A DNA stretch of 64,000 nucleotides from an uncultured Candidatus Saccharibacteria bacterium (GTDB lineage Bacteria; Patescibacteriota; Saccharimonadia; Saccharimonadales; UBA4665). The stretch lies in NCBI GenBank assembly GCA_964432725.1, contig CAYSOP010000002.1, positions 44,354 through 108,353 of the forward strand, given 5' to 3'. Below are positions 1-64,000 of this stretch, in pieces. Within the stretch, counting starts at the first letter, position 1. The number at the start of each line of letters is the position of its first letter. Under the pieces are notes generated by a model. The model was given only the letters and a program-made list of their open reading frames with translations. It ran no database searches and was not told the DNA's origin. The translations under genes and the position numbers were made by a program.

Positions 1-23
1 ATCTGCTTCGGTTACGATCATTG

Positions 24-590
24 CTATTCCTTTACGCGCTCGCGGTATGCACCGGTTGCAGTGTCCACCGATATAAGGTCGCCGGTTTTTACAAATGCGG
101 GCACCCGGATGGTTATACCGGTTTCGAGGGTAGCGTCTTTAGTAACTGCATTCGCGGTGTCGCCCTTTACTACGCTTTCGGCGTAGGTAACTTTGAGCGG
201 TACGTTTTTTGGTAGTTCGACATTAATGGGGCGGCCGTCAAAAAACTGCAGCTGCAAACGGTCGCCTTCTTTTATGTAGCCAGCGCCATCGCCCACTAAG
301 TCGGCGGGTACCTCGAACTGCTCAAAGGTGTCTTCGTTCATAAAGTAGAACGTGTTGCCGTCGCTGTACAGATACTGTACGTTTTGGGTATTTACGTCGG
401 CAGTGTCGAGCTGTTCGTTGCCCTTAAAGGTTTTTTCTAGCACCTTGCCGTCAAGCAAACTTTTGATGCGGACGTTTACAATAGAACCGCCGCGGCCCAT
501 AACCTTTTGGTTATAATCGACCACGCGGTATGGTACGCCATCGTATTGAAAGATAACGCCTTTTTTAAGATTGGTAATACTTAGTGCCAT
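24..590 (-). CDS. efp: elongation factor P
   Basis: 188-aa ORF. The N-terminus 'GVIFQYDGVPYRVVDYNQKVMGRGGSIVNVRIKSL' and overall length match the EF-P pattern. Confidence 0.9.
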   Translation of the reverse strand: MALSITNLKKGVIFQYDGVPYRVVDYNQKVMGRGGSIVNVRIKSLLDGKVLEKTFKGNEQLDTADVNTQNVQYLYSDGNTFYFMNEDTFEQFEVPADLVGDGAGYIKEGDRLQLQFFDGRPINVELPKNVPLKVTYAESVVKGDTANAVTKDATLETGITIRVPAFVKTGDLISVDTATGAYRERVKE

Positions 591-592
591 TA

Positions 593-925
593 TTACTCCT
601 TCAGTTCTGCCATAAGTTGCTCTATATGAGCAGATATAATTGCCATGTCTGCCGCACCAAATACCCCGTATTCACTGGCTTGTAGCAGTCGCTTCTGTAA
701 CAGCTGTAGCTGCTTGGTTACGGCTATGCCGTACGCTATCTGTTCTAACTTTGTTTCGGCCATGCCGTAATCACGGATGTCTAGCCGTATATCGCCAAGT
801 TGGCGCTTTATGGCACGCAAAAGATCGCGTTCAGGGGTTGGCAATGCATCTACATCTAAACTGGTTAGATTAGACTGCACCAGCCCTTGAATTGCTTTTG
901 CTAGTTCAAACGGTGATTGTGCCAC
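593..925 (-). CDS. hypothetical protein (110 aa, helical)
   Basis: ORF packed 2 nt upstream of efp on the same strand. No recognisable motif. Confidence 0.5.
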   Translation of the reverse strand: MAQSPFELAKAIQGLVQSNLTSLDVDALPTPERDLLRAIKRQLGDIRLDIRDYGMAETKLEQIAYGIAVTKQLQLLQKRLLQASEYGVFGAADMAIISAHIEQLMAELKE

Positions 926-937
926 CCTGTTTACCCT

Positions 938-1141
938 CTAGTTATTTGCTACGAATGGCAGTAGTGCGATGTGCCGAGCGCGCTTAATAGCAGTACTTAA
1001 ACGGCGCTGCTGACTTTCGGTTAGGCCCGTCTTTTTGCGGGTTTCGATTTGACCGTACATGTTTACAAAGCGCTGCAAGGTTTTAACATCCTTGTAGTCA
1101 AAGTAAGGTACGTCTGTTTTGTGCTTAAAAATCTTTGCCAT
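938..1141 (-). CDS. rpsR: 30S ribosomal protein bS18
   Basis: 67 aa. 'YFDYKDVKTLQRFVNMYGQIETRKKTGL...QRRLSTAIKRARHIALLPF' is the classic S18 signature. Lies in rpsF-ssb-rpsR synteny. Confidence 0.9.
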   Translation of the reverse strand: MAKIFKHKTDVPYFDYKDVKTLQRFVNMYGQIETRKKTGLTESQQRRLSTAIKRARHIALLPFVANN

Positions 1142-1171
1142 AATGGCTAATCTCCTATGGAATTAATATTA

Positions 1172-1199
1172 CTGGATCCTGAATCAAGTTCAGGATGAC
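1172..1199 (-). repeat. GTCAT...CCAG hairpin repeat, copy H1
   Basis: The minus strand reads GTCATCCTGAACTTGATTCAGGATCCAG (9-bp stem ATCCTGAA./.TTCAGGAT). Lies between ssb and rpsR. Near-identical to 23324-23351. Confidence 0.8.
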
Positions 1200-1205
1200 A
1201 GAGGT

Positions 1206-1712
1206 TTAGAATGGGATGTCGTCGAGGTTGATGGGTTCGTCGCCGATGTCTTCTACGACGTCGTCTTTCTTCTTGGAGGCCGGACGGTTAGAGCTGGATG
1301 AGCCGCCGCCGCCAGTGCCGCTGCCTGCGCCACGTTCGGCATAATTGCCGCCATCGTTGCCCCCAGTGCCACCGCCTTCGCCGCGACTGTCTACAAACGT
1401 TACGTCGCTGGCCAGTACTTCTACCTTGTTGCGCTTTTGTCCGTCTTGTTCCCAGCTGCGGCTTTGGATGCGACCCTGCACCAAGGCCCTGCGGCCTTTA
1501 GCTAGGTATTGGCTGACGCGTTCTGCTAGTGGCCCCCACGTCACGCAATCGATATAATCGGTTGCTTCTTGCCATTCACCGTTTTGCGCTTTGTAGGCAC
1601 GGTTCAGTGCCAAGCTAAAGCTGCAAACGCTTTGGCCGGTCGGCGTCTGGCGCAGTTCCGGATCCCGAGTTAAATTCCCCATTAGTATGACTTGGTTAAC
1701 ACTTCGTGCCAC
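1206..1712 (-). CDS. ssb: single-stranded DNA-binding protein
   Basis: OB-fold N-terminus 'VNQVILMGNLTRDPELRQTPTGQSVCSFSLA', Gly-rich linker and acidic tip 'DDIPF'. Confidence 0.9.
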   Translation of the reverse strand: MARSVNQVILMGNLTRDPELRQTPTGQSVCSFSLALNRAYKAQNGEWQEATDYIDCVTWGPLAERVSQYLAKGRRALVQGRIQSRSWEQDGQKRNKVEVLASDVTFVDSRGEGGGTGGNDGGNYAERGAGSGTGGGGSSSSNRPASKKKDDVVEDIGDEPINLDDIPF

Positions 1713-1768
1713 GGTCGTACTCCCTCTTTCTTTAGGCTACGGTAATCACCGCACGCCTGCTTAATTAA

Positions 1769-2155
1769 CTACTCTTCTTCAGATTTTTCGTCGTCGGATG
1801 TGGCAGATTCGCCACGCTCAGCTGCTTTTTTGGCTTTTTCGGCCTTAAGCGCTTCTGCTTTGGCAATTGCCTTGAGGTCTGGACGAGTAATCAAGAAACG
1901 GATTACTTCGTCGGTAATGTTCAGGGTTGCCTCTATTTTGCGAACGCTTTCGCCGGGAAGGTCGAGTGTGTAAAACACGTACACGGCTGATTCGTTCTTT
2001 TTAACCGGGTATGCCAGCTTGCGCTTGCCCCAGTTGTCTACGTTGGTTACTTTACCACCGTTGTCGGTAAAGATTTTTTCGACCTTAGTGGTCGCTTTGT
2101 CCAGGTCTATTTCTAGGTCTGGGTGGTACAGTACAGCTATTTCGTACTGGTTCAT
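1769..2155 (-). CDS. rpsF: 30S ribosomal protein bS6
   Basis: 'MNQYEIAVLYHPDLE...' is an S6-like N-terminus. Start moved to the ATG at 2155, which sits behind a GGAGGA SD (2161-2166). Acidic C-terminal tail. Confidence 0.85.
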   Translation of the reverse strand: MNQYEIAVLYHPDLEIDLDKATTKVEKIFTDNGGKVTNVDNWGKRKLAYPVKKNESAVYVFYTLDLPGESVRKIEATLNITDEVIRFLITRPDLKAIAKAEALKAEKAKKAAERGESATSDDEKSEEE

Positions 2156-2239
2156 ATGGTTCCTCCTACGGACTCGCCCGTTTGACGGGTACGAGGTATG
2201 CAAATTTCTTCACACACAGGTTACTTAATAACAGAGGTA

Positions 2240-2268
2240 ATTGTACTATAAATAGCACTTAAATGCAA
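2240..2268 (-). promoter_or_regulatory. candidate sigma-70 promoter of rpsF-ssb-rpsR
   Basis: The minus strand reads TTGCAT, a 17-nt spacer, then TACAAT. A leader of about 80 nt follows, containing a CCCGU-CAA-ACGGG hairpin just before the SD. Confidence 0.45.
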
Positions 2269-2274
2269 AGGCTG

Positions 2275-2907
2275 CTAGGACTCAATTTGAGGATGATTCG
2301 GTACAAGGGACTGTTGCACATCGTACACACTGTTGCGCCCTTGTGGATCTGTAGCTTCGCGTAGCTCGGTTGCACCCCATGTGGTAGATTCTATAATTTG
2401 TTCCATATGGCCCATTTCTAGGGGGCCAACCGGAAACGTATCGCGGTCCTGCGGAGCATCTTGGCCGGTTCGGGGGTCGAGTGTCATACGTACCACACGG
2501 TCGGGCTGCCCGCTTGCCAAACGTAATTCGGAATACACGGTTCGTGACATGTCCAGCTGTGGGCCGGCTGCGGGTTCAATTGCAAACCTATCGTTATGGT
2601 AGAGGCTACGAGCCACAGCGACACCAAACTGTCGGCCGTCATCTGTCGTTACGATGCCTGTCTTAAATAATTCACGTCCTTGCACGTTACGTAAAGCTTC
2701 GGTTTCGACATCACTAATAACGCCGGATACAGCGTCGGCAAAACGTTCCCCTACTTTCTTACCAGTTGCGATCTCTCGCGTGACTTGTTGCCCAACAAGC
2801 CGAGCACCAATACTTTCAACCAACGTTTGGTCTGGTTGGCGTCGAGCCACCTCGGCGCCAGAGGTCTCTGGCTTAGGATCGCCGCTTTGGCCAGAGTATG
2901 CATTCAT
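2275..2907 (-). CDS. hypothetical protein (210 aa)
   Basis: Long ORF in the gene-dense minus-strand array. No recognisable motif. Confidence 0.55.
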   Translation of the reverse strand: MNAYSGQSGDPKPETSGAEVARRQPDQTLVESIGARLVGQQVTREIATGKKVGERFADAVSGVISDVETEALRNVQGRELFKTGIVTTDDGRQFGVAVARSLYHNDRFAIEPAAGPQLDMSRTVYSELRLASGQPDRVVRMTLDPRTGQDAPQDRDTFPVGPLEMGHMEQIIESTTWGATELREATDPQGRNSVYDVQQSLVPNHPQIES

Positions 2908-2947
2908 AAATAAACATTAGCATAATATTTACTTTTATTCAATATAG

Positions 2948-5125
2948 TTACACGGCAGGAGTCTCGTCAGCGGGCGCTTCGGCGCCACCGCCAAACACTT
3001 CGTCTAACGAGCTAACCAGTACTTCGCGTGGGCGGGCACCGTCCGCGGGGCCAACAATACCCTGTTCTTCCATGGTTTCGATCAGTCGGGCGGCGCGGCC
3101 GTAGCCAATACGTAAACGGCGCTGCAACAAACTGGTGCTGGCCTTACGGCCTTCTATGACGACGCGCACGGCGTCGCGCAGCATGTCGTCGTCCGCATCG
3201 CCGCCGCCACTCATGTCGGCTACTACCCCGCCCTTGCCGTTAAGCTGTACGGGCTGACTAATAATTTCGGCGTCGTACTGTGGTGGCCGCTGCATACGGA
3301 TAAAGTCGGTAACTTTGTTGGTTTCTGGGTCGTCAATAAAGGCACCCTGCACACGCTTTGGTTTAGGCATATCGGCGGTAAGTAACAACATGTCGCCTTG
3401 CCCCAGCAACTTTTCTGACCCAATTTGGTCAATAATGGTTCGTGAGTCTATTTGGCTGGCGGTGGTAAATGCTATACGAGCCGGTACATTTGCTTTAATA
3501 AGGCCGGTAATAACATCTACCGACGGTCGCTGTGTAGCTAGTACCAGGTGAATACCAACAGCACGGGCCTTTTGGGCAATGCGCACAATTAAGGCTTCTA
3601 CGTCGCGGGCGGCCATCATCATAAGGTCGGCAAGCTCGTCTATAACAATTACAATGTAGGGCATACCCTCTTCTTTTTTGACGTTGTTATATTCGGCAAT
3701 GTTACGATGCCCCGCCTCGGCCAGCGCCTTGTAACGCCGCTCCATTTCGGCTACCGCCCATTTTAGGGCACTAATACATTTTTCGGGTTCGGTAATAACC
3801 GGCGTTAACAGATGTGGGATGTCGTCGTAGGGTTTTAGTTCTACCTGCTTGGGGTCAACCAAAATAAGTTTAAGGTCGGCCGGACTGTTGCGGTACAGTA
3901 AGCTGGTAAGAATGGTGTTGATCATAACTGACTTACCAGAACCAGTCTGACCAGCAACCAGCAAGTGAGGCATTTTATCTAATGCTGCGACCACTGGTTT
4001 ACCGGCAATGTCGCGCCCAATGGCAAACCCAAGCGGGCTTTTCATGCCCGACCAATCACTGGATTCTAAGATAGAACGCAGCCGCACCGTAGCCGACTTA
4101 ACATTTGGCACTTCGATACCCACTGCACGCTTGCCCGGAATAGGCGCTTCCATACGAATGGAATGTGCCGCTAGGTCGAGCGCCAGGTTGTTTTCGAGTG
4201 CGGTGATCTTGGTAAGCTTTACATTAGCGGGCGGTTTTAGGGTGTACTGGGTAACGCGCGGTCCCACGTTTGCCCCTTCCATCTCGACCTCTATATTAAA
4301 GTTAGAGAACGTTTCGCGGATAGTTTGGGCGTTACCATTTACGTCGCCGGCATCGGCTTTATCTTGCTTTTGGTCTAACAGGTTAAAACCCGGGAATTGC
4401 CAATTGGGGTCGTTTGCAGTTGTAAGCGCTGCGTGATCTACGGCAGGTGGAGCCTTTTCGGCACTATTTTTAAGGCCAGCAAAACGGCCACCAGAAGCGT
4501 GGTGTTCTACTGGTACGCTTTCGTTTACCTTAAAGCCGCTGGCTTCGGCGCGGGCCCGTAGTTCGCCAAGTTCGCTGCCCTGTTCGCGTTCAGGGCGCTT
4601 AAACAAACTGGCAATAAATAGCACCACTTCTTTGGGCGATATACCAAATGCAAAAAAGACAGCCAGTGCCGTAAGCACTGCAAACAGTAATGACGCCGGA
4701 AACGTATCCAGCGCTGTCAATATTGCCGTACCCAGCAGCTCGCCCAATTTGCCGCCATGCCCGCCTACCCAGGGCGCTGACTCGCTAGCCTTAGACGCGA
4801 ACGCCGTAAATAGCCAGCCAGACGCAAAAATAACAATGCTAAAAATACTAATAAGCTTGCCAAACGATATGTGGTGGTCTTCGCTCTTAAATTTTTGGAC
4901 GCCCCAATATATAAATGCCATCGGCACGAGGTATGCAGCCCAACCTACTGTGGCGTATGCGCCGTTAAACATATTTGTAGGCAGCGGCCCGCCAGTGCCA
5001 AAACCACCAAGCAGCAAAAAGAGCGCCGCTACAATAAGTAAAATAGCGCCAGCAAGCGGCCAAAACGGTGATCGTACCGCGGGCTCTTCTTTTTTACTGC
5101 TTTTCCGTTTTTTCTTTTTGGCCAT
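2948..5125 (-). CDS. ftsK: DNA translocase FtsK/SpoIIIE
   Basis: N-terminal TM segments, Walker A 'GQTGSGKS', Walker B 'IVIDELADLMM', and C-terminal gamma winged helix 'LLQRRLRIGYGRAARLIETMEEQGIVG'. Confidence 0.9.
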   Translation of the reverse strand: MAKKKKRKSSKKEEPAVRSPFWPLAGAILLIVAALFLLLGGFGTGGPLPTNMFNGAYATVGWAAYLVPMAFIYWGVQKFKSEDHHISFGKLISIFSIVIFASGWLFTAFASKASESAPWVGGHGGKLGELLGTAILTALDTFPASLLFAVLTALAVFFAFGISPKEVVLFIASLFKRPEREQGSELGELRARAEASGFKVNESVPVEHHASGGRFAGLKNSAEKAPPAVDHAALTTANDPNWQFPGFNLLDQKQDKADAGDVNGNAQTIRETFSNFNIEVEMEGANVGPRVTQYTLKPPANVKLTKITALENNLALDLAAHSIRMEAPIPGKRAVGIEVPNVKSATVRLRSILESSDWSGMKSPLGFAIGRDIAGKPVVAALDKMPHLLVAGQTGSGKSVMINTILTSLLYRNSPADLKLILVDPKQVELKPYDDIPHLLTPVITEPEKCISALKWAVAEMERRYKALAEAGHRNIAEYNNVKKEEGMPYIVIVIDELADLMMMAARDVEALIVRIAQKARAVGIHLVLATQRPSVDVITGLIKANVPARIAFTTASQIDSRTIIDQIGSEKLLGQGDMLLLTADMPKPKRVQGAFIDDPETNKVTDFIRMQRPPQYDAEIISQPVQLNGKGGVVADMSGGGDADDDMLRDAVRVVIEGRKASTSLLQRRLRIGYGRAARLIETMEEQGIVGPADGARPREVLVSSLDEVFGGGAEAPADETPAV

Positions 5126-5169
5126 ACCGTTTCTATTATATAACAGTTTTTAGCACAAGGGGTAAGGGA

Positions 5170-6207
5170 CTAGTGGTTTATGGGGTACTTGGCAAATAAT
5201 GACTGCTGGCGCTGGCGCGCTTGCCACTCTGGATCGGCGTAGGTACCTGCCTTACTGCCCTCCCAGGGGTCATCAGCGTCTATACGCTGTGGGTTAAATT
5301 CTACAATGATGCCGTTTGGATTGTCGAGGTCTCCGACATTTAACTGGCCGCCATACCTGTTCATTTGCAGTTCAAGGCCGCCGCGTAACGACGCATTCGC
5401 ATTGGTAATATCGAAATACGTCTCACTGTTAGGGTCGTAGTCACGTAATGTACGGTTAGACGGAACACGTACCCCAGGCATGGGATGGTCTGGGCTAATT
5501 ACATAGCGCGGGTTAGTATCGTTTAAATGGACAGTCCCTTCCCACGCATTGGCCACTCCTTTGTGATCCTTCGTTTCGTACGACGTGCGCATTGTCTGTA
5601 GTTGCGAAGGAGTTAAGATATAGTAGTTTCCCTGCTTATTGCCGCGGGCGTCGTAGGTGCTATCGTCAAAGCAAAGCAATGGTTCGGCTGATCCACTGTA
5701 GTGCACCACCCCCTGTAACTGGCCAACGTTAACACCGTACTCTTCCTGAACCTCACTGCGAGTCTTCACTGGTTTTTGGGCATCTAATTGCATCGACGTA
5801 CCTTTTAACATCACAAGCTCAGTACGGTTGTGAGCTTCTTCGATTTTTTCAGCAACGGTTGGTGCTGGAACTCTAGCCACTCCAACAGCCTTCGGCTGGT
5901 CTGGTACTATCTGCGCTTTTGGCGCCTGCTGGGTGCGCTGAGCACCCTTGCCGGTTATATGACGGCCCAGAAGTTTCGAGCTTGCAGCTGCAACTCTTTG
6001 CAATCGACTGGCGCCGGGGCGTGTTTCTGGGTGTGGACGTTCTGGGGCGTGCGTAGGGGCAATAGTACCCGACTTTTCAACAGCCAGGGCGCCAAATCTA
6101 CGACCATATCCATGCCGAGGCTGATGACGTAGTCTACTCAGTCTATCAAGTACCGATAGCTGTCCGTTATTGTGACTAGTTGGAGTTTGTTGTGTATGTC
6201 GACCCAT
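5170..6207 (-). CDS. hypothetical protein (basic disordered N-terminus, ~200-aa C-terminal domain)
   Basis: 345-aa ORF with no clear SD at 6207, so the true start may be internal. Confidence 0.5.
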   Translation of the reverse strand: MGRHTQQTPTSHNNGQLSVLDRLSRLRHQPRHGYGRRFGALAVEKSGTIAPTHAPERPHPETRPGASRLQRVAAASSKLLGRHITGKGAQRTQQAPKAQIVPDQPKAVGVARVPAPTVAEKIEEAHNRTELVMLKGTSMQLDAQKPVKTRSEVQEEYGVNVGQLQGVVHYSGSAEPLLCFDDSTYDARGNKQGNYYILTPSQLQTMRTSYETKDHKGVANAWEGTVHLNDTNPRYVISPDHPMPGVRVPSNRTLRDYDPNSETYFDITNANASLRGGLELQMNRYGGQLNVGDLDNPNGIIVEFNPQRIDADDPWEGSKAGTYADPEWQARQRQQSLFAKYPINH

Positions 6208-6298
6208 GGGTAGCTGTGTTTTTTAATTTACAGCTATACACTAACACACTATTGCTTATCGGTCAATATGCTGGCACGTTACATAAGCGGGTCGGAAC

Positions 6299-8446
6299 CT
6301 AGTCTACGCGGGCATCCTGCCCCAGTAAACGTTCGCGCATACGCTGGAAACGTGCTTGCTGTTCTGCTGCTTGTTCCTCGGGCGTTTTTTCAGGTTGGCC
6401 ATTGCTGCTGCCGGCCTCGTGAGTGCTTGGGTTGGCGTTAGTATTGCCAGTATTACTATTACTGGGCTTGCCCTCACCCTTACCGCCGCCACCTATGACG
6501 TTTACTACTGGTATAACAATCGGGCTGCGCTGGGTTTGTTCGAACAAGTAATGAGTAATGTGGTCTTTAAGCTCTACCTTAAACCGGTCTAGGTCTACCC
6601 GCTTAAAGCGCTGGCCGACTGCACGACGCAGTTCGGCACGTAGGCCGTTCATCAGGTCTTCGTTATCGCGCATGTATATAAAGCCGCGACTAATAATGTC
6701 TGGGCTGGTTAGTAAGTTGCCGTTCTTTTTGTCGACAGTCAGTACCACTGCCACTATGCCCTCTTCGGCCATCAGTACGCGGTCTTTAACGACCACACTG
6801 TTGACCATTGAACCTGTTTGGTCAACCAAAATGGTACCATGGGGCACTTGGCCGATTACTTCCATTGTGTCAGGCGTAAACGCTACTACCTCACCGTTGT
6901 CGATGTTAAGCGTATTCTTACGGGGTATACCGTGTGCAACCGCAAGTTCTAGGTGATAGTGCTTAGATGTATAGGCGCCATAAATGGGTATAAAGAACTT
7001 AGGTTTTAGCATATCAATCATCTCGCCGTACTCATCTTGGCTGGCGTGGCCAGATACGTGCAGCGGACCGATGCCGTCAACCTCACGGTGGTCGTGACGG
7101 AATACATGCACGCCGGACCGTACCAGATTGTCTACCATAGCGCCGATAAGCTTGTCGTTACCAGTTTCCGGGATAGGCGTAGCCGACAAAATAACCGTGT
7201 CTTGCGGTTTTAGCTTTACGTATTTATGGTCGCCGTTACCCATGCGTTGCAAGGCAGAGCTTGGCTCGCCCTGGGCACCGGTGGACAAAACTACAATCTC
7301 GTCGTCGCGCAGGCTGCCAATGTTGGCAATAGGCACGAAGGTACCTTTAGGGATACGGATCATACCCAGTTTGACAGCCACTTCAAGGGTGCTCATCATG
7401 CTGCGGCCGTCCATAGCAATTTTGCGGCCATGCTGAGTGGCTGCGTTAACCAACATTTGAATACGGTTAATGTTACTAGAGAACAACGCTACGAATACGC
7501 GGCCCGGGGCATGACTGAACAACTCTACAAAAGTAGGTTCGATAGTGCTTTCGCTTGGTGTGCGGCCTGGGCGGTCGGCGGTGGTGCTTTCGCTTAATAG
7601 TGCCAATACGCCCTCGTCGCCAAGTTGCTTAAGCCGGTCGGTGTCGGTACGCTCGTGGTCGAGGGGGTTAGGGTCAAGCCTGAAGTCGCCGGTGTTAATG
7701 ATGCGGCCAGCGGGCGTATCTACCACAACAACCGTCGATCCTGGAATAGAGTGCGTCACCCGCACAAGTTCTACGAAGAATGGACCAACCTTAAGGCGTT
7801 CGTGGGTTTCTTCGTTCATAACGATGGTCTGTAATTCGTAACCTTCGGGCATTGGCTGGCCAAAATTCTCGAAGATTTTCTCGACCATACCAATAGTAAA
7901 GCGCGACCCATAAATAGGCGCGGGGAACCTGGGTGCAATATGCGGCAAGCCACCAATGTGGTCAAGGTGGCCATGGGTAATAACATAGCCGCGTAACTTG
8001 TGCTTAATAGATTCTAGGTACGCCGTGTCGGCGATACCGTAGTTAATGCCCGGTAGGTCAACACCAAGGTCGTTGCCGCAGTCTATAACAAGAGCGTCGT
8101 TTTGATATTCGACAAGGACCATGTTCTTAGACCCACCGCCGTTCATGCCTCCTAGGCCAATTACCTTAAGGCGCGGGCTGTCGTCTATAAAGTTAGCTCG
8201 GCGCTCGTCCACTGCCGGAGCGGCAGCGTACTGGTTGGCAATTTTTTGAGCGTCGGCCTGGGTACGCTTTTGGGCGCGCACGGCTGCACCTCTGGACACG
8301 CTAGCATTTTGCATCTTTAGTCCTGGCTGCTGGTTGCCCGAACGGTTACCGTTCTTTGGCTGGCCGTTCTGCCGATTATTAGGGCGTGGCGAGCGCTTGG
8401 GCTTGTCTTGCCCTGTTTGATTAGTGTTCGTTTGTTCTGGTTCCAT
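6299..8446 (-). CDS. rnj: ribonuclease J with low-complexity N- and C-terminal extensions
   Basis: Metallo-beta-lactamase motif 'ITHGHLDHIGG', beta-CASP-like core and 'HVSGHASQDE'. AAGGAA SD precedes the ATG. Confidence 0.85.
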   Translation of the reverse strand: MEPEQTNTNQTGQDKPKRSPRPNNRQNGQPKNGNRSGNQQPGLKMQNASVSRGAAVRAQKRTQADAQKIANQYAAAPAVDERRANFIDDSPRLKVIGLGGMNGGGSKNMVLVEYQNDALVIDCGNDLGVDLPGINYGIADTAYLESIKHKLRGYVITHGHLDHIGGLPHIAPRFPAPIYGSRFTIGMVEKIFENFGQPMPEGYELQTIVMNEETHERLKVGPFFVELVRVTHSIPGSTVVVVDTPAGRIINTGDFRLDPNPLDHERTDTDRLKQLGDEGVLALLSESTTADRPGRTPSESTIEPTFVELFSHAPGRVFVALFSSNINRIQMLVNAATQHGRKIAMDGRSMMSTLEVAVKLGMIRIPKGTFVPIANIGSLRDDEIVVLSTGAQGEPSSALQRMGNGDHKYVKLKPQDTVILSATPIPETGNDKLIGAMVDNLVRSGVHVFRHDHREVDGIGPLHVSGHASQDEYGEMIDMLKPKFFIPIYGAYTSKHYHLELAVAHGIPRKNTLNIDNGEVVAFTPDTMEVIGQVPHGTILVDQTGSMVNSVVVKDRVLMAEEGIVAVVLTVDKKNGNLLTSPDIISRGFIYMRDNEDLMNGLRAELRRAVGQRFKRVDLDRFKVELKDHITHYLFEQTQRSPIVIPVVNVIGGGGKGEGKPSNSNTGNTNANPSTHEAGSSNGQPEKTPEEQAAEQQARFQRMRERLLGQDARVD

Positions 8447-8493
8447 GTAATGGTTCCTTTCTCTGAGTTCAGTTAGAGATTAACGTTTAATAA

Positions 8494-9048
8494 TTACTTG
8501 ATTAGGGTATTGATGACTGCAAAGTCGTCAATAATTGTTTGGCGCTGGCTGCCATTGTATAGCGCTGCTGCCGGATGGTATAAGGGCAAAATTGTATAGC
8601 CCTGCCACTGTTGCGGCACACCGTGCACTTCGCCAATACGGGCTTCAGGCAGGAAACAGTTGGTACTATGCCGGCCCAGGGTCACGATTAACTGTGGCTG
8701 AATAACCTCAAGCTGAGCTGTTAAATATGGCAAAAACTCGGCTTTTTCTTCTGGACGAGGGTCACGGTTTTTGGGCGGGCGATATTTGAGGATGCTTGTT
8801 ATATATACATCCTGCCGCTCTAAACCAATCCCTGCAAGCAACTCGTCTAAAAACTTACCCGCGGCGCCTATAAAGGGGCGACCGGTAAGGTCTTCGTTTT
8901 TGCCAGGCGCTTCGCCTATGAAAATGATCTTGGCATCCGGACTGCCTTCGCCGAACACCATGTTGTTGGCCGTTTTGGCCAAATCTGGATTGACATTGTT
9001 TTTGACAATATCTGCCCTAATCTGGTCAAGTTGCGCCTGCTTATCCAC
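8494..9048 (-). CDS. uracil-DNA glycosylase, family 4
   Basis: 'IFIGEAPGKNEDLTGRPFIGAAGKFL' and 'LYHPAAALYN' motifs. I prefer the in-frame GTG at 9048, which sits behind GAAGGAAAGG; this removes the overlap with 9041-9274. The ORF track starts it at 9081. Confidence 0.8.
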   Translation of the reverse strand: MDKQAQLDQIRADIVKNNVNPDLAKTANNMVFGEGSPDAKIIFIGEAPGKNEDLTGRPFIGAAGKFLDELLAGIGLERQDVYITSILKYRPPKNRDPRPEEKAEFLPYLTAQLEVIQPQLIVTLGRHSTNCFLPEARIGEVHGVPQQWQGYTILPLYHPAAALYNGSQRQTIIDDFAVINTLIK

Positions 9049-9274
9049 GACCTTTCCTTCGGCCGCCGCGAATGGCCGCAAACGACTCTCTTACGCCAAT
9101 GACAATAAGTAATAAGGTAATGGCGTAGTCTAGCAAGCTGCCGCTGTTTATAGCGAGGCTGGCAAATACATATGCCAAGCCAAGCGCCAGCAAACCGAGC
9201 ACCGCCCGTACGGGGCGGCGCTCAGAAAACGCGCCGAGTTTATTCTTGAACGTCTTTTTTGCCTGCTGTTCCAT
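9041..9274 (-). CDS. small two-TM membrane protein (77 aa)
   Basis: Two hydrophobic helices ('AVLGLLALGLAYVFASLAI', 'AITLLLIVIGV'). The 5' end overlaps the pnp stop by 35 nt. Confidence 0.4.
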   Translation of the reverse strand: MEQQAKKTFKNKLGAFSERRPVRAVLGLLALGLAYVFASLAINSGSLLDYAITLLLIVIGVRESFAAIRGGRRKGRG

Positions 9275-11399
9275 TTAGTTCCCGTACAGCTGCTTTCATG
9301 CTGAGCTGTAATCTTCCCCTATCGTCAACTGCAACCAGCTTGACGGTTACTTTATCGCCTTCTTTTACCACATCGCTGGGCTTGTTGACGCGCTCTTCGG
9401 ACATTTCCGATACATGTACTAAGCCGTCTTTGCCCGGCATAATCTGTACAAACGCGCCAAAGTCCATAACGCTCACTACTGGTTTGTCGTAATAAATGGC
9501 ACCGACTTCTGGGTCTTCGGTAATATCGCGAATCCACTGAATAGCCTTTTTAATGCTTTCGCCGTCGGGGCTAGAGATCATAACAATACCATCGTCTTTA
9601 ATGTCGATTTCGGTACCAGTTTCGCCGGTGATCTTCTGGATGGTTTCGCCACCCTTACCAATAATGTCGCGGATTTTGTCTGGGTTAACCTTGATACTTT
9701 CAACGCGTGGGGCATATGGGCTGAGTTCGGCACGGTGCTCGGGCATAACGGAGATCATATGTTCCAAAATGTGGGCGCGGCCTTCTTTGCCCTGTAGTAG
9801 TGCCTTTTTAAGGGTTTCTACGGGCAAGCCATGGACCTTCATGTCCATTTGCAGCGCTGTAATACCCTTGCTGGTACCGGCGGTCTTAAAGTCCATATCG
9901 CCTGCAAAGTCTTCGGCGTCGGCAATGTCGCTTAAAATAATTGCTTTGTCGCCGTCGATCATAAGGCCCATGGCAATACCGCTGACTGGTGCGGTAAGCG
10001 GCACGCCAGCGTCCAAAAGCGCAAGTACGGCGCTACAGGTAGCAGCCATGCTAGTGCTGCCGTTTTGGCTCATAATTTCGGTAGCCGAACGGATAGCGTA
10101 TGGGAATGCTTCTTCGGAAGGTAGTACCGGTAATATGGCGCGCTCTGCAAGTGCGGAGTGGCCAATTTCGCGGCGGCCCGGGCTGCCAAGGCGCTTGATT
10201 TCGCCAACGGTATAGCCCGGTGCGTTGTAGTGATGGTAAAAGCGCTTTTCTTCGTTGCGCTCCATGGTGTCTAGCAACTGGGCATAGCTAAGCGGTGCAA
10301 GCGTTACGATGTTCATGGCTTGGGTAAGGCCGCGAGTAAATAAGCTGGAGCCATGTGCCCGGGGCAAAAAGCCGACTTCGCTAGACAAGGGGCGAACCTC
10401 GGTAAACTTGCGGCCATCGGGACGGACACCGTCTACCAAAATGTCTTTACGTACATCTTTGTTGGCAGCAGTAGCAAACGCGTCTTCGTAGCTGCGCTTT
10501 ACACCTTCCCACTCGTCGCCGAGTTGCTCGGCAAAGTGTGTCAGTAGTTCTTCGCGCAAGGCGTGCATGCGCTGGTGGCGTTCGGCCATAGGTGCACGAA
10601 GTTTTTCGCCCATTTTACCGTCCAGGAACGCATCGACTGCCTTCTGAATAGCTTCGTCAGGCAGGCTCAGTTCGTATTCTTGGGCTGTTACGCCTACTTT
10701 CTTAACCAGTTCCTTTTGCAAGGCAATGGCTGGCTGCATGGCTTTATAAGCCCATTCTAGTACTTCGGCAACTTGTTCTTCGGTGACGCCGTTCGCGCCA
10801 GCTTCGACCATCATAATGCCACCTTCGGTACCAGCCACCACAATATCGAGGTCGCTCTTGGTTAGGTCGGCCAGTGGCATGAATGCTTCGGGCTTGCCGT
10901 CTTTAAGGCCAATGCGCAAACCTGCTACCGGGCCGTCAAACGGTGCGCCTGTTAGCATAAAGGCTGCGCTGAGGGCAATCATAGCAATCATGTCGGGGCG
11001 GAATGTCGGGTCGGTACTGAGCACCGATGCAACACCCTGCACTTCGTGCCGATAGCCCTTAGGCCACAACGGACGAATAGGCCGGTCGATAATGCGGCCA
11101 ATAAGAACGGCTTCGTCGGAAGGCCTGCCTTCGCGCTTAACAAAGCGGCTGCCACTAATTTTGCCAGCGGCATAAAACTTTTCTTCGTAATCGATACTTA
11201 ATGGAAAATAATCAAAACCAGCCAGTGGCTTGTTGCTTACCATAGCGGTACCGAGTACAACGGTGTCGCCGTAACGAGCGAGTACACTCGCGGTACTGCG
11301 GAAACCAACGCGGTTTACTTCTAGGCTCAGTTTGCGGCCAAAAAAGTCGGTTTCTACGATAATAATGTCTTTTCCGAGGGGATTTATAGTTTGTCCCAT
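9240..11399 (-). CDS. pnp: polyribonucleotide nucleotidyltransferase (PNPase)
   Basis: 719 aa with two RNase PH-like domains, KH ('IIGKGGETIQKI') and S1 ('GAIYYDKPVVSVMDFGAFVQI'). Downstream of rpsO. Confidence 0.95.
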   Translation of the reverse strand: MGQTINPLGKDIIIVETDFFGRKLSLEVNRVGFRSTASVLARYGDTVVLGTAMVSNKPLAGFDYFPLSIDYEEKFYAAGKISGSRFVKREGRPSDEAVLIGRIIDRPIRPLWPKGYRHEVQGVASVLSTDPTFRPDMIAMIALSAAFMLTGAPFDGPVAGLRIGLKDGKPEAFMPLADLTKSDLDIVVAGTEGGIMMVEAGANGVTEEQVAEVLEWAYKAMQPAIALQKELVKKVGVTAQEYELSLPDEAIQKAVDAFLDGKMGEKLRAPMAERHQRMHALREELLTHFAEQLGDEWEGVKRSYEDAFATAANKDVRKDILVDGVRPDGRKFTEVRPLSSEVGFLPRAHGSSLFTRGLTQAMNIVTLAPLSYAQLLDTMERNEEKRFYHHYNAPGYTVGEIKRLGSPGRREIGHSALAERAILPVLPSEEAFPYAIRSATEIMSQNGSTSMAATCSAVLALLDAGVPLTAPVSGIAMGLMIDGDKAIILSDIADAEDFAGDMDFKTAGTSKGITALQMDMKVHGLPVETLKKALLQGKEGRAHILEHMISVMPEHRAELSPYAPRVESIKVNPDKIRDIIGKGGETIQKITGETGTEIDIKDDGIVMISSPDGESIKKAIQWIRDITEDPEVGAIYYDKPVVSVMDFGAFVQIMPGKDGLVHVSEMSEERVNKPSDVVKEGDKVTVKLVAVDDRGRLQLSMKAAVRELNGTAGKKDVQE

Positions 11400-11754
11400 G
11401 GTATTTTAGTTTCTACCTTTCTTCAGGATCCGGGAGTAATGAACACAGTGCAAATATACGAGAACCACCCTTGTGCTTGCTTGGCAGTGCGTATATCTGG
11501 CCCCTGCTCATTACCCACGACCTTCGCACCGCATCAGCTCCAGTCGGGCAAAGCCCGTCTTGCACTGCTGCTCTTGGCACGCTGACTGCGTTGCCAGCTG
11601 TGGTGCTCCTTTACCGTACGATACGTACGGCTCAGTCCGCTCCTCGCTGGCGCCTTGCATCGCGCTCAAGTGCAAAGGTCGTGTTTCAGAATCTTCTTGG
11701 TTAATGTGCACAAGCTTGGAGCCTCGGAGTCCGAGACCCGTAGTCTACGCACGT
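11400..11754 (-). promoter_or_regulatory. 355-nt structured rpsO-pnp intergenic region (candidate pnp 5' leader or unassigned ncRNA)
   Basis: No convincing ORF. Several perfect hairpins are present (for example CCGTACG-TAT-CGTACGG and GUCUCGG-ACU-CCGAGGC). Long-range complementary 7-mers are also present (CUUGUGC/GCACAAG, GCAGUGC/GCACUGC). Confidence 0.35.
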
Positions 11755-12021
11755 TTAGCGGCGAATGCCGAGTTTTTGGATAAGGTCTAGGTACGCTTTG
11801 CCATCCTTGGATGCCAAGTACTTAAGTGCACGCTTGCGCTTGCCAACTAATTGCAGCAAACCGCGGCGGGCCATAAAGTCGTGCTTGTTGACCTTTAGGT
11901 GCTCGGTTAGCTCTTTAATGCGCTCGGTCATAATGCCGGCTTGCACAGCGGGAGACCCGGTGTCGGTTTTTTTGGATTGCAGGTCAGTAATAATGCCCTG
12001 TTTTTTCTCACTTGAAATCAT
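11755..12021 (-). CDS. rpsO: 30S ribosomal protein uS15
   Basis: 88 aa. 'GSPAVQAGIMTERIKELTEHLKVNKHDFMARRGLLQLVGKRKRALKYL' is the S15 signature. Confidence 0.9.
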   Translation of the reverse strand: MISSEKKQGIITDLQSKKTDTGSPAVQAGIMTERIKELTEHLKVNKHDFMARRGLLQLVGKRKRALKYLASKDGKAYLDLIQKLGIRR

Positions 12022-12069
12022 ACTAAGAGCATTCTATCAGATGAGCACCCCATTCGCAAGACCTAGTAA

Positions 12070-12576
12070 TTAGACGACGTCGTGGCGCGTTGTAGTGTGC
12101 TGCCCAGGAGTACCATACACAGTCGGGTTTTCTGCCTGCAGTCGAGCAGTTCGCACGGCGGTCTCTTCGTGGATATGCGCCATCCGCGCTGTAGTTTCTC
12201 GCTGGATCTGAGCCATCCTGTCTGCAACTTCTTGCCGAATCTGAGCCATGCGGTCAGCTACTACGGCTTGCGTATCCGTATATAGGCGCTGCGCCTTGTC
12301 TACAGTTACTTCATGCCAGTTAGTGTAGTCACGTGCAGCCCTGTCGCCGCCATATGCAGTTGGGGCGATCTTCTCGCCCTGCAGGATCTCTTCGCCTTTT
12401 CGAGGCCCACTCGAACCGTCAACAGCGGAATTATTTTCCATAATCACCACTTTTTCTACAGGGACAGCACCTATGGCGGCAGCGGAAGTAGGGTCTACCA
12501 TTTCCCATTCAGCATTGATATATCCCTGAGGCCCCTCTGGCGAACCTTCTATAGGCAGAGGTAATGACATTAACAT
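12070..12576 (-). CDS. hypothetical protein with tandem 11-12-aa 'ADRMAQIRQE'-type repeats
   Basis: 168-aa ORF. Residues 106-148 are three to four imperfect tandem copies. Confidence 0.5.
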   Translation of the reverse strand: MLMSLPLPIEGSPEGPQGYINAEWEMVDPTSAAAIGAVPVEKVVIMENNSAVDGSSGPRKGEEILQGEKIAPTAYGGDRAARDYTNWHEVTVDKAQRLYTDTQAVVADRMAQIRQEVADRMAQIQRETTARMAHIHEETAVRTARLQAENPTVYGTPGQHTTTRHDVV

Positions 12577-12615
12577 ACACTAGCATAATAAGATGATTTA
12601 GTCAATTATATAATG

Positions 12616-13311
12616 CTACTGCACGAGTAGATTTTGTTGGATTACTTCAGGCGTTAACCCATCTATTGCTACGGCGTGTTCGATATTGAATTTGCCTACG
12701 CGGGTGCGGCGCAGTGCTGGCATGTAGGCGCCAGTATCTAACCCCTTGCCAATGTCTTCTACTAACGAGCGTATGTAGGTGCCACTGGCTACGTGGGCGG
12801 TAAACCACACAAATGGATATTCGTACTTGGTAACAATAATGCGCTCTATGCGGGTGGGGCGTGGCTGCATGTCGGGCGCCTTACCCTCGCGGGCCAGTTT
12901 GTAGGCTCGCTGGCCGTTAATTTTGATGGCAGAAAAAGCTGGTGGGGTTTGCATAATGTCGCCCTCGAACCGGGCGCATGCTATGTGGACCTCTGGCAAG
13001 GTAGGCACTTTGTCGGATATCTTGGTCTTTTCGCCTTCGTCGTCACCCGTAGTGCTGGTAACGCCTAGTTGCATAGTAACGTCATAGCTTTTATCGAGTT
13101 TGGTGTAGAGCGGTACTTTTTTGGTGTAGGTACCGAGCATAAGTACAAGAAGTCCGGTTGCTAGCGGATCAAGCGTGCCCGTATGCCCTACGGGAAAACG
13201 TTTTTTATTAGAAGTATTTAATTCGCTGTTGCCAACAATACGGCGCACTTTATTAACCACATCGAACGATGTCCAGCCAGATGGTTTATCTACAAGTAAA
13301 ATGCCGTTCAT
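12616..13311 (-). CDS. truB: tRNA pseudouridine(55) synthase
   Basis: 'GILLVDKPSGWTSFDVV' and the catalytic 'HTGTLDPLATGLL' motif. Confidence 0.9.
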   Translation of the reverse strand: MNGILLVDKPSGWTSFDVVNKVRRIVGNSELNTSNKKRFPVGHTGTLDPLATGLLVLMLGTYTKKVPLYTKLDKSYDVTMQLGVTSTTGDDEGEKTKISDKVPTLPEVHIACARFEGDIMQTPPAFSAIKINGQRAYKLAREGKAPDMQPRPTRIERIIVTKYEYPFVWFTAHVASGTYIRSLVEDIGKGLDTGAYMPALRRTRVGKFNIEHAVAIDGLTPEVIQQNLLVQ

Positions 13312-13337
13312 GCCAGCCAGTATACAGCGTTTCTACG

Positions 13338-15440
13338 CTACTGCGGCATCATCGGGGGTGGGCCGGGAGGAATAAGGCCATTGCCGGGAGCTGGTGCTGA
13401 CGGCTGGATAACCGATGGATTAAAGCTAGACATACCGCCGGGCATTGGCGCCGGAGTAGCTGGTGGAGGCGGCGGTGCTGGGTGCAATGGTTCGCCAAGC
13501 GGCTGCGCGTTAAGAGCGGCAATAGGCTCCACCCCGCCTGGTTGCGAGGCAATTGCTTCGCGCACGGCTTCGCGGGCACTTTCTAGGTCTGGTAATGGTT
13601 CCTCGGGTTCAGGTGCGGGAGGTGGAGGTGTAACCATTGGCGCTGGCGCGGGTGGCGGGGCCATAGGTCTTGGCTGCGAATAATCGGGTTCAGGCATTGG
13701 ACCCTGCGGAGGCGGAGGGGTGGCAAAACTCGGATTTGCCGGAGGCAATGGCGGCTGCTGCATGTGGGGACTGCCGACTCCCTGCTCTAACTGCGTAAGG
13801 GTGGGGCTGTTAGAGAGGGCTGGTGGCGGTGGAAGTGGTGCAGGAGCCGGTACCGGCGGTAACGATTGCGGCTGAGGTGGTTGACTAGGAATGGGCGGCA
13901 ACTGAGGCGCCGGTGGTGGCGCTGGGGGGAATACTGGAGCCGGTGGCGGTGTTGGGGCTACCGGTGGCTGATAGACAGGTGGTGGAGGAGGCGGAGCCAT
14001 GGGTTGCGGCGGCACAACAGGTTGTGGCGGAGGTGTTGGAGCGGGCGCTGGTGCTGGGGGCGGAAGTGGTGGCGCCATGGGTTGCTGCGGAGCAGCCGGG
14101 GCCGAAGCAATAAACGAACTCGCTGCGGCGGTCGTCGCCGAAGCCGGCGGCAAATATGATGATTGCTGCGTGGGCAGCGTACCCTCTATAGGGTCACCAT
14201 TTGTAGGGGTCGTTTGGCCTAAAAAAGATTGGGGTGCCCCCGATGGTGGTTCTAAACCGTCGCCGCCCATATTACCAGGCCCAAAACTGTCGCTCTGGCC
14301 AGCGCCACCTACTGGCGGTTGCAAGATCATGTGTGCGCTGCCCATATGCTCTGTCGGGTCGGTGGTGCCCTTCTGCTCTTGGGCAGGCGTCAACACGCCT
14401 GGCGTAGACGGCTGCGGTGTTGGGGTGGCTGCCTGCGACGGTTCTTGCTCTTTAATTTCTTCCATATTTCTCAGCGACCCGTGCTCATCAATATGAATCT
14501 GGGGCATAGGCGGAGCTTCTTCCGGCTTTTCTTCTTCGGGTTCTGGTTCTGGTGCCGGCGCTTCGGCCTCGCGCTTTTCGTGAGTAATCTCTAGGGTACC
14601 GTCGTCAGGCTTAGGTGGCTCGTCATGATGTTCTTGGGAATTATCGTGGTTGCCCTCGTTGTGTTCTTCGTGGTGCTCGGGCGCTTTCGGAGGCAGTGGT
14701 GCGGGTTCTTCGAGCTTAGTGGCTACTAACTGCTGATTGGCGCCGGCAGCCATAAGTTCGGCGCTCACGCTCATGGTGTTTGGCGAAGTCTTTTCGTTAC
14801 TAAACCGGTCTGTTTCGGCAACAATACCTGTTAAGAATGCGGTAGCCATTTGGCCGTCCATAAGGTCTTTATCGACAGCGTCAATAAGTTCTACGCCTAG
14901 TTCGGACAGGCTGCTGGCGTCTTGCTTAAGCCAGTTCATGGTGCCTAGTTCCCCGCCCGGCTTCAGGTTAACGGTAGCTACCGTAGCATCGTGCAGAATA
15001 CGGCCATGCGACGTAATAGCTTGGTCAAGATCGGTTTGGACATGCACCCCTAACGCTAACACGACGTCAACGTTAAAATCACCCTGCGAAAAGTCCAAAT
15101 CCTTTTGGTTGATCGAGGTACGATACGGGGTAATAAATATTTTGACAACTTTGTCTTCTACCTTGTAACGCAATTTGTCGGCTTTGGCTTTGTCGAGGGC
15201 AATAATAAAATCGCGTAGGCTGTCGGTATTTTTTTCGAGGGTTTTTTCGGGTTGTAAGAACTCTATGGTACTAGGCACATCGCCGCTAAATACGGCGGTG
15301 GCATGCTTACCCATCTTATTAAGGGCTAAGGTGAGGCCAATACAAGAAGCTAATTGGTCAACCGACGGATTATTGCTTACCGTCACTAATATGTTGTTTG
15401 CCTCTTTGAGCCTGTCGGCTATTGCCTGTTTTTGGTCCAT
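13338..15440 (-). CDS. DHH/NrnA-like (degenerate) domain protein with ~450-aa proline-rich C-terminal tail
   Basis: The N-terminal ~245 aa align by eye to the NrnA/DHH-subfamily-1 layout and sit in the usual position upstream of truB. The DxD motif is replaced ('VSNNPSVD') and no DHH triad was seen. The remainder is PPPAP-type low complexity. Confidence 0.65.
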   Translation of the reverse strand: MDQKQAIADRLKEANNILVTVSNNPSVDQLASCIGLTLALNKMGKHATAVFSGDVPSTIEFLQPEKTLEKNTDSLRDFIIALDKAKADKLRYKVEDKVVKIFITPYRTSINQKDLDFSQGDFNVDVVLALGVHVQTDLDQAITSHGRILHDATVATVNLKPGGELGTMNWLKQDASSLSELGVELIDAVDKDLMDGQMATAFLTGIVAETDRFSNEKTSPNTMSVSAELMAAGANQQLVATKLEEPAPLPPKAPEHHEEHNEGNHDNSQEHHDEPPKPDDGTLEITHEKREAEAPAPEPEPEEEKPEEAPPMPQIHIDEHGSLRNMEEIKEQEPSQAATPTPQPSTPGVLTPAQEQKGTTDPTEHMGSAHMILQPPVGGAGQSDSFGPGNMGGDGLEPPSGAPQSFLGQTTPTNGDPIEGTLPTQQSSYLPPASATTAAASSFIASAPAAPQQPMAPPLPPPAPAPAPTPPPQPVVPPQPMAPPPPPPVYQPPVAPTPPPAPVFPPAPPPAPQLPPIPSQPPQPQSLPPVPAPAPLPPPPALSNSPTLTQLEQGVGSPHMQQPPLPPANPSFATPPPPQGPMPEPDYSQPRPMAPPPAPAPMVTPPPPAPEPEEPLPDLESAREAVREAIASQPGGVEPIAALNAQPLGEPLHPAPPPPPATPAPMPGGMSSFNPSVIQPSAPAPGNGLIPPGPPPMMPQ

Positions 15441-15509
15441 TTTTGTTTCTACCTTCTCTGTAATTGCAGCGTATCACATAAGCGCAATCAGCGCAAAGTC
15501 ATTTGTAGC

Positions 15510-18362
15510 TTACTTCTTACGTACAGCGCGGCGAATAAGGGCTATAAGGACGGCCAATACAACGGAAGCCAGCGGAATAAATCCTGGGTTAAGCCCTGCC
15601 TTTACTAGGCCAACGGCAGCGGCAATGCTTAGCACAAGCCATAACAGACAGGCCGTGCGACTTACGCGCAGACGTACGTACTCCGCACCCAAGTAGTAAT
15701 ACGGGAAGACGGTAATAACCAGGAACGTGCTTGAAAGCAATCCGCCAATAAGCACGGTCGTTAGGCCCTGCCAGAATGGACTGGTAATACTTAAGGGCAG
15801 CAGCGACACCACAGCGGTTAAGCTGGTGGCAATAAGTGGCCTAAAACGTTCTTCTAGAGCGCCGGCGGCTGCATCTATGGCACTAGCGCCCGACCTACGT
15901 AGCTGGTTGGCATAATCAGTTAACAAGATGGTGTTCTTAATACTTAGGCCAATCAGCGCAAAGAATCCGAGCATCGCAAAGAAGCTAAACGCGTTGTCGG
16001 TAAGGTACAAGCCGAGTGTAATACCAAACAAGCTAAACGGAATGGCCATAAAGATTAGCAGCGGCTGGGCCAGCGACCTAAACTGTATTGCCAACAAAAT
16101 GTATATTGCAAACAGCAGTACCGGGAACGCAATAGCTAACGTTTTAAACGAATCCTGGTTTTCTTGTTCTTGGCCAAGGTCAAAGTTAAGTGCAGACGCA
16201 GGCAGGCCATAGCTGCGTATTTTCTCGGCCGTAAACTCTTTCTTGATGGCATCTTGCGCTAACGCAACCAATGTAGAGGTATCGGTGCCGTCAAACGTTG
16301 CGCTTACCTGCACATACGATTTGCCGTCGGCGCGGGTGTACGTGCTGGGATCCGATACGTTCGCTTCGGTAATCGTAGCTTTCTCGCCGCTCAAACGGGT
16401 TAATTTTTTGCCGTCCAAGAAAGTCTTTAGGTCGCCAGCTAAGCGCTCGGCTGCCGGACGGTTGTCGGTTTCTATGCGTACATTAAAGCTAGAGCTTGGC
16501 GGGCCGACATCTAACTGCGATATCGCCACACGAGCGCCATCAAAGCCTTTGAAGTCCCCTTTTAGTTCGTCTACAAGCTGGGGCGAGGTGCTTTCGCGGT
16601 CTTTATAAGACACCAGGTATACATACAAGTTAGCCGTTTGAGCGGTAGCGTTCTCGTAGTACGAGGCCGCTTTAAAGTTATCACCCAGGCCCTCGCCCAT
16701 AATGGCGTCAGCTCGGTCGGCAACAGCCTCTGCTTGGTCTATGGTAGTACCGGGCGCAAAGGTAAGCTGCACCATCATGCCGTTCGTATCTTTGCTTGGC
16801 GGGAAGATGTTAAAGGTAACTTTCTGGAACAGATATCCGGCCGCGCCAATAAAGCTGAATCCAATAATAACCGCAACTATGCCAACACCAAACAAGCGCT
16901 TTTTAACGCCCCTTGCCCACAGCATGGGGCCAGCAATAAATGCAGCCACCTTGGCTTCGTAGCGTGCGGCTGGCTCGTGTACATTTTTGGCGCCCATTTG
17001 CTTTTTACCCAGCAGCAAATAGCGAGCAAACAACGGAATAAAGAACAGCGCTACGAACAGGCTGACCGCCAAGCTAGTAATAACAGTTACCGGTATGGCA
17101 CGGATAAAACCGCCCAAAATACCACCCACAAACAGCAGTGGTGCAAAGCTTAGAATAGCGGTTGATGTGGCCGCTACCATGGCACGACTGACTTTACGGG
17201 TAGCAACGGCTACTGTTTCGTTGGGGTCATTACGACGGCGACGCTGGGCGTCTAACGCCTCCACCATAATAATGGTGTCGTCAACAATCAGCCCGAGGCA
17301 CAAAATAAGCGCAAATAAGGTAATAGTATTAAGCGAATAGCCCACCAGGAACAGTACGCCCAGGGTTATAGACAGCACCGTCAGCATAGACAGTACCGTA
17401 ATAATAGAGGCCCGGATAGCAATAACAATCGAGCCAATAATAAGCACTGCCAGCAAGCCCTCTAAAAGCGCCTGCTGCAACTCACCTATCTGGTCTTTAA
17501 TGTCTGGAGCATAGCTGGCGCTTAGCACACTAGTAAACACACTGTCCGGATGCTGGTTGTTGTATTTGTCTAGTGCTTGGCGGATGGTAGTGTCGAGGTC
17601 AATAACGTCGGTACCGTCCTTTTGGGCATAGCCAACGGCTACTGACTCATAAAATCGGTTTTGGTCGCCCGTACGTGCGCCATAACGGTCGAACTTAGTT
17701 TGCGTTAGCACGTTCTGGCCGGTCGTAGGATCAGTACCTTTTACATAGGGATCGATCACCGAAATAGATTCTATGGCGGCAAGGCGTTGCGACTTAATGT
17801 AATCGCTGACTTTTTTGCCTTCTTCGGCCAGCTGGCTCGCCGAGACTCCGGGGTTTTTGGCGTACACCGTTATGACACCGTCGTCACCGCGTTCGGTAAA
17901 GCCAAACTTTGGCGCCTGAGCCTCTATAGTTGCCGGCCGGGGCAATACTTTTGCCGCCTTCACGCGTGCTTCTAGGTCTGCGCCTGCCTTGGCAGCATCC
18001 GTGCCCTCTTCGTACTGGATAATAACGTTATAAAAAACGCCTTGCGATTGGGTTTGTACACTCTTAACGCGGTCGTCTTTAAGGACAATGTCGCTAATTG
18101 GTTTGGCTACTTCGCGGTCTACCTTTTCGGGGTTGTTGACTAAGTATGTGCCGGTAAGCATAGAGAAAGGAATACTGACGCTCGGGAATCCTTCGCGCTG
18201 TAAAAGTGTTGTATAGCTTACAATTCCGAATGCCGTAAACAACAGCCACACAATGGCCGCCAGCCGGGGCCGGTTAAAGATTGCCAAGCTCAGACGCGGC
18301 AGCAACCGGTCTTGCCCATCGTTTTTATATACATTGCTTAGCGGTTTTTTCGTTTGTGGCAT
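15510..18362 (-). CDS. RND-superfamily (AcrB/MMPL-like) transporter permease
   Basis: 950 aa in a duplicated architecture of TM1, large loop and TM bundle. The N-terminus 'IFNRPRLAAIVWLLFTAFGIVSYTTL' is AcrB-like. No adjacent MFP or OMF gene. Confidence 0.8.
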   Translation of the reverse strand: MPQTKKPLSNVYKNDGQDRLLPRLSLAIFNRPRLAAIVWLLFTAFGIVSYTTLLQREGFPSVSIPFSMLTGTYLVNNPEKVDREVAKPISDIVLKDDRVKSVQTQSQGVFYNVIIQYEEGTDAAKAGADLEARVKAAKVLPRPATIEAQAPKFGFTERGDDGVITVYAKNPGVSASQLAEEGKKVSDYIKSQRLAAIESISVIDPYVKGTDPTTGQNVLTQTKFDRYGARTGDQNRFYESVAVGYAQKDGTDVIDLDTTIRQALDKYNNQHPDSVFTSVLSASYAPDIKDQIGELQQALLEGLLAVLIIGSIVIAIRASIITVLSMLTVLSITLGVLFLVGYSLNTITLFALILCLGLIVDDTIIMVEALDAQRRRRNDPNETVAVATRKVSRAMVAATSTAILSFAPLLFVGGILGGFIRAIPVTVITSLAVSLFVALFFIPLFARYLLLGKKQMGAKNVHEPAARYEAKVAAFIAGPMLWARGVKKRLFGVGIVAVIIGFSFIGAAGYLFQKVTFNIFPPSKDTNGMMVQLTFAPGTTIDQAEAVADRADAIMGEGLGDNFKAASYYENATAQTANLYVYLVSYKDRESTSPQLVDELKGDFKGFDGARVAISQLDVGPPSSSFNVRIETDNRPAAERLAGDLKTFLDGKKLTRLSGEKATITEANVSDPSTYTRADGKSYVQVSATFDGTDTSTLVALAQDAIKKEFTAEKIRSYGLPASALNFDLGQEQENQDSFKTLAIAFPVLLFAIYILLAIQFRSLAQPLLIFMAIPFSLFGITLGLYLTDNAFSFFAMLGFFALIGLSIKNTILLTDYANQLRRSGASAIDAAAGALEERFRPLIATSLTAVVSLLPLSITSPFWQGLTTVLIGGLLSSTFLVITVFPYYYLGAEYVRLRVSRTACLLWLVLSIAAAVGLVKAGLNPGFIPLASVVLAVLIALIRRAVRKK

Positions 18363-18448
18363 GCCAAGATGATCCTCTTTATACCAGTATGGTAACAGGC
18401 AATGCTTGGGTTGTTAACAATAACTACCTCGTAACAGGGTGTGACCCC

Positions 18449-18477
18449 TTTACAATCTGGCCTACCTCTTGTATATT
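18449..18477 (+). promoter_or_regulatory. candidate sigma-70 promoter of rpsT
   Basis: TTTACA, a 17-nt spacer, then TATATT, about 40 nt upstream of the rpsT ATG. Confidence 0.45.
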
Positions 18478-18517
18478 AGGCAGTAACGATAACGTAAATA
18501 AAAGGTCTTAAACCACC

Positions 18518-18853
18518 ATGCCTATTATTAAGTCAGCTAAAAAGCGCGTACGTGTGTCTAACAAGGCAGCTGTACGTAACAGCAAAACCAAGCGCAGCCT
18601 TAAGACTGCCCTAAAGGCCTTTGCTGCCAGCCTTGGCGGTAAAGATGTTAAGCAAACCGAAAGCAAAGCCGCTAGCGAATTAGACAAAGCCGCTAAAAAA
18701 GGCCTTATGCACAAAAACAAGGTAGCTCGCAAAAAAAGCCAGCTTGCCCGTGCTGCTAAAGCCGCCGGCGCCGCTGCACCAGCAGCTGCCAAGGTCAAGA
18801 AACCTGCTGCCAAAAAGCCAGCCGCTAAAAAAGCCGTAGCTAAGAAAAAATAA
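18518..18853 (+). CDS. rpsT: 30S ribosomal protein bS20 with Lys/Ala-rich C-terminal extension
   Basis: 'PIIKSAKKRVRVSNKAAVRNSKTKRSLKTALK' and 'KGLMHKNKVARKKS' S20 motifs. Tail 'AAKVKKPAAKKPAAKKAVAKKK'. Confidence 0.85.
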   Translation: MPIIKSAKKRVRVSNKAAVRNSKTKRSLKTALKAFAASLGGKDVKQTESKAASELDKAAKKGLMHKNKVARKKSQLARAAKAAGAAAPAAAKVKKPAAKKPAAKKAVAKKK

Positions 18854-18914
18854 CCTAGTTACTCTGTTAAGGCGTTTGACTTAACGCTACTTCGATGCTA
18901 TCGTACTTTACACG

Positions 18915-19463
18915 ATGGCACATGGCGAGACTACGGGTAATCTACTAGAAAAACTACAGCGGATGCGCGAAAGCGCACCCGTTTTTACTCCTACGCAAGG
19001 AGTCATGGAAATGCCCATTGCTGCTGAGCGCTGGCAACCAATGATTCGACACCTAATGGATCTGCACAAAGCGCGCAGGCTTGGCATGCTAGTACTGATA
19101 CGCAGCGGGTATATACCCTCAGAACTTGGCGTTCTAGGCGAATTGACTGACCAAGAAGCGACAGCGCTAGCAATCGCTTCGGGTGCGCAAGTTAATAACT
19201 TGCACAACACCCGCCAAGGCACGTACAAAGGCATCCATCGTTATGATGCCGACGACACAGACGTCCAGCCAATATCAGGTCCCGACAGCCGCTCTGATTC
19301 GTTCAGGCTCGATGTCGGGGATACGACCGCCCGGCTTGTGGTTACACACCCCACTCACCTGAGTGAGCGCCCGACGGCACCCATTCCGCGGCCGGCACCG
19401 TATTTAGACGTCGGCGATACAGTGAAGCTCGTTATTTCACCTCGACAGCCGGATCAAAAATAG
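18915..19463 (+). CDS. hypothetical protein (182 aa)
   Basis: The only long ORF filling this gap. No SD and no motif. The 3' end overlaps the convergent holA by 27 nt. Confidence 0.4.
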   Translation: MAHGETTGNLLEKLQRMRESAPVFTPTQGVMEMPIAAERWQPMIRHLMDLHKARRLGMLVLIRSGYIPSELGVLGELTDQEATALAIASGAQVNNLHNTRQGTYKGIHRYDADDTDVQPISGPDSRSDSFRLDVGDTTARLVVTHPTHLSERPTAPIPRPAPYLDVGDTVKLVISPRQPDQK

Positions 19464-20357
19464 CCGCAGCGCTTCGTCGGCGTCGATTGAAACCGTTTTA
19501 AGCTGTAAGTCTAGCTTTAACAAATCGCGTACCTGCTGTTTTAATGCCTCTAGCGACAAACCACGCGCGAGCCCTTGGCTTTTACGCACCACATACGGAT
19601 TCACCTTGCCCTGTTTGGCAATGTCGTCTGCGCTGCGGCTGCCGGCTGTTTTAATAAGCGCAAGTATGTGCAGCTGCCAGGCCAGCATGGCAATAATGGC
19701 CTGGGGTTCTACCTTTAGGGCGCGCTGTTCCTGATACAACTCTAATGCCCGTTTAGTGTTACCGCTAAAGGCAGCGTCTAGTAGCTCGAACACGGTGCTT
19801 TGCGGCAGTGGGTCGGTTAGTAGTTCGATGGTAGTACGAGTAATGGCTGGGTCGTACGCCAATAGCTTGTTCAGATCTTGCTGCAGTAACTGCTGATTAG
19901 CGCCAATACGTTCTATGAGCAACCGGGCATCAGCGGCCGGTAGGCTGCCGCCCTGCTCTGCGGCGTAGGCACTCGCCCAACGGGCTAATCCGTTAGCATC
20001 TAATTCGGGGAATTCTTTAAAGTCAGTCTTTTTCTTGAGGGTCTTGTAATAGGTTAAACGCTTATCTAGTTTCGGTTCTACGATAACAATATCGCTGCTA
20101 TCGGCAGCGTCGGCTAGCGCAGCCTCTAGGGCATCGGCGAAGGCCTTTTGCTTGCCTGGACTACGCAGCACCACTAGTTTGCGGTCGGTTAAAAACGGCA
20201 AACTGGCCATGCTTTCGCGCATGCGTGGGGCGTCGTCTTCGTCGCCGTCGTAACGTTCCACGGCCATATCGGTGTGGGCGGCAATAAAGTCAGCCGTCAG
20301 CTTGCTTAGCTCGGCTTGCAGTGCAAAAGTATTCGCCCCCGTTAATGTCACTACCAT
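19437..20357 (-). CDS. holA: DNA polymerase III subunit delta
   Basis: 306 aa with a typical HolA layout ('...LPFLTDRKLVVL...', C-terminal helical domain 'FELLDAAFSGNTKRALELY'). Confidence 0.8.
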   Translation of the reverse strand: MVVTLTGANTFALQAELSKLTADFIAAHTDMAVERYDGDEDDAPRMRESMASLPFLTDRKLVVLRSPGKQKAFADALEAALADAADSSDIVIVEPKLDKRLTYYKTLKKKTDFKEFPELDANGLARWASAYAAEQGGSLPAADARLLIERIGANQQLLQQDLNKLLAYDPAITRTTIELLTDPLPQSTVFELLDAAFSGNTKRALELYQEQRALKVEPQAIIAMLAWQLHILALIKTAGSRSADDIAKQGKVNPYVVRKSQGLARGLSLEALKQQVRDLLKLDLQLKTVSIDADEALRLFLIRLSR

Positions 20358-20385
20358 AGTCTAGGTATGATACCATCTAAAGACT

Positions 20386-20850
20386 ATGCAAGACTCAACT
20401 ACGAAAGACACTGTTATTACTATTTGCTCCAGCGCCGCCTTTTACCGGCAGGCTGTAGACATTCAGGACAAGCTAGAAGCCCTTGGCCTAAAAATAGTCG
20501 TGCCCGACCTGACCAACACTATGCGGCAAAGCAACGACTACGACGTAAGCCACTACAAAACGTGGTTCGAGAACGACGCTGATTACAGCAAAAAAGCGGC
20601 ACTTATGCACGGCCACTTTGATAAAGTAGCTGCCACCGACGTTATTTTGGTTTTAAACTACGAAAAGAACGGTAAACAAAACTATATTGGCGCCAATGTA
20701 CTGATGGAAATGGCTTTGGCCTTCCACTTTAACAAGCCTATTTTTATCTTGAACGAAATGCCCGAAGACTCTCCTTTCGAAGAAGAGCTAAAAGGCATGT
20801 CACCCATTCTGCTGCACGGCAAAGCCGAAGACATAGCCAAGCACCTTTAG
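20386..20850 (+). CDS. nucleoside 2-deoxyribosyltransferase-like (Rossmann-like) protein
   Basis: 'ITICSSAAF...' N-terminus and 'GANVLMEMALAFHFNKPIFIL' resemble the NDT-like catalytic Glu region. Assignment is by eye only. Confidence 0.4.
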   Translation: MQDSTTKDTVITICSSAAFYRQAVDIQDKLEALGLKIVVPDLTNTMRQSNDYDVSHYKTWFENDADYSKKAALMHGHFDKVAATDVILVLNYEKNGKQNYIGANVLMEMALAFHFNKPIFILNEMPEDSPFEEELKGMSPILLHGKAEDIAKHL

Positions 20851-21722
20851 CGCGGCTGCTTTTGGCAGAACGGGCAAATATGTGTACCACGGCCGGCAAC
20901 ACGCATTTTTGTTATAAGCGTGCCACAGCGCGGGCACGGCTGGCCCTCACGGCGGAATGCGCGGGCGAATGTAAGGTAACTGCCCCGCTTGCCCTCTGCA
21001 CTTACGTAGTTGCGGTCGGTTGAGCCGCCCTTTTCTATAGATAACCTAAGCACTGCCTGTAATTCTGTAAACAAGGTGTGCAGTGCTTTTGTGGAAAGTG
21101 CGTTCACTTTGGTTTCTGGGTGGATTTTAGCACCCCACAGGCTTTCGTCGGCATAAATATTACCAATACCCGCAACCACTGTTTGGTCTAATAGTACTGC
21201 CTTGATACCGCTATTAGGGCGGCGGCGAATGCGGGCGGCAAAGTCGGCGGCTGTAAAATCGTCGGCCAATGGTTCGGGGCCAACCTTTTTAAAGAAGTCT
21301 AGATTTTCGACCTCTGGTGTTGGCAGTAATCGCATCCAGCCAAATTTACGCTGGTCGTTAAAAAACAAACGGCTGCCGTCGGTGCACGTTAGGGTTACGC
21401 GGGTGGATTTATCTGGCAGTTCGCCAATTAAACTGTCGTTCGGGTGCCCTGCCCCAAATTGCGCGGTTGCGCTTCTAAATACCAATTGGCCGGTCATCTT
21501 TAGATGAATAACCAACGAGTAGTTAGTAGACAGGTCAATAATCAGCACTTTGGCGCGGCGCCGTACGCCTGTTACCTTTGCGTCAATTAAGAACTCAGAA
21601 ACATCTGCCGGAGCATTAGGGAACCCCTTGGGCCAGTCATGCGTTTCGTGCGCAATAACCCGGCCGGGCAATAATGCCGACAGGCCAATGCGAACAGTCT
21701 CTACCTCGGGTAACTCGGGCAT
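20847..21722 (-). CDS. mutM: formamidopyrimidine-DNA glycosylase
   Basis: N-terminal 'MPELPEVETV', H2TH region and C-terminal zinc finger 'CPRCGTLITKMRVAGRGTHICPFCQ'. Confidence 0.9.
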   Translation of the reverse strand: MPELPEVETVRIGLSALLPGRVIAHETHDWPKGFPNAPADVSEFLIDAKVTGVRRRAKVLIIDLSTNYSLVIHLKMTGQLVFRSATAQFGAGHPNDSLIGELPDKSTRVTLTCTDGSRLFFNDQRKFGWMRLLPTPEVENLDFFKKVGPEPLADDFTAADFAARIRRRPNSGIKAVLLDQTVVAGIGNIYADESLWGAKIHPETKVNALSTKALHTLFTELQAVLRLSIEKGGSTDRNYVSAEGKRGSYLTFARAFRREGQPCPRCGTLITKMRVAGRGTHICPFCQKQPR

Positions 21723-21734
21723 ACCCTTACTATA

Positions 21735-22286
21735 CTATGCAGCTAGGCTGACGCTGCCCCGCAGAACATCTATGCCGTGCACTAGTACGTCAGCAGCTTC
21801 TGCGCGCGCAAAACGGTCCGGGCTAGATTGTGCTTGAGTCTGTAGCGCGTCAACTATAACGCCTAGCGCTTCGGTGTCTACGGCAGCCTGTTCCGGGCCT
21901 ATAGGCAAGGCGTGGCACTCCTTGGTTAAGACGACCATCTGCCGTATAGATCTCTGCCATACGTTACCGTCATCCGTACTAGGCCAAAAATCGATAAGAG
22001 GTTCAACGTCAGCGATTGCAGCGACTGAACGAGCACGTAGATCGCGAGTAACGGGCATCGCCGCACACATATTCTTGCATGCCAGCGCTGCCGTTCGCTC
22101 CACCGTCTCAGGATTCACGCCCTTTGTGGCCACTAAGTCAGCGCTGTATTGCTCAACGGCTCGAGCAGCAACTCCCCATATGGCCGTATCAGTGAGAGTA
22201 CATTCTGCCGGAGCAGGGAGTAACTCCTCATCTATTAGAGGGATAGAATCTATGGCCAATACTCGTGATTCAGTTGAAACGCTCAT
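21735..22286 (-). CDS. hypothetical protein (183 aa)
   Basis: ORF tightly packed 12 nt upstream of mutM. No motif. Confidence 0.5.
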   Translation of the reverse strand: MSVSTESRVLAIDSIPLIDEELLPAPAECTLTDTAIWGVAARAVEQYSADLVATKGVNPETVERTAALACKNMCAAMPVTRDLRARSVAAIADVEPLIDFWPSTDDGNVWQRSIRQMVVLTKECHALPIGPEQAAVDTEALGVIVDALQTQAQSSPDRFARAEAADVLVHGIDVLRGSVSLAA

Positions 22287-22378
22287 AGCTGTGAAATATT
22301 TAACAACACCATAACGCTTAACGTGTTATGTGTCAACTGCTTATGTTTAGATGGAACATGGTCTGTATAGTACATAGT

Positions 22379-22615
22379 ATGGATAGTTTAAAAGATTTAC
22401 TCGGTAACTATGGCCCTAAGGAACCCGAGGAAATTACCGCCGTTAAACGCTATATTGCCGATACCTTCAGTGCCGAATCGACCGTAAGTATTCAGGGCAA
22501 TGCCTTGGTTATTACGGTCGCCAGCGCTTCGCTGGCTAACACCCTTCGTCTTCGTTTGCCTGCCATTCAGGCTGTTGCCAATACCCAAAAACGATTAGTG
22601 TTTAGGATTGGCTAG
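22379..22615 (+). CDS. small DUF721/DciA-like protein
   Basis: The pattern '...VSIQGNALVITVASASLANTLRLRLPAIQ...' resembles DUF721. Start moved to the ATG at 22379. Confidence 0.35.
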   Translation: MDSLKDLLGNYGPKEPEEITAVKRYIADTFSAESTVSIQGNALVITVASASLANTLRLRLPAIQAVANTQKRLVFRIG

Positions 22616-23187
22616 TAGCCAAGGCCGGTGCCCTTGGTAACTTCGCGGAAGTCTTTGGCAGGAATCTGGTGGCGGAATAAGCCGCGGATGATTTCGCCGT
22701 TACCCTTGAAGGTGCCAACTTTACATTCGCTGTTCCAAAAACGCTGTATGCTCGAGCCACCGGGGCTAATAATTTCGTAGATGTAGCGTTTACTGGTAGG
22801 ACACAAGCCGCGTTCGTCGGCTTTAGCCTTATCGGTATCACCATTGGTGTAGCCCTGGAATTGTAATGCACGTAAGAACACAGTGTAGGCCTCTTGGTCG
22901 TTGTCTAATGTCTTAGTGGCAGTAACATCGCCATCGTACCCGCTTACAGTTTCGATGGTGCGTTCGTCGCGGCCAACCGTAATACGTACCGTAAAGTGGT
23001 CTTCTTCGCCGTTTACGCGGCTATCTATGCTCAGCCGCGTTACCGTGGCTGTATTAGCGTAGTCGCTGAGGACGGCCTTAGGTGCAACGGTTTCGTTGCC
23101 GCCACCACCGCCCAGGGCCCGGATTATCAAAATAACGACTAAAATGATTAGTCCAAGTGCTACTAGAAAACCTAAAAAATATTTCAT
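22612..23187 (-). CDS. membrane-anchored hypothetical protein
   Basis: N-terminal TM 'FLGFLVALGLIILVVILII', then a ~150-aa extracytoplasmic domain. Confidence 0.6.
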   Translation of the reverse strand: MKYFLGFLVALGLIILVVILIIRALGGGGGNETVAPKAVLSDYANTATVTRLSIDSRVNGEEDHFTVRITVGRDERTIETVSGYDGDVTATKTLDNDQEAYTVFLRALQFQGYTNGDTDKAKADERGLCPTSKRYIYEIISPGGSSIQRFWNSECKVGTFKGNGEIIRGLFRHQIPAKDFREVTKGTGLGY

Positions 23188-23276
23188 AAACTTCGTACCT
23201 ACACCTTAAAAAGTGTATGTAAATAGTACCACATAAGCGCAATAATTACAAGTATGTAGCATGACGAGTTTGCCTC

Positions 23277-23303
23277 GTCATTCCGGACTTGATCCGGAAT
23301 CCA
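23277..23303 (+). repeat. GTCAT...CCA hairpin repeat, copy H2
   Basis: GTCATTCCGGACTTGATCCGGAATCCA. Preceded by the overlapping palindrome ATGACGAG-TTTGC-CTCGTCAT (23261-23281). Confidence 0.8.
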
Positions 23304-23323
23304 AATCAATCAAGTATTCCTCT

Positions 23324-23351
23324 GTCATCCTGAACTCGATTCAGGATCCAG
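23324..23351 (+). repeat. GTCAT...CCAG hairpin repeat, copy H3
   Basis: GTCATCCTGAACTCGATTCAGGATCCAG. One mismatch to H1. Confidence 0.85.
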
Positions 23352-23400
23352 TAAAAGTAAGATTCCTTTTACTTCTTTTCTCTGATCACTATCAAACTGT

Positions 23401-23642
23401 AATGTTACTTCTTTTGTCCCGCCAAAAGAAGTAACCAAGAAAACCTCTCGGTACTCCATCACCCACTCGACTGCTTCCACTAGGTTATTTCGGAGCAAAA
23501 AGGACTCCCTGCGGTCGGCCCTCCGCCGCTCTCCATAGGAAAGCTCCGGGCTAGGATTTTTGCTTGATTCCGAACTAACCTAGCTCCAGCAATCGGGTGG
23601 CTGCTGAGGTACCGAACCCTTGCTGCAAATGGGTGCGTGGGG
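23401..23642 (-). repeat. mosaic intergenic element, copy A (candidate structured RNA)
   Basis: The reverse complement aligns block-wise with 36461-36765, including a 53-nt block (23402-23454 vs 36713-36765) that differs only in a hairpin loop. The stem GCTAGG/CCTAGC is conserved around unrelated loops. Confidence 0.7.
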
Positions 23643-23795
23643 TTAACGCCTAACATGCGCTCGTACTATTGCATGTAAGTGACTTGGCCGAAGTGGAGCC
23701 GGATAGGTAATCTAAAGTAATATAACTTGCATATACCGCGCGTGAGCGGTCACTTATATGGAATGGTACGAGTAGCAACCGGAGGTCTTACCGTA

Positions 23796-24314
23796 TTAGA
23801 TTAGATTCCGGCTCGGGGGCCGGAATGACGGGGTCAGATCGTCGGGTGTAATTTCGTAACGAGTATCGCGGATGACAGCTCCGTGTGCATCTTTCTCGCT
23901 CATATTCAGCCAGAAGCGAGTAGGTTTGGCCACGTACAGCCGCTGTCCCCTGCCCCTGTATTGTTCTATATCTCCCATAAAACCATACTGCTGTTCTTTT
24001 AACGATTTTAGGAGGTTGTATGCACGCTTAAGTTGGGCCGGATCTTCGATAACGGTTGCAGTAGCTTCTACAAACAGACCACCGTGCCCTGCCCGGCTGT
24101 CAAAAATAACCAGAGATACCTTGTGTGTACGGGCAATATTGCGCGAATGCAGGTTGTCCGGATGCGATGACCAATAGCCATGTAGCTGGTCGTCAAACGC
24201 CATAAACACTGGTGAATTATGCGGCGAGCCATCGTCATTTACGGTGGCAATGGCTACATGATGGATGTCGCGCAGCAGTTCTTGGACTCGGGCAATGCGC
24301 TCAGGTGGAATCAT
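23796..24314 (-). CDS. pyridoxamine 5'-phosphate oxidase-family (FMN-binding split-barrel) protein
   Basis: The pattern 'HHVAIATVNDDGSPHNSPVFMAFDD...YWSSHPDNLHSRNI' matches the family. Confidence 0.75.
   Translation of the reverse strand: MIPPERIARVQELLRDIHHVAIATVNDDGSPHNSPVFMAFDDQLHGYWSSHPDNLHSRNIARTHKVSLVIFDSRAGHGGLFVEATATVIEDPAQLKRAYNLLKSLKEQQYGFMGDIEQYRGRGQRLYVAKPTRFWLNMSEKDAHGAVIRDTRYEITPDDLTPSFRPPSRNLI
23802..23829 (-). repeat. GTCAT...hairpin repeat, copy H8, embedded in the 3' end of a CDS
   Basis: The minus strand reads GTCATTCCGGCCCCCGAGCCGGAATCTA. It encodes part of the last 11 codons ('SFRPPSRNLI') of the 23796-24314 gene. Confidence 0.7.
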
Positions 24315-24329
24315 ACGACCACTGTACCA

Positions 24330-24890
24330 CTACATGTCGGACTGGGTTTGGAGTGCGTCGAATAGTTGTGGGTAGTAGTTGCCTTGGCGGGGATAGTACT
24401 TTTGGGCGCCGCCTTCGCTGCCGATTTCGCTAATAACGTCCATCATGGGCTTCCAGGCGAGCTCAGTCACTTTGTCGGGGTTGATTACCAAATCGTCCAA
24501 GTTTATATCGCGCTTTAACAAAAATACATGACCAAGCACCTTGTGTACTTTACCGTCCGGCAAAGGGTTAGCAGTTTGAATATTAAATAAGTGGCGCAGT
24601 TCGTCATGCTGTATAGCCATGCCTAGCTCGTTCTGCACGCAGCGAATGGCGGCCACGTAAGGGTCTTCGGCTGGCTTAACGTGTGTACCAACGGCTACGT
24701 CCCACATGCCGGGATTAAGCTCTACTTTTGGCGAACGGAGTTGCAAAAGCACCTCGCCTGTAGCGTTCATAATCCAGACGTTTACGATCTCGTGCCATAG
24801 CTGCTGGGTGTGCACCATCTGGCGTTCCATGATTTGGCCGGTCTTGTGCCCCTCTTCGTCGAGCACTTCGGAATACTGCGGTTCTGCCAT
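24330..24890 (-). CDS. Nudix-family hydrolase (IDI-like layout)
   Basis: 'LLQLRSPKVELNPGMWDVAVGTHVKPAEDPYVAAIRCVQNELGM' is a degenerate Nudix box. Confidence 0.7.
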   Translation of the reverse strand: MAEPQYSEVLDEEGHKTGQIMERQMVHTQQLWHEIVNVWIMNATGEVLLQLRSPKVELNPGMWDVAVGTHVKPAEDPYVAAIRCVQNELGMAIQHDELRHLFNIQTANPLPDGKVHKVLGHVFLLKRDINLDDLVINPDKVTELAWKPMMDVISEIGSEGGAQKYYPRQGNYYPQLFDALQTQSDM

Positions 24891-24969
24891 ACCCCTTATG
24901 GTACGCCCCTTTACTGTAATACACCACTAGAGTACAGATTGTGCCTATGACGTGTGAGCCGGGCCAAAG

Positions 24970-27498
24970 CTACAAGTCGCCCCATGTAGGGCCGGTTTTG
25001 ACGTCTACTTTAAGGGTAACGGGCAGTTTATGGATCCCTTCCATAGTGTCTTTTAAGATTTTGGCTACTTTTTCGGCGTTTTCTGCGGGGGTTTCTACTA
25101 AAATGCTGTCGTGCACTTGTAACAGTTGTTCGCCAAGCCCCTGCAGGTTTTCTTCTACCCGTAGCATAGCCAGCTTCATAAGGTCAGCTTCGGTGCCCTG
25201 GATGGGCATGTTCATGGCGGCCCGCTTGGCGGCCTCGCGTACGGCGAAGTTGCTGCTCTTAAGGTCAGGGCTAGGCCGGCGCCGGCCGAAGATGGTTTCT
25301 GCATACCCTTGCTCGCGGGCTTCTTCTACAATATTATCCATGTATTCGCGGATTGGCTTACGCAGTTGAAAATACTTATCTATAAACTGTTTGGCTTCTA
25401 CAAATGTCATGCCGGTAGCGGCGCTTAAGCCATGGGGGCTCATGCCATACAAAATACCAAAGTTTACTACTTTGGCGCTGCGGCGCTGGTCTTTGGTTAC
25501 TTCTTCCATGGGCACACCGTACACTTGGGCGGCAGTTTTGGTGTGTACATCGACGTCTTTGTTAAAGTCATCGATTAGTTCTTGGTCTTTGGCTATAACG
25601 GCACTGAGGCGTAGCTCGAACTGGTTATAGTCGGCACTGACAAACACGTTACCCTTTTTAGGGATGAACGCACGCCTAATGTCATTACCGATCTGGGTGC
25701 GGGTAGGAATGTTTTGCAGGTTTGGATCGCGCGAACTTAAGCGGCCGGTTGCGGCCACGTCTAGATCGTACGTAGTGTGCAACTTGCCGTCTTTGTCTAC
25801 CAGCTTGGGTAGCGTGTCCAAATAAGTACTTTTAAGCTTGGTAAACTCGCGGTACTCCAAGACCGCTGCGGGCAATGGATGGAGGTTTTTTAACTTTATA
25901 AGTTCGGCGGCACCAGTGCTGTAGCCAGTCTTACCACGCTTAACCCCTGCCGTCGGCAGGCCGAGTTTTTCGTACAAAATCGTGCCCAGCTGCGACGGGC
26001 TGCCGATGTTAAACTCTTGCCCTGCCTGGGCGTAAATACGTCGTTCTATAATGCCTATCTTTTTTTCGAACTCTTTGGCCATTGTTTCTAGGTATTCACT
26101 GTTCAGTTGTATGCCGCGGTGTTCAACAACGGCAAGCAACCAAATAGACGGGTAGTCTATGTCTTGGGCTACTTTGGCAATTTTGGGTATGGCCGCAATA
26201 AGAGGCGCCTGAGTTTGATAGGCTTTCCAGATGGCGGCGATTACCTCGCCCGGCTGTTCGGTATCTATGGGCTGATCAAGCAGGTCGGTGAGTTCGCGCG
26301 AGCGTTCCAGGCTGTTCAATAAAAATGCGGCAATACGGGTATCGTGGTGCACCCGCCCTTCGCTGCCGCCGTCTGCAGCCAAAGCCGCACGGAATGTGGT
26401 CTTAAGGTCATGGCCGATAAGGGGGCCGTTCAGCAGCTCGCGCGCATCCGACAAAGGCAAAGTGCTATATTCACCTGGCTTGCTGCTTACCCAAAGCGTG
26501 ACACCGTCGGGGCTAACCGAGACAACGTGAGGCTGGTCTGTAGCGTAGTCGGCCAACGAAAGCGACACTTCCTTTGCGGCTTCCAGCTTATCAACCGGAG
26601 TCTCGATGGCAGCAATCTCTTCTTTAGATAAACTACTCTCGGCTTGGCGTAGTAGCGTACGGAACTCGAACTTTTTAAGCAGAGCTACAAATTCCGGCGT
26701 GACGCCGTCTGTTAGCTTGGCTTTATCGAAATCGAGCGCCATAGGTGCGTCGTCCATGAGGGTTACGAGTTTTTGGCTGAGGTAGGCCATGTCTTTGTCT
26801 TTGTCGAGCTTGGCTTTAAGAGTAGGCTTTAGCAAGTCCAAATGGGCATATACACCGTCCAGAGTTTCGTATTTGGAGATTAAATCCAGGGCAGTTTTCT
26901 CGCCAATACCGCCAACGCCAGGAATGTTATCAGAGGCGTCGCCCTTTAAGGCTTTAACGTCCACCCATTGGTGCGCACTGACACCGTACTTTTCTTCGAA
27001 GTACGCAACGTTAAACAGCTCTATGTTGCTTAAGCCCTTCTTTAGGGTGTATATATGCGTGTGCTCATTTACACACTGTAGTACATCCAGGTCGCTGGTT
27101 ACTAAATAGCTTTCTATCCCCTTTTTGCCGGCTTGCTTGGCAAATGTCGCCATAAGGTCGTCAGCTTCGTAATCGTCTAGCTCGTAGAGCGGCCATTCTA
27201 GGGCCTGCAATAATTCGTACAAAATTTCGACTTGTTCGTAAAAATCTTCTGGAGCTGCCTTACGGCCGGCTTTGTACTGCGGGTATAGCTTAAGACGCGA
27301 ACGAATATTGGTGTGGCGCTTGTCCCAGGCAACACAGACGTAATCGGGTTTAAGCTTCTTAACCACTTCTAGTGCCATAACCGCAAAGCCATACACCCCA
27401 CCAGTGGGGCGGCCGTCTTTAGTACTCAGGTTAGGCATGGCGTAATAGCCACGGTAAAATACGCTCTTGCCGTCTATAATCACCAGTCTCTTACTCAT
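24970..27498 (-). CDS. polA: DNA polymerase I
   Basis: 5'-nuclease N-terminus, motif A 'SADYNQFELR', motif B 'RRSAKVVNFGILYG' and motif C 'QVHDS'. No DxE ExoI motif was seen. Confidence 0.95.
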   Translation of the reverse strand: MSKRLVIIDGKSVFYRGYYAMPNLSTKDGRPTGGVYGFAVMALEVVKKLKPDYVCVAWDKRHTNIRSRLKLYPQYKAGRKAAPEDFYEQVEILYELLQALEWPLYELDDYEADDLMATFAKQAGKKGIESYLVTSDLDVLQCVNEHTHIYTLKKGLSNIELFNVAYFEEKYGVSAHQWVDVKALKGDASDNIPGVGGIGEKTALDLISKYETLDGVYAHLDLLKPTLKAKLDKDKDMAYLSQKLVTLMDDAPMALDFDKAKLTDGVTPEFVALLKKFEFRTLLRQAESSLSKEEIAAIETPVDKLEAAKEVSLSLADYATDQPHVVSVSPDGVTLWVSSKPGEYSTLPLSDARELLNGPLIGHDLKTTFRAALAADGGSEGRVHHDTRIAAFLLNSLERSRELTDLLDQPIDTEQPGEVIAAIWKAYQTQAPLIAAIPKIAKVAQDIDYPSIWLLAVVEHRGIQLNSEYLETMAKEFEKKIGIIERRIYAQAGQEFNIGSPSQLGTILYEKLGLPTAGVKRGKTGYSTGAAELIKLKNLHPLPAAVLEYREFTKLKSTYLDTLPKLVDKDGKLHTTYDLDVAATGRLSSRDPNLQNIPTRTQIGNDIRRAFIPKKGNVFVSADYNQFELRLSAVIAKDQELIDDFNKDVDVHTKTAAQVYGVPMEEVTKDQRRSAKVVNFGILYGMSPHGLSAATGMTFVEAKQFIDKYFQLRKPIREYMDNIVEEAREQGYAETIFGRRRPSPDLKSSNFAVREAAKRAAMNMPIQGTEADLMKLAMLRVEENLQGLGEQLLQVHDSILVETPAENAEKVAKILKDTMEGIHKLPVTLKVDVKTGPTWGDL

Positions 27499-27533
27499 GC
27501 CATCAGTATAGCGTACTCAGACGCTCATTAGGT

Positions 27534-28316
27534 TTAGCGCTGTACGGGTACGGCAGATGCAATATTGTTCATATCGAATACAAGCGGCAGCATAAAGTCA
27601 GGATTGGGCGCTACTTGCTGCCAGCTCGACCTACCGTCGCTCTGTAAAACACCGCAGGGCACAAGGCCAGTAAGGTGATGTGGCGCACCGTCTGTACCTA
27701 CCGAACTTACTGTTTGTTCGATGGCAACCACTGCGGTAGTACCAGGCCTAGCATTGGCTGCATGCAGCAGCAACGACGCGCTCTCGTCTACAACGCTCCC
27801 GCCCTGAATTGTATCTACTAATGTCATAGCTTCGGTTGGGACTTCGCCGGTTGACCTACTAAGCCATGCCTCTGGATTGTCGTCGGCCAGCACAATTGTG
27901 CGGGCTGTTGGCTCTAAAACGGCGCTAATGCCGTTGGCTTGCATGTCGGCCCGCTGAGCAAGCGCATCGGACTGGTTACCGAGCTTTAAGTTTACACGCA
28001 GTAATTGTTGGCTAGTCCGCTCTTGTGGTGTTAGCTCGTCAGATATATCGTTAACCTCCATGCCTTCGCAGCGTATGCCGGTGGCTAGTATGGCTTCGGG
28101 ACCACTTGGGTTGGGTGCTGTTTCTACCGACTTTAGAGTTGGGCCATTTGGTATTTCGGTCTCTTGGATTACAGGCGCAGGTTGCGGAGACGACCTATCG
28201 GTTAGTGCGCTAACTCCGCCGGCAGCAGCTACCAATACCGCACCAGCGGCAACCAATCGTCGCTTTGTAAAAAGCTGCTTGGGCTTAGACTCTGCAGGGC
28301 TTTTATTTTTGTTCAT
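27534..28316 (-). CDS. secreted or membrane-anchored hypothetical protein
   Basis: N-terminal basic segment plus TM 'LVAAGAVLVAAAGGVSAL'. 260 aa. Confidence 0.55.
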   Translation of the reverse strand: MNKNKSPAESKPKQLFTKRRLVAAGAVLVAAAGGVSALTDRSSPQPAPVIQETEIPNGPTLKSVETAPNPSGPEAILATGIRCEGMEVNDISDELTPQERTSQQLLRVNLKLGNQSDALAQRADMQANGISAVLEPTARTIVLADDNPEAWLSRSTGEVPTEAMTLVDTIQGGSVVDESASLLLHAANARPGTTAVVAIEQTVSSVGTDGAPHHLTGLVPCGVLQSDGRSSWQQVAPNPDFMLPLVFDMNNIASAVPVQR

Positions 28317-28344
28317 TAAATTTACATTAGCACAATAAAGTTAT

Positions 28345-29535
28345 TTAATCAACGTACGCTTCAAGTTGCGCTTTCGCTACCGCAGAACTCAATTTCTTCA
28401 TAGCAGCAATCTTCGTTACAGATATACCCTGACGAGTAACACCATACTCGGCACCGATTTCGGCTAAGCTCATTTGCTGGCCACCTAAGCCAAAGTACTT
28501 ACGGACAATGTCAGCCTCGCGGTCGCTCAAGAGAGTGTCTAACGCGTTCTCTATAGCACCTGGAAGCTGACGTTTAACCGTCTGTTTGTGTACATCTTGG
28601 TCGGGGTCGGGAATAAAGTCGCCCAATTGTGCATCGCTATCATGACCGATGGGCTGCTGGTAGCTTATGGGCTCGCGGGCATCTTGGATAATCTCGCTTA
28701 ATTTTTCGGGCGTCATATCCATTTCTATGGCCAACTCTGCTGCTGTGGGCTCGCGCCCAAGCGTTTGCGCCATTTGGCGTTGAGTCCTGTGCAACGCGTT
28801 AATTGCAGTTACCTTGTACTCCGGTATACGAATGGTGCGGGCTTGGGCGGCAATAGCGCGGGTAATCGCCTGGCGGATCCACCAGGTAGCGCAGGTACTA
28901 AATTTATTACCCCTTGCGTAATCAAATTCCTCTGCTGCCGCTTTGTACAACCCCACGTTTCCCTCTTGTATAAGGTCTAAAAACTCCATCCCCCTACCCG
29001 TATATCGATTAGCTATACTAACTACCAACCGCAAATTAGCTTCGATTAGATCCTTTTTGGCTTGGTTACCGTCACGTACGCGCCGGCTTAGGTCGTTCTT
29101 AAGCTGATCATCGACCTGCAAGTCTTTACGCTTTTCTGCCGAAGCTAACCGCTCCGCAGCAGATGCACCTGCCTCGATCCGCTTTGCCAATTCCACTTCT
29201 TGTTCGGTAGTAATACGCGATATTTTACCGATTTTATTCAAGTAGGCCTTTACGGAACGGGCGCCGCTATACGTATCCGCAGTTTGGAGTGTATCTTCGG
29301 CCGAGGCCTCTTCTTGACCATCCAAATTAAATAATTCACCATCCGCCGCTGCCTGAGGTGTATCTGCTTCGATGATGGCTGTCTTACTAAGCGCAACAGC
29401 AGCCGCAGGCAACACAACCGCTCCAGCAGCGTCTGGGGTATGGGCCATATTGGGCGCTGTGCCGTCGGGAGGAATTGGCAGTAAATAAGCCGCTTCGTTA
29501 CCGGGTGACAAGTCCCTATTTTGTTGCTCAAACAT
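28345..29535 (-). CDS. RNA polymerase sigma-70 family factor (second RpoD-like paralog)
   Basis: Region 2 '[27 protein letters not shown]', region 3 and region 4.2 HTH '[20 protein letters not shown]'. Confidence 0.85.
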
Positions 29536-29614
29536 ATACTGCGTATAGAGTAGTATGGTTTATTGTATTTGTAAACAAAAGATGATGTAGTATAACCGCT
29601 ATAATACTAACTAT

Positions 29615-32428
29615 ATGGACACTGCCGGGCCCGATCAACTGGACTACTACCGCTTGGACGGCGAACAAACACTTGCGCAAGTAGCCTCGCACGCCCACGG
29701 GTTGCAGGCTACTGAGGCCGCCAAGCGCTTAGACCGTGAGGGACCAAATAGTATTGCCTCGCAACGCAAAGACCCGCTGCTACTGCGCTACCTACGGCAA
29801 TTTAAAGACCTAATGATCATTTTGCTGGTGCTGAGCGGTGCAGTGGCCTGGTATTTGCACGACCCGCGGACGGCGGTAGTACTATTTGCCCTGGCTTTAT
29901 TTAATACTACGATTAGCTTTTTACAGGAGTACCGGGCCGGACGGCTAATGGATTCGCTGGAACGGTTAGTCGTGTCCGAAGCGCAAGTTATGCGCGGTGG
30001 CAAACTGGTACCGCAACCGTCTGCAGAACTAGTGGTAGGCGACATCGTATACATAGAAGAGGGCAATTCTGTGCCCGCAGACCTTCGTATTCTGAGTAAA
30101 GACAACCTTAGCACTAACGACTTTGCCCTGACAGGCGAAAGCAACCCTACCCACAAATTTACCCATGCTATTAGCGGCACAGTCCCCTTACCCGCCCGCC
30201 AAAACCTGCTGTTTATGGGCACGACGGTGGCAACTGGCCACGGCATTGGTGTGGTTATTGGCACTGGTATGCAAACCGAACTCGGCCGCATTGCCTCGCT
30301 CAGCGAAGCGACGACTCGCCAAAACAGCCCATTGCAGAAAGAAATGGCCAACATTGCCAGCAAAGTTACCAAAGGCATTATTATTTTGTGCATCATCCTA
30401 CTGCCGGTTGCCATTAACAGCGGCCTGCCCTTTAAAGACGCGCTGCTATTTGCCATTGGTATTGCCTGTGCACTTATTCCCAATGGCTTGCCGGCGGCCA
30501 TTAGCACTTCGCTGGCAAGAGCAGCCGGTAAGCTGGCAAAAGACAAAGCCTTAGTTAAAAAGCTTTCAGCTGTCGAAACACTAGGGGCTACTAGTGTTAT
30601 TTGCACCGATAAAACCGGTACGTTAACCCAAAACCAAATGACCGTAGAACAACTACTTATTGGCAGAAGCACCTACTATGTAACCGGCAAAGGCTACCAG
30701 CCGCTCGGTGCCATTAAAGACGCCAAACACGTTGCCTTGCATGACGAACAGCTACGCGATTTAGACCTGTTCTTTATTACCGGCAGCCTGGCCAGCAATG
30801 CGCGCATTAACCCGCCGGACGAAGACCATGGCGAATGGTATGTGCTGGGCGACCCTACCGAAGGCGCCATACTAACGCTAGCCCAAAAGGCAGGCATAAA
30901 TACCACCTATATAGAACAAGGCTACAAAGAGCTGCACGAGTTTAGCTTTGATTCGGCCCGGAAACGTATGAGCACTATCCGCGAATACGGTACCCATAAC
31001 CAGCCGTATGTATTTGTAAAAGGCGCCCCCGAAAACGTACTGGAACGCTGTACCGAAATATGGGATCACGGCCACACTCGCCCACTACAAGCCGCCGACC
31101 GCACCTATCTGCTACACCACAACGAACAAAAAGCTGCCGGCGCCATGCGCAACCTGGGTTTTGCTTACCGCGTACTGCCCGCCAAAACCGATGCAAAATC
31201 GCTGACCATAGACGAGGCAGAGTCCAAGCTAGTCTGGCTGGGCATGGCGTCCATGATAGATCCGCTACGCCCAGAAGTACCGGCAGCTATGGAGATTGCC
31301 AAGCGGGCTAACATTAAAGTGTCCATCATTACCGGCGATTACGCGGTGACCGCCAAAGCCATTGCCCTGCGCGCCAAACTAACCGACGACCCCAAAGATA
31401 TAGTGGTGGTAACCGGCGAAGAGTTACTAGCTATGAGCGATGCGCGGGTGCTAGAGCTAGTAATTCGCGGCGGCGTTATATTCTCGCGCGTGTCGCCCGA
31501 AGATAAACTGCGTATTGTAGGCCTCGTACAAGACACCGGCAAAGTTGTAGCCGTAACCGGCGACGGCATTAATGACGCCCCGGCCCTTAAGCGCGCCGAC
31601 ATTGGCGTGGCAATGGGGGTTACCGGTACCGACGTCGCCAAACAAGCCGCCGAAATAATTTTATTAGACGACAGTTTTAAAACGCTGGTCGGTGCGGTAC
31701 AAGAAGGCCGGATAATATTCCAGAATATTAAAAAGGCAACCATTTGTTCGTTTACCGGCAACGCTGCCGAACTAGTAGTTAACCTACTGAGCCTGGCTGC
31801 CGCAACCGCTACCGGCGTGCCATTGGCGCTGACAGTTATTCAAATACTTGCCATCGACATTATTGCCGAGTTGTTCCCGGTTGCCGCACTAGGCGGCGAC
31901 AAAGCCGACCGCGACTTAATGCGCGAGGAAGCCCGCAACCCCAAGCACCACATTCTAAACATCCACAGCGTTGCCGATTTAGCGTGGTCTGGTGCGCTAA
32001 TTGGTGGGCTAACTTTTGCCAACTACTTGTGGTTCTTTAGCCGGCACGGGGTGGTTGCACAATCGGTTGCGACAGATAGCGCCATACATCTGCAGGCTAC
32101 CGCCCTTACTTATCTGACGCTTGTGCTGTGCCTGTTGGCAAACGTACTGTTACGGCGCAGCGAACACGGGCTATTTACGCGCTACCAACTGCACAACAAG
32201 TCGTTATGGATTGCCATGGTTGCCTCGCTGTTTTGCGTGGCCAACATTATTTACAACCCGTGGCTGGTCGCTTACTTCCACACCGCGCCATTATCGCTGG
32301 CCGACGTACTCACCGCTGTCGGCAGCATGGCCCTATTTATTACCATCCGCGAATTCCAACGCTGGAGCAACAAACACCATAGCCGCGAAGCGGTACTAAA
32401 GCTGCACGCCTCTCTTAAAAGCCAATAA
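29615..32428 (+). CDS. cation-transporting P-type ATPase (type II, Ca2+/Mg2+-like)
   Basis: 'LTGESNP' actuator, 'ICTDKTGTLTQNQM' phosphorylation site, 'VTGDGINDAPALKRADIGVAMG' hinge and about 10 TM segments. Confidence 0.9.
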   Translation: MDTAGPDQLDYYRLDGEQTLAQVASHAHGLQATEAAKRLDREGPNSIASQRKDPLLLRYLRQFKDLMIILLVLSGAVAWYLHDPRTAVVLFALALFNTTISFLQEYRAGRLMDSLERLVVSEAQVMRGGKLVPQPSAELVVGDIVYIEEGNSVPADLRILSKDNLSTNDFALTGESNPTHKFTHAISGTVPLPARQNLLFMGTTVATGHGIGVVIGTGMQTELGRIASLSEATTRQNSPLQKEMANIASKVTKGIIILCIILLPVAINSGLPFKDALLFAIGIACALIPNGLPAAISTSLARAAGKLAKDKALVKKLSAVETLGATSVICTDKTGTLTQNQMTVEQLLIGRSTYYVTGKGYQPLGAIKDAKHVALHDEQLRDLDLFFITGSLASNARINPPDEDHGEWYVLGDPTEGAILTLAQKAGINTTYIEQGYKELHEFSFDSARKRMSTIREYGTHNQPYVFVKGAPENVLERCTEIWDHGHTRPLQAADRTYLLHHNEQKAAGAMRNLGFAYRVLPAKTDAKSLTIDEAESKLVWLGMASMIDPLRPEVPAAMEIAKRANIKVSIITGDYAVTAKAIALRAKLTDDPKDIVVVTGEELLAMSDARVLELVIRGGVIFSRVSPEDKLRIVGLVQDTGKVVAVTGDGINDAPALKRADIGVAMGVTGTDVAKQAAEIILLDDSFKTLVGAVQEGRIIFQNIKKATICSFTGNAAELVVNLLSLAAATATGVPLALTVIQILAIDIIAELFPVAALGGDKADRDLMREEARNPKHHILNIHSVADLAWSGALIGGLTFANYLWFFSRHGVVAQSVATDSAIHLQATALTYLTLVLCLLANVLLRRSEHGLFTRYQLHNKSLWIAMVASLFCVANIIYNPWLVAYFHTAPLSLADVLTAVGSMALFITIREFQRWSNKHHSREAVLKLHASLKSQ

Positions 32429-32439
32429 GCAGATACGGC

Positions 32440-33285
32440 TCAGGCTAAATTGCGGATGCCACGTATAAACACGTGCCCTTTGGAAGGCTTAACCGGTTGT
32501 TCGAATACAATAAACGGATCTTTGGCAATTTTGGCGGCCGTCCAGTCGTACATATCGACCGCAGTTTTAAGTGCGGGGCGTAGCATGCCGGGCACATACC
32601 CAAAACCTTGGCTGGCCTCGTGCTGCCAATCTTTGTAACGGCGCAGTTCCAGGCGTATTAACCGCCTAAAGGCAGCCGGATCTTTGTGTGCGTTGTCTTT
32701 ATCCAGCTTGGTTAGGCCCGCCTCCTGGATATCTGCCGCCGGAAAATAACTGCGCCCTAGGGTAAGGTCTTCGCCCACATCACGAATAAAGTTAATCCAC
32801 TGCATTGCCCTGCCCTGCAGCATGGCTGTCTGGTATGAAGCCGGGCTCAGGCCCATAATCTTGGCCATCATCAGCCCCACCACCTCTGCCGATCCATGCA
32901 CATAGCGCAGCGAATCATCCAGAATATGGTACTCCGCGTGGTCAAGGTCGGCCTGCATGGCGTCCCAAAAAGCTTCTACCCAAGCATTGTCAAAAGCGTG
33001 CGTACGGGTTAGGCCGACAATATTCTTAATAACACGCTCATCAACCGTATCTTCTGGCTCTGGCGTGGTTACAAAGTGCGGATCAGGCGCGGCGGTATTC
33101 CAGGCAGTGCGCAGCATCTTAAAATGGTGCGCCTGCGGCGGATGTGCGTCTACGTAATCGTCGGCAACGCGTAAAAAACTATATAATTTTAAGACGTCGT
33201 GGCGTACGGCTTTTGGGAATAACTGGGTACTCCAGTAATAGGTCGTGCTGCCTGTTTTGAATATGCCATCTTCGACCTTATCCAT
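32440..33285 (-). CDS. squalene/phytoene synthase-family prenyltransferase
   Basis: 'YYWSTQLFP', Asp-rich 'RVADDYVD' and a second motif 'FIRDVGEDL'. Confidence 0.8.
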   Translation of the reverse strand: MDKVEDGIFKTGSTTYYWSTQLFPKAVRHDVLKLYSFLRVADDYVDAHPPQAHHFKMLRTAWNTAAPDPHFVTTPEPEDTVDERVIKNIVGLTRTHAFDNAWVEAFWDAMQADLDHAEYHILDDSLRYVHGSAEVVGLMMAKIMGLSPASYQTAMLQGRAMQWINFIRDVGEDLTLGRSYFPAADIQEAGLTKLDKDNAHKDPAAFRRLIRLELRRYKDWQHEASQGFGYVPGMLRPALKTAVDMYDWTAAKIAKDPFIVFEQPVKPSKGHVFIRGIRNLA

Positions 33286-33299
33286 GTATATTTATAATA

Positions 33300-33326
33300 C
33301 TGGATTCCCGCCTTCGCGGGAATGAC
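33300..33326 (-). repeat. GTCAT...CCAG hairpin repeat, copy H4
   Basis: The minus strand reads GTCATTCCCGCGAAGGCGGGAATCCAG. Lies between the two isoprenoid genes. Confidence 0.8.
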
Positions 33327-33331
33327 GGTAA

Positions 33332-34429
33332 TTAGTTGACGCGGTCTTGCAATGCCAGGGTCAGATCGCGTAAAAATCCCATACCCGTGTCGGACCACAT
33401 ATCTTTGTTACTTTCGAGCGCAGCCAATGCGGCCTGGGTGTGTGTATGTGCCTCTTTGCGGGCATGGGCCAAGGCGCCACACGATTTTATTATGGAGCGG
33501 CACTGGGCGAGATCGTTGTCGGTTAAGTCTTGTTTGCCTAGACACGCCTGTAATATTTGGCGGTCCTCTGGGCGGGCGTGCTCGAGCGCATACAGCACTA
33601 GTAACGTCCCCTTGCCTTCGCGTATATCATCGCCGGGGGTCTTTCCTAGGGCTGCTTCGTCACCGTAAATACCTAGTATATCGTCGGTAATTTGGAAAGC
33701 CTTGCCGGCGTGTAGTCCGTAAGGGGTAATGGCATCGGTAAATTCGCAGCTGGCGCATGCTAGCACCATACCAACATGCAGCGGGTTAATAATGGTATAG
33801 AGTGCTGTTTTCCACTCTAGGACCCGTTCTACGTCCTCTGCACTGGGTGCTGCAACAAGCTCGTTCATAATGTCTAGTGTTTGGCCGTGGGCGGTTATGA
33901 CCATGGTCCGGTTAGATATGCTGAGTGCTTTTAGCCGGGCGTCGGGGTCGGCATCTAAGTTAGCCAGCACCACTTGGGCTGCGTGCCCGCCTGCTATGGC
34001 AGACATGAGCGCCAAGCTCATGCCGGCATGGGCGGCATCGCCTTTTAAGTTGTGCCGTTGGTGATAGTCGGTTAGCATTTCGTGGGCTGTTGGCTTGCCG
34101 CGTCGCAGTTTAGAACGATCTTGAATGTCGTCGATCATTAAAATGTAGGTATGGAGCATCTCTATAGCGCGGGCGGCCTCTATAATCATGGGCCTATTGG
34201 TACCGCCTGCCATTTCGTAGCCTACCATTACCAGTGCACCGCGGATCCGTTTGCCGCCGCGTTCAAGCATGTCTAAAAACACATCTGTTTCGACTTCGGC
34301 GACGTACCTGCCATACTGACCGGCGGTAGTTTTACGAATATCTGCCGCGTAGGCAGCAATGTCGGCTTCTATAAGTTGTTTATAGCTGGTAAGGCGGTCA
34401 CTAAACGTACTCGGTAGCGACAGTGACAT
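33332..34429 (-). CDS. polyprenyl diphosphate synthase (GGPP synthase-like)
   Basis: First Asp-rich motif 'LMIDDIQDRSKLRRGKPT'. Second motif 'FQITDDILG'. Confidence 0.85.
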   Translation of the reverse strand: MSLSLPSTFSDRLTSYKQLIEADIAAYAADIRKTTAGQYGRYVAEVETDVFLDMLERGGKRIRGALVMVGYEMAGGTNRPMIIEAARAIEMLHTYILMIDDIQDRSKLRRGKPTAHEMLTDYHQRHNLKGDAAHAGMSLALMSAIAGGHAAQVVLANLDADPDARLKALSISNRTMVITAHGQTLDIMNELVAAPSAEDVERVLEWKTALYTIINPLHVGMVLACASCEFTDAITPYGLHAGKAFQITDDILGIYGDEAALGKTPGDDIREGKGTLLVLYALEHARPEDRQILQACLGKQDLTDNDLAQCRSIIKSCGALAHARKEAHTHTQAALAALESNKDMWSDTGMGFLRDLTLALQDRVN

Positions 34430-34435
34430 ACAGCG

Positions 34436-35044
34436 TTACGCGCTCTTAATTCCTAGGGCCTTTAGCAGGTCTTGCTCAAACTCGTCCATATCACTGGAGT
34501 TGTTGGAAACAAACACATCGCTACGCTCTTTGACTGCGGCCATATTAAGCACAGCTTCGTCTGCGCCTTTTGGCGGGTGCATCTCGGCCTCTTGTTCAGC
34601 TAGAAATTCTTCAAAGGTTTTGTTGTCTTCGCCAGTCCGGCCGCGGTATACAGAGTTTGCCTGTATACGGTTATAGCGGACCACGGGGTCAGCGTCTGAC
34701 CACAGTACCGTACCGTTCAGCTCGTGTACGCGGTCAGCCTCGTGCGGATTACGCAGCGAAGCCATTACAACACCGGCGTAGCGTTCTTTGTCGGGCAGTG
34801 CATTAAATGCATCCATACCTTTATCTATAAGTACGCCATAGCCGTATTGCCGGCGCCACTCCGAACTAATATCGCGTAAATGCTCACGCTCTACGGGCAA
34901 ACCGCGCTTGCGGCACTCGTCGCGCAACAGTTCGGTTACCGAAATAAACCAATAATTGTGGTGGGCTGCCAACAAATGGCCAATAGAATCCTTACCGGCT
35001 CCATTGGTACCGGATACACCAATAATATGCAAACCACGACTCAT
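34436..35044 (-). CDS. P-loop nucleotide/nucleoside kinase-family protein
   Basis: Walker A 'GVSGTNGAGKDS' with a small kinase-like length and layout. The subfamily is not resolvable by eye. Confidence 0.5.
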   Translation of the reverse strand: MSRGLHIIGVSGTNGAGKDSIGHLLAAHHNYWFISVTELLRDECRKRGLPVEREHLRDISSEWRRQYGYGVLIDKGMDAFNALPDKERYAGVVMASLRNPHEADRVHELNGTVLWSDADPVVRYNRIQANSVYRGRTGEDNKTFEEFLAEQEAEMHPPKGADEAVLNMAAVKERSDVFVSNNSSDMDEFEQDLLKALGIKSA

Positions 35045-35087
35045 GTTCTATACATTGTATAGCAACAGAGGTATTACGGGTAGGGCT

Positions 35088-35837
35088 TTAGTATGTGCCC
35101 CATATCGTTTTGCCATCGGCGCAAAAAGGTAGCAGGCATAAAGCATGGGTACACGCCGTGGCGATAAGTACAAATCGTATAAATGGCTGTCGTACAGCGA
35201 TGAGGCCGATTACACATGACAAGATTACAAGCAGTGGACCCGCTGCGGCAATTCGCCGCATAACCCGCCGCGCCGGACGGCGATATAACAAAGCCATATA
35301 CCCCACGCTCGATAGCAGTACCGCCGCAACCCTCGCCTGTTTTGCAGCCGCTATATGCCCAGCCTCGTGCATAACGCACGATGCAAACACGCCGATAGGT
35401 GCGGCCAATAACCACCACGACAGCTCGGTATATATAATTTTACCGAATATACAGAGCCCAATAAGAGCAATGCATAGCAACCCGTAAGCCCGCAGCATAC
35501 TTTGCATGAAGCCTAAGGGCGTTACCGGACGGCGCTGCCGCCAGCTAGCATACGCCTGCATCCGGGCGGCTACATGAAACGATTCGCCCCATTTTATCTG
35601 CAAGCCGCCTATACGGCCTAGCTGACCGCACGTATCGTACACTGCAGCTGCAGCTTCTAGCTGGCTTATACTCTTTGCCCGCACAGCGAGCTTAATAAGT
35701 TGCTGTATATTACTTTGTTTAGCTAGTTGTGCAATAACCCAGGCGGCATCTGGTGTTAGTGTATAGCCGCAGTCCAATTGAGTATCGTGCAAAGTATGGC
35801 CGCGAACAGACAGATCTGGATGCAAAAGAGCGCGCAC
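35088..35837 (-). CDS. PqqD/RRE-like N-terminal domain fused to an S2P/M50-type intramembrane metalloprotease
   Basis: GTG start. Residues ~5-78 have a PqqD-like pattern ('...GYTLTPDAAWVIAQLAKQSNIQQLIKL...'). 'HEAGH' (157-161) lies at a TM helix, 'LLPFCADG' (235-242) resembles the S2P NxxPxxxLDG motif, and there are 4-5 TM segments. Confidence 0.5.
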   Translation of the reverse strand: MRALLHPDLSVRGHTLHDTQLDCGYTLTPDAAWVIAQLAKQSNIQQLIKLAVRAKSISQLEAAAAVYDTCGQLGRIGGLQIKWGESFHVAARMQAYASWRQRRPVTPLGFMQSMLRAYGLLCIALIGLCIFGKIIYTELSWWLLAAPIGVFASCVMHEAGHIAAAKQARVAAVLLSSVGYMALLYRRPARRVMRRIAAAGPLLVILSCVIGLIAVRQPFIRFVLIATACTHALCLLPFCADGKTIWGTY

Positions 35838-35845
35838 CTTGTTGG

Positions 35846-36040
35846 CTACTTACACTGAATCTTGACTTGGCCCTTCCAAATGTCGACCTGTGCCAGAGCG
35901 ACATGCCCCCAGCCACACTGCCCAACCGCAAAGGCCCATACGCCGCCCAGCGCAAGGACAAACGCTAGGCTGTAAATAATAATGGGAGCAATTTCGTTTA
36001 ATACGGCCAGATTATCTTGCGCCACAATAGCAATGTTCAT
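35846..36040 (-). CDS. 64-aa single-TM peptide (candidate substrate or partner of the adjacent protease)
   Basis: GGAGGG SD precedes the ATG. TM 'IAPIIIYSLAFVLALGGVWAFAV', then C-terminal 'CGWGHVALAQVDIWKGQVKIQCK'. Stops 8 nt before the protease gene. Confidence 0.45.
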   Translation of the reverse strand: MNIAIVAQDNLAVLNEIAPIIIYSLAFVLALGGVWAFAVGQCGWGHVALAQVDIWKGQVKIQCK

Positions 36041-36115
36041 GTACCCTCCGGGCTTTACTGCTTACGTTAATGCGCGAATACTATCCAACACTCCCCCGAC
36101 TTACAAGTAATGTTG

Positions 36116-36412
36116 TCAAAACGACTGTAGAATCTTTTTGAGTATCTGTTCAAAGTTGTAACCATACTTCTCCGGATGGCGCGAAACATCTTGCTCTAAT
36201 GCGTCGACATCAACCCAAGCTACAGTGTCCAATTCACTTACCAACCCAGGATCTTTCTTTTTGATAAGCGCCCGCTGCGCCATTAGAACCTGATTATGTG
36301 AGTTAACTATGATCAGCCGCGCCACGCGGTAAATATCCTCGGGTGCAAATGAGTCACGATTCTTATGTCCAATAACCTCATCGCCTTCGTCAACAATAAC
36401 TAAATCAACCAT
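36116..36412 (-). CDS. Nudix-like remnant lacking the Nudix box (98 aa)
   Basis: Start moved to the ATG at 36412 behind GGAGAA. The N-terminus 'DLVIVDEGDEVIGHKNRD...RVARLIIVNSHNQVLMAQRALIKKKDPG' is IDI/Nudix-like but jumps straight to a C-terminal segment. Confidence 0.5.
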   Translation of the reverse strand: MVDLVIVDEGDEVIGHKNRDSFAPEDIYRVARLIIVNSHNQVLMAQRALIKKKDPGLVSELDTVAWVDVDALEQDVSRHPEKYGYNFEQILKKILQSF

Positions 36413-36460
36413 TTCTCCAGTATGATCTCCAAGTATCCAAAAATACCACCTCGTCGTTAG

Positions 36461-36765
36461 CCCCACCACACCATTTGCAGCCTGGGTTCGGAACCTCTGG
36501 CCAGACCCGATTGCCGGAAAGGAGCTAGGCTGGAGTAGAGCAGCAGGCCTAGCCCCGGAATAGTCATATGGAAAATAAGGGAGGGGCCGACTGGAGCGAT
36601 TAGCGGAAGGAGTTCTTGCTGGAGTGTGCAAGTCTGCACACGAGTATTCTCGGCTCTGATTGGCCATGCAGTACAAGACTGTTTGCGAGTACATAGTCGA
36701 GTGGCTGACACTGTACCGAGAGGTTTTCTTGGTTACTTCTTTTGGCGGCCCAAAAGAAGTAACAT
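36461..36765 (+). repeat. mosaic intergenic element, copy B (candidate structured RNA)
   Basis: Shares blocks X and Z with copy A (reverse complement of 23401-23642). Shares block Y (36624-36685) with copy C (41578-41638). Ends in a 13-bp hairpin GTTACTTCTTTTG/CAAAAGAAGTAAC. Confidence 0.7.
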
Positions 36766-36834
36766 GAACGCCTGACGCCAGTCAGAAGAAAGACTGGTCG
36801 AAGAAAACAAAAAGGACTTTGGGTAGGCGTTTGC

Positions 36835-37986
36835 CTATTTGATGTAATCGTGAAGCTTGCGGGCGTCTTTGTGCTTGCGGAGTTTGGCCAGAGCTTTTGC
36901 TTCTATTTGGCGAATACGTTCGCGTGTTACGCTAAACTCTTGACCCACTTCTTCTAGGGTGTGCTGCTTGCCGTCTTCTAGGCCGAAACGCAGCTTAATA
37001 ATCTTTTGTTCGCGCTCGGTTAGGGCGGCCAGCATGTCTTTTACCTGCTCTTTTAACAGCTGGTTTGTAGCCGATTCTTCCGGGCTAATGGTGTCTTCGT
37101 CCTCGATAAAGTCGGCAAGCACTGACTCTTCTTCGTCGTCGCGAATAGAGGCATCAAGCGAGCTAATATCTTGCTTGATCTTCATGATGTGCTCTACTTT
37201 GTCTACCTCTATTTCCATAGCAGCGGCGATTTCTTCGTTGGAAGGTTCGCGGTTGAGTTCCTGGGTTAGACGGCGCTGCGTACGCAGTAGCTTGTTGATG
37301 GTCTCTACCATGTGCACCGGAATACGAATGGTGCGGGCTTGGTCGGCAATAGCACGGGTAATCGCCTGGCGGATCCACCAGGTAGCGTAGGTACTAAACT
37401 TAAAACCTTTGTCCGGGTCAAACTTTTCGACGGCACGCAATAGGCCGGTGTTGCCTTCTTGAATAAGATCAAGCAGGTCTAGACCACGGCCAACATACCG
37501 CTTGGCAATACTGACTACCAAACGCATGTTTGCTTCGGCCATTTTGTCTTTGGCGTCTTTATCGCCGGCAACAACGCGTTGGGCCAATGCTAATTCTTCT
37601 TCGGCGTTTAATAGCGGGATCTTACCGATTTCACGCAGGTATAAACGGACGCTGTCGTCGGCAATGTCGTCCAGGTAATGTTGGTCTTCGGTTATAACTT
37701 CTTCGCCGTCTTCGGCTGTCCACTCATCACTGATTTCTACCGGTTCGTCCTCAACGGGAGCGACCGTTGTCGTAACTTGTATGTTCATATCGGCCAGCTC
37801 GGTATAGAGCTTGTCTAGTACATCGGCGTTTTCGGGTACGTCGGCAATAGCCGTGGTTATGTCGCGCTGATCAATTGCGCCAGCCTTCTTAGCCTTGGCA
37901 ACAAGGTCTTTGCGGGCCTGCTCTAGATCGGGAGCGGCTTCGTTATTCTTGGGTTCGTTCTTCTTTGCTTTAGGCACTTGAAGCAC
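36835..37986 (-). CDS. rpoD: primary RNA polymerase sigma factor
   Basis: '[37 protein letters not shown]' and region 4.2 '[19 protein letters not shown]'. Lies in a dnaG-rpoD operon with a 17-nt overlap. Confidence 0.9.
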
Positions 37987-39730
37987 CTCCTTTATGGGGT
38001 TTTAATAGGTCATCTAATTTTTTGGCTATTTCTAATAGTTCTGCAGTGCGCGGCTCATCCGCACTTTGCATTTCGCGCACGATGCGCTGTTTTTGCATTT
38101 TTACATAACGGTCTATCAGCGTAACCTGCAATCGAGTGGCTTCGTATTGAAGCTCTTGTGCCTCGAGGTCCTGATAGAGTTCTTCAAACAATAATGACAA
38201 CATTTTAACATAGTCAGCAAGGGGTCGTAAAGGTGTTGCTTCGTCAGGCTTGCCTGCAAAGTCGGGATGGGCCTCCAAAAAGGCTAACAGGTCGCGGGCT
38301 TGGTCCTCAATCAGCATTTGCGGTTTTATATATGCGAGGTAGCTGCGGGTTGCGGGTTGCAACAATGTCAGCGCTAGCAAGTGGTTTTCGGTCTTAATTT
38401 GTTCCAAGCTGGCGGCGTCCGGGGCGACAGTGGGCGCCTTGCGGGTCTTTAGTTTTGGTACGTTTACTTCTTTATTTTGTAATTTTGTTAGCAGTGCACC
38501 TTTACTCACACCAATAACATTTGCCACTTGGTCGACGTAATGTTCTTGTTCTACCGGATCTTGCAGCCCACGGACAACCTGTAATAGCACATCACTAAAC
38601 GTGCGCTTGCCTACAGCAGTGGTTAAATCGAGCTGATTACGATACCTGTCTATAAGCCAGTCGAGTGCGTAGCTCGGGCTGGTAATAATACGTTCCCAAA
38701 TAGCCGGGTCCTGTTTAATGAGCTCGTCCGGGTCTTTGCCGCTTGGAATAGTAATAATGCTGAGCGTGACGCCTACTTTGCTGGCAATGGGGATTGCCCG
38801 CTCGGTGGCATTGAGCCCGGCGTTATCGGCATCAAAGCTTAGACGGATGTCGCCGGTAAAACGACTCAGTGCTTTTAGGTGCGGTTCGGTGAGCGCCGTA
38901 CCTGCCGTTGCCACTACTTGGCGCACGCCGGCCTGGTGGCTGGCAATAACATCCAGGTTACCCTCGGCAATGACCACATACTTTGTTTTACGGATGGCCT
39001 CTTTGGCTAGATGCAGCCCATATACGTGGCGGGATTTATCGTATACCAATGTCTGGGGAGTGTTTATGTATTTAGGCGCATCCGGATCGTCGGCGAGCAG
39101 CCTGGCGGTAAAGCCGATCACCCTCCCCTGCGCATCTTGCAGCGGAATCATCAGCCGTCCCCTAAACATATCACTGGCACCGCTGTAGCGCTGCGAGCTT
39201 AAGCCTGCTCCTTTAATCTCTTCTGCTTTAAAGCCCTTTCTAGTCAGAAAGTCGTACAGTGCGCTACCGTTATTGGGGCTATACCCCAGCTGCCACTCCA
39301 GTGCTGTCTGTTTACTAAACCGGCGCTTTTTGAGTACATATTCTAAAGCGACTTGGTTTTTACTAAACTGTACCTGGTAAAATTTAGCGGCTAATTCCAG
39401 GGCATCATAGAGCCGCTCTTTCTCTTTAGTATTGCTGACTCGTCCGCGGTACTGGTCTAGATCGACGCCGGCTTTGCGGGCCAGCAGTTCGAGGGCACCC
39501 TTAAAGTCCAGGCCCTCCATTTCCATGACAAAGCTAAACATATTACCACCCTTACCAGATGAAAAGTCGTGCCAAATCTGTTTTTCGGGGCTAACCATAA
39601 AGCTCGGTGAGCGTTCGTTGCCGAATGGACTCAGACCTTTAAAGTTGCGGCCGGCACGCTTAAGCTCGACATACTGACTTACAACGTCCTCAATACTTAG
39701 GCGGCTTTTAATCTCCTCGACAGCGTCCAT
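37970..39730 (-). CDS. dnaG: DNA primase (zinc-ribbon ligands substituted)
   Basis: N-terminal DnaG pattern '[47 protein letters not shown]', RNA-polymerase core and TOPRIM '[11 protein letters not shown]'. AAGGAG SD. Confidence 0.9.
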
Positions 39731-39893
39731 TGAACTCCTTACATATCTCCCTGCAAAAAGCGAAAAATTATCTGACGAGTGCCAGGTGTCAGTTCTTGTA
39801 AGGAAGCGTAACGGTAGTTACGGTGACGAGCAAAACTGATATCTAGTGCCGTTAGATAATTTTGCAGCCGCAGGGAGATATGTAAGGAGTTCA
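39731..39893. repeat. long inverted repeat abutting the dnaG start (arms 39731-39777 and 39850-39893)
   Basis: The 24-nt perfect cores TGAACTCCTTACATATCTCCCTGC (39731-39754) and GCAGGGAGATATGTAAGGAGTTCA (39870-39893) are extended imperfectly to ~45 nt. The 72-nt spacer has its own CGTAAC-GGTA-GTTACG hairpin. Confidence 0.8.
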
Positions 39894-40034
39894 TTACTCT
39901 TATTGTACGCTATACCACCCCTGGTCACACTACTACAGACTCAGGGGAAAGCAGCCGGAGACTTAGGTTCTGCGTTAAGTCCGCGCGCCAACGAGGGGCT
40001 GCCCCGCTCTCGAAAAGTATGCTTAAATACAGGT

Positions 40035-40679
40035 ATGTATCCAGACCAGGCGCCGCCGCCCGCTGGTGGCGGATTAGCACCTCCACCTCCCTCCGGCAAC
40101 AGCTACGATTTTATTGTTAACCCAACCGCTCCGGGCAAACCACCCAAAAGCAGTGGATCCGGCCCATTCGGCAATCCAATTGTTATGCGTGTCTTACTGG
40201 TTGTAGGCGGTCTTATTGTGTTGGCTATGCTGGGTAGCTTTGTCCAAAAAATGCTGTTCAGCGACAAGACCAATACCGCCGAGCTGATTGGCCTAACCCA
40301 AACGCAAACCGAAATTGTACGCATTGGCGACCAAGGCGATAAAAGTGGCGACCAAGCCATGCGCAACGTTGCGGTTAATACCCGCCTCACGCTGCTTACT
40401 CAGCGCCGTGAATTGGTAGTATTTTTATCCAAACACGGCGGCGTAAACCCTAAGGTATTCACCGCAAAAAAGAGCAAGAAAACCGATACACGACTGGCCA
40501 GCGCAAAAGCCACCAGCACCTTTGACATCGTGTACCAAGACATACTGACCGAACAACTTACCGCCTACGCCAAAGCTATTAAGACCGCCCGCGGGAACGC
40601 ACTAGGCAACACCGAGAAAACATTGCTCAAAAAGCATTACGACCAAACCCAAGCGCTTATTGCGCAGCTACCCAAATAG
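40035..40679 (+). CDS. membrane-anchored hypothetical protein (Pro/Gly-rich N-terminus, one TM)
   Basis: Start moved to the ATG at 40035, because the ORF-track start at 39846 lies inside the inverted repeat. TM 'VMRVLLVVGGLIVLAMLGSFV'. Confidence 0.55.
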   Translation: MYPDQAPPPAGGGLAPPPPSGNSYDFIVNPTAPGKPPKSSGSGPFGNPIVMRVLLVVGGLIVLAMLGSFVQKMLFSDKTNTAELIGLTQTQTEIVRIGDQGDKSGDQAMRNVAVNTRLTLLTQRRELVVFLSKHGGVNPKVFTAKKSKKTDTRLASAKATSTFDIVYQDILTEQLTAYAKAIKTARGNALGNTEKTLLKKHYDQTQALIAQLPK

Positions 40680-40681
40680 CC

Positions 40682-41008
40682 CTAGGCCGCAGTAACCAAC
40701 TGGTAGGAGTGGTTAATGAGCGCCTGTATTTCTTCCCAGCTAAGCTGCCCGCTCATAAGAATAGTGTTCCAGTGCTTTTTGTTTAGGTGATAACCAGGCA
40801 TAACGCTTTCATATTTTTCGCGGAGCGTTTTGGCTAGCAAAGGATCGCACTTAAGGCTGATTTGAATCGGGGTGCTGCCCTCTTTAATGAGCGCAAACAT
40901 CTTTTCGCCCACTTTGTACACGGCAACGCCTTCGCCAAACGGATATTCAAGCCGTGCGTTCGGCAGGCCGACGATATATGCTTCTACTTCTTTGTGCGTC
41001 ACGTCCAT
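40682..41008 (-). CDS. MmcQ/YjbR-family protein
   Basis: 'YPFGEGVAVYKVGEKMFALI...ISLKCDP...PGYHLNKKHWNTI' matches the YjbR-family pattern. Confidence 0.7.
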   Translation of the reverse strand: MDVTHKEVEAYIVGLPNARLEYPFGEGVAVYKVGEKMFALIKEGSTPIQISLKCDPLLAKTLREKYESVMPGYHLNKKHWNTILMSGQLSWEEIQALINHSYQLVTAA

Positions 41009-41012
41009 AATG

Positions 41013-41459
41013 CTACTCTATCACGTCTAAAATAGAGGGGATATCGCTGACTACGTGGTCGGCCCCGGCGTCGAATAACGGTGCAGCGCTTTTTTGGTCG
41101 TTACCGTGGCTGACGCCAATAGTCTTATATACACCAACATCTTTACCTAGCAGAATATCGGCATGCGCATGGCTGACTAGCACGGCCTGGTGCGGCTTGC
41201 CGCCAAGACGCGACAGCACGTGGTGGACACCGGCTGGTTCTTTAGGAGTTTCGTGCTGGTCTATGCACAAAATCTGCGTAAAAAAATTGCGGATGCCGAC
41301 TTGCTGCAACTGAATAATAACGCGGTGATCACGCGTACTAATACCTGCAACCTGTATACCTAAGCGCTGCAAAATAGACAGCAGTTCCTGCACACCTTCG
41401 TGCAGTTCGCTTGTTGCATTGAACAACGTATGGTCAAGATCGAACAAAACAATCCGCAT
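41013..41459 (-). CDS. HAD-superfamily hydrolase (short)
   Basis: Motif I 'VLFDLDHTLF'. C-terminal 'GVSHGND...AGADHVV' resembles HAD motifs III/IV. Confidence 0.7.
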   Translation of the reverse strand: MRIVLFDLDHTLFNATSELHEGVQELLSILQRLGIQVAGISTRDHRVIIQLQQVGIRNFFTQILCIDQHETPKEPAGVHHVLSRLGGKPHQAVLVSHAHADILLGKDVGVYKTIGVSHGNDQKSAAPLFDAGADHVVSDIPSILDVIE

Positions 41460-41566
41460 ATAATTTTACAAACTCCAATAGTTATGTCGTATTATACATA
41501 ATCTTGTCATTGGCGTAAACCCTAACCCCGTTCCGTCACTTCGGGGCCTGACGTCAACCACTACTT

Positions 41567-41675
41567 GTCATCCTGGAACATGCCAGTGGCATGTGAGTAT
41601 TCTCGGCTGTGATTGGCCATACAGTACAAGACTGTTTGGTAGATATAGGGTGGGTCGACTCGATTCAGGATCCAG
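41567..41675 (+). repeat. mosaic intergenic element, copy C: GTCAT...CCAG hairpin split by an ~80-nt insert containing block Y
   Basis: GTCATCCTGGAAC at 41567-41579 and CTCGATTCAGGATCCAG at 41659-41675 flank 41578-41638. That segment matches 36624-36685 (GAGTATTCTCGGCT.TGATTGGCCAT.CAGTACAAGACTGTTTG). Confidence 0.7.
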
Positions 41676-41696
41676 TTATAATGAATTCCATTTTTA

Positions 41697-41724
41697 CTGG
41701 ATTCCGGGTCAAGCCCGGAATGAC
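41697..41724 (-). repeat. GTCAT...CCAG hairpin repeat, copy H5
   Basis: The minus strand reads GTCATTCCGGGCTTGACCCGGAATCCAG. Confidence 0.8.
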
Positions 41725-41732
41725 AGTGGCAA

Positions 41733-42278
41733 TTAATGAGATTTAAACCACTCGAGATAGTATTGCAGTTCGGCTATTGATGCTCGTATATCGTCGAAGG
41801 CACGGTGAGTATCGCCCTTAGGAAAGGTTACGCCGTGCATGCCTTGCATGACAATCTTGAACGAGCTGACATCCAGCATGCGGTAGTGCAACAGCGCATC
41901 AACTTCCGGCCACCACTGCTTAATAAATATGCGGTCGCTGTGGATAGAGTTACCGGCAAGCACAGCCGGCTCTTCGCCGAACTGCGCCTTTATAAAATCC
42001 ACTAGTTCTCGTACGACATCTTGCTCTGGCCGACCCTCGGTACGTACGCGCTCGGTTAGGCCACTTAAGCCGTGTTGGTTGGCGGACCACTCGCCCATAT
42101 TATCTAACACGCTATCGGGATGCTTAATAATCGCTTCGTAGCTGGCTAGTGTTTTGTAGGTAAAGTCGGTCACTTCAGCGGCAATCTCTAAAATAACGTC
42201 TTTTCGCACATCGAGGCCGGTCATTTCTAGGTCTACCCACAGTAGTTTAGTGGGGATGGCTGTTTTTAGGTCAATCAT
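41733..42278 (-). CDS. orn: oligoribonuclease
   Basis: DEDDh exonuclease motifs 'LLWVDLEMTGLD', 'ILEIAAEVTD' and 'GNSIHSDRIFI'. 181 aa. Confidence 0.85.
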   Translation of the reverse strand: MIDLKTAIPTKLLWVDLEMTGLDVRKDVILEIAAEVTDFTYKTLASYEAIIKHPDSVLDNMGEWSANQHGLSGLTERVRTEGRPEQDVVRELVDFIKAQFGEEPAVLAGNSIHSDRIFIKQWWPEVDALLHYRMLDVSSFKIVMQGMHGVTFPKGDTHRAFDDIRASIAELQYYLEWFKSH

Positions 42279-42289
42279 AGTTCTTTCCC

Positions 42290-42787
42290 CTACTTCTTCT
42301 TTTTCTTACTAGTTTTATCGTCGGCGAGCGCGTCTTTTTTCTTGAACTTATCCAGCCGGAGCAATTTGTATGTTACGTAAATAATAAACGCGACAATAAT
42401 AAACGTAATAATCGAGTACACGACTGCGCCCCATCCAATAGTTACCTTATCGCCGCCAAATTGCACCACTGCTTCTTGGGCACTTAATTTTTTTTGACCG
42501 GGTAGTATAAGTTGGGTAACGGGGTTAACCAGATCTGACATGACGGTATCAACAACCGCTTTCATCTGGATACCAAGCACCAGCCCGATACCTACCCCAA
42601 CTACACCTTGCTCTCGTATAAAGTCGGTAAAACCACCAAGCTGCTTAGTTACCTGGCGGGCAGCTACTCGGTTTATAACCTCGGCTTTTTCGACAGCACT
42701 CATGCTGCGTAGCTTAGTAGCCACCTCTTTGACTTCGCGGCGGCGCGACTCTTCGTTGTCTAGTTCGTGTTTTTTTATATCAGCCAT
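42290..42787 (-). CDS. mscL: large-conductance mechanosensitive channel-like protein with N-terminal extension
   Basis: 'FTDFIREQGVVGVGIGLVLGIQMKAVVDTVMSDLVNPV' is MscL TM1-like. A second TM and a Lys-rich C-terminus follow. Confidence 0.7.
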   Translation of the reverse strand: MADIKKHELDNEESRRREVKEVATKLRSMSAVEKAEVINRVAARQVTKQLGGFTDFIREQGVVGVGIGLVLGIQMKAVVDTVMSDLVNPVTQLILPGQKKLSAQEAVVQFGGDKVTIGWGAVVYSIITFIIVAFIIYVTYKLLRLDKFKKKDALADDKTSKKKKK

Positions 42788-42815
42788 ATAGATTTATCCT
42801 ATCACCTTTGACCAC

Positions 42816-44501
42816 TTACATTTTGTCAGGTGCGGTAATACCCAGTAAGCTCAAGCCGTCTTTTAATATGTCCGCATACAGCTGGACCAATGTTAGGCGG
42901 GTTGCTTGGCGCGGGTCGCCTACTACCTTGGCATTCTCGTAAAAACGGTTAAACACCTGAGCTAGCTCGTATAAATAGGTACAAATATGATGCGGCATTA
43001 ATTCGTCTAAGGCTTTTTGCAGAACTTCGGGATATTCGCTAATCTTTCGCGCGAGTGCCCGTTCTTGCTGGTCAAGGTCGCTTACCGTGTGGCCTTCGGC
43101 ATTGGCTTTGGCCAGAATACTGCGAGCCCTAGCGTGGGCATACTGCAGGTAGGGGCCGCTGTTGCCTTCTAAGCTCACCGATTCTTCGGGGTCGTAAATC
43201 ATGTCGCCACCAATACGGTGCTTCAAAAAAGCGTATTTAACCGCACCGGCTGATATTTGTAGGTCACTACTGCCGTGCGCTCTAGCATAAGCCTCTTGGG
43301 CAGCTTGTAAGATGTCGGCGGCCTTGGGATTATTACCCTTACGACTGCTCATTTTTTTGCCACCGGGCAAACGAATCATACCGTGTGTTAAATGCACGCC
43401 GCGCCCTGCTAACTCCGGATAAAAATGCTCGAGCGCCTTAACCACTACTTTCATGTACTCAACAATATCGTTGCCGGTAATAATAAAACTTTTGTCAAAG
43501 TGGTAGTCACGCCACTTTAGCGCGGCTAGCCCAAGATCTTTCGCTTCGTATGTTGGCAGGCCGTTAGAATTTATAAAGACTCTCGTGTGCAGTCCATGAT
43601 CTTCGCCTTTAAAGATTATGGCGCCATCAGATTGCTCGAACACGCCATTCTCTATACCCTTTTGGACAATACCGAGTCCCAGGGGGGTTACTTCACTTTC
43701 GGGTATGTATCGTTCAAACGTATGTACGCCTAGCTGGCTATATAATGCATCGAAGCCATCGTAGCTCCACTGGCGGCACGTCCAATAAATTTGGGCAAAT
43801 GGCGATTCGTGGTCGTTCGCAGTATGCAAGTCGTACACACGCTTATTGATCGCAATAATCTCGGCCTTAGCTGTTTCGTCTGATTCATAGGCGGCCGTAC
43901 CCCTTGCATAAAAGGTGCTCAACCAAGCTGGACGTTCGCTTTCCGGTACGGCGTTTAACTTTTCGGGGTGTTCACCGCCCAATTCCTGAATTATCCCCCA
44001 CATTGCCCGTGCCACATGCAAACCAACATCGCCGCCATAATTTACGCGGTGCACTGTAGCGCCCGCAACTTCAAAAAGCGTAGCTATAGCGTCACCAACC
44101 AAGGTTGTATATAGGTGGCCAGCATGCATGACCTTAAATGGGTTTGGGTCAGAATATTCGGCAACTACCACCTTGTCTTTGTAGTTCTGGGGCCGTGTTT
44201 TAGTTGCTACGGCTGCCTGGCTAAATAGACTCTTATCGCTAAGAGCGATGTTAATAAACCCGGGCCCGGCAACGGTTACGTCTTTGACGTCATCGCCAAG
44301 CCGTTCTTTAAGCGCAGCTGTTAGCTGCTCGGCTAGTTCGCGCGGCTTTTGTTGCAGGCGGCCAGCAAGCTGCAAAGCGACGTTAGTCGCGTAATCACCG
44401 AACTGAGGGTCGGGACGCGTTAGGTCGGCCGCTACATCAACTTGATATAAATCATGAATAACGCTCACCAGCGTCTGCTGCATCTGTTCCATTACAGCCA
44501 T
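42816..44501 (-). CDS. argS: arginine--tRNA ligase
   Basis: 561 aa with a HIGH-type 'MHAGHLY', 'KKMSSRKG' and an anticodon-binding C-terminus ending in '...DKM'. Confidence 0.9.
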   Translation of the reverse strand: MAVMEQMQQTLVSVIHDLYQVDVAADLTRPDPQFGDYATNVALQLAGRLQQKPRELAEQLTAALKERLGDDVKDVTVAGPGFINIALSDKSLFSQAAVATKTRPQNYKDKVVVAEYSDPNPFKVMHAGHLYTTLVGDAIATLFEVAGATVHRVNYGGDVGLHVARAMWGIIQELGGEHPEKLNAVPESERPAWLSTFYARGTAAYESDETAKAEIIAINKRVYDLHTANDHESPFAQIYWTCRQWSYDGFDALYSQLGVHTFERYIPESEVTPLGLGIVQKGIENGVFEQSDGAIIFKGEDHGLHTRVFINSNGLPTYEAKDLGLAALKWRDYHFDKSFIITGNDIVEYMKVVVKALEHFYPELAGRGVHLTHGMIRLPGGKKMSSRKGNNPKAADILQAAQEAYARAHGSSDLQISAGAVKYAFLKHRIGGDMIYDPEESVSLEGNSGPYLQYAHARARSILAKANAEGHTVSDLDQQERALARKISEYPEVLQKALDELMPHHICTYLYELAQVFNRFYENAKVVGDPRQATRLTLVQLYADILKDGLSLLGITAPDKM

Positions 44502-44541
44502 TGTAACAGATTGAAAGCATTTCTTATCCCCGTGCCGGACG

Positions 44542-45222
44542 TCAGTCTAACGCTTTTTGCTGGCGGGCGGCACGTATCACATACCAGGCAACAACATACA
44601 GGCTACTTATTAGCATAAAGAAACTAAAGGTAATGCTCATAACTTCGGGGTGTTCTGTAGGGTGCAGCAAACTTTCGGATATCTGGAATAGAATACTGGC
44701 CGGGTTTATCAAGATATCCCAGGTATTCCAGCGCAGCTCGCGGCCAATGTATATAGCAAAGCTAGCAAGTAGCAGTGTACCTGCAATACAGAACCAACTT
44801 GCCCGGATACTCAGGCGTTTACGCAGTTCTACATGCAACATATATATGCTTAAAAGGCCAAGCACGCAGCCATTACTAATAAACGAAAAGAACATAACAA
44901 CATCAAACAGTAGGTCTGCACGTGCCGTCTCCTGCAAATGGATAATATCGGTAATAAGATAAAACGTGTTGGGCAAAAAGGCTAAAAACAGGCCAGTAAG
45001 CAATAGCGCCTGCCAGCTCGACCATAATCTGCGCTTAAGCGTACGCTCTAGTAATAACACAAGACCAAGCGGCACCCAGGCCAGTAACAGATTCCAGTTA
45101 AGGTACCATAGTTCGTTGGAATGGTTTAAAAGCGCACCAACAACAAAAAAGCCGACGCTTATCATACTTGCCGTTCCAAGGGCGATAGCTAGACTCACCC
45201 GCCTAGACACATACCGAGTCAT
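44542..45222 (-). CDS. polytopic membrane protein (DUF1361-like)
   Basis: Six or so TM helices. The family assignment is tentative. Confidence 0.45.
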   Translation of the reverse strand: MTRYVSRRVSLAIALGTASMISVGFFVVGALLNHSNELWYLNWNLLLAWVPLGLVLLLERTLKRRLWSSWQALLLTGLFLAFLPNTFYLITDIIHLQETARADLLFDVVMFFSFISNGCVLGLLSIYMLHVELRKRLSIRASWFCIAGTLLLASFAIYIGRELRWNTWDILINPASILFQISESLLHPTEHPEVMSITFSFFMLISSLYVVAWYVIRAARQQKALD

Positions 45223-45245
45223 ATAGTCCTAGTATACCAGGAGGC

Positions 45246-46289
45246 TTATTTGGCAAGCTGTAGCACCACGGTAAAGCGGGCGCCGCCTGTTTTATTATTG
45301 CTGGCAACTAGGTGGGCGTGGTTGGCTTCGGCAATCGCCTTTGCCAACGATAGCCCCAACCCATAGCCACCGGCCTTACTGCTGCGTGCTTTATCGCCGC
45401 GGTACAGGCGGTCAAAGATATACGGCATATCGGCAGCACTAATCCCCTGCCCTTGATCTTGCACCCATAATGCATAGCCGCCATCTTGTTTGTGGCCGCT
45501 TATCGTAACTGTTCCTTTTTTAGGGCCGTACTTTATGGCATTGTCGATCAAAATACCCAGCAGCTGCACCAGGCTTTCGGCATGCCCCAGCACTTTGCGT
45601 GGTGCGACCTCGCTTACAAGCGTAACTCCGTGTGCATCGGCCTGTTTCTGCATGGACTTTATAGCATCGTGTACCAAGCGTTTCGCCGATACCGATTTAA
45701 ACTCTAGCGGTGCCTGGGTATATTGCGTCAGGGCAAGCAAATTAGTAGACAACCCTTCTAAACGCTGCACTTCTTCGAGGTTGCTATGAATCAGTTCGCG
45801 TGCCTCGGACTCGGTAAAGTTTTTTTGGCGCAAGAATACTTCGTTTTCCAACCGCAAATTAGTAAGCGGCGTCCGTAGTTCGTGGCTGGCGTCGGCAGCA
45901 AAACGGCTTTGGGCTTCATGGGCCTCTTCTATGGGCCTTAATGTTCTACCAGCGAACCAGTAACTAAGCAGACCGCCCAGTACAAGCGAGGCTAAGTTAA
46001 TCAAGAACAGTTCTTGGTTTAAACGCTGGCGCACGCGCGCTTCTTGTATTTGTTGCATGTCTATAAAACTGCTGCTGTCCGGCCGGCCGCTTGCCCAGTC
46101 CGACCAACGCACGATAATATCGTGCAATTCGCTGCGTTGCACCATATTCGACTGCAAATATTCACGCTCCGCCAAAATACGGATGCTCGTAGTAACCACC
46201 AAGCTAAAGCCCACCAGGACAATCAAATAAAAAAACGTCAGCTGCAAACGTGCCGACTTAAACAGTTCCCTATATAACTTTGTACCCAT
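45246..46289 (-). CDS. sensor histidine kinase
   Basis: Two TM segments, H-box 'AADASHELRTPLT', N-box 'LIDNAIKY' and G-box 'GYGLGLSLAK'. Confidence 0.85.
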   Translation of the reverse strand: MGTKLYRELFKSARLQLTFFYLIVLVGFSLVVTTSIRILAEREYLQSNMVQRSELHDIIVRWSDWASGRPDSSSFIDMQQIQEARVRQRLNQELFLINLASLVLGGLLSYWFAGRTLRPIEEAHEAQSRFAADASHELRTPLTNLRLENEVFLRQKNFTESEARELIHSNLEEVQRLEGLSTNLLALTQYTQAPLEFKSVSAKRLVHDAIKSMQKQADAHGVTLVSEVAPRKVLGHAESLVQLLGILIDNAIKYGPKKGTVTISGHKQDGGYALWVQDQGQGISAADMPYIFDRLYRGDKARSSKAGGYGLGLSLAKAIAEANHAHLVASNNKTGGARFTVVLQLAK

Positions 46290-46926
46290 GGCCGCGCACC
46301 GTCTGGATTATGTCGTCGCCTATTTTTTTGCGCAGGTTGGCTACAAATGTTTCGACTGTATTGTGTTGCACGCGTGCTTCGTCCGACCACACATGGTCGA
46401 GTAGCTGGTCTTTACTAATAACCTCGCGTTTGTAGCGCAGCAGATATTCAAGCAACTGAAACTCTTTTGCGGTTAGATGCACCGGGCGCTCGGCAACGCT
46501 CACTTCTTTGGCAACAACGTCCAGCTTAAGCTTGCCAGATGTGAACACATTACCAGTGCTGGCTTTTGGCCGGCGTAATAGTGCACGCACTCTGGCCAAT
46601 AACTCATCGAATGAAAACGGCTTAGGAAGATAATCGTCGGCGCCAGCGTCTAGGCCATGTACGCGGTCGCCAATAGTAGTACGGGCGGTCAGCATTAATA
46701 TAGGCATTTGCCCGCCGTGCTCGCGCCAGTGTTTAGCAAGCGCCGGGCCATCGTAGCGGCCAGGAATCATCCAGTCCAGTAATACTAGGTCGTATGCCGT
46801 TGCTTCGGCCAACGCGACTGCTGTGTCGCTGTCTTCTGCGGTATCGACAATATAGCCTTCGCTGGTCAGACCCTTTACGAGGCTGCGTGCAATTTTCTCT
46901 TCGTCTTCGACAACCAATAATCTCAT
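46270..46926 (-). CDS. OmpR/PhoB-family response regulator
   Basis: Receiver 'RLLVVEDEE...DLVLLDWMIPG' plus winged helix 'LTAKEFQLLEYLL...TVRGHGY'. Overlaps the kinase gene by 20 nt. Confidence 0.9.
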   Translation of the reverse strand: MRLLVVEDEEKIARSLVKGLTSEGYIVDTAEDSDTAVALAEATAYDLVLLDWMIPGRYDGPALAKHWREHGGQMPILMLTARTTIGDRVHGLDAGADDYLPKPFSFDELLARVRALLRRPKASTGNVFTSGKLKLDVVAKEVSVAERPVHLTAKEFQLLEYLLRYKREVISKDQLLDHVWSDEARVQHNTVETFVANLRKKIGDDIIQTVRGHGYKVI

Positions 46927-47004
46927 ATGTTCTATTATAGCGTTTTCCCTGAAGATATGACGTAGAAAGCGTCGGAGGGCTATCTAGCTCTTTCTGCCTC
47001 CCGC

Positions 47005-47193
47005 TTACTCTTGTGAGCGCCTGCGTAGGTCGCGTACTGCGTCCAGCACTACCTGCCGGGGCACCACAACTATAATCTCGCCGGGTTCGAGCTCTCGATG
47101 CAATGGACCACATTTGGGCCGGACAATAGCAGGGTCTACTTGCGTGCCAATAGCCGCTATAAATTCTGACTCTTCTGCTGAGCTTCCTGCCAT
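47005..47193 (-). CDS. small hypothetical protein (62 aa)
   Basis: Begins 2 nt after the stop of 47196-47417. No motif. Confidence 0.3.
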   Translation of the reverse strand: MAGSSAEESEFIAAIGTQVDPAIVRPKCGPLHRELEPGEIIVVVPRQVVLDAVRDLRRRSQE

Positions 47194-47195
47194 GT

Positions 47196-47417
47196 CTATA
47201 CCTTGTCAGGCATATTAACTTCCGGGGGAACAGATTGCGCTGCGGGAGGCGTTGCCTCTACGGCTTCGCTTATCACCCGCTGTGCCAAATTTCCGAGGTT
47301 TAATGTACGAGCTACTTCCCTTGGCACGACGAACAAATCCGGACACGTACAATTGGTTGCGCTCCTCAGATCGCCCTCACGTCGACTGGGCGGCGTACCT
47401 AAGCGAATTAACTCCAT
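47196..47417 (-). CDS. small hypothetical protein (73 aa)
   Basis: Strong AGGAGG SD 9 nt upstream of the ATG. No motif. Confidence 0.45.
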   Translation of the reverse strand: MELIRLGTPPSRREGDLRSATNCTCPDLFVVPREVARTLNLGNLAQRVISEAVEATPPAAQSVPPEVNMPDKV

Positions 47418-47473
47418 ACAAGCAAGCCTCCTAATAAAATTAGTATAACCCAGCCTGGATAGATTTACAGAAG

Positions 47474-47533
47474 CTAGCCAAGCTCCTTCTTGAAGGCTTC
47501 TATTAACACCACCGGCGCAGGATTAAGGCCGTT
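47474..47533 (-). repeat. direct repeat DR-L: displaced copy of the last 19 codons plus stop of the PGI/PMI gene
   Basis: 58 of 60 nt are identical to 56642-56701. Both differences are synonymous in the PGI/PMI frame. Confidence 0.9.
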
Positions 47534-47733
47534 AATAATCGGGGCACATGCTTACTGAGTAGCCGTATTTAGTGACCGGCTAGTAATTCACAATTGGCCT
47601 ATCTGTTTAGGGCCTGGCCCCTAAAACCCCTGCCGTTCCAGTATTTTCTTGCTGTAGATTACGTAGAAACAAAATTATGCTTGAGGCAATAAAATATAAT
47701 TAGCGCGATAGAATCACATCTTCACTCTCTGGC

Positions 47734-48330
47734 TTAGTTCTGATCTCGCAATTCCCTGTTAGTTCCACTAGAGATATTTGCGAATGGGGTAATTGCTTCA
47801 ACTGTCTTGAGGTGACGTCGACGTATTTGTTCCTTCAGGCTATCAATATTTTTGATGGTTTTTTTCATACTAAAAAACGAAAAAACCATCATCCCTAGAA
47901 TAAAGACACTACAAACGACTAGAATCTTGCTAACCATAGCTCCGTAAAGTATGCCCATAAGGCCTATACCAGTCATTGTCGGTAATGACTTCTTTGATAT
48001 GTATAACTGCAGCTCGGCCTTCTCAATATATGCGGGCATGGCTTTCGCGAGCCTTCGTTCTCTTGGAAGGGTGCCCTTTTTAAAATAATCCAGCAACTTC
48101 CAGTCTTCGTTTGTACGTGCCATTCCTGGCATCTCATTAATTTTTTTCTTCATTATTATACCCATTGGTACGCCAAAACCTATGGTGGCAAATATGAAAA
48201 CCGGCCACAAAAACGGTCCATTGCCTATATTCGCCATGAGGGCACCAAATGGTAAGCCGTTTAATGCGACAGCTACGGGTATAGAGTTAAGAATGTAGTG
48301 TATCTTTTGTCTACGAGTGGCATTAGTCAT
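47734..48330 (-). CDS. polytopic membrane protein (candidate orphan immunity protein)
   Basis: 198 aa with 4 predicted TM helices. AT-rich codon usage unlike the backbone genes. Confidence 0.55.
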   Translation of the reverse strand: MTNATRRQKIHYILNSIPVAVALNGLPFGALMANIGNGPFLWPVFIFATIGFGVPMGIIMKKKINEMPGMARTNEDWKLLDYFKKGTLPRERRLAKAMPAYIEKAELQLYISKKSLPTMTGIGLMGILYGAMVSKILVVCSVFILGMMVFSFFSMKKTIKNIDSLKEQIRRRHLKTVEAITPFANISSGTNRELRDQN

Positions 48331-48458
48331 CGCTGATACTATACCATAAAAATTACATTTAAGCCAGAAGAGCGTAATGACTCACCGCCTTCGCAACATC
48401 CAAAAAGCCGACTGTTCTACACTGTAAGTTACCACAACTAAACAGGAGAACAGCCGGT

Positions 48459-48835
48459 ATGAGCTATTCTAGCCAATCCTTTACTACCAAAGGCGAGAGC
48501 CGAGGCGGTACGCTTCGTGGTCGAGCGTAAGCTACCCGTCTTGGTAGCTGCTCGTAAGAGCGGTATCCACCGCACCACACTCTGGCGCTGGTGTAAGCAG
48601 TGGCAAAAGCTCAACCAGAACGTCCAACTCACCAACGACAACCGGCCAGGACGAGGCACGGCTACTGCCCGGTGTGCCAGTGGCGCCTAGCCGCCTGCTC
48701 TTGGCGTATCCCCACCAGAAGCAGCCGGCCTCGTCGTTGTAAACATGCGGTAAGCGAAGCGGTCGTAGACCGCATCCACTACTACCGCAAGCGGTATGGC
48801 CGCTGCGCGACCATTGTGCATGCCTACTCTAGCCT
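48459..48835 (+). pseudogene. frameshifted and truncated transposase N-terminus (HTH plus IS481/IS3-type linker)
   Basis: AGGAG SD precedes the ATG at 48459. In a +1 frame it reads 'ARAEAVRFVVERKLPVLVAARKSGIHRTTLWRWCKQW', and in the third frame 'PTRSSRPRRCKHAVSEAVVDRIHYYRKRYGRCATIVHAY'. No catalytic domain follows. Confidence 0.6.
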
Positions 48836-49038
48836 GCTTTTTTACCAAAAAGGCGATGAGCCAGAATGGCTTATTAATGAGGCTATTCTTGCACAGTTCC
48901 GATCACGAGAAGAGTATATGAAGTTTGTGAGTGATTATGAAGCGCACAAACTTATACTTGAGGAGCTTAGGCAGGAGTTGGCGGACGTTTAATTGGTAGA
49001 CGACTTATCTATTTTGGGAATGTCCTCGGCGTTCCCTA

Positions 49039-49407
49039 CTAAGGCTTAATGATCAAATCATTCTTTTTAAATAGATAGTAGATAAGTGAAAATGTTATTA
49101 AAAATCCGATTGCACTAAGACACACTATAAATAGAAGTTGCCCCGTGACAGACTCTCCATACTTATCAAGGATGTTTTTTATATCAAAGATTGTCTTCAC
49201 AGCCACCAGCAAAGCCAGAATTTGCGCGATTACGAACCTTTTAGTGCTAAGGAGCGTCTCAAGTTCTTTATATCTCGGACTCTTTTTGTACTTTGCTATT
49301 AGTGCCTTGCGCTTCAATCTAAGGTAAATCGTCCGTGAGATAAATAGCACTAGAGTAAAAAGAATTGTAATCTCAAATAAGAAAGTGAAATTTTCATTAG
49401 GCTGCAT
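49039..49407 (-). CDS. three-TM membrane protein, candidate cognate immunity protein of the RHS toxin
   Basis: 122 aa, AT-rich, beginning 60 nt downstream of the toxin stop on the same strand. Three hydrophobic helices. Confidence 0.5.
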   Translation of the reverse strand: MQPNENFTFLFEITILFTLVLFISRTIYLRLKRKALIAKYKKSPRYKELETLLSTKRFVIAQILALLVAVKTIFDIKNILDKYGESVTGQLLFIVCLSAIGFLITFSLIYYLFKKNDLIIKP

Positions 49408-49467
49408 TTTACGGACTCCTTAATTTATAGTACACATTTTATAAAAATAACGTTATTTTATCAGATA

Positions 49468-52400
49468 TCATAGGTGAAACGGATTAAGTACAGACCATGG
49501 TGCACCGTCAAGATCATCTGCCCTATCTGAGCCTGTCCAGCCGTAGTAAAATCCTAGGCCAAAGCCAACAACCCCTCCTGCTGCCCAGCCAACCCCACCT
49601 GCCGCTATACACCCAGCACCTGCGAAAACCATACCTATACCGCAGCCCGCTGTCCCGAAGACTACTTGACCTGCAGTAGAATAGTTAGACCCGGTATTAA
49701 TCCCATTATATAACCTGAACCAATTGGATGGTCCTGTTGTCGGTGCTGGATTATAGCTATTGGACCCTTTCGGCAATGCGCTCAAATCACCAAGGATAGG
49801 ACTAACGTGCGTCGGTTTTAAAGCCAGTTGCAAAATTATTGCGATCGGTAATGAGGGCGATCTAGGCACTGTTACGGCGCTTCTAACCGCGCCAGGCCCC
49901 TGAATAGTGATCGTATTCGCCACCGGCCTAAAAACAGGCGGATTAGGCTGCATCTGATAGCTATTTATCACTACAATACTGGTCTTGTAACCACTGCTGT
50001 TTATAACGCCAAGCATCCCGCTATAGTCACTCCCATTCACCGGATCAAGTACATACGTATACGCATTCAGTACACCCCCTTCTACTGGGTCTACTTGGGT
50101 GAATCTACCAATACTTGGGAGGTATACTCTTGCACCCATGGATATTGGAGTTAGGGCAAAGGATGTCTCACTCAGTTTGCCAAGTTTACCGGCCCAGGCG
50201 TAGGAACCGCTGGCTGCGGTGTTGCTGGGGTAGGTGGAACCCGTTAGGATGTTACCGAAAGGGTCGTAGGTGAAGGTGTTTGCGGGGCCGTTACCGGTGG
50301 AGGTGTTTGTGCCTGCAGCGTCGGTAGTTATAAGGGTGTGGCCGTTTATACTAGCTAGGCTGTATTGTTTTTGGGCATTGCCGGTTTGGGTTGGCTTAAT
50401 AGTAAGGGATACACCGCCAGGCAACGATATGTTCTTTTCGACTATTGCCCAACTGCTATCGCGGACGTAGTCGGCACTATCGCCACTGCCCGTGTAGTGG
50501 TAAAACCAGCTGCCTGCCCCGGCCCAACTGCCGTTGGTTATAGTGTTCTTGTAGCGGCCAATAACGCGGCCCTGCACATCGCGGTCGTAGTACATGCCAA
50601 CGCCTGTGTTACTGGAGTTGTACTGTTCGTAGCCAGAGTTGCGGTCTGAACTGTCATAGAATAAATGCAGCGGTGTGGTGCCGGTACCAATCTGGGTCAT
50701 GTTGCCGTGGGCGTCGTAGGTTGGGTTGTCGTACAGCGCATTACTGCTATCTATTAACTTGTCGGCATAGTCGTAGCAAAAGTACGTAGTGACGCCGTTT
50801 ATTGTTTGGCTGGTGCGATTGCTGTTTTTACCGGAGTTGGGATTTTTGTTGTTACCGGTGCCGCAGGTAGTTGTATCTTGCGCGCCAAAGCCATATGCAA
50901 AGCTGTTACCGCCAATTGTTGTGCTGGTTAGGCGGTCGATACCGTCGTAACTGTACGTAGACCACAGGTCGCCGCCGGCGCTGGCGACGATGTCGTTCTG
51001 GATACGTCCGGACTGCGTACGGTTTACGGTATTGCTTATTGTTGTGGTGCCGTTGCCCATACGGTATGTCTTAGAGCTAAGCCGGCCCAGGTTATCGCGG
51101 CCATATGTAATCCGCTGCTGGCCAGCACTTGGGTAATCTATGTAGTCGGCACGACTATATGAGTCGTAGTGAACGGTTGCGTAGGTAACCGTGTCTAGTT
51201 TTTGGTCTACTAGCCTGCCGTAGGTGTCGTAGGTAAACGCCTCCGTGCCCATTGGGCTGACGCGTTGAGTTACACGTCCGTAGGTGTCGTAGGTTGTGGT
51301 CGTTTCGTCGTCGTATACATCGCGGTACTTTGTTGTACGGCCCAGTAAATCTTTCCAAACTACAATCCAGCCACTGCCATCCCATGTGGTTGTTACGAGT
51401 GGACTGCCGCCGACAGCGTAGTCGTTTTGAATAGTACGTGCTGCTGCGCCGTTGAACGCAGGAATAGTAGTCTGAGTCACGCGGCCACGAGTATCGTACG
51501 CGGTACATGTCCAGCTATCTGCATTGTAACGGGCAGCCACTACCCTGCCAGCGTCGTCGTAAATGACTTCGCTGGTTCGGCCGGTTTGCGAGCTTGCGCC
51601 GTCTGGATCTGCCTCGGTTTTAGTCTTTACGAATCCGCCCTGTTTGTAAGCTTCGGTCGTACCTGTCGTACAGGGATTGTCTTTGGTGTCGGTAGCGCCA
51701 TAGTAGGCGTAATTTGTCGTACCGCCACCGGGCAAACTTTTGGTGAGTTGGCGAATATAGCTGCCCGTAGCGCCCGGCGTTTCGTAGGTTGCAGATGTGG
51801 TGAGGTTTAGACCTGTAGGATCAGCACTCGTGCTTTGGGCTAAGCCTAATTCTGGGCTGGTGCCATAGTTTGTAGTTACTGTATTGTCGCCTAGCGTCCC
51901 GTCGTACGACTTCGCGGTAGTATTCAAGCCATAGCCAGGCTTTAGCTTAACGCCAAGGGCGTCATCGCCGGTTCCTGGATTAGCGTTAACCGCAGACATA
52001 TACAGCTGAAGTTCTGCGTTTGTATTACTTGCCGACGCGTCGTAATACTCCAGGTAAAACCTGTATGCCTTACCCGCTTCTAGCTGTTTCGAGCCAGCAT
52101 GGCTCCGCCACACGCCATTGTTCCAATCGCCTGCAATAAGCTGGTCGTCTATGTACAGCCGAGCGCCGTCGTCGTGGTAAAGGTGGAAGGTGTAGTTGCC
52201 GGTAGTAGGTACACGTAGCTTGCCGGATGCCCGTAGACCCCAGCCGTCAAAGCCGCTACCGATAGTAACGGGCGGCGTTGTATTCCATGCCTTATGCATC
52301 GTGCCAGGCGACGTGGTATCTATGCCGGTAGTTCGCAGCTTTGGTGCGCCAAACAGCACTTTGTTTGTTGCTTTGTAGTCGAAGTAAGTAACTTCTGGGC

Positions 52401-55400
52401 CTACTATATTTTCGTCGTAGGCACTATCTGCGCGTGGCACTTGTGCGACATATGTCGATGTTGGCTTGCGGTCGGGGCCAAACCAACTTGCGGGTGCTAG
52501 CCCGTAACCTTCTATTGGCCTGTCTTCGTCGTCATAAATTGTGGTCGTTTTAAAACTTGCCGGGTCGGTTACGGAAAGTACCAAATCTTTGTCTGGATTC
52601 CACTCTGTTGCAGTAGTCAGGTTAGTGATGTCGGTATGCTCGACTACGCGTAATAAATTATCGTACTTAATGCGCTGCACAAAACCATTTGGTTCGGTTA
52701 AGCCAACTACGTGTTGTTTTGTAATACCTGCGTAGCCTGGAACATTGTTGCCGCCTGAGTCCACGTACCCCTTAACGCCTGGCAGATATTCTATAGTGTG
52801 TTCCACGCGCGTAGCGGTTGCTGTTGCCCCTGGCTGTTTAACGCTTGTTGCGCGCCCTAAATCATCGTAGGTAAGTTCAGTTTTTACCGTAGCGTCGTTT
52901 GTGCGAACGCCTGCGGCTACTGCATCGTTGGCAAGCGCATCTCGCAACCAATTAAGCCTATAGCCGATGGTTACGCCGCCGCTCTGCACTGCTTCGTAAC
53001 CGTAATCGAACGTCTCGCTCCCCGGCGCAACCATACGCGCCAGCTGCTTATTGGTGTAGTAAAAGTACGTTGCACGTCCATCATTTGTTTTTACCGCACA
53101 GAGTAAGTCTGCGGCAAATATTGCAGTGTCAAAACCGCTTGGTGGCGTGGCGCACTCGGTGCTGCCATAGTAAAACACCTTTGCCCATCGTGTATTATCC
53201 ACTCCGTCAGTAATTTGGCTAATGCGTGCTGGAGTTCCTTCGTAAGTGTAGTTTAGCGCAGCTGGCCTACGGTCATCTTTGGGAGTGGTCAAACTTTTTA
53301 GAGTGCCATCTACGTCAAATATATATGTTCGCCCGTCTTTATCTAGCAATGTATGAGTACCGTCGGTATTGCGAGTAAGCTGGCCGTCTTCATTAGCTGG
53401 TGGTTTATATACGCTACCTGCTGTATAGACATACTCATGGGTCGCACCACTCGCGTCGCTTAACACAGCAGTAGAAGGAGTGACTGTTAAGTGGTCGTAT
53501 GCCGCAGCACCACTAGGGTCGACGCCTAGGTTCCAGCCGTCCGGCATTGATTGCACTCCTGGCGTTAACCACGACCTAGGAACAATCTGCTGTGGCACCG
53601 CACCCTGCACTTTCAGCACAAAGCTAGCCGCTCCGGTGTTGTCATAATACTCGATGGTAATCTTGGTTGGCGTATCTGCCGTCAGAGAGTAAGCCGTACC
53701 GTAGCTTTCGGTCGCACCCCTATCCACCCACTCGTTATATACAACCGTGTTTGAGTTACCGAGCATGATCTTTACGCCGTCATCGCTTTTTACGCCGAAT
53801 GTATAGTTACCGGTGGCCGGCACCTTAACGAATCCGGTCCAACGGACTAAGAAACCGTCAGGACCATTTGGAGTAGGCGCAGCCGTACCCCAATCAAAGT
53901 TAAGGTAAGGATCAGTGCGCTTCATCATAAGCGTATTGCCAGATGAGAACGTATTAGTGCCATCGAACTTACCATAGTAGCTACCCACCAGGCCATAAGG
54001 GTCCTCTACTGGTCGCACGCCCGTCTGCAGCCATTCGGCCGGTATTACCTGCTCTGTTACCGGGCCTTTAACATACAGGTGTACATAGGCTGGTGAAGTG
54101 TGTTCTCTAAATTCAGTTCTAAATTTAATCACCTGCCCTTCTTGCAGTGTTATGGACGACCCGTAGCACACGCCCGTGTAGCATCCACCACTTGTGTATA
54201 GCTGTGTGTCGTTAAGATAAATAGCCATGTAGTCGTCGTGATTACCGCCAAAGTAATACGTGCCAGTAGTTGGCGCAACAAAGTAGCCTTGCCACCTAGC
54301 ATAAAACCAATCGCTGTTTGCTATGCCCGGCGAACCCATTCCCCAGTCAAAATCTACCTTTTGATCTACACGCGTAAGGTCGGGCGTAGCGGTTGGCGCG
54401 CCCCCTGAATAATTAGTAGCTACATTCCAGTACTCGCCCACCAGGCCGTTACGCGACCGCAGCGGCGAATTGTAATCAAGATTTACACCTAAACTGCCGC
54501 CACTTGCCGCCGACGTATGACTTGCAGCACCAGTTGTCACATTGCCTGATGCCAGATCAACACTTACCGGCCCGAGCGTGTCGTAAGTTTGTGTTTTATC
54601 TTTTCCGGTACGCATATCAATCCGGAATGGAACTGAGGCACCCCACCCACTGTAAGTCGCTGTAATAGGGTCGTAGCTGCGCGCCTGAACATAGTACGTC
54701 GCCCCGTCTTGTAACATATGGTCAGGTATAGTCCACTGGGTTGAGTCCAGTAAGCCGGAAGGCACTACTACGCCTGTAGCACTTGACCCACTTGTAACTA
54801 AAATCTCGTACTTAAGCGGCGTACTACCATTGGGGTTATCTACCGTATTAACACTAAACGAGGGTTGTGGATCCACATACACCTGGCCTGACGTAGGCGT
54901 CTTCATGCTAGGCGCAACCGGTGGCCCACCATACGTGAATGTTACATAGCTGGCAGGCGTTTGCTCTGTACCCGGATCAAAATTCTTAAACGAATGGTCG
55001 GTGCCATCGTTGCCGCCAATCATAAGCCAGGCACCGTAGTCGCCAAGTGCTAGCCGTGAACTATAAATATCTGTAACGTCAATATCGCCAGACGACGTTA
55101 CACTGCCCGAGTCATTAAATGCACCGCCGTCCAAACAGTTATAGCTATTCAAGCACGAAGCATGCCCCGCATAAAACGTATGCGTTCCCCAATCGCCAGT
55201 CCAGAAACTCTCATTACTGCGCTGTACTAAATGCAATTTGGCCTGGATTAAGCTAGTACCGCCCACACGAAACTGATCATATGGCGCAAAAAACGCAGAG
55301 CGCCAAGAGCGAAGTGTGGGGCCTGGATCGTACAACGTACCTGCGTAAGGATTACATACGTTGGAATAACAAATATATCCGTCGTTTTTAAATGACATGT

Positions 55401-56550
55401 AATTACCGCCAGCTCGCGTACCAAACCGACTATTAAAGGTCGTCGGGTCGATTACGGCCGGGAATGCTTTAGCTGGCAAACCCTGTAAATAGTCACGAGC
55501 TACGCTTACTGCTACCCTATTCGATGTATGCGACTGGGTAAGTATGCCCGATTGAGTCACCTGGCCAAATTCATTCAAAATTAAGTTTGGTGGGGCGATA
55601 GCAAATTCATTATTAAATACACCCTTCAGTACCAAAGAAGGTGCCAAATACTCACCTAGTGATTGCTTTTCTAAAGTCGCGCCAACAACATCAAATGCTA
55701 TCTGATTAGTTGCTGTTTTATTTTTAAGAATAATGTTCTCTTTAATTGATCCCGTGCCTACCAAGTATTCAACATTAACACCAGGCCATAAGTCGTAATA
55801 ATGCACAATCTGCCGCCCGTCCTCTGTGCGCGTAATGACTGGCGCAACTTCGGAAGCCCCGACAGGCACAAAGCCAACTTGGTCATTTCCCTGCTTTATA
55901 CGCACCATTCCCCGGCTAGAGTCGCTAGGCGAAAACCTTGCCTGCCAATCATTGTCTTTAACCATAAAGTTTGTCGTCGACGATACCCAAGATTGCGCCG
56001 CTCCAAATGCCCTGCCAAATACCGTGCCGGCGTCTCCGGCATTTTTATCTTCTACAAGTAATGTATCGATATCTGTCCACACACCACCCTTTTGGAAAAA
56101 CTTAGGTGCAAAGTACTGCTTTGTAGTGAGCGTACCGTCGGCATTAACCGAAGTTGTAGTGGTGGCAGTCCGCTTATTAGTCAATTCATGGGCTTGTACC
56201 TTTGGCTTTTGCTTAAGCTCGTTCAGGGTCTCACTAGACACTGACCTTTTTCCTATCTGATCTACTGTCGTTGGATTGGTGGGTTGAGCATCGGCTGCAG
56301 CTTGTTCGTTAGACGTTACTATGGGCGTAGCGCCAGGGTAGTTCTGCTGCATAGGTGTTGTCGTATCGGGTGGCGTACCTTTGACGTGCGGATTTATCTT
56401 AACTGCCTGGCTAGCGGCATACGCCGATGCCGGTGGCACCAACATACTGGCTACAAATACAGTCAAAAAAGACAGCGCCAGGATGCGCCGTAGCAGTATG
56501 TTTATTTGGATTTTTATATTTAATGTAAGCCCCGACGGTCTGCGCAGCAT
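49468..56550 (-). CDS. secreted PA14-domain / RHS (YD-repeat) polymorphic toxin, WapA-like, 2360 aa
   Basis: GGGGAG SD. N-terminal TM/signal '[22 protein letters not shown]'. Three PA14 modules (aa ~701-832, 851-985, 1385-1520; for example 'GLVGEYWN...DFDWG...[19 protein letters not shown]'). Many YD repeats ('YTYDxxGR', 'YDxxGR'). RHS core end '[31 protein letters not shown]', followed by a 182-aa C-terminal module. Confidence 0.85.
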
Positions 56551-56606
56551 AGGTACTCCCCTTGTTTACCCGTACTATATCGTAAGGTTTGCTGGGGAAT
56601 CATTAA

Positions 56607-56636
56607 CTATTTATCATATTTGCATATGATAAATAG
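56607..56636. terminator. 13-bp AT-rich perfect palindrome at the island/PGI junction
   Basis: CTATTTATCATAT-TTGC-ATATGATAAATAG, 5 nt downstream of the PGI/PMI stop. It could be a terminator, an operator or a recombination site. Confidence 0.35.
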
Positions 56637-56641
56637 AATGC

Positions 56642-56701
56642 CTAGCCGAGCTCTTTCTTGAAGGCTTCTATTAACACCACCGGCGCAGGATTAAGGCCGT
56701 T
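56642..56701 (-). repeat. direct repeat DR-R (3' end of the PGI/PMI gene)
   Basis: Partner of 47474-47533. Confidence 0.9.
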
Positions 56702-57676
56702 TAACAGCCCAAGGTACACGCTTACGAAGTCGCCATACGCAATAGTCCATAGTAAGTGTTCCAGGACAGTCTCGCCCTCGGCCTGCACCACAATTGGTTC
56801 GGGACGTTTGCCAGACAGCATACGGGCACCTACCTCAAAACGCCGTTGTACACGGGGGTGCTCGAGGTCACTGCGCAGGTCTATAACTGCATACGGCTTA
56901 TCACGAGGTTGTTCGCTCCAACCCGGTAATTCATTGTGGTCAAATTCTGGCAATTGCCCGGCCCAAGCTACCTGCTTGGCGTTTTCGTTGATGCTAATTT
57001 TCCATTTATAAGCAGCGGCAAATTGATGAGGGCCACCATACACAACAACCGATTTACCCAGCAACTCTTGGGCTAATTGCTTGGCTGGATTATTGGCAGT
57101 TGGCACCGTAGGCAGCCAGGCCTCGCTGGCTTTGTCGACAAAATTAGCTGCCGTGGTAAGTTCTGCAAATAACTGGTCGCCCTGTAAAACGCCCGCTTGC
57201 TGCAAAATAATTAAAAGCGCCTTAAAGTTAGCAAACATGGCGTAGCGGGGCTGGTCCACTTTTGGCACTTGAATAAACGGATAGTTCTTTTGGGTAGCAA
57301 TTTCTTGCAGCTTGCCACCGCTGGCAATAACGGCTATTTGGGCGCCTTTTTTAGCCGCGTCTTCTAGTGCGCTGACCGTCTCCTCTGTATTGCCCGAGTA
57401 ACTAGACACCACAACCAGCGTGTTGCCATTTACATAGCTTGGCAACGTATAGTCGCGGACTAGTTCGAACGGCTTCGGCAGCGTCGGCCACGTATGCACA
57501 AGCTGTCCGGCAAGCGCCGACCCGCCCATACCGGCATAGACAATAGTATCTATCTGGCCGAATGCAATCGTACCGCGTACCGGCAAATCCATCCGTAATT
57601 GTTCTGCTTGTTTGGCAATAATTCCCAGCGCGTCTTGCGCATCAAGTTCGTGTATATTTTTTAAATCGTCCAACAT
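56642..57676 (-). CDS. bifunctional phosphoglucose/phosphomannose isomerase (SIS domain)
   Basis: 'YAGMGGSALAGQL' and 'LVVVSSYSGNTEET' SIS motifs. The ~340-aa length is typical of the PGI/PMI family. Confidence 0.75.
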   Translation of the reverse strand: MLDDLKNIHELDAQDALGIIAKQAEQLRMDLPVRGTIAFGQIDTIVYAGMGGSALAGQLVHTWPTLPKPFELVRDYTLPSYVNGNTLVVVSSYSGNTEETVSALEDAAKKGAQIAVIASGGKLQEIATQKNYPFIQVPKVDQPRYAMFANFKALLIILQQAGVLQGDQLFAELTTAANFVDKASEAWLPTVPTANNPAKQLAQELLGKSVVVYGGPHQFAAAYKWKISINENAKQVAWAGQLPEFDHNELPGWSEQPRDKPYAVIDLRSDLEHPRVQRRFEVGARMLSGKRPEPIVVQAEGETVLEHLLWTIAYGDFVSVYLGLLNGLNPAPVVLIEAFKKELG

Positions 57677-57761
57677 AAAATGATTCTACTCACCTTCCCT
57701 TAAAAAGCTTGTGCTATAATTGGGTCATATCATAATACTATAGTATTTTAGGGGGAAAGAT

Positions 57762-58250
57762 ATGTTTGGAGGGCGCACAGAAGCCACTCAACCAGGGGAT
57801 GACACGAGCGTAAATACGGTAAGCCCGTCTATTGATGCTCCGTCCGATCCCGCACCGGCAGCCGCTGCGCCACCGGTCATGGACAGCCCCGCGTTCTTAC
57901 CCGCCCCTACCGACGCCGACGTAGCCGCACCAGCAGCCCCCTCTGCCAGCGCACCTGTCGTGGCCGCCGCTAGCGATGACGACCTACTTGGTATTAAGCA
58001 ACAAGCATTGCAGCAACTTTCGCCACTTGTTGGCCACCTAGACCAAACCCCCGAAGACAAATTTCGCACAACCATGATGATGATCCAAGCCTCCGACAAC
58101 CAAGCACTTATCAAAGATGCCTACGCTGCCGCAGGACAAATTAGCGACGAAAAAGTGCGCGCCCAGGCCTTACTAGACATCATCAACGAAATTAACTACT
58201 TTACCCAGCAAGGTCAAAATAACACAACGTCTACTGACAGCGTTTCGTAA
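57762..58250 (+). CDS. hypothetical protein (Ala/Pro-rich N-terminus, helical C-terminus)
   Basis: GGGGGAAAG SD. 162 aa. Confidence 0.55.
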   Translation: MFGGRTEATQPGDDTSVNTVSPSIDAPSDPAPAAAAPPVMDSPAFLPAPTDADVAAPAAPSASAPVVAAASDDDLLGIKQQALQQLSPLVGHLDQTPEDKFRTTMMMIQASDNQALIKDAYAAAGQISDEKVRAQALLDIINEINYFTQQGQNNTTSTDSVS

Positions 58251-58741
58251 TGCATTTACCTAGCCTTCCTCGTTTTATCCCTGTGGGGCCAATTCGTCGC
58301 CGCCGGCTAGAGCAAGTGGCACAACTACGTGCCGAAGATGCTAAATTGCAGGCCGCACGCCGTGCACGGCTGGCCGCTAAACGCGCAGCAGCACGCCCTT
58401 CTACGGTCGTAAAATCTACCCACCTGACTAGTAAACCAATACACCACCAAACAATGCATACCCGTCCGCCGCATAGTACGCACTTAGCACGTACTGCCGC
58501 CCCACTTCATACACCCACACCGCCAAAAATAACTACGCCGGTCACACAATCTACGCCGCAGCGTGCTATGCCTACACCAGCGTATTCACAGCCAGAATCG
58601 GCCATGCCGGCAAGCCCGCAAACTCCAATAATGCCGTCAGCCCCCTCACCCACAATCGCTAACAACGTTTCGCGTGGACGTGGCACCTATGCAAACGACT
58701 TTAGTCGGCGCAACAGTTACGTTGCACAACTCTCGAGATAA
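58250..58741 (+). CDS. hypothetical basic, Pro/Thr-rich protein
   Basis: TAATG stop/start overlap with the preceding gene. Followed by an intrinsic terminator. Confidence 0.5.
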   Translation: MHLPSLPRFIPVGPIRRRRLEQVAQLRAEDAKLQAARRARLAAKRAAARPSTVVKSTHLTSKPIHHQTMHTRPPHSTHLARTAAPLHTPTPPKITTPVTQSTPQRAMPTPAYSQPESAMPASPQTPIMPSAPSPTIANNVSRGRGTYANDFSRRNSYVAQLSR

Positions 58742-58760
58742 TAAGTTAGATACAGAGGGC

Positions 58761-58793
58761 AAAAAGACCGGGCTCACACACCCGGTCTTTTTT
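58761..58793 (+). terminator. intrinsic terminator
   Basis: AAAAAGACCGGG-CTCACACA-CCCGGTCTTTTTT. Confidence 0.7.
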
Positions 58794-58947
58794 CCATGCA
58801 TGTTTGTTTGATCTTATTGTACCAGACCCATTAGATGCCCATGCAAGCGCTACAACTATTACTTTTCCCGGCTCCCGTACGCTATACGCTTATACAGACC
58901 TACCACGGACCGGGAAGACCAACATAAAAATGACCGCATAAAAAAGC

Positions 58948-58995
58948 ACAGATACCAAAAAGGCGCTCGCTGGCGGGCGCCTTTTTGGTATCTGT
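58948..58995 (-). terminator. intrinsic terminator of groES-groEL
   Basis: ~18-bp stem ACAGATACCAAAAAGGCGC / GCGCCTTTTTGGTATCTGT, followed on the minus strand by GCTTTTTTAT. Confidence 0.75.
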
Positions 58996-59031
58996 TCCGC
59001 TAATAATGCGGTTCGACTTTAGCTAAGGAAG

Positions 59032-60690
59032 TTACATCCCCATCCCGCCCATAGCAGACATATCTGGCATGCCACCGCCACCAGCGTCTTTCTTTTCGGG
59101 CACCTCTACAACCAGCGCACCCATAGTAATACTGGTGCCAGCAATAGATACGGCGTTCAATAGCGCCTCTTTGGTTACCCGAGCTGGGTCAACAACACCA
59201 ACAGCCTTTAGATCGACTAACTTAGTAGGACTGTTAACATCTACACCAAACCCAGGCTTGGCAGCACGGATTTGCGGCAACCACTCGTCGGCGTTAAGGC
59301 CAGAGTTATCCATAAGGATCCGGAATGGCTGTTCCAAGGCCCGGTACAAAATACCTTGGCCGGCAGCTACAGAATCGTCAGCGGCCTGGGCAGTTGCCTT
59401 AACGGGCTGCAAGTTTAATAGGGTTACGCCGCCGCCAGGCACTACACCCTCGCTTAATGCGGCCTTAACGGCAGCAACGGCGTCGTCTACCCTAAACTTC
59501 TTTTCTTCAATTTCGGTTTCGGTAGCACCGCCCACTTTAATAACGGCAACTTTACCACTAAGGGCTGCACGCCGCTTTTCTAGTTGTTCACGGTCGTACT
59601 CGCTGCTGGCAGCATCAATTTGGGCATTTATTTGCTTAATACGAGCCGCTAGTTCAGACGGCGCGCCGCCACCCTCGATAATAGTAGTGCTGTCTTTTTG
59701 TACAAGCACCTTGCGGGCAGAACCAATCATGCTCAGCTCGGCATTGTCGAAGGTGTAGCCTAGGTCTTCGCTAATAACCGTAGCGCCAGTTAGTACAGCA
59801 ATGTCGTCTAGTATTTCGCGGCGGCGATCGCCGTATGCAGGCGCCTTAACAGCAACCGTATTAAATACGCCCTTTAGACGGTTAAGAATTAACGTACCCA
59901 GTGCTTCGCCCTCTACGTCCTCGGCAACAATAACAAGGTCTTTCTTACCAGCCTGTGCCAGCTTTTCGAGGATTGGCAAGATCTCTTGGATAGAACCAAT
60001 CTTTTTGTCGGTTACCAAGATAGCTGGCTTGTTGTACACCGCTTCCATGCGGGCAGTATCGGTTACCATAAACGGACTTACAAAGCCGCGGTCAAAGGTA
60101 AAGCCCTCTACTACTTCGCTTTCAAGAGTTAGGCCCTGGCCTTCTTCTACGGTTACCACGCCCTCGCGGCCCACTTTGTCCATAACTTCTGCAATCAGGT
60201 CACCAATTTGCTGGTCGCCGGCGCTAATAGTTGCAACTTCGGCGATCCGGTTCTTCTTGCCTTGAATTTCTTCGCGCATGCCTTCTAGCTTAGCCAATAC
60301 GTCCTGCGAAGCGGCCTCGAGGCCCTTTCGTAGTAGCATGGGGTTGTGACCGGCAGCAATAAGCTTATTGGCTTCGTTTAGGATGTGGTAGGTCAAAACC
60401 GTAACGGTTGTAGTGCCATCACCGGCAACGTCATTCATTTTAGAAGCGGCTTGCTTGATAAGCTCGGCGCCAACTTTGTAACCCAGTGTTTCGTCGTCAA
60501 CGTCTGCAATCTCGACACCCTTAGCAACGGTTACACCATCGTGGGTAACAGTAGGCGCACCGTAGCCTTTGCCAATAACGACGTTGCGTCCCTTAGGCCC
60601 CATAGTCGTCTTAACTGCGTTATATAAAATCGCTGCACCGCCAAGCACACGCTTGCGGGCGTCGTCGTCATAAAATACTTTCTTTGCCAT
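59032..60690 (-). CDS. groL: chaperonin GroEL
   Basis: 552 aa with 'AVKTTMGPKGRNVV', 'AGDGTTTVTVL' and a C-terminal GGM tail. Confidence 0.95.
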   Translation of the reverse strand: MAKKVFYDDDARKRVLGGAAILYNAVKTTMGPKGRNVVIGKGYGAPTVTHDGVTVAKGVEIADVDDETLGYKVGAELIKQAASKMNDVAGDGTTTVTVLTYHILNEANKLIAAGHNPMLLRKGLEAASQDVLAKLEGMREEIQGKKNRIAEVATISAGDQQIGDLIAEVMDKVGREGVVTVEEGQGLTLESEVVEGFTFDRGFVSPFMVTDTARMEAVYNKPAILVTDKKIGSIQEILPILEKLAQAGKKDLVIVAEDVEGEALGTLILNRLKGVFNTVAVKAPAYGDRRREILDDIAVLTGATVISEDLGYTFDNAELSMIGSARKVLVQKDSTTIIEGGGAPSELAARIKQINAQIDAASSEYDREQLEKRRAALSGKVAVIKVGGATETEIEEKKFRVDDAVAAVKAALSEGVVPGGGVTLLNLQPVKATAQAADDSVAAGQGILYRALEQPFRILMDNSGLNADEWLPQIRAAKPGFGVDVNSPTKLVDLKAVGVVDPARVTKEALLNAVSIAGTSITMGALVVEVPEKKDAGGGGMPDMSAMGGMGM

Positions 60691-60714
60691 AAAATGATGT
60701 TCCTTCTTAATTAA

Positions 60715-60743
60715 CTGAATCCTGAGTCCGTCCTCAGGATGAC
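60715..60743 (-). repeat. GTCAT...CAG hairpin repeat, copy H7 (groES-groEL spacer)
   Basis: The minus strand reads GTCATCCTGAGGACGGACTCAGGATTCAG. Confidence 0.75.
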
Positions 60744-60749
60744 GAACTA

Positions 60750-61016
60750 TTACTTAAGTGTTGCTAATATATCTTCTTCTTTTACAAGCAGATAGTCTTT
60801 GCCATCTACTTTTACCTCTGTGGGGCTGTAGCTCTTGTATAAGATACGGCTGCCGACTTTAACTTGGGCAACGCCCGGGCCGACAACAACAACTTTAGCA
60901 ATCTTTGGTTTTTCGGTAGATTTTTCAGGTAAGTAAAGTCCGCTGGCAGTTTTAGTTGGCGCCTCTTCGGGCTCGGCTACGACGTAGTCGCCTAACGGTT
61001 GTATGTTTGCACTCAT
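60750..61016 (-). CDS. groS: co-chaperonin GroES
   Basis: 88 aa with 'IQPLGDYVV', mobile-loop 'TASGLYLPE' and 'YLLVKEEDILA'. Confidence 0.9.
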   Translation of the reverse strand: MSANIQPLGDYVVAEPEEAPTKTASGLYLPEKSTEKPKIAKVVVVGPGVAQVKVGSRILYKSYSPTEVKVDGKDYLLVKEEDILATLK

Positions 61017-61055
61017 GCAGTACTATCCTCCTCGTTACGTTCTATGGGTTAGACG

Positions 61056-61082
61056 TTGGCACTTACATGTTGTGAGTGCTAA
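61056..61082 (-). promoter_or_regulatory. CIRCE-like HrcA operator
   Basis: The minus strand reads TTAGCACTC-N9-AAGTGCCAA, against the consensus TTAGCACTC-N9-GAGTGCTAA. Lies 40-66 nt upstream of groES. Confidence 0.7.
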
Positions 61083-61095
61083 CGCGTCAGCACTC

Positions 61096-61125
61096 ACTAT
61101 ACCCAGGCGCCAACTTTACTGTCAA
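61096..61125 (-). promoter_or_regulatory. candidate sigma-70 promoter of groES-groEL
   Basis: The minus strand reads TTGACA, an 18-nt spacer, then TATAGT, immediately upstream of CIRCE. Confidence 0.55.
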
Positions 61126-61172
61126 GCGCTGCCCCATACACCAACAGATATAGATCCGGGCTATTTGAAAAA

Positions 61173-62000
61173 ATGAATACAAAAGCGTCGTATAATAGAT
61201 TGATGCAACACACAATCCTTATGGTCCCCGCCGACCACTACGCTATTGAATACGAAATTAATGCCTGGATGCACCAAGAAGACCATGCCAACCGGGCCAT
61301 TGCCAAACAAGAGTGGCAGAAGCTATACGACATTTATACTAAACAGCTCGGACGAAAGGTCGTACTGGCCGACCCAGTAGAGCATTTGCCCGATATGGTG
61401 TTTGCCACCGATTGCTGCCTGATGATAGACGGCAAAATTTTACTTAGTAACTTCCGCTACGCCGAGCGCCAACCCGAAACTGCTCATTTTAAAGAGTGGC
61501 TACAGGCCCACGGCTACACCAACATGCGCCAGGCTACGCACCGTTTTGAAGGTGGCGGCGACAACCTGCTGTGTGGTAACAAAATACTGGCCGGGTACGG
61601 CTTTCGGTCCGACCCAGAGGCCGCAGACGAAATGCGCGACTTCTTTGGCCTAGAGGTTGTACCGCTTAAAATTGTTGACCCGTTCTTTTACCACCTGGAC
61701 ACATCAGTAGCCGTCTTAAGCAGTGACACCGTAGCCTTTTACCCCCCTGCCCTAGACGAAGCCAGCCAAGCACGGTTACGGGCTGCCGTACCTAACGTTA
61801 TTGAGGCAACCCTAGAAGAAGCCCAAGGCTTTGGCCTAAATGCCGTCAGCGACGGCAAGACAATTGTTACCAGCGACGAATCCCCTAGCCTACTAAAAAA
61901 ATATGCCGACGCCGGTTTTACCGTCATCGGTACACCAATTCTAGAATTCCGCAAATCAGGCGGCGGCGTCAAATGTATGACGCTTTTACTACGCGATTAA
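61173..62000 (+). CDS. amidinotransferase/DDAH-superfamily (guanidino-group modifying) enzyme
   Basis: 'FYHLDTSVAVL' and the C-terminal catalytic-Cys region 'SGGGVKCMTLLL'. An alternative start is the ATG at 61203. Confidence 0.65.
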   Translation: MNTKASYNRLMQHTILMVPADHYAIEYEINAWMHQEDHANRAIAKQEWQKLYDIYTKQLGRKVVLADPVEHLPDMVFATDCCLMIDGKILLSNFRYAERQPETAHFKEWLQAHGYTNMRQATHRFEGGGDNLLCGNKILAGYGFRSDPEAADEMRDFFGLEVVPLKIVDPFFYHLDTSVAVLSSDTVAFYPPALDEASQARLRAAVPNVIEATLEEAQGFGLNAVSDGKTIVTSDESPSLLKKYADAGFTVIGTPILEFRKSGGGVKCMTLLLRD

Positions 62001-62299
62001 TCCTCTAGTTCGGGTGCGGCCATGGCCGCCAAACGTTCGTACAAAGCTTGAGTCGGTACGGGGTGTGGACCGTCACCGTTAAAGGCAATATCTGACGTAT
62101 CTCTTCGTATTGCCAAAGCATAGGCCGGACGACCCTCATCGCCTTGCTGCGACAGAGTTACGCCCTCAAGGCCGCTTCGCTGACGACAAGCAGCTGCATG
62201 CAATACCGACGCTAGCCCACCGATACCCAAATGTTCGGTTAAGCCTATTAATGTCGCTTCATGTACACGAGGTTGCTCTGCGCCATTACTCATAAACAT
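61997..62299 (-). CDS. small hypothetical protein (100 aa), candidate partner/immunity of the upstream EndoU-like gene
   Basis: Same strand, 37 nt downstream of 62337-63107. No motif. Confidence 0.4.
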   Translation of the reverse strand: MFMSNGAEQPRVHEATLIGLTEHLGIGGLASVLHAAACRQRSGLEGVTLSQQGDEGRPAYALAIRRDTSDIAFNGDGPHPVPTQALYERLAAMAAPELED

Positions 62300-62336
62300 A
62301 TTATAGTATCGAAATACTATATAATCAATAGCCTTA

Positions 62337-63107
62337 TTACCACTGTCCGCTTACTACATGCTGCTGAGCTTGTTCGGGATCCAGCTTCATGAAGCCTGGT
62401 TTACGGGGCAAGATTGGCATAGCAGTTTTTACCCTCTTGCCGTCTCCATCCATTACAAGCCTAACCGGCATAACGGTCTTGCCATCCATAAGCAACGCGC
62501 CACTGTCGTTAACCAGCACTTGCTCACCTATATCGCTGACACTCTTTCTATCGTTAACCGGGTCACGATTCTCCATGGCCGATCTAATAGTCTGCATCAC
62601 CGCCAGCGCATCGTATTCCTTTGGAAACATGGCGTTGCGCGCCGGTGCGGCTACTATGGCTCCAGTATTCGGGTCTTGCCTTTCCTCATACTTCACCAAG
62701 CCATTCAATACCACCTGCGTAGCGTACGGCTCTAGCGGCCACTCTTTATAACGGCGACGCCTGTCAGAATTAGCACCTTTCATATGACTGCGGTCAACGT
62801 AGGTACTAGGCTGCGCTTCGCCTGTCTGCTCGTTTTTTACTGCAGGCCAAGCGGCGTCGGCAGACGCTTCGTGGTGATACCCACCTGGTATAACACCACC
62901 GTCCTTTCCTGTCCGAAGGTTTCCGGCCAGCGTATGCAGCAAACCATCTTCGCCCCTTTCTGGGTCATAAGTGAACATATCAATAAGCCCTGACTGCTTT
63001 GCGTAGTCATAGTCCAGCGGTAATAGTTTGCGCAGTACGGCTTCGCGGGCACCCTCTGTTGAGGTGTCCATATTGGCTGTGTGTGGGACGACTTCGGCTG
63101 TATGCAT
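62337..63107 (-). CDS. bacterial EndoU-like nuclease domain protein
   Basis: The order 'GGVIPGGYHHEAS' ... 'YATQVVLNGLVKY' ... 'NAMFPKEYDALAVMQTIRSAMEN' ... 'VRLVMDGDGKRVKTAMPILP' resembles the EndoU_bacteria motif order (GGH, Y-A-x-V, K/x-FP-x-W/Y, ...TayP). By eye only. Confidence 0.4.
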   Translation of the reverse strand: MHTAEVVPHTANMDTSTEGAREAVLRKLLPLDYDYAKQSGLIDMFTYDPERGEDGLLHTLAGNLRTGKDGGVIPGGYHHEASADAAWPAVKNEQTGEAQPSTYVDRSHMKGANSDRRRRYKEWPLEPYATQVVLNGLVKYEERQDPNTGAIVAAPARNAMFPKEYDALAVMQTIRSAMENRDPVNDRKSVSDIGEQVLVNDSGALLMDGKTVMPVRLVMDGDGKRVKTAMPILPRKPGFMKLDPEQAQQHVVSGQW

Positions 63108-63181
63108 ATTTGTTTTTTGGTATTAGTATACAAACATACATTAGCACAATGGTGCGCTTTTTGCAATTATATTGCTCGGAC

Positions 63182-64000
63182 TTACTTACGCTTCTTGAGG
63201 GCTTGATGGGCAGCGGCTATTTCGTCGTATTCGCGCTTTAATACACGCTTTGGGTCGGTGTCGTCTTGTTGCAAGTGGCGTAGTTCGGCGGCTTTAGGGC
63301 CGTTGTACAGGATAGATTTCTCGTGTCCCTTGCCTAGCATAACCACAATGTCGCCCTTTTTAGCCATGTCTATGGCGCGCTGCACCGCTTGCTCGCGCTG
63401 GTGTACCAAAAAGAGGTCCCTACCCTTCTTTTTGCCGGCTTTTATGGCACCTTTGGCAATTTGTTCCATAATTTCTTGGCCGTCTATGTCGCGGTCGTCT
63501 TCTTCGGTAACAATTACAATGTTGCAGTCACGGCCGGCAATGGCGCCCTGCTGCGCCCGTTTAGCCTCGTCGCGGCGGCCGGCAGAGCCAAACAACGCAA
63601 TCAGGCGGCCTTTAGCCAGCGGGCGCACCTCTTTAAAGACCTTGGCAAAGCTTTCGGGGGTGTGGGCGTAATCTACAATAACGGTAAAGTCCTGGCCTTC
63701 GTCTATGTGGGTCATGCGGCCCTCGACGCTCGTAAGGCTGGCAATCCCCTGCTCTATTTGTAACTTGGTAAGCCCTACGGCCTGCCCTACGGCAACTGCG
63801 GCCAGCGAATTGTACACATTAAAGCTGCCGGGCAAATGGCAGGTAATATTGTATGTCTGCCCGTTAAACTCGGCCACATAGGTACTGCCACCTGGCGTTA
63901 GCTTAATATTATAGGCACGCAGGTCACCATTTTTTATGCCGTAGCGGACAGGGTGCTCGACAGAGGTCGCGAACACTTCGCCGCTGGGGTCGTCGGCATT
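63182..64000 (-). CDS. murE: UDP-N-acetylmuramoyl-tripeptide synthetase MurE (5'-truncated by the window edge)
   Basis: 'VIVDYAHTPESF', 'LFGSAGRRDEAKR' and 'VIVTEEDDRD'. The frame stays open upstream of the GTG at 63976 ('NADDPSGE...'). Confidence 0.85.
   Translation of the reverse strand, partial: NADDPSGEVFATSVEHPVRYGIKNGDLRAYNIKLTPGGSTYVAEFNGQTYNITCHLPGSFNVYNSLAAVAVGQAVGLTKLQIEQGIASLTSVEGRMTHIDEGQDFTVIVDYAHTPESFAKVFKEVRPLAKGRLIALFGSAGRRDEAKRAQQGAIAGRDCNIVIVTEEDDRDIDGQEIMEQIAKGAIKAGKKKGRDLFLVHQREQAVQRAIDMAKKGDIVVMLGKGHEKSILYNGPKAAELRHLQQDDTDPKRVLKREYDEIAAAHQALKKRK

Follow-up and report, generated by a model that had tools for sequence, protein, structure and literature searches.

A 64,000-nt stretch of the genome of an uncultured Candidatus Saccharibacteria bacterium, referred to here as the window, carries two diverged copies of a non-coding element in exceptionally long intergenic gaps. 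The copies are homologous and mosaic, the element is restricted to this lineage, short hairpins are enriched in the window, and sequence modules are shared among three of its gaps. We favor, at about even confidence, the explanation that the element is a mosaic DNA repeat, rich in hairpins and specific to this lineage, of the same general kind as NIME, BIME, and ERIC. We see it as a by-product of repeat dynamics and not as a gene.

The element and its two copies

The gaps at 23188-23795 (608 nt, gap A) and 36413-36834 (422 nt, gap B) are the two largest ORF-poor stretches of the window. An earlier note on this DNA had singled them out as exceptional and had claimed that they share blocks in reverse-complement orientation, and this homology is borne out. 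The reverse complement of 23401-23648 (copy A, 248 nt) aligns block-wise with 36458-36765 (copy B, 308 nt) in MAFFT, slightly beyond the first limits of 23401-23642 and 36461-36765, and self-blastn joins the minus strand of copy A to the plus strand of copy B with E values of 3e-20 and 9e-8. All of the shared blocks originally listed are present, among them CCCGATTGCYGG, GGGCCGAC, and AGTCGAGTGG. Two of the blocks, the 27-nt CCATTTGCAGCNNGGGTTCGGNACCTC and the first 36 nt of a 53-nt block, have exactly two matches each in the window, and neither turns up in any of 100 shuffles. With only two copies of the element within 64 kb, "repeat family" refers to a small sample.

One end of the element is formed by the nearly identical 53-nt block (23402..23454 in copy A and 36713..36765 in copy B). 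As described before, the copies differ here at two positions, both within the loop of a hairpin. This hairpin is a perfect 13-bp stem in copy A (23404-23416 paired with 23423-23435), and one of the two loop differences gives copy B a 14th pair (36732-36745 with 36750-36763). The same block carries a small terminator-like hairpin in each copy (23452-23434 on the minus strand and 36715-36733 on the plus strand). Two further details of the first description hold as well: the GCTAGG...CCTAGC stem encloses loops of 23 and 18 nt, and the CUGG/CCGG pairing of copy A becomes CCGG/CCGG in copy B. The block at the other end of copy A (23585..23648; GTTAACCCCAC..CCATTTGCAGC..GGGTTCGGTACCTC..CCCGATTGC) is 82% identical to its counterpart at 36455..36518 and corresponds to the part that is also recognizable in the genome of a sister species (L006, positions 2222-2258). 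Copy A alone contains a long imperfect palindrome (23448..23615), the 47-nt arms of which (23448-23494 and 23569-23615) are 77% complementary, and it is adjoined by a separate 113-nt hairpin module (23660..23772) with 24-nt arms that are 88% complementary.

The surroundings of the two copies differ. Copy A has the PNPOx gene (23796-24314) on one side and, on the other, the conserved promoter that belongs to a gene for a 191-aa protein (22612-23187); both genes are on the minus strand, and copy A is sense to them. The neighbors of copy B, likewise on the minus strand, are an ORF for a 98-aa NUDIX-like fragment (36116-36412) and rpoD (36835-37986); copy B faces the 3′ end of rpoD and is antisense to this gene. 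The copies thus have opposite orientations relative to local transcription, which argues against a role inside the neighboring mRNAs. A terminator-like hairpin of rpoD (36771..36786, minus) directly precedes the element end ATGTTACTTCTTTTG, and the stretch from this hairpin to ATGTTACTT-TTTTG is kept in L006. In Pfam, the 98-aa ORF matches weakly as an N-terminal fragment of NUDIX (E = 0.095), and it has tblastn matches beside polA in two distant relatives (L026 and L028); like the PNPOx gene it is lineage-specific, and it is probably a gene remnant. No conserved ORF spans the shared blocks, as was pointed out earlier, and copy A has stops in all six frames. A 192-aa ORF that overlaps gap B does not match any family, and the repeat provides the codons for its N-terminal half.

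The remainder of the window is housekeeping DNA (polA, a NUDIX gene, the PNPOx gene, dnaG, rpoD, argS, mscL, and groEL) and also encodes a sigma-factor paralogue and a two-component system; a transposase, integrase, or reverse transcriptase was not found in it. In a second assembly of the same strain (GCA_035479775.1), gaps of the same sizes, 608 and 422 nt, are located inside contigs of 9.5 and 7.8 kb, and the contig across gap A is 99.98% identical to the window. Therefore, the repeats are not the result of mis-assembly.

Mosaic composition and a module shared with a third gap

Conservation between the two copies is uneven. The 3′ end block (54 alignment columns) has four mismatches and is 93% identical, while 36% of the ungapped columns differ in the rest of the alignment, which includes 63 gapped columns (binomial P about 1e-6). 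Moreover, copy B contains a nested insertion at a position where copy A has an alignment gap. This insertion comprises a 44-nt sequence, module M (36642-36685), together with a 7-bp hairpin (36624-36641). A second copy of module M, 95% identical, is located at 41595-41638 in a third gap (gap C, 41567..41675), where the rest of the element is lacking and where a hairpin of different sequence (41578-41594) precedes it. The unit in gap C is placed between GTCATCCTGGAA (41567-41578) and ACTCGATTCAGGATCCAG (41658-41675), and judged by their sequence these two read like the halves of one split NTS-type hairpin (see below). Between the two hairpin-plus-module units (36624-36685 and 41578-41638), four of the seven pairs in the 7-bp stem are changed on both sides (GTGTGCA/TGCACAC versus ACATGCC/GGCATGT); this stem shows the only real compensatory pattern in these gaps.

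In addition, blastn identifies short-hairpin flanks that are common to 1157-1204, 23270-23373, and 41658-41732. Within 64 kb, the element has two copies, module M two, and the hairpin flanks three. The uneven conservation, the shared module M, the NTS-type hairpins, and the absence of the element at syntenic sites support the suggestion in the earlier note that the gaps represent recombination-shuffled, NIME-like mosaics.

NTS/dRS3-type hairpins in the window

Hairpins of the form GTCAT-stem-loop-stem-GGAWYC occur seven times in the window, where 0.08 would be expected. Three of them belong to gap A: two at 23277-23302 and 23324-23349, both on the plus strand, and one that overlaps the last codons of the PNPOx ORF (23804-23829, minus). 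The other four, all on the minus strand, are at 1174-1199, 33302-33326, 41699-41724, and 60717-60743. The hairpin at 33302-33326, outside the gaps, is an exact dRS3, and with its flanks (33300-33327, CGTCATTCCCGCGAAGGCGGGAATCCAG) it is an exact match to the Neisseria NTS consensus CGTCATTCCCGCGMAVGCGGGAATCYRG, which contains dRS3 (ATTCCC-N8-GGGAAT) (PMC11893778). The remaining six are stem variants that share the GTCAT...GGAWYC frame. In Neisseria, the GIY-YIG nuclease SsnA, a modulator of transformation, cuts NTS/dRS3 hairpins in single-stranded DNA (PMC11893778). The hairpin at 33302-33326 is missing from L006, where its two flanking genes abut, and loci from other genomes give about five matches to the hairpin pattern in roughly 0.9 Mb. 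On sequence grounds, these data suggest that an Ssn-related hairpin family has expanded in this Saccharimonadales lineage. The presence and apparent expansion of Neisseria-type NTS/dRS3 hairpins in a Saccharimonadales genome are the most interesting by-product of the analysis.

With respect to the element, the hairpin at 23804-23829 is inverted relative to the pair at 23277-23349, so that gap A is bracketed by inverted hairpins. Other modules separate copy A from the nearest NTS-type hairpins, which are about 155 nt and 51 nt away on its two sides, and no such hairpin is present anywhere in the 422-nt gap of copy B. An Ssn gene is defined as encoding a cd10448 GIY-YIG protein of about 95 aa, typically flanked by the hairpins; a crude motif regex detected no GIY-YIG-like ORF in the window or in loci totaling about 1 Mb.

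The NTS-type hairpin contributes the final ~11 codons of the PNPOx ORF (23796-23829). PNPOx homologues are 160-168 aa long and cover only 91-93% of the 172-aa query, and the hairpin therefore appears to have replaced or extended the C terminus of the protein.

Distribution and the corresponding sites in a sister species

Sixty loci from relatives (0.93 Mb), situated around polA or dnaG-rpoD, were searched with blastn and nhmmer --max. Apart from the promoter region of the 191-aa gene and a relic in L006, no homologue of the element was found in them. Pattern searches with single blocks were likewise negative: one 5′-end-block pattern gave no hits among GTDB species genomes, one 3′-block pattern gave none in JGI metagenomes, and one degenerate 5′-end-block pattern gave four hits in JGI metagenomes, all of them chance matches on high-GC contigs. 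Four block patterns had no hits in IMG/VR, and blastn with the gap of copy B gave no match in plasmid and phage collections. The element is lineage-specific.

The sister species L006, with a PolA 86% identical to that of the window, is informative at both sites. At site A, the PNPOx gene and the whole 608-nt gap are missing, and about 70 nt separate the NUDIX gene from the 191-aa gene. The sequences become homologous again just ahead of the -35 box in the conserved promoter that belongs to the latter (TTGTAA/TTGAAA, a 17-nt spacer, and TACTAT/TAATAT). At site B, L006 has a mini version of ~50 nt in which the ends of the element are fused: the rpoD 3′ region continues to ATGTTACTT-TTTTG and is followed directly by GTACCGAAC..GGCTGC..GGTGGGGCT, the other end of the element. 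The relic aligns with scores of 33 and 31, compared with shuffle maxima of 29 and 25. The relic suggests that site B, in its ~50-nt form, is ancestral to the genus. The long versions represent either an internal gain in the lineage of the window or a loss of the interior in L006, and of the two copies, A is probably secondary.

In other relatives, the sequence downstream of rpoD is unrelated, or there is no gap at this place. In L003 (CP025011.1, TM7 YM_S32), a perfect palindrome of unrelated sequence with ~29-nt arms is present downstream of rpoD at about 12980-13090; long hairpin insertions at this place seem to be recurrent in the group.

Other repeats in the window

A 60-nt direct repeat, 97% identical (47474-47533 and 56642-56701), duplicates sequence from the 3′ end of the gene for phosphoglucose isomerase (PGI). 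It brackets 9.1 kb that encode a 2360-aa PA14/GLEYA/RHS-repeat protein and a 198-aa ORF, and in L003 only about 1.4 kb separate the response-regulator gene from the PGI gene. The 9.1-kb segment looks like an inserted island with an att-like duplication. Furthermore, rpoD and the gene for its sigma-70 paralogue (28345-29535) share 97 nt at 92% identity (28810-28906 and 37306-37402), which could be due to gene conversion between the paralogues; one contig of GCA_035479775.1 ends inside rpoD.

A perfect 24-nt inverted repeat (39731-39754 and 39870-39893) marks the ends of the intergenic region between the divergent dnaG and 277-aa ORF and extends into the annotated start of the latter. As a consequence of this repeat, the two genes seem to have identical leaders containing the ribosome binding site (TGAACTCCTTACATATCTCCCTGC and its complement). 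Finally, a near-perfect 23-bp hairpin with A/T runs on both sides (58948-58995), located between a 163-aa ORF and groEL, looks like a bidirectional terminator.

Folding, pairing, and rival explanations

The earlier note offered a new structured RNA as one of its two readings and described the variation between the copies as stem-preserving. Five helices are drawable in either copy (TCGGNAC/GTACCGA, ACCCGATTGC/NNAGTCGAGT, CYGG/CCGG, GCTAGG/CCTAGC, and the terminal 13-bp hairpin), and the stems are conserved while the loops differ. Among the 40 pairs that the helices comprise, 35 are identical, two carry one-sided changes, and three are unpaired in at least one copy; none of the 40 shows a compensatory change, although with two sequences only this is a test of low power. 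The U-G to C-G change constitutes the sole argument for one strand, and conserved palindromic blocks with different loops are a pattern that DNA-level hairpin repeats also show.

The copies could be paralogous genes for small structured RNAs, or one functional and one decaying copy, on the strand originally proposed, each RNA ending at the hairpin ACCGAGAGG-UUU-UCUUGGU followed by UACUUCUUUU. We consider this explanation rather unlikely. The best point for an RNA is the small, weak terminator-like hairpin with its U-rich run, which has the same orientation in both copies on that strand, and the conserved blocks are mutually complementary in both (P1, P2, H1, H2, and the 13-bp hairpin). The 3′ block is also much more conserved than the remainder, coding potential is absent, and the folding z score of copy A against shuffles is -5.5. 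The opposite strand, however, folds equally well or better (-5.9 in copy A), and the two strands of copy B give marginal values of -1.9 and -2.4, the former barely beyond shuffles. The strong fold of copy A on both strands results from the imperfect palindrome with 47-nt arms, which copy B lacks, and the long-hairpin fold was therefore dismissed as a structure shared by the copies. A scan of the upstream sequences gave no sigma-70-like promoter for copy A or copy B, and the homology has an abrupt start before which nothing is shared. Moreover, apart from the L006 relic, the element is missing from every relative searched, the sister species included, and an unrelated repeat module is nested in copy B. 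Nor did a known RNA family match the element: with Rfam 15, no match reached the gathering score anywhere in the window, and in scans with E up to 10 the two gaps matched only eukaryotic or viral families at chance level. ARAGORN found no tRNA or tmRNA. With compensatory pairs, a promoter, and an Rfam match all lacking and both strands able to fold, the structured-RNA reading is unsupported.

Specific candidates were considered individually. A 6S RNA resembles copy A in having a long irregular hairpin (about 170 nt here), and copy B adjoins rpoD; it was rejected since scans with E up to 10 gave no RF00013-type match, copy B does not share the long hairpin, and, unlike a housekeeping RNA, the element is absent from relatives. 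SRP RNA, RNase P RNA, tmRNA, a tRNA-like T-arm, a sigma-54 promoter, a retron, a group II intron fragment, and oriC/DnaA boxes were rejected by reading the sequence. An integron attC site was discarded as well, given that GTTAGGC adjoins copy A but not copy B and that an inverse core and an integrase are lacking.

A mobile origin has to be weighed against the same data. IS200/IS605-type elements insert without terminal inverted repeats and without target duplications. A non-autonomous MITE, or a palindrome-associated element of the IS200/IS605 type, with its transposase elsewhere in the genome and the perfect subterminal hairpin as recognition site, would fit an element that is present at two unrelated loci with sharp homology ends (GTTAR... 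and ...GTAACAT), has a perfect 13-14-bp hairpin at a distance of 2 nt from one of its ends, includes a long imperfect inverted repeat in copy A, and is absent from the syntenic site A of the sister species. In size (about 250-300 nt), hairpin content, and lack of coding capacity, it also resembles MITEs such as Correia elements and the IS200/IS605-derived palindrome-associated elements with their TnpB/IscB guide-RNA scaffolds, as it does in the perfect hairpin at one boundary. Nevertheless, we regard this origin as unlikely. The copies are highly divergent and mosaic, with large internal replacements, unlike recently transposed MITEs. The element ends, GTTARCCCCAC and GAAGTAACAT, have only GTTA/TAAC in common and hence do not form terminal inverted repeats, and the flanks (..GTTAGGC / TACAGT.. 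for copy A and ..CTCGTC / GAACGC.. for copy B) show neither a target duplication nor a common target motif. The absence of terminal inverted repeats and target duplications would suit an IS200/IS605-type element. The perfect hairpin is found at one end only, the flanks share no motif, a transposase was not found in the window or the loci, tnpA, tnpB, and iscB are not seen nearby, and Rfam gave no match. Furthermore, the gap of copy B has no similarity in phage and plasmid collections, and the L006 relic makes site B look ancestral rather than newly inserted. That the element is debris, i.e., decayed duplicated coding or UTR sequence carried along with the PNPOx gene and the NUDIX fragment, is very improbable. 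Both copies do adjoin lineage-specific small genes, one of them a weak NUDIX fragment. Yet the copies have no conserved frame in common, and every frame of copy A is interrupted by stops, for which reason a coding relic was rejected; in addition, the neighboring gene differs in family and relative orientation, the conserved blocks are palindromic and not codon-like, and the PNPOx homologues (the closest at 69% identity) are located on other contigs.

The favored explanation, a mosaic DNA repeat, is supported by the lineage variability of both sites, the opposite orientations of the copies, and the equal folding of both strands. Against it, the element is linked to the NTS-type hairpins by neighborhood only, given that the gap of copy B has no such hairpin, and an Ssn-like GIY-YIG gene, a Y1 transposase, and a recombinase were not found in the window or in loci totaling about 1 Mb. 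Selection on an RNA or on a structure bound by protein could equally account for the nearly identical 53-nt block and for the complementarity, in both copies, of TCGGNAC/GTACCGA and of ACCCGATTGC/NNAGTCGAGT, and the terminator-like hairpin with its U-rich run, in the same orientation in both copies, likewise counts against a pure DNA repeat.

Comparison with known repeat systems

The likeness to NIMEs lies in the patchworks of intergenic modules common to different gaps, in the same type of hairpin (ATTCCC-N8-GGGAAT within CGTCATTCCCGCGMAVGCGGGAATCYRG, with one exact consensus and six stem variants), and in the location beside genes that vary between close relatives. In Neisseria, dRS3 hairpins flank the RS modules of NIME arrays, and these modules are 19-214 nt long (PMC1797815), whereas the element is 248-308 nt long and is not bracketed by hairpins on each side, copy B having none. 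Strict NIME membership fails for these two reasons, while the mosaic character and the dRS3/NTS hairpin in the genome leave the broader "NIME-like" label of the earlier note in place. Other differences are the few hairpins per gap, which do not form regular arrays, the lack of a visible Ssn nuclease or dRS3-specific recombinase, and the host phylum, Patescibacteria/CPR.

Extragenic repeats of other bacteria offer further parallels. ERIC/IRU and BIME/REP of enterobacteria and BOX of Streptococcus pneumoniae are imperfect palindromes or modular units with short (internally deleted) and long (internally inserted) variants. They occur in either orientation relative to transcription, and their strands fold equally. 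The mini version in L006 and the long versions in the window mirror the short and long forms of ERIC. In contrast to these families, the element has two copies here and no sequence similarity to them, and a RAYT/TnpA-REP gene was not seen.

A model for the origin of the element

The order of events, the enzyme, and any function are what we infer from these comparisons. An ancestral short sequence downstream of rpoD, of which the ~50-nt form in the sister species would be the remnant, may have been enlarged by internal insertions. The unit would then have been copied to a second site beside the lineage-specific PNPOx gene, and the copies would have diverged through patchwise replacement and nested insertion, as exemplified by module M. 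One end block may have been kept or re-homogenized by gene conversion, by intrastrand template switching that keeps the 13-14-bp hairpin perfect, or by some other constraint. In Neisseria, NTS/dRS3-type hairpins mark NIME arrays that are prone to recombination, and here the shuffling might be driven by breaks or recombination at extruded hairpins of this type. Any function would probably be structural and independent of orientation, e.g., that of a transcription barrier or insulator between genes.

A bolder version of this model, which we think improbable, is a saccharibacterial NIME-like system in which NTS/dRS3-type single-stranded DNA hairpins, as substrates of Ssn-type nucleases, seed nested insertion and shuffling of larger modules with hairpins, and in which the element is an undescribed class of module that spreads or is homogenized by means of its perfect terminal hairpin. 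The insertion of module M in what resembles a split hairpin and the 7-bp stem with four doubly changed pairs would be footprints of such a mechanism. A species-specific structured RNA would be the rarer alternative to it.

Implications for Saccharimonadales genomes

If the mosaic-repeat explanation is correct, the reduced genomes of CPR bacteria and Saccharimonadales are not uniformly compact, and mosaic, hairpin-rich intergenic repeats can accumulate in them at sites of gene gain and loss. Gaps of this kind should then not be annotated as RNA genes or ORFs (e.g., the 192-aa ORF) without evidence of expression. It would also mean that the Neisseria-type dRS3/NTS hairpin, the target of SsnA, is present and expanded in a Saccharimonadales lineage. 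Saccharibacteria have been reported to be naturally competent. In this context, the repeats would point to a possible link with competence and gene exchange in these bacteria.

Follow-up and report, generated by a model that had tools for sequence, protein, structure and literature searches.

A 9.1-kb block carrying an RHS toxin gene, bracketed by copies of a sugar-isomerase gene end, in a soil Saccharibacterium

Introduction

The described elements that most closely resemble the locus reported here include e14 and phage 21, both of which are found in icd. With e14 of E. coli, a 163-bp duplicated and non-coding icd' is retained at the far junction (PMC6379469). In each case, the element targeted a metabolic housekeeping gene at its 3' end and supplied a replacement coding end, such that the enzyme is functional. 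A second group is provided by the streptococcal CIMEs, integrase-less and cargo-carrying elements of 1.2-13 kb that reside in the 3' ends of fda, rpsI, and rpmG (PMC7563491). CIMEs and decayed ICEs are bounded by att sites, lie at the 3' end of a housekeeping gene (glycolytic genes included), and are devoid of integrase and transfer genes. With the tRNA-targeting islands of the P4-type integrases, the block of identity extends from the crossover as far as the 3' end of the target, which restores the gene, and direct repeats bound the island. Finally, the polymorphic toxin loci of the Rhs/YD type are composed of a large shell, an Rhs-associated core, a variable tip, and a small downstream gene, and their classical rearrangement duplicates pieces of rhs.

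Each of these systems shares features with a locus in a soil Saccharibacterium, in which a 9.1-kb block with a giant RHS toxin gene is placed just 3' of the gene for a bifunctional phosphoglucose/phosphomannose isomerase (PGI/PMI; hereafter also PGI). The locus was studied within a 64-kb stretch of DNA, referred to as the window. Like e14 and phage 21, the block lies at the 3' end of a metabolic housekeeping gene that has been left functional; e14, however, is a defective prophage with its own integrase and excisionase, whereas the present island has a 60-nt repeat, carries an RHS toxin locus as cargo, and contains neither a recombinase nor a phage gene. CIMEs differ in that they are recognised through related ICEs or IMEs at the same att site, often in tandem, and no such partner was found in the window or in approximately 150 related loci. 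The P4-type islands have a tRNA target and an integrase, whereas the target here is protein-coding, with no tRNA in the window and no integrase. As for the Rhs loci, the general architecture is the same, and relatives of the RHS locus have the classic downstream arrays of orphan cores and tips; at the window locus, in contrast, there is no orphan rhs fragment and the duplicated piece derives from the neighbouring PGI gene. An earlier note on this DNA had regarded a protein-coding 3' end as a notable target, which was an overstatement given the precedents of e14 in icd and of the ICESt3-type ICEs and CIMEs in fda, rpsI, and rpmG. Full-text searches of the literature found no paper on att-flanked islands or Rhs loci in Saccharibacteria.

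Structure of the Island

The features of the locus are compiled in Table 1. The two direct repeats, designated L and R, are identical at 58 of 60 positions in a gap-free alignment and share a perfectly identical core of 47 nt; they are the only long direct repeat between 44 and 60 kb, and the expectation for a match of 58/60 or better arising by chance anywhere in the window is approximately 5e-23. Read on the minus strand, each encodes NGLNPAPVVLIEAFKKELG followed by a stop codon, which are the final 19 codons and stop of PGI/PMI, and both mismatches (AAG/AAA for Lys and CTT/CTC for Leu) are synonymous; the 58/60 identity, the coding content, and the synonymous nature of the mismatches had been stated in the earlier note. 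Repeat R represents the true 3' end of the gene, the 344-aa product of which matched PF10432 (2e-42), a SIS domain, and TIGR02128 (217 bits, with a cutoff of 213.9). Its matches to the family are full-length and its C-terminus is equal in length to those of orthologues; the insertion duplicated the 3' end of PGI and left the reading frame intact, which bears out the earlier proposal that the incoming element restored the coding sequence.

Table 1. Positions of the island, its boundaries, and its neighbouring genes within the window.
Feature	Position	Strand	Remarks
Histidine kinase	45246-46289	-	Pfam and synteny
OmpR-type response regulator	46270-46926	-	Pfam and synteny
Host-side spacer with two small ORFs, before the response-regulator gene	46927..47473	-	
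Small ORF of the spacer, 62 aa	47005-47193	-	
Small ORF of the spacer, 73 aa (orf73)	47196-47417	-	
Repeat L, orphan PGI 3' end (attR-like)	47474..47533	-	Non-coding, without an upstream start codon
Decayed PGI-like arm, island side of the orphan	47534..47575	-	~76% over 25 nt; codons for YGDFVSVY
memb198 gene, 198-aa membrane protein	47734..48330	-	GC 0.41
Frameshifted IS481-like transposase N-terminal HTH stub and unrelated AT-rich ORF tail	48460..48992	+	
memb122 gene, 122 aa, three TM segments	49039..49407	-	60 nt downstream of the RHS gene
PA14/RHS polymorphic toxin gene (2360 aa)	49468..56550	-	PA14, RHS_repeat, Rhs_assc_core
Variable C-terminal toxin tip of the RHS protein (aa 2180-2360)	49468..50013	-	3' of the Rhs core
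Island head, 91-nt spacer from PGI stop to RHS start	56551..56641	-	Holds the palindrome
Perfect palindrome with 13-nt arms	56607-56636		CTATTTATCATAT gca ATATGATAAATAG
Repeat R, gene-proximal junction (attL-like)	56642..56701	-	Last 19 codons and TAG of the functional PGI
Intact bifunctional phosphoglucose/phosphomannose isomerase gene (344 aa)	56642..57676	-	Last 60 nt are repeat R

Identity between the repeats ends exactly at the stop codon of PGI; similarity on its 3' side was suggestive by eye and was rejected as non-significant (z 1.1-1.75). On the gene side of the orphan copy, weak homology to PGI runs for a further ~35-40 nt (19 of 25 positions matched, with a 2-nt indel), and this extension had a z of 4.1, a score that was reached by 2 of 2000 shuffles. 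The decayed arm is thus ~76% identical to PGI, compared to 97% for the adjoining last 60 nt of the orphan. It has non-synonymous changes, including one in the conserved GDF motif, and its indel shifts the frame, while the adjoining 19 codons are untouched. Uniform decay following insertion is excluded by this juxtaposition, and the bipartite nature of the orphan can be explained by the joining of a pre-existing element arm to fresh host sequence at a crossover. When compared with PGI genes, the arm was equally distant from all, such that no donor lineage was picked out.

The lower identity of the orphan beyond its 60 nt could, taken alone, reflect allelic divergence, as would be expected of an additive gene replacement. 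By this route, a linear fragment (PGI-RHS-...-memb198) from another strain would have taken the place of the resident PGI, joined on the upstream side by homologous recombination and on the other side illegitimately, ~100 nt short of the stop codon of the resident gene. The orphan would then be what is left of the former resident allele, with gene conversion having later homogenised its last 60 nt. Natural transformation, known to occur in Saccharibacteria, counts in its favour. However, to bring 97% identity beside 76%, an additional and unlikely conversion between ~100-nt repeats located 9 kb apart would be needed, and the frameshift and the altered invariant GDF motif of the decayed part lie next to 19 untouched codons. 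None of the ~150 related loci has an RHS gene after PGI that could act as the donor. Such a replacement is improbable.

The junctions of the island are supported by two independent assemblies, and hence they are not an assembly duplication, a possibility that had been raised in the earlier note. Contig L081, which comes from an NCBI MAG and was built at k=141 (99.92% identical), reads continuously from PGI through repeat R and into 3 kb of RHS, with R-type SNPs; across the orphan-side junctions, repeat L included, the Logan contigs L082 and L083 are 100% identical to the window. The latter two break off nowhere but in the 47-nt perfect core, where a graph at k=31 is bound to end. This breakage of short-read graphs at the core is what a chimeric assembly would offer in its favour, one in which the true PGI gene leads to orf73 and the response regulator (RR), with the RHS block, residing elsewhere or as a free circle, cross-joined at the core. 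Such an artefact is highly improbable: L081 passes through repeat R, the window contig agrees with the 116-kb NCBI contig record that holds memb198, and the repeat copies differ at two positions and have different flanks.

No inverted repeats were found at the ends of the island. The palindrome of the island head occurs only once, with no second copy at the other end of the island, and possible candidates for its role are a terminator or a protein-binding site; promoter and terminator scans returned no score above those of shuffles. Three further types of element were considered and rejected. A composite transposon of IS or IS481 type does not account for a locus with no terminal inverted repeats, a 60-nt duplication of a gene end, and only a frameshifted HTH stub. 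The sites of Xer/dif elements (IMEX) consist of two inverted ~11-nt arms around a 6-nt spacer and are located at the replication terminus, whereas the present repeat is coding sequence without dif-like inverted arms and cumulative GC skew has no turnover here. An analogy to Tn7-like insertion at attTn7, suggested by a SIS-domain gene as the target, was dismissed with its defining features being absent.

Cargo Genes

The cargo comprises one PA14/RHS toxin gene, two genes for small AT-rich membrane proteins, and an IS481-like transposase stub, the part other than RHS amounting to only 1.9 kb; this inventory, with no integrase, agrees in full with that given previously. The RHS protein has an N-terminal signal or TM segment, three PA14 domains (Pfam PA14, 1.7e-46), YD/RHS repeats (RHS_repeat PF05593; TIGR01643), and an Rhs-associated core at aa 2095-2179 (TIGR03696 Rhs_assc_core, 6e-13). 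Its C-terminal tip of 181 aa had no match in Pfam and no homologue was found; hydropathy analysis identified a glycine-zipper hydrophobic stretch within it at approximately aa 2296-2321. The protein as a whole has more than 120 full-length homologues of 45-58% identity, and those that are named belong mostly to Saccharimonadales.

Both small membrane proteins are putative immunity proteins. Given its position, memb122 is presumed to be the cognate immunity factor; its gene has the lowest GC of the region (0.35) and profile searches found no family match. The second protein, memb198, may be an orphan immunity protein or have an accessory role. It has a single homologue of 46% identity, which lies in an unrelated context and is uninformative, and with tblastx it weakly matched an ORF lying downstream of an RHS homologue in another contig (L086). 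The transposase stub (~48460-48830) retains the N-terminal HTH, frameshifted as seen by three-frame translation, and the DDE catalytic domain is absent; it matched HTH_23, HTH_Tnp_1, and NF033577 (transpos_IS481, 2.7e-6), the last at profile positions 2-52 of 284 only. Profiles of GC and codon usage, which had been advocated as a check on the island, were divided: the tip (codon usage r=0.46), memb122, memb198, and the N-terminus of the RHS protein are atypical in one measure or the other, whereas the RHS core is native-like (r=0.905).

Distribution among Relatives

The gene order GroEL-orf162-PGI-(RR-HK)-DUF1361-ArgRS is conserved across ~150 related Saccharimonadales loci. In these, RR or DUF1361 comes after PGI, in many directly and at a distance of just 9-120 bp, and the response regulator and histidine kinase (HK) genes of the window (45246..46926) are those that come after PGI in relatives. 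None of the ~150 loci has an RHS gene after PGI, and among the 79 genome-collection loci that were scanned for a second PGI 3' end, none was found. Taken together, these observations identify the 9.1 kb as a lineage-specific insertion relative to the order-wide synteny. The search for an empty site that had been proposed earlier was successful to this extent, the relatives concerned being of species to order level with a PGI identity of at most ~76%; at the level of strains no empty site was found, and no PGI in metagenomes exceeded ~76% identity. Against the PGI ends of 149 relatives, the identity of the 60-nt block does not exceed 75%, and hence the near-identity of the two repeats does not reflect general conservation.

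The 47-nt core, made degenerate at wobble positions, had 0 matches and no attP-like context in JGI metagenome contigs and IMG/VR, and no related element with the same attachment site, or in attP form, was found in genome, metagenome, viral, plasmid, and phage collections. The tail of the island did not match plasmids or phages. In the ~150 related loci, no integrase or mobile element follows PGI, and the genes found in the variable gaps are metabolic. The host-side spacer (orf73 region) gave no signal of homology to the post-PGI spacers of relatives, and its small ORFs have no homologue in the related loci.

Homologues of the RHS gene in seven other contigs occupy seven different chromosomal positions, which indicates that the gene does relocate. 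At these seven loci, no bracketing repeats, PGI fragments, or neighbouring integrase were found, and thus the RHS family is not generally carried on an element of this kind.

Proposed Origin of the Island

Family profiles identified no integrase, excisionase, or other recombinase among the ORFs of the island, all of which were scanned, nor any recombinase among the 48 window ORFs of 150 aa or longer that were scanned; a relaxase or transfer gene was likewise not found in the island. The fusion of the IS481-like stub to another ORF shows that deletions have occurred inside the island, and so the loss of an integrase is plausible. Of the earlier description of the locus as the attL/attR footprint of site-specific integration, the insertion, the duplication of the 3' end, and the geometry have been upheld, while a site-specific integrase as the agent has not. 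The locus is best, if tentatively, explained as a defective, integrase-less, CIME-like integrative genomic island flanked by att-like sites (probability of approximately 0.45).

A repeat ending at the stop codon together with a decayed arm on the element side fit a single Campbell-type crossover with circular DNA carrying a PGI-like site. The incoming circle would have carried the PA14/RHS toxin locus and an attachment site of ~95 nt resembling the 3' end of PGI, in which the match to the host gene was confined to the final 60 nt, ending at the stop codon; an incoming copy kept only to restore the coding end would be expected to give a repeat that ends there. One reciprocal crossover in the 47-nt perfect core of the chromosomal PGI/PMI gene would then generate a hybrid, fully functional PGI ending in repeat R, the 9.1-kb insert, and the displaced host 3' end as a non-coding orphan (repeat L) situated behind a decayed PGI-like arm contributed by the element. 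The crossover is most likely to have been catalysed by a site-specific recombinase of the tyrosine type, one that has since been deleted or that acts in trans, in which case the element would now be fixed, or mobile only with help. Its cargo is envisaged as a toxin/immunity module, with the secreted RHS shell delivering a membrane-active C-terminal tip and the adjoining memb122, with its three TM segments, as the probable immunity factor. Against an integrative island stand the lack of a recombinase, of an element at the same site, of an attP, and of a strain-level empty site, as do the native-like codon usage of the RHS core and the lack of bracketing repeats at the other RHS loci.

The main rival is a RecA-mediated crossover with a circular molecule, which would have the same topology and by which the island never had an integrase. 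The circle could have been taken-up DNA that was circularised, or one excised from a conspecific strain by recombination between repeats. A tyrosine recombinase needs much less than a 47-nt perfect core, whereas 47 nt is long enough for RecA, exceeding the minimal length usually quoted for RecA-dependent exchange. Such an origin would also account for a lack of recombinases in the island and the scanned ORFs of the window, and it is in keeping with a lineage-specific block, as expected from a conspecific donor, with the native composition of the RHS core, and with the occurrence of RHS homologues at many sites without integrases. It would, however, leave unexplained the source of a circle with both a decayed PGI arm and a perfect 60-nt PGI end; moreover, the end of the repeat at the stop codon suggests long-term selection on an element-borne gene end rather than a one-off event, and the seven other RHS loci have no comparable footprint. 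Insertion by RecA is considered somewhat unlikely.

A broader proposal is that RHS loci of Saccharibacteria may move as integrase-free cassettes that restore gene ends, through host recombination following the uptake of DNA; the window would then present the first clear footprint of the process, and no att-flanked island would have been described from a CPR bacterium before it. Under this scheme, a short duplicate of some housekeeping gene's 3' terminus would travel with each cassette. The generalisation is quite unlikely to hold.

Significance

The routes by which the ultra-small, host-dependent Saccharibacteria gain accessory genes are scarcely known. The present locus constitutes a clean and dated-looking case, in which a core gene of sugar metabolism gained a 7-kb toxin gene as its neighbour without being damaged. 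The toxin is probably directed at competitors or hosts, and the PA14/RHS family to which it belongs has a different chromosomal location in each of the genomes examined. As the footprint is a textbook one and active mobility machinery is absent, the value of the locus is descriptive; rather than revealing a new mechanism, it provides an anchor for population studies of gene flow in the CPR.

A Direct Repeat of the PGI/PMI Gene End

The earlier note described a pair of 60-bp direct repeats, 58/60 identical, comprising the last 19 codons and the stop codon of the PGI/PMI gene and differing only by synonymous mismatches, and both statements were borne out: the two 60-nt segments aligned without gaps at 58 positions, each encodes NGLNPAPVVLIEAFKKELG followed by the stop, and neither of the mismatched codons (AAG/AAA, CTT/CTC) alters the residue. 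The pair is the sole long direct repeat within 44-60 kb, and about 5e-23 matches of this type would be expected per 64-kb window. In this neighbourhood, where all genes lie on the minus strand, the right copy closes an intact gene for a 344-aa bifunctional phosphoglucose/phosphomannose isomerase (PGI/PMI; PF10432, 2e-42; TIGR02128 score above the cutoff), and the left copy (the orphan) is a free-standing PGI fragment. Identity ends precisely at the stop codon, past which similarity was not significant (z 1.1-1.75). On its gene side, the orphan retains PGI homology for a further ~35-40 nt in decayed form, with 19/25 matches, a frame-breaking 2-nt indel and Tyr in place of the GDF-motif Asp that is kept in nearly all orthologues; this homology gave a z-score of 4.1, reached by 2 of 2000 shuffles.

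The possibility that the repeat is an assembly duplication, raised in the earlier note, was excluded, and a chimeric join is a very unlikely source of the locus: the copies are set apart by two mismatches and by flanking sequences that are unrelated, and contigs from other assemblies cover the junctions. An NCBI MAG contig (L081, k=141), 99.92% identical to window positions 53546-61386, spans GroES/GroEL, PGI, the right repeat and 3 kb of the RHS gene. The junctions on the orphan side were recovered at 100% identity in two Logan contigs from SRR9179560, which break nowhere but within the 47-nt perfect core and overlap by 30 nt, a behaviour obligatory for a k=31 graph. An artefactual origin of the whole structure is essentially refuted.

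Lineage Specificity of the Insertion

The organism was placed in Saccharimonadales (Saccharibacteria/TM7). Across this order (~150 related loci), the GroES/GroEL-orf162-PGI/PMI-(OmpR-type response regulator and histidine kinase)-DUF1361-ArgRS block is syntenic, its gene order from GroEL onward being conserved in 79 species-representative genomes and 71 metagenome contigs; the regulator-kinase pair is present in part of the lineages only. In many relatives, the response regulator or DUF1361 begins only 9-120 nt after PGI, and the longer gaps hold ordinary metabolic and transport genes (cupin mannose-6-P isomerase, classical PGI, PIG-L deacetylase, ABC transporter) and no mobile elements. This variable slot of 0-5 kb is often occupied by a 147-aa cupin mannose-6-P isomerase-like gene or by a second, classical PGI.

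Because an RHS gene after PGI is absent from all 79 genomes and 71 contigs, and a second PGI end from all 79 genome loci scanned, the 9.1 kb is a lineage-specific insertion; comparison with related genomes had been proposed in the earlier note. A strain-level empty site was not found, since the collections hold no relative above ~76% PGI identity. Among 149 relatives, no PGI end is more than 75% identical to the 60-nt block, which indicates that the near-identity of the two copies is likewise lineage-specific.

Contents and Composition of the Island

Features of the island and its surroundings
Feature	Position in window	Size	Description
Conserved block	42816-60690		GroES/GroEL to ArgRS
Small ORFs	47005-47417	73 and 62 aa	between orphan and response regulator
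Left repeat (orphan)	47474-47533	60 nt	with decayed arm, 200 nt beyond memb198
memb198		198 aa	membrane protein; after IS481 stub in gene orientation; GC 0.41
IS481 transposase stub			strand opposite to RHS; frameshifted; only first ~50 profile positions matched; joined to unrelated ORF tail
memb122		122 aa	three TM segments; 60 nt beyond RHS gene; GC 0.35
PA14/RHS gene	49468-56550	7083 nt, 2360 aa	N-terminal signal or TM segment, three PA14 domains, YD/RHS repeats
Spacer		91 nt	directly after PGI stop; contains the palindrome
Perfect palindrome	56607-56636	13-nt arms, 3-4-nt centre	CTATTTATCATAT gca ATATGATAAATAG; 6 nt past PGI stop, very start of island
Right repeat	56642-56701	60 nt	end of intact PGI/PMI
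Sigma-70 gene	28345-29535		full length, regions 1.2-4
Sigma-70 gene	36835-37986		full length, regions 1.2-4; directly adjoins dnaG

The Rhs-associated core of the RHS protein (aa 2095-2179) is followed by a 181-aa C-terminal tip; this tip, for which no homologue was found, includes a glycine-zipper hydrophobic stretch. The palindrome, without a second copy elsewhere in the window, may serve as a terminator or bind a protein. The RHS gene takes up all but 1.9 kb of the island, and the claim that the island lacks an integrase held: the remaining part gave no recombinase-family match. As the fusion between the IS stub and a foreign ORF tail shows, the island has undergone internal deletions. Beyond the orphan, the two small ORFs have neither a homologue in any related locus nor a family match, and may be left over from a previous insertion at this position.

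Pfam scans of the other window ORFs of at least 150 aa returned only housekeeping genes (among them EF-P, SSB, FtsK, RNase J, PNPase, Pol I, DnaG, two sigma-70 factors and ArgRS) and no integrase; the window has no tRNA gene. The two sigma-70 genes lie within 9 kb of each other, and the adjacency of one to dnaG resembles the classical rpsU-dnaG-rpoD arrangement.

Codon usage, for which the earlier note had proposed profiling across the boundaries, proved to be a mosaic across the island and within the RHS gene itself. Atypical values were obtained for the first 700 RHS codons (r=0.60; GC3 0.45), the toxin tip (0.46), memb122 (0.31) and memb198 (0.62), whereas the RHS core, at r=0.905, is host-like (mean of host genes 0.84, SD 0.06). 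The atypical N-terminus and tip around a host-like centre suggest that recombination has affected the gene at either end, beyond tip swapping alone.

Origin of the Footprint

The orphan has two parts: a final 60 nt that are 97% identical to PGI and keep the 19-codon frame intact, and an adjoining ~35-40 nt at ~76% identity with a frameshift, a structure that rules out both uniform decay after simple duplication and simple allelic divergence. The structure fits a single reciprocal crossover of the chromosomal PGI end with a PGI-like site on an incoming circular molecule, and a site-specific origin of the insertion was assigned a probability of roughly 0.45. In such a crossover, the orphan would combine the element's old, unselected arm with the freshly displaced host end, and the functional PGI the host body with an element-borne end. 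That this end was kept for restoring the coding sequence would agree with the termination of the repeat at the stop codon, the synonymy of both mismatches and the lineage-specific near-identity. RecA acting on the 47-nt perfect core would yield the same topology with no integrase ever involved; this main rival is rated somewhat less probable than a site-specific origin. The source of a circle in which a perfect gene end accompanies a decayed PGI arm is not explained by it. Additive allele replacement, in which a linear fragment would have supplanted the resident allele through an illegitimate join, with gene conversion afterwards, requires an extra unlikely step and is appreciably less probable. 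A Tn7-like element, a Xer/dif element and an IS481 composite transposon were rejected, since the features that define them are absent. Of the attL/attR-type integration proposed earlier, the insertion and an att-like footprint therefore stand; integrase-mediated integration was not demonstrated.

The RHS Family at Other Loci

Full-length PA14/RHS homologues (2300-2500 aa, 45-58% identity) are common, the named ones being mostly from Saccharimonadales, and the chromosomal context differed in every contig examined. Seven loci (L084, L085, L086, L158, L159, L160 and L161) present seven different genomic contexts, so the family relocates from site to site; in three, PGI of the same genome lies on the contig too, though far from the RHS gene. 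Small ORFs follow in each, and several carry classic orphan Rhs core-tip repeats, as in L085 and L086, where the 3' core of the RHS gene recurs behind it as 300-nt direct repeats. None of the seven has bracketing direct repeats, a PGI fragment or a nearby integrase, and the PGI-end footprint is unique to the present genome.

In L161, a Barstar-family gene lies downstream of RHS, implying an RNase-type tip. Homologues that equal the best Saccharimonadales matches in closeness (52-58% identity) include one from the actinobacterium Allorhizocola rhizosphaerae (P0040) and that of L160, a contig of 60% GC where the neighbouring genes are of actinomycete type (HTH_31/DUF5753, DUF397). Actinobacteria are the phylum of the usual hosts of Saccharibacteria, and there are hints of exchange of the family between the two. 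Upstream of the closest homologue (P0001), a divergent PF05638 (T6SS Hcp) gene at L158:7220-7801 would be unexpected if this contig, which has 52% GC and otherwise carries housekeeping genes such as PheRS, came from a Saccharibacterium.

Relation to Known Elements

Integration into a protein-coding 3' end, regarded as notable in the earlier note, is already well documented and not new: the PGI-end repeat shares its geometry with e14 in icd, where a 163-bp icd' is left behind (PMC6379469), and with ICESt3-type elements in fda, rpsI and rpmG. Decayed elements of the CIME class, 1.2-13 kb in size, carry cargo between flanking att sites (PMC7563491), and their lack of an integrase matches the island. 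Full-text literature searches turned up no account of att-flanked islands or of Rhs loci in Saccharibacteria. It is improbable, if conceivable, that RHS loci in Saccharibacteria spread through host recombination as integrase-free cassettes that restore gene ends. The locus belongs to a known type of element, in a poorly explored phylum.

What the first reader, a model, noticed from the sequence alone, without database searches (positions are those of the whole stretch)
49039..50016. Glycine-zipper C-terminal toxin module and adjacent three-TM immunity candidate
After the RHS demarcation '[25 protein letters not shown]', the last 182 aa (49471-50016) bear no resemblance to nuclease or deaminase C-terminal domains I know.

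They end in a ~45-residue Gly/Ala-rich hydrophobic stretch, '[46 protein letters not shown]'. This contains repeated GxxxG/A motifs, enough for two TM helices of the glycine-zipper type used by membrane-depolarising effectors and bacteriocins.

The next gene (49039-49407) is a small, AT-rich, three-TM protein, which is what one expects for immunity to a membrane-acting toxin. If correct, this is an ionophoric or pore-forming RHS payload in an ultra-small bacterium.
Basis: inference. Interest (0 to 1): 0.7.

Follow-up and report, generated by a model that had tools for sequence, protein, structure and literature searches.

The report
Saccharibacterial RHS glycine-zipper toxin and immunity pair
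A giant secreted RHS protein of a soil Saccharimonadales (ultra-small, episymbiotic) bacterium ends in a small glycine-rich two-helix module that is always followed, in 18 independent cassettes, by a matching three-helix membrane protein, which marks them as an unannotated toxin-immunity pair most likely acting on the target cell membrane.

Summary
A 2360-aa Sec-signal/PA14/RHS protein (49468-56550, minus strand) carries 182 residues after the RHS core. A 122-aa, AT-rich, three-hydrophobic-segment gene (49039-49407) follows 60 nt downstream.

Neither part matches Pfam, NCBIfam, PHROGs, PADLOC or PDB sequences. Only the last 88 residues form a conserved domain. The first ~94 are a variable linker.

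Exhaustive and HMM searches found 18 distinct cassettes with this domain, all on RHS ends or RHS remnants. The named genomes are Saccharimonadales or Saccharibacteria MAGs. Every cassette is followed at once by a homologue of the 122-aa protein.

- Toxin and partner identities co-vary (r = 0.86, Mantel p ~3e-4).
- A second glycine-rich end type pairs only with a second partner family.
- Partner genes also occur as tandem copies and as orphans without a toxin.
- Against the closest genome, identity is ~90% up to DYSG and ~25-30% after it.

AlphaFold with 7 sequences gives a helix-turn-helix hairpin (pLDDT 61) with a GxxxG ladder and a conserved Cys pair.

The toxin-immunity reading is strongly supported. 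Pore formation or depolarisation is inferred by analogy with Tse5/Tsi5, TspA, EsxX and TelE and is untested. I rate it a new member of a known kind, of moderate interest.

The parts
49468..56550 (-). RHS polymorphic toxin gene, 2360 aa: signal peptide, PA14 x3, YD/RHS repeats, Rhs-associated core, C-terminal toxin region
   Evidence: ORF list. Pfam PA14 at 1.7e-46 with 3 stretches, and RHS_repeat. NCBIfam TIGR03696 and YD_repeat.
56416..56550 (-). Putative Sec signal peptide (aa 1-45: basic LLRRILA, hydrophobic [16 protein letters not shown], then SAYA/AS)
   Evidence: By inspection of the translation. No predictor was available, so this is inference.
53623..53997 (-). Best-scoring PA14 domain (aa 852-976), one of three
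50014..50268 (-). Rhs-associated core domain (aa 2095-2179), ending in [11 protein letters not shown]. This is the demarcation and putative autoproteolysis site.
   Evidence: The identity cliff against L012 falls exactly here.
49735..50016 (-). Variable linker or pre-toxin region (CT residues 1-94). MLGVINSS... and [23 protein letters not shown] are shared with RHS proteins that carry other ends.
   Evidence: Alignments. The single-sequence AF2 model is disordered here.
49471..49734 (-). Conserved 88-aa glycine-zipper toxin domain, type A ([11 protein letters not shown] ... [28 protein letters not shown])
   Evidence: Exhaustive phmmer hits align to query residues 95-180. Alignments. HMM survey.
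49627..49725 (-). Predicted helix 1 (domain residues 4-36) with G30xxxG34xxxA38 and invariant Cys31
   Evidence: AF2 with 7-sequence alignment, pLDDT 61. Conservation.
49537..49614 (-). Predicted helix 2 (domain residues 41-66) with Cys42 and the G49-G53-G57-G61-G65 ladder
49416..49421 (-). Shine-Dalgarno AAGGAG, 8 nt upstream of the ATG of the 122-aa gene
   Evidence: Sequence
49039..49407 (-). Cognate immunity candidate, type A: 122 aa, three predicted TM helices, N-out/C-in, GC 0.35
   Evidence: Homologues directly follow every type-A toxin domain.
48517..48992 (+). Remnant of a transposase-like gene (HTH_23 / HTH_Tnp-like N-terminus, two overlapping frames) abutting the cassette. Marks the downstream edge of the locus.
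   Evidence: Weak Pfam HTH hits. ORFs.

Best explanation
This is a polymorphic RHS toxin-immunity cassette of a Saccharimonadales bacterium.

**Proposed mechanism.**
1. The 2360-aa protein is exported by Sec. This is inferred from the N-terminal signal-like sequence.
2. It binds target surfaces through its PA14 domains. The domains are shown; their role is inferred.
3. Its RHS shell encloses the C-terminal region, which is released at the D-Y-S-G|M site. This is inferred from the motif and from the identity cliff.
4. The payload is a ~94-aa variable linker followed by an 88-aa glycine-zipper helix-turn-helix hairpin, a family with no database annotation.
5. The hairpin most likely inserts into the target cytoplasmic membrane from outside.
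6. It then self-associates through its small-xxx-small faces and dissipates membrane potential as a pore or ion channel. This is inferred by analogy.

**Immunity.** The 122-aa three-TM protein encoded 60 nt downstream is the cognate immunity protein. It most likely binds the hairpin within the producer's membrane and blocks its assembly. The partnership is shown by comparative genomics; the mechanism is inferred.

**Probabilities.** Toxin-immunity pair, about 0.9. Membrane-permeabilising mode of action, about 0.65. The overall confidence given for this explanation (0.65) is that of the full statement including the mode of action.
For: **RHS architecture and boundary**
- PA14 x3, YD repeats and Rhs_assc_core ending at residue 2179.
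- Against the closest genome (L012), aa identity is ~0.8-0.97 across the last 500 core residues. It drops to 0.17-0.36 immediately after DYSG.

**Family**
- An exhaustive phmmer search of 1.84 billion representatives gave 6 hits, all RHS ends or remnants of them.
- An HMM survey of the fetched loci gave 18 distinct cassettes.

**Partnership**
- In all 18 cassettes a homologue of the 122-aa protein starts within about 60 nt of the toxin stop.
- In 75 RHS loci from GTDB species-representative genomes, 6 primary ends are type A and all 6 have the partner. None of the ~69 other ends has it.
- From that table, Fisher p is about 5e-9 by my arithmetic.

**Co-divergence**
- r = 0.86, Mantel p ~3e-4.
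- One contig (L007) carries two subtypes, each with its matching partner subtype.
- Type-B ends pair only with type-B partners.

**Other immunity hallmarks**
- Three tandem partner paralogues in L003.
- Orphan partner genes without a toxin in L029, L023 and L004.
- GC of 0.35 against 0.51 for the window.

**Membrane-acting payload**
- No enzymatic domain found.
- The AF2 model is a helical hairpin, helices 4-36 and 41-66.
- Conserved GxxxG ladder and Cys pair.
- One relative weakly matches Pfam Gly-zipper_Omp at E = 0.0023.

**Precedents**
- Tse5-CT/Tsi5 (PMC9637101, PMC10684867).
- TspA/TsaI, EsxX/ExiCD and TelE (PMC12744356).
- CDI ionophores with hydrophobic CdiI (PMC11630599).
- Sec-dependent WapA-type RHS toxins (PMC12704120).
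Against: - No activity data exist.
- The AF2 model has only moderate confidence (pLDDT 61, pTM 0.43, 7 sequences). Foldseek found nothing significant.
- Hydrophobicity of the glycine-rich helices is marginal. Kyte-Doolittle maximum is 1.69. An approximate biological-scale dG is +2.5 kcal/mol, using scale values recalled from the literature.
- The window sequence itself matches no Pfam glycine-zipper model.
- The canonical DPxGL autoproteolysis motif is replaced by DYSGM, so cleavage is not assured.
- The signal peptide was judged by eye only.
- Co-divergence can partly reflect shared genome phylogeny.
Confidence: 0.65

Rival explanations
1. Receptor-dependent, bacteriocin-like killing. The glycine-rich hairpin does not form a pore by itself. 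It binds and jams or opens a specific membrane protein of the target, as class II bacteriocins do with Man-PTS, UppP or RseP. The three-TM protein protects by binding the toxin-receptor complex.
For: - The domain is small and Gly-rich with a conserved Cys pair, features reminiscent of class II bacteriocins (the resemblance rests on general knowledge).
- Its marginal hydrophobicity argues against spontaneous insertion.
- Its conserved polar tail, [AS]D.FD..P.....P[FWY], could be a recognition element.
- CDI ionophores also depend on target membrane proteins for entry (PMC11630599).
Against: - No Pfam bacteriocin family matches.
- No receptor candidate is known.
- The GxxxG ladder is the typical self-association motif of depolarising toxins (PMC12744356).
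Confidence: 0.15
2. The glycine zipper is a membrane-translocation device rather than the killing part, as in Tde1 of Agrobacterium. The toxic activity would lie in the ~94-aa linker or in an unrecognised activity of the domain.
For: - A glycine zipper is needed for translocation of the T6SS DNase Tde1 (PMC10240207, title and abstract only).
- Part of the linker ([23 protein letters not shown]) is conserved between RHS proteins with different ends.
Against: - The linker is variable, low in complexity and absent from truncated orphan copies. The 88-aa domain is what is conserved and what tracks the partner gene.
- The same linker occurs with a different end and a different partner. Specificity therefore lies in the glycine-rich end.
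- A polytopic membrane partner fits a membrane-acting toxin (PMC12744356).
Confidence: 0.05
3. Not a toxin. The C-terminal hairpin is a membrane anchor or sorting element that holds the RHS adhesin on the producer, and the three-TM protein is its membrane partner or assembly factor.
For: - Hydrophobic C-terminal segment next to a small membrane protein.
- The PA14 domains suggest an adhesin role.
Against: - The segment lies after the RHS core demarcation, where payloads sit, and is swapped between near-identical cores.
- It occurs in orphan RHS-end arrays together with other end types, many of them basic and not hydrophobic.
- Partner genes occur as orphans and tandem copies.
- The tail after the helices is acidic, unlike sorting signals, which end in basic residues (general knowledge).
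Confidence: 0.04

Closest known systems
Tse5 (RhsP1) C-terminal pore-forming toxin with Tsi5 immunity, Pseudomonas aeruginosa (PMC9637101, PMC10684867)
   Same: An RHS shell carries a non-enzymatic, hydrophobic, membrane-inserting C-terminal payload. Immunity is a small integral membrane protein encoded next to it. Encapsulation is thought to shield the producer.
   Different: - Tse5 is PAAR-like, VgrG-loaded and T6SS-delivered in a Gram-negative. Here there is a Sec-type signal with PA14 domains, in Saccharimonadales.
- No sequence similarity was detectable: a profile search of PDB sequences found no RHS toxin end.
- Tsi5 has two predicted TM regions; this partner has three.
- This payload domain is only ~88 aa and carries a conserved Cys pair.
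Glycine-zipper LXG toxins of Firmicutes: TspA/TsaI, EsxX/ExiCD, TelE (PMC12744356)
   Same: C-terminal glycine-zipper domain, membrane depolarisation as the expected activity, polytopic membrane immunity, orphan immunity genes in non-producers, and a monoderm-type target envelope.
   Different: - Those toxins are T7SS substrates with LXG domains.
- EsxX also needs soluble cytoplasmic immunity (ExiAB). Nothing comparable is seen here.
- No detectable homology.
WapA-type Sec-dependent RHS toxins of Gram-positive bacteria (B. subtilis, S. suis; PMC12704120)
   Same: N-terminal signal peptide, surface-binding region, RHS repeats, variable C-terminal toxin after the core, and an adjacent immunity gene.
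   Different: - The WapA toxins characterised in B. subtilis are tRNases (PMC12704120).
- Wall binding is by LysM or sortase modules there, and by PA14 here.
- No SecF-like or SrtB genes lie next to this locus.
CDI ionophore toxins (CdiA-CT EC93 family) with hydrophobic CdiI (PMC11630599)
   Same: A polymorphic, non-enzymatic, membrane-depolarising C-terminal toxin with a highly polymorphic membrane immunity protein that protects only against its cognate toxin.
   Different: Two-partner-secretion CdiA scaffold, a predicted five-helix bundle plus an entry domain, and Enterobacteria. No homology.
PA14/RHS toxin noted in the rhizosphere Saccharibacterium 'T. rhizospherense' (PMC6031116)
   Same: A ~2500-aa secreted RHS/YD protein with a PA14 domain and a neighbouring immunity gene in a soil Saccharibacterium. 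It has the same overall architecture and the same habitat type as several related loci here.
   Different: That paper gives one sentence and does not analyse the C-terminal end or the immunity protein. Whether its end is of the glycine-zipper type was not checked here.

Membership tests
RHS/YD polymorphic toxin | YD/RHS repeats and Rhs-associated core domain | tested here: met
   Pfam RHS_repeat 23.4 bits (cutoff 22). NCBIfam YD_repeat_2x 31.1 bits (cutoff 15.8). TIGR03696 49 bits (cutoff 32.5), aa 2095-2179.
RHS/YD polymorphic toxin | Sharp loss of similarity right after the core motif when compared with a close relative (swappable C-terminal end) | tested here: met
   Window against L012: 0.8-0.97 identity before DYSG and 0.17-0.36 after it.
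RHS/YD polymorphic toxin | Canonical DPxGL aspartyl autoproteolysis motif at the core end | tested here: inconclusive
   The motif here is DYSGM. Relatives have D[YLF][ST]G[ML]. The Asp and Gly are kept and the Pro is lost. Cleavage cannot be tested with these tools.
RHS/YD polymorphic toxin | Cognate immunity gene directly downstream, and orphan end/immunity arrays in relatives | tested here: met
   18 of 18 cassettes have the partner gene. Orphan arrays are present in L004, L007 and L012. No orphan array is present in the window itself.
Glycine-zipper membrane-depolarising toxins (functional class: TspA, EsxX, TelE) | (G/A/S)xxxGxxxG or GxxxGxxx(G/S/T) motif in a predicted helix (definition quoted in PMC12744356) | tested here: met
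   G49xxxG53xxxG57xxxG61xxxG65 lies in predicted helix 2. G53, G57 and G61 are invariant in 9 sequences.
Glycine-zipper membrane-depolarising toxins (functional class: TspA, EsxX, TelE) | Membrane insertion and depolarisation of target cells | not testable with these tools
   Only indirect evidence is available: a hairpin model at pLDDT 61 and a Kyte-Doolittle maximum of 1.69.
Glycine-zipper membrane-depolarising toxins (functional class: TspA, EsxX, TelE) | Polytopic membrane immunity protein | tested here: met
   Three hydrophobic segments, with loop charges that fit the positive-inside rule. This is a prediction only.
Pfam glycine-zipper families (PF13488, PF05433, PF13441) | Score at or above the family gathering threshold | tested here: not met
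   The window sequence has no hit at E <= 10. One of 7 relatives hits PF13488 at E = 0.0023, PF05433 at 0.074 and PF13441 at 0.11.
Tse5-CT family | Detectable sequence or fold similarity to Tse5-CT | tested here: inconclusive
   The profile search of PDB sequences and the Foldseek PDB search gave no RHS toxin hit. I could not confirm that the Tse5 C-terminal sequence is in the searched copy. The toxin is unresolved in the cryo-EM map (PMC11630599).
WapA-type Sec-dependent RHS | N-terminal Sec signal peptide | tested here: inconclusive
   An n-h-c pattern with AYA|AS is seen by eye in aa 1-45. No signal-peptide predictor was available.
WapA-type Sec-dependent RHS | Cell-wall binding module (LysM or similar), with associated SecF-like and SrtB genes | tested here: not met
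   Pfam finds PA14 and GLEYA only. The neighbours are housekeeping genes such as a sugar isomerase-like gene and GroEL.
Class II bacteriocins | Leader peptide and a match to a bacteriocin family | tested here: not met
   There is no Pfam or NCBIfam bacteriocin hit. The domain is fused to an RHS protein. The short stand-alone calls (P0004, P0008, P0011) are truncated orphan ends.

The most novel reading that the evidence does not exclude
The 88-aa domain defines a minimal two-helix pore-former, possibly stapled by a disulfide between its two conserved cysteines. So far it has been found only on RHS ends or RHS remnants; where the contig's organism is named, it is Saccharibacteria. It would be delivered without any injection machine by a Sec-exported PA14-RHS adhesin.

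Its marginal hydrophobicity would let it pass the producer's Sec channel and insert only from outside. That would explain why a membrane immunity protein is needed in cis.

It could be a main weapon in competition between episymbionts, or in killing of the actinobacterial host. RHS cores of the same type are shared between Saccharibacteria and Actinobacteria at 50-63% identity.
Probability: 0.25. Interest if true: 0.65.

Novelty: new member of a known kind. Interest (0 to 1): 0.45.

Why it matters
Saccharibacteria are obligate episymbionts with tiny genomes. How they compete with each other and harm their actinobacterial hosts is poorly understood.

This work defines two unannotated protein families, a glycine-zipper RHS payload and its three-TM partner. 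It also shows a parallel type-B pair. Membrane-targeting payloads recur in saccharibacterial RHS loci. They have immunity arrays and orphan immunity genes, which point to ongoing warfare between related cells.

The domain is small enough (88 aa) for peptide synthesis and bilayer electrophysiology. The 18 natural toxin-partner pairs give a ready-made specificity panel.

Conceptually it extends a known theme, Tse5/Tsi5 and the LXG glycine-zipper toxins, to a new phylum and to a Sec-dependent route. It does not open a new category.

Tried and rejected
**Searches that found nothing useful**
- The word-index protein search with the 182 aa found nothing. The exhaustive phmmer was needed.
- With the domain profile, the word-index search added only P0011.
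- Single-sequence AlphaFold was useless, at pLDDT 34.
- Genome and metagenome scans with the toxin-domain alignment found nothing. A scan with the RHS core-end alignment worked.
- PDB sequence profile search: only chance-level hits.
- Foldseek PDB: no hit below E = 3. A 67-residue chain of the yeast TIM23 complex (9j9b_D) had TM 0.52/0.65 but E = 7.
- PHROGs, PADLOC and Rfam: nothing.
- Pfam on the partner family: scattered TM noise only.
- No convincing intrinsic terminator or promoter was found around the cassette beyond shuffle expectation.

**Readings rejected**
- Stand-alone bacteriocin genes. P0004's open frame continues upstream into GPSNWSRL, and all three short calls sit in RHS-end arrays.
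- Holin, for the 122-aa protein. There is no PHROG support and no phage context.
- C-terminal sorting signal. The tail is acidic, the position is after the RHS core, and the end is swappable.

**Not pursued**
- The viral collections, as irrelevant.
- The second metagenome scan.
Full report
**1. The observation**

The minus strand holds a 2360-aa ORF at 49468-56550. Pfam finds three PA14 stretches (1.7e-46) and RHS repeats. NCBIfam finds YD repeats and the Rhs-associated core TIGR03696 (49 bits, cutoff 32.5) at residues 2095-2179.

They contain a 47-residue stretch that is 34% Gly and 17% Ala. Numbered within the last 88 residues, it carries G49-G53-G57-G61-G65 at i+4 spacing.

Sixty nucleotides downstream, an AAGGAG sits 8 nt before an ATG that opens a 122-aa ORF at 49039-49407. 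That gene has:
- GC of 0.35, against 0.507 for the window;
- three Kyte-Doolittle segments above 1.6;
- loop charges of -1, +9, -1 and +2, which fit an N-out/C-in three-TM protein.

None of the searched libraries matches either protein. These were Pfam, NCBIfam, PHROGs and PADLOC for both, and the PDB sequence profile search for the conserved toxin domain.

**2. Organism**

The RHS protein clusters at 90% identity with HSX31933.1, annotated Candidatus Saccharimonadales bacterium. The most similar RHS core ends in GTDB genomes are mainly from Saccharimonadales or Saccharibacteria MAGs. 'Ultra-small bacterium' is therefore right. The locus is flanked by housekeeping genes such as GroEL, a sugar isomerase-like gene and ArgRS.

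**3. What the C-terminal region is made of**

An exhaustive phmmer search of 1.84 billion representative proteins gave only six hits. The best ones align to query residues 95-180.

Alignments show that the last ~88 residues are a conserved domain. Written over the 18-sequence alignment, its approximate consensus is: Y.G...G..Y...G...G..GC..G ... G.GC ... G..G.G.GF..G....AD.FD..P.....P[FWY].

Residues 1-94 are a variable, low-complexity linker. Part of it (MLGVINSS..., [23 protein letters not shown]) also occurs in RHS proteins whose terminal domain is different. An example is P0005.

AlphaFold2 gave two results:
- With the sequence alone it was uninformative, at pLDDT 34.
- With a 7-sequence alignment of the 88-aa domain it gave helix 4-36, turn 37-40 and helix 41-66, followed by a disordered acidic tail. 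Mean pLDDT was 61 and pTM 0.43.

The two best conserved cysteines, C31 and C42, flank the turn. Foldseek against the PDB gave nothing significant. One relative weakly matches Pfam Gly-zipper_Omp (E = 0.0023), but the window sequence does not.

**4. The cassette test**

The only non-identical homologue of the 122-aa protein in the word-index database (P0002, 67% identity) lies on a root metagenome contig. It sits directly after a homologous RHS end that is 72% identical in the 88-aa domain.

I looked up the contigs for all six phmmer hits and for P0011. In each, the next gene is a 111-123-aa three-TM protein. BLASTP links all of those that follow a type-A domain to the 122-aa protein. Direct links have E from 1e-27 to 6e-15. 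The most distant ones connect through intermediates.

I then fetched 78 RHS loci from GTDB species-representative genomes using an alignment of the RHS core end. I searched all fetched loci with HMMs of the toxin domain and of the partner. The results were:
- There are 18 distinct type-A cassettes: window, L002, L003, L004 x2, L005, L007 x2, L008, L009, L012, L015, L018, L021, L022, L033, L069 and L079.
- Each has a partner-family ORF starting within about 60 nt of the toxin stop.
- Of the 75 GTDB loci with a complete primary end, 6 are type A and all 6 have the partner.
- None of the ~69 other ends has the partner. Fisher p is about 5e-9 by my arithmetic.
- Many of those other ends are basic and are followed by soluble proteins.

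**5. Co-variation and modularity**

Across nine cassettes, pairwise identity of toxin domains and of partners correlates at r = 0.86, with Mantel p ~3e-4.

Shared genome history could contribute to this. Two observations argue for cassette-level linkage instead:
- Contig L007 carries two cassettes of different subtypes, each with the matching partner subtype.
- A second glycine-rich end (type B: P0005/L006, L007 2083-2748, L014) is followed only by a second three-TM family (type B). This holds even where the linker is shared with the window protein.

Against the nearest genome (L012), the last 500 residues of the RHS core are 80-97% identical. Identity falls to 17-36% right after DYSG, and L012 has its own divergent type-A end and partner. 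This is the classic signature of a swappable polymorphic-toxin end.

**6. Immunity hallmarks**

- L003 has three tandem partner paralogues after one orphan RHS end.
- L033 has two partner-family ORFs after its type-A end.
- L029, L023 and possibly L032 carry partner genes with no type-A toxin. L004 carries orphan type-B partners.
- Orphan RHS-end arrays occur in L004, L007 and L012.
- The short 'stand-alone' proteins P0004, P0008 and P0011 are truncated orphan ends, not separate bacteriocin genes. P0004's open frame continues upstream into GPSNWSRL.

**7. Mechanism**

What is shown:
- the RHS architecture;
- the position of the end after the core;
- the swap at DYSG;
- the strict toxin-partner linkage.

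What is inferred:
- Sec export, from an n-h-c pattern with AYA|AS in residues 1-45 seen by eye;
- surface binding through PA14;
- encapsulation and release of the end;
- insertion of the hairpin into the target membrane;
- oligomerisation through small-xxx-small faces, with dissipation of membrane potential;
- neutralisation inside the producer's membrane by the three-TM protein.

The inference rests on several points. No enzymatic domain was found. The model is a hairpin with a conserved glycine ladder. The partner is polytopic.

It also rests on these precedents:
- Tse5-CT is a pore-forming RHS payload, with the membrane protein Tsi5 as immunity (PMC9637101; summarised in PMC12744356 and PMC11630599).
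- TspA/TsaI, EsxX/ExiCD and TelE are glycine-zipper depolarising toxins. According to PMC12744356, immunity is 'in almost all cases' provided by polytopic membrane proteins.
- WapA-type RHS toxins are exported by Sec in Gram-positive bacteria (PMC12704120).

One further idea is speculative. The glycine-rich helices are only marginally hydrophobic. The Kyte-Doolittle maximum is 1.69. An approximate biological-scale dG is +2.5 kcal/mol, against -3.5 for the partner's TM3 (scale values recalled from the literature). That might let the segment pass the producer's Sec channel and insert only later from outside. It would also explain why a membrane immunity protein is needed.

**8. Rivals**

- Receptor-dependent, bacteriocin-like action (0.15) is compatible with the marginal hydrophobicity and the conserved polar tail.
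- A translocation-only role for the zipper, as in Tde1 (0.05), is unlikely. Specificity tracks the glycine-rich end rather than the linker.
- An anchor or sorting role (0.04) is contradicted by the position after the core, the swapping, the orphan arrays and the acidic tail.

**9. Comparison and novelty**

In function this resembles Tse5/Tsi5 and the LXG glycine-zipper toxins. In delivery it resembles WapA. It is not a detectable sequence member of any of these families or of the Pfam glycine-zipper families (membership table).

A PA14/RHS toxin with a neighbouring immunity gene was mentioned in one sentence for a rhizosphere Saccharibacterium (PMC6031116). I found no description of this end or of its partner family.

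I rate it a new member of a known kind: two unannotated families in a phylum where such weapons are little studied. Interest is moderate (0.45). The cassette evidence is strong, the concept is established, and the activity is untested.

Noticed in passing
L020, L043, L048, L049, L044, L065, L067, L086: The RHS core end of this Saccharimonadales protein is 37-63% identical to RHS core ends in Actinobacteria, the usual hosts of Saccharibacteria. Examples are Allorhizocola (63%), Kribbella, Streptomyces, Jatrophihabitans, Actinotalea and Microbacterium. This could mean gene exchange between episymbiont and host. None of the actinobacterial loci fetched carried the type-A end or its partner.
   Followed up: partly
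window 48517-48992 (+): There are two overlapping frames with a weak transposase-type HTH (HTH_23 at E = 2e-4; HTH_Tnp_1 at 0.05). They sit directly downstream of the immunity gene and look like a degraded IS element at the edge of the cassette. A complete HTH_38/rve transposase also ends the array in L009.
   Followed up: partly
window 47734-48330 (-): A 198-aa membrane protein (GC 0.41) with no family match. Homologues lie near RHS arrays in L033 (6818-7660, E = 2e-9) and L004 (15387-15956, E = 8e-4), but on the opposite strand relative to the RHS gene. It could be a conserved neighbour or an unrelated membrane protein.
   Followed up: partly
L029 6466-6909 and 7346-7798; L023 9120-9515 and 9485-9739; L004 9583-9927: Partner-family (immunity) genes occur without any matching toxin end, next to RHS genes that carry other ends. 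These look like orphan immunity genes that would protect against neighbours' toxins.
   Followed up: partly
L002 1021-1120: The partner gene on the root metagenome contig is interrupted at a run of T (DQLFF*). It continues in another frame to ...IYYLFKKSDLIIKP. This is either a sequencing error or a real frameshift.
   Followed up: no
L014 (titled Limnocylindria) and L034 (titled Nevskiaceae): Two MAGs with non-Patescibacteria names carry RHS core ends 55-68% identical to the saccharibacterial one. L014 has a type-B end and partner. Mis-binned saccharibacterial contigs are a likely explanation.
   Followed up: no
L012 6326-8845 and 8808-9101: The closest genome has a second, orphan RHS fragment after its first immunity gene. 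Its end is another hydrophobic one with a GGC...GC pair, followed by a small membrane protein. Several distinct membrane-type ends therefore occur per genome.
   Followed up: partly
L005 2-1116: An RHS end rich in Arg and Lys is followed by a DUF3885 protein, probably another toxin-immunity pair. It sits immediately upstream of the truncated type-A orphan P0004.
   Followed up: no
window 13338-15440 (-): A 700-aa protein whose C-terminal half is an extreme Pro/Ala-rich low-complexity tract. It explains the local GC peak (0.578) and GC-skew peak (0.25) in the composition profile.
   Followed up: no
window 1-64000: No tRNA genes (ARAGORN) and no Rfam family at gathering threshold were found in 64 kb.
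   Followed up: yes
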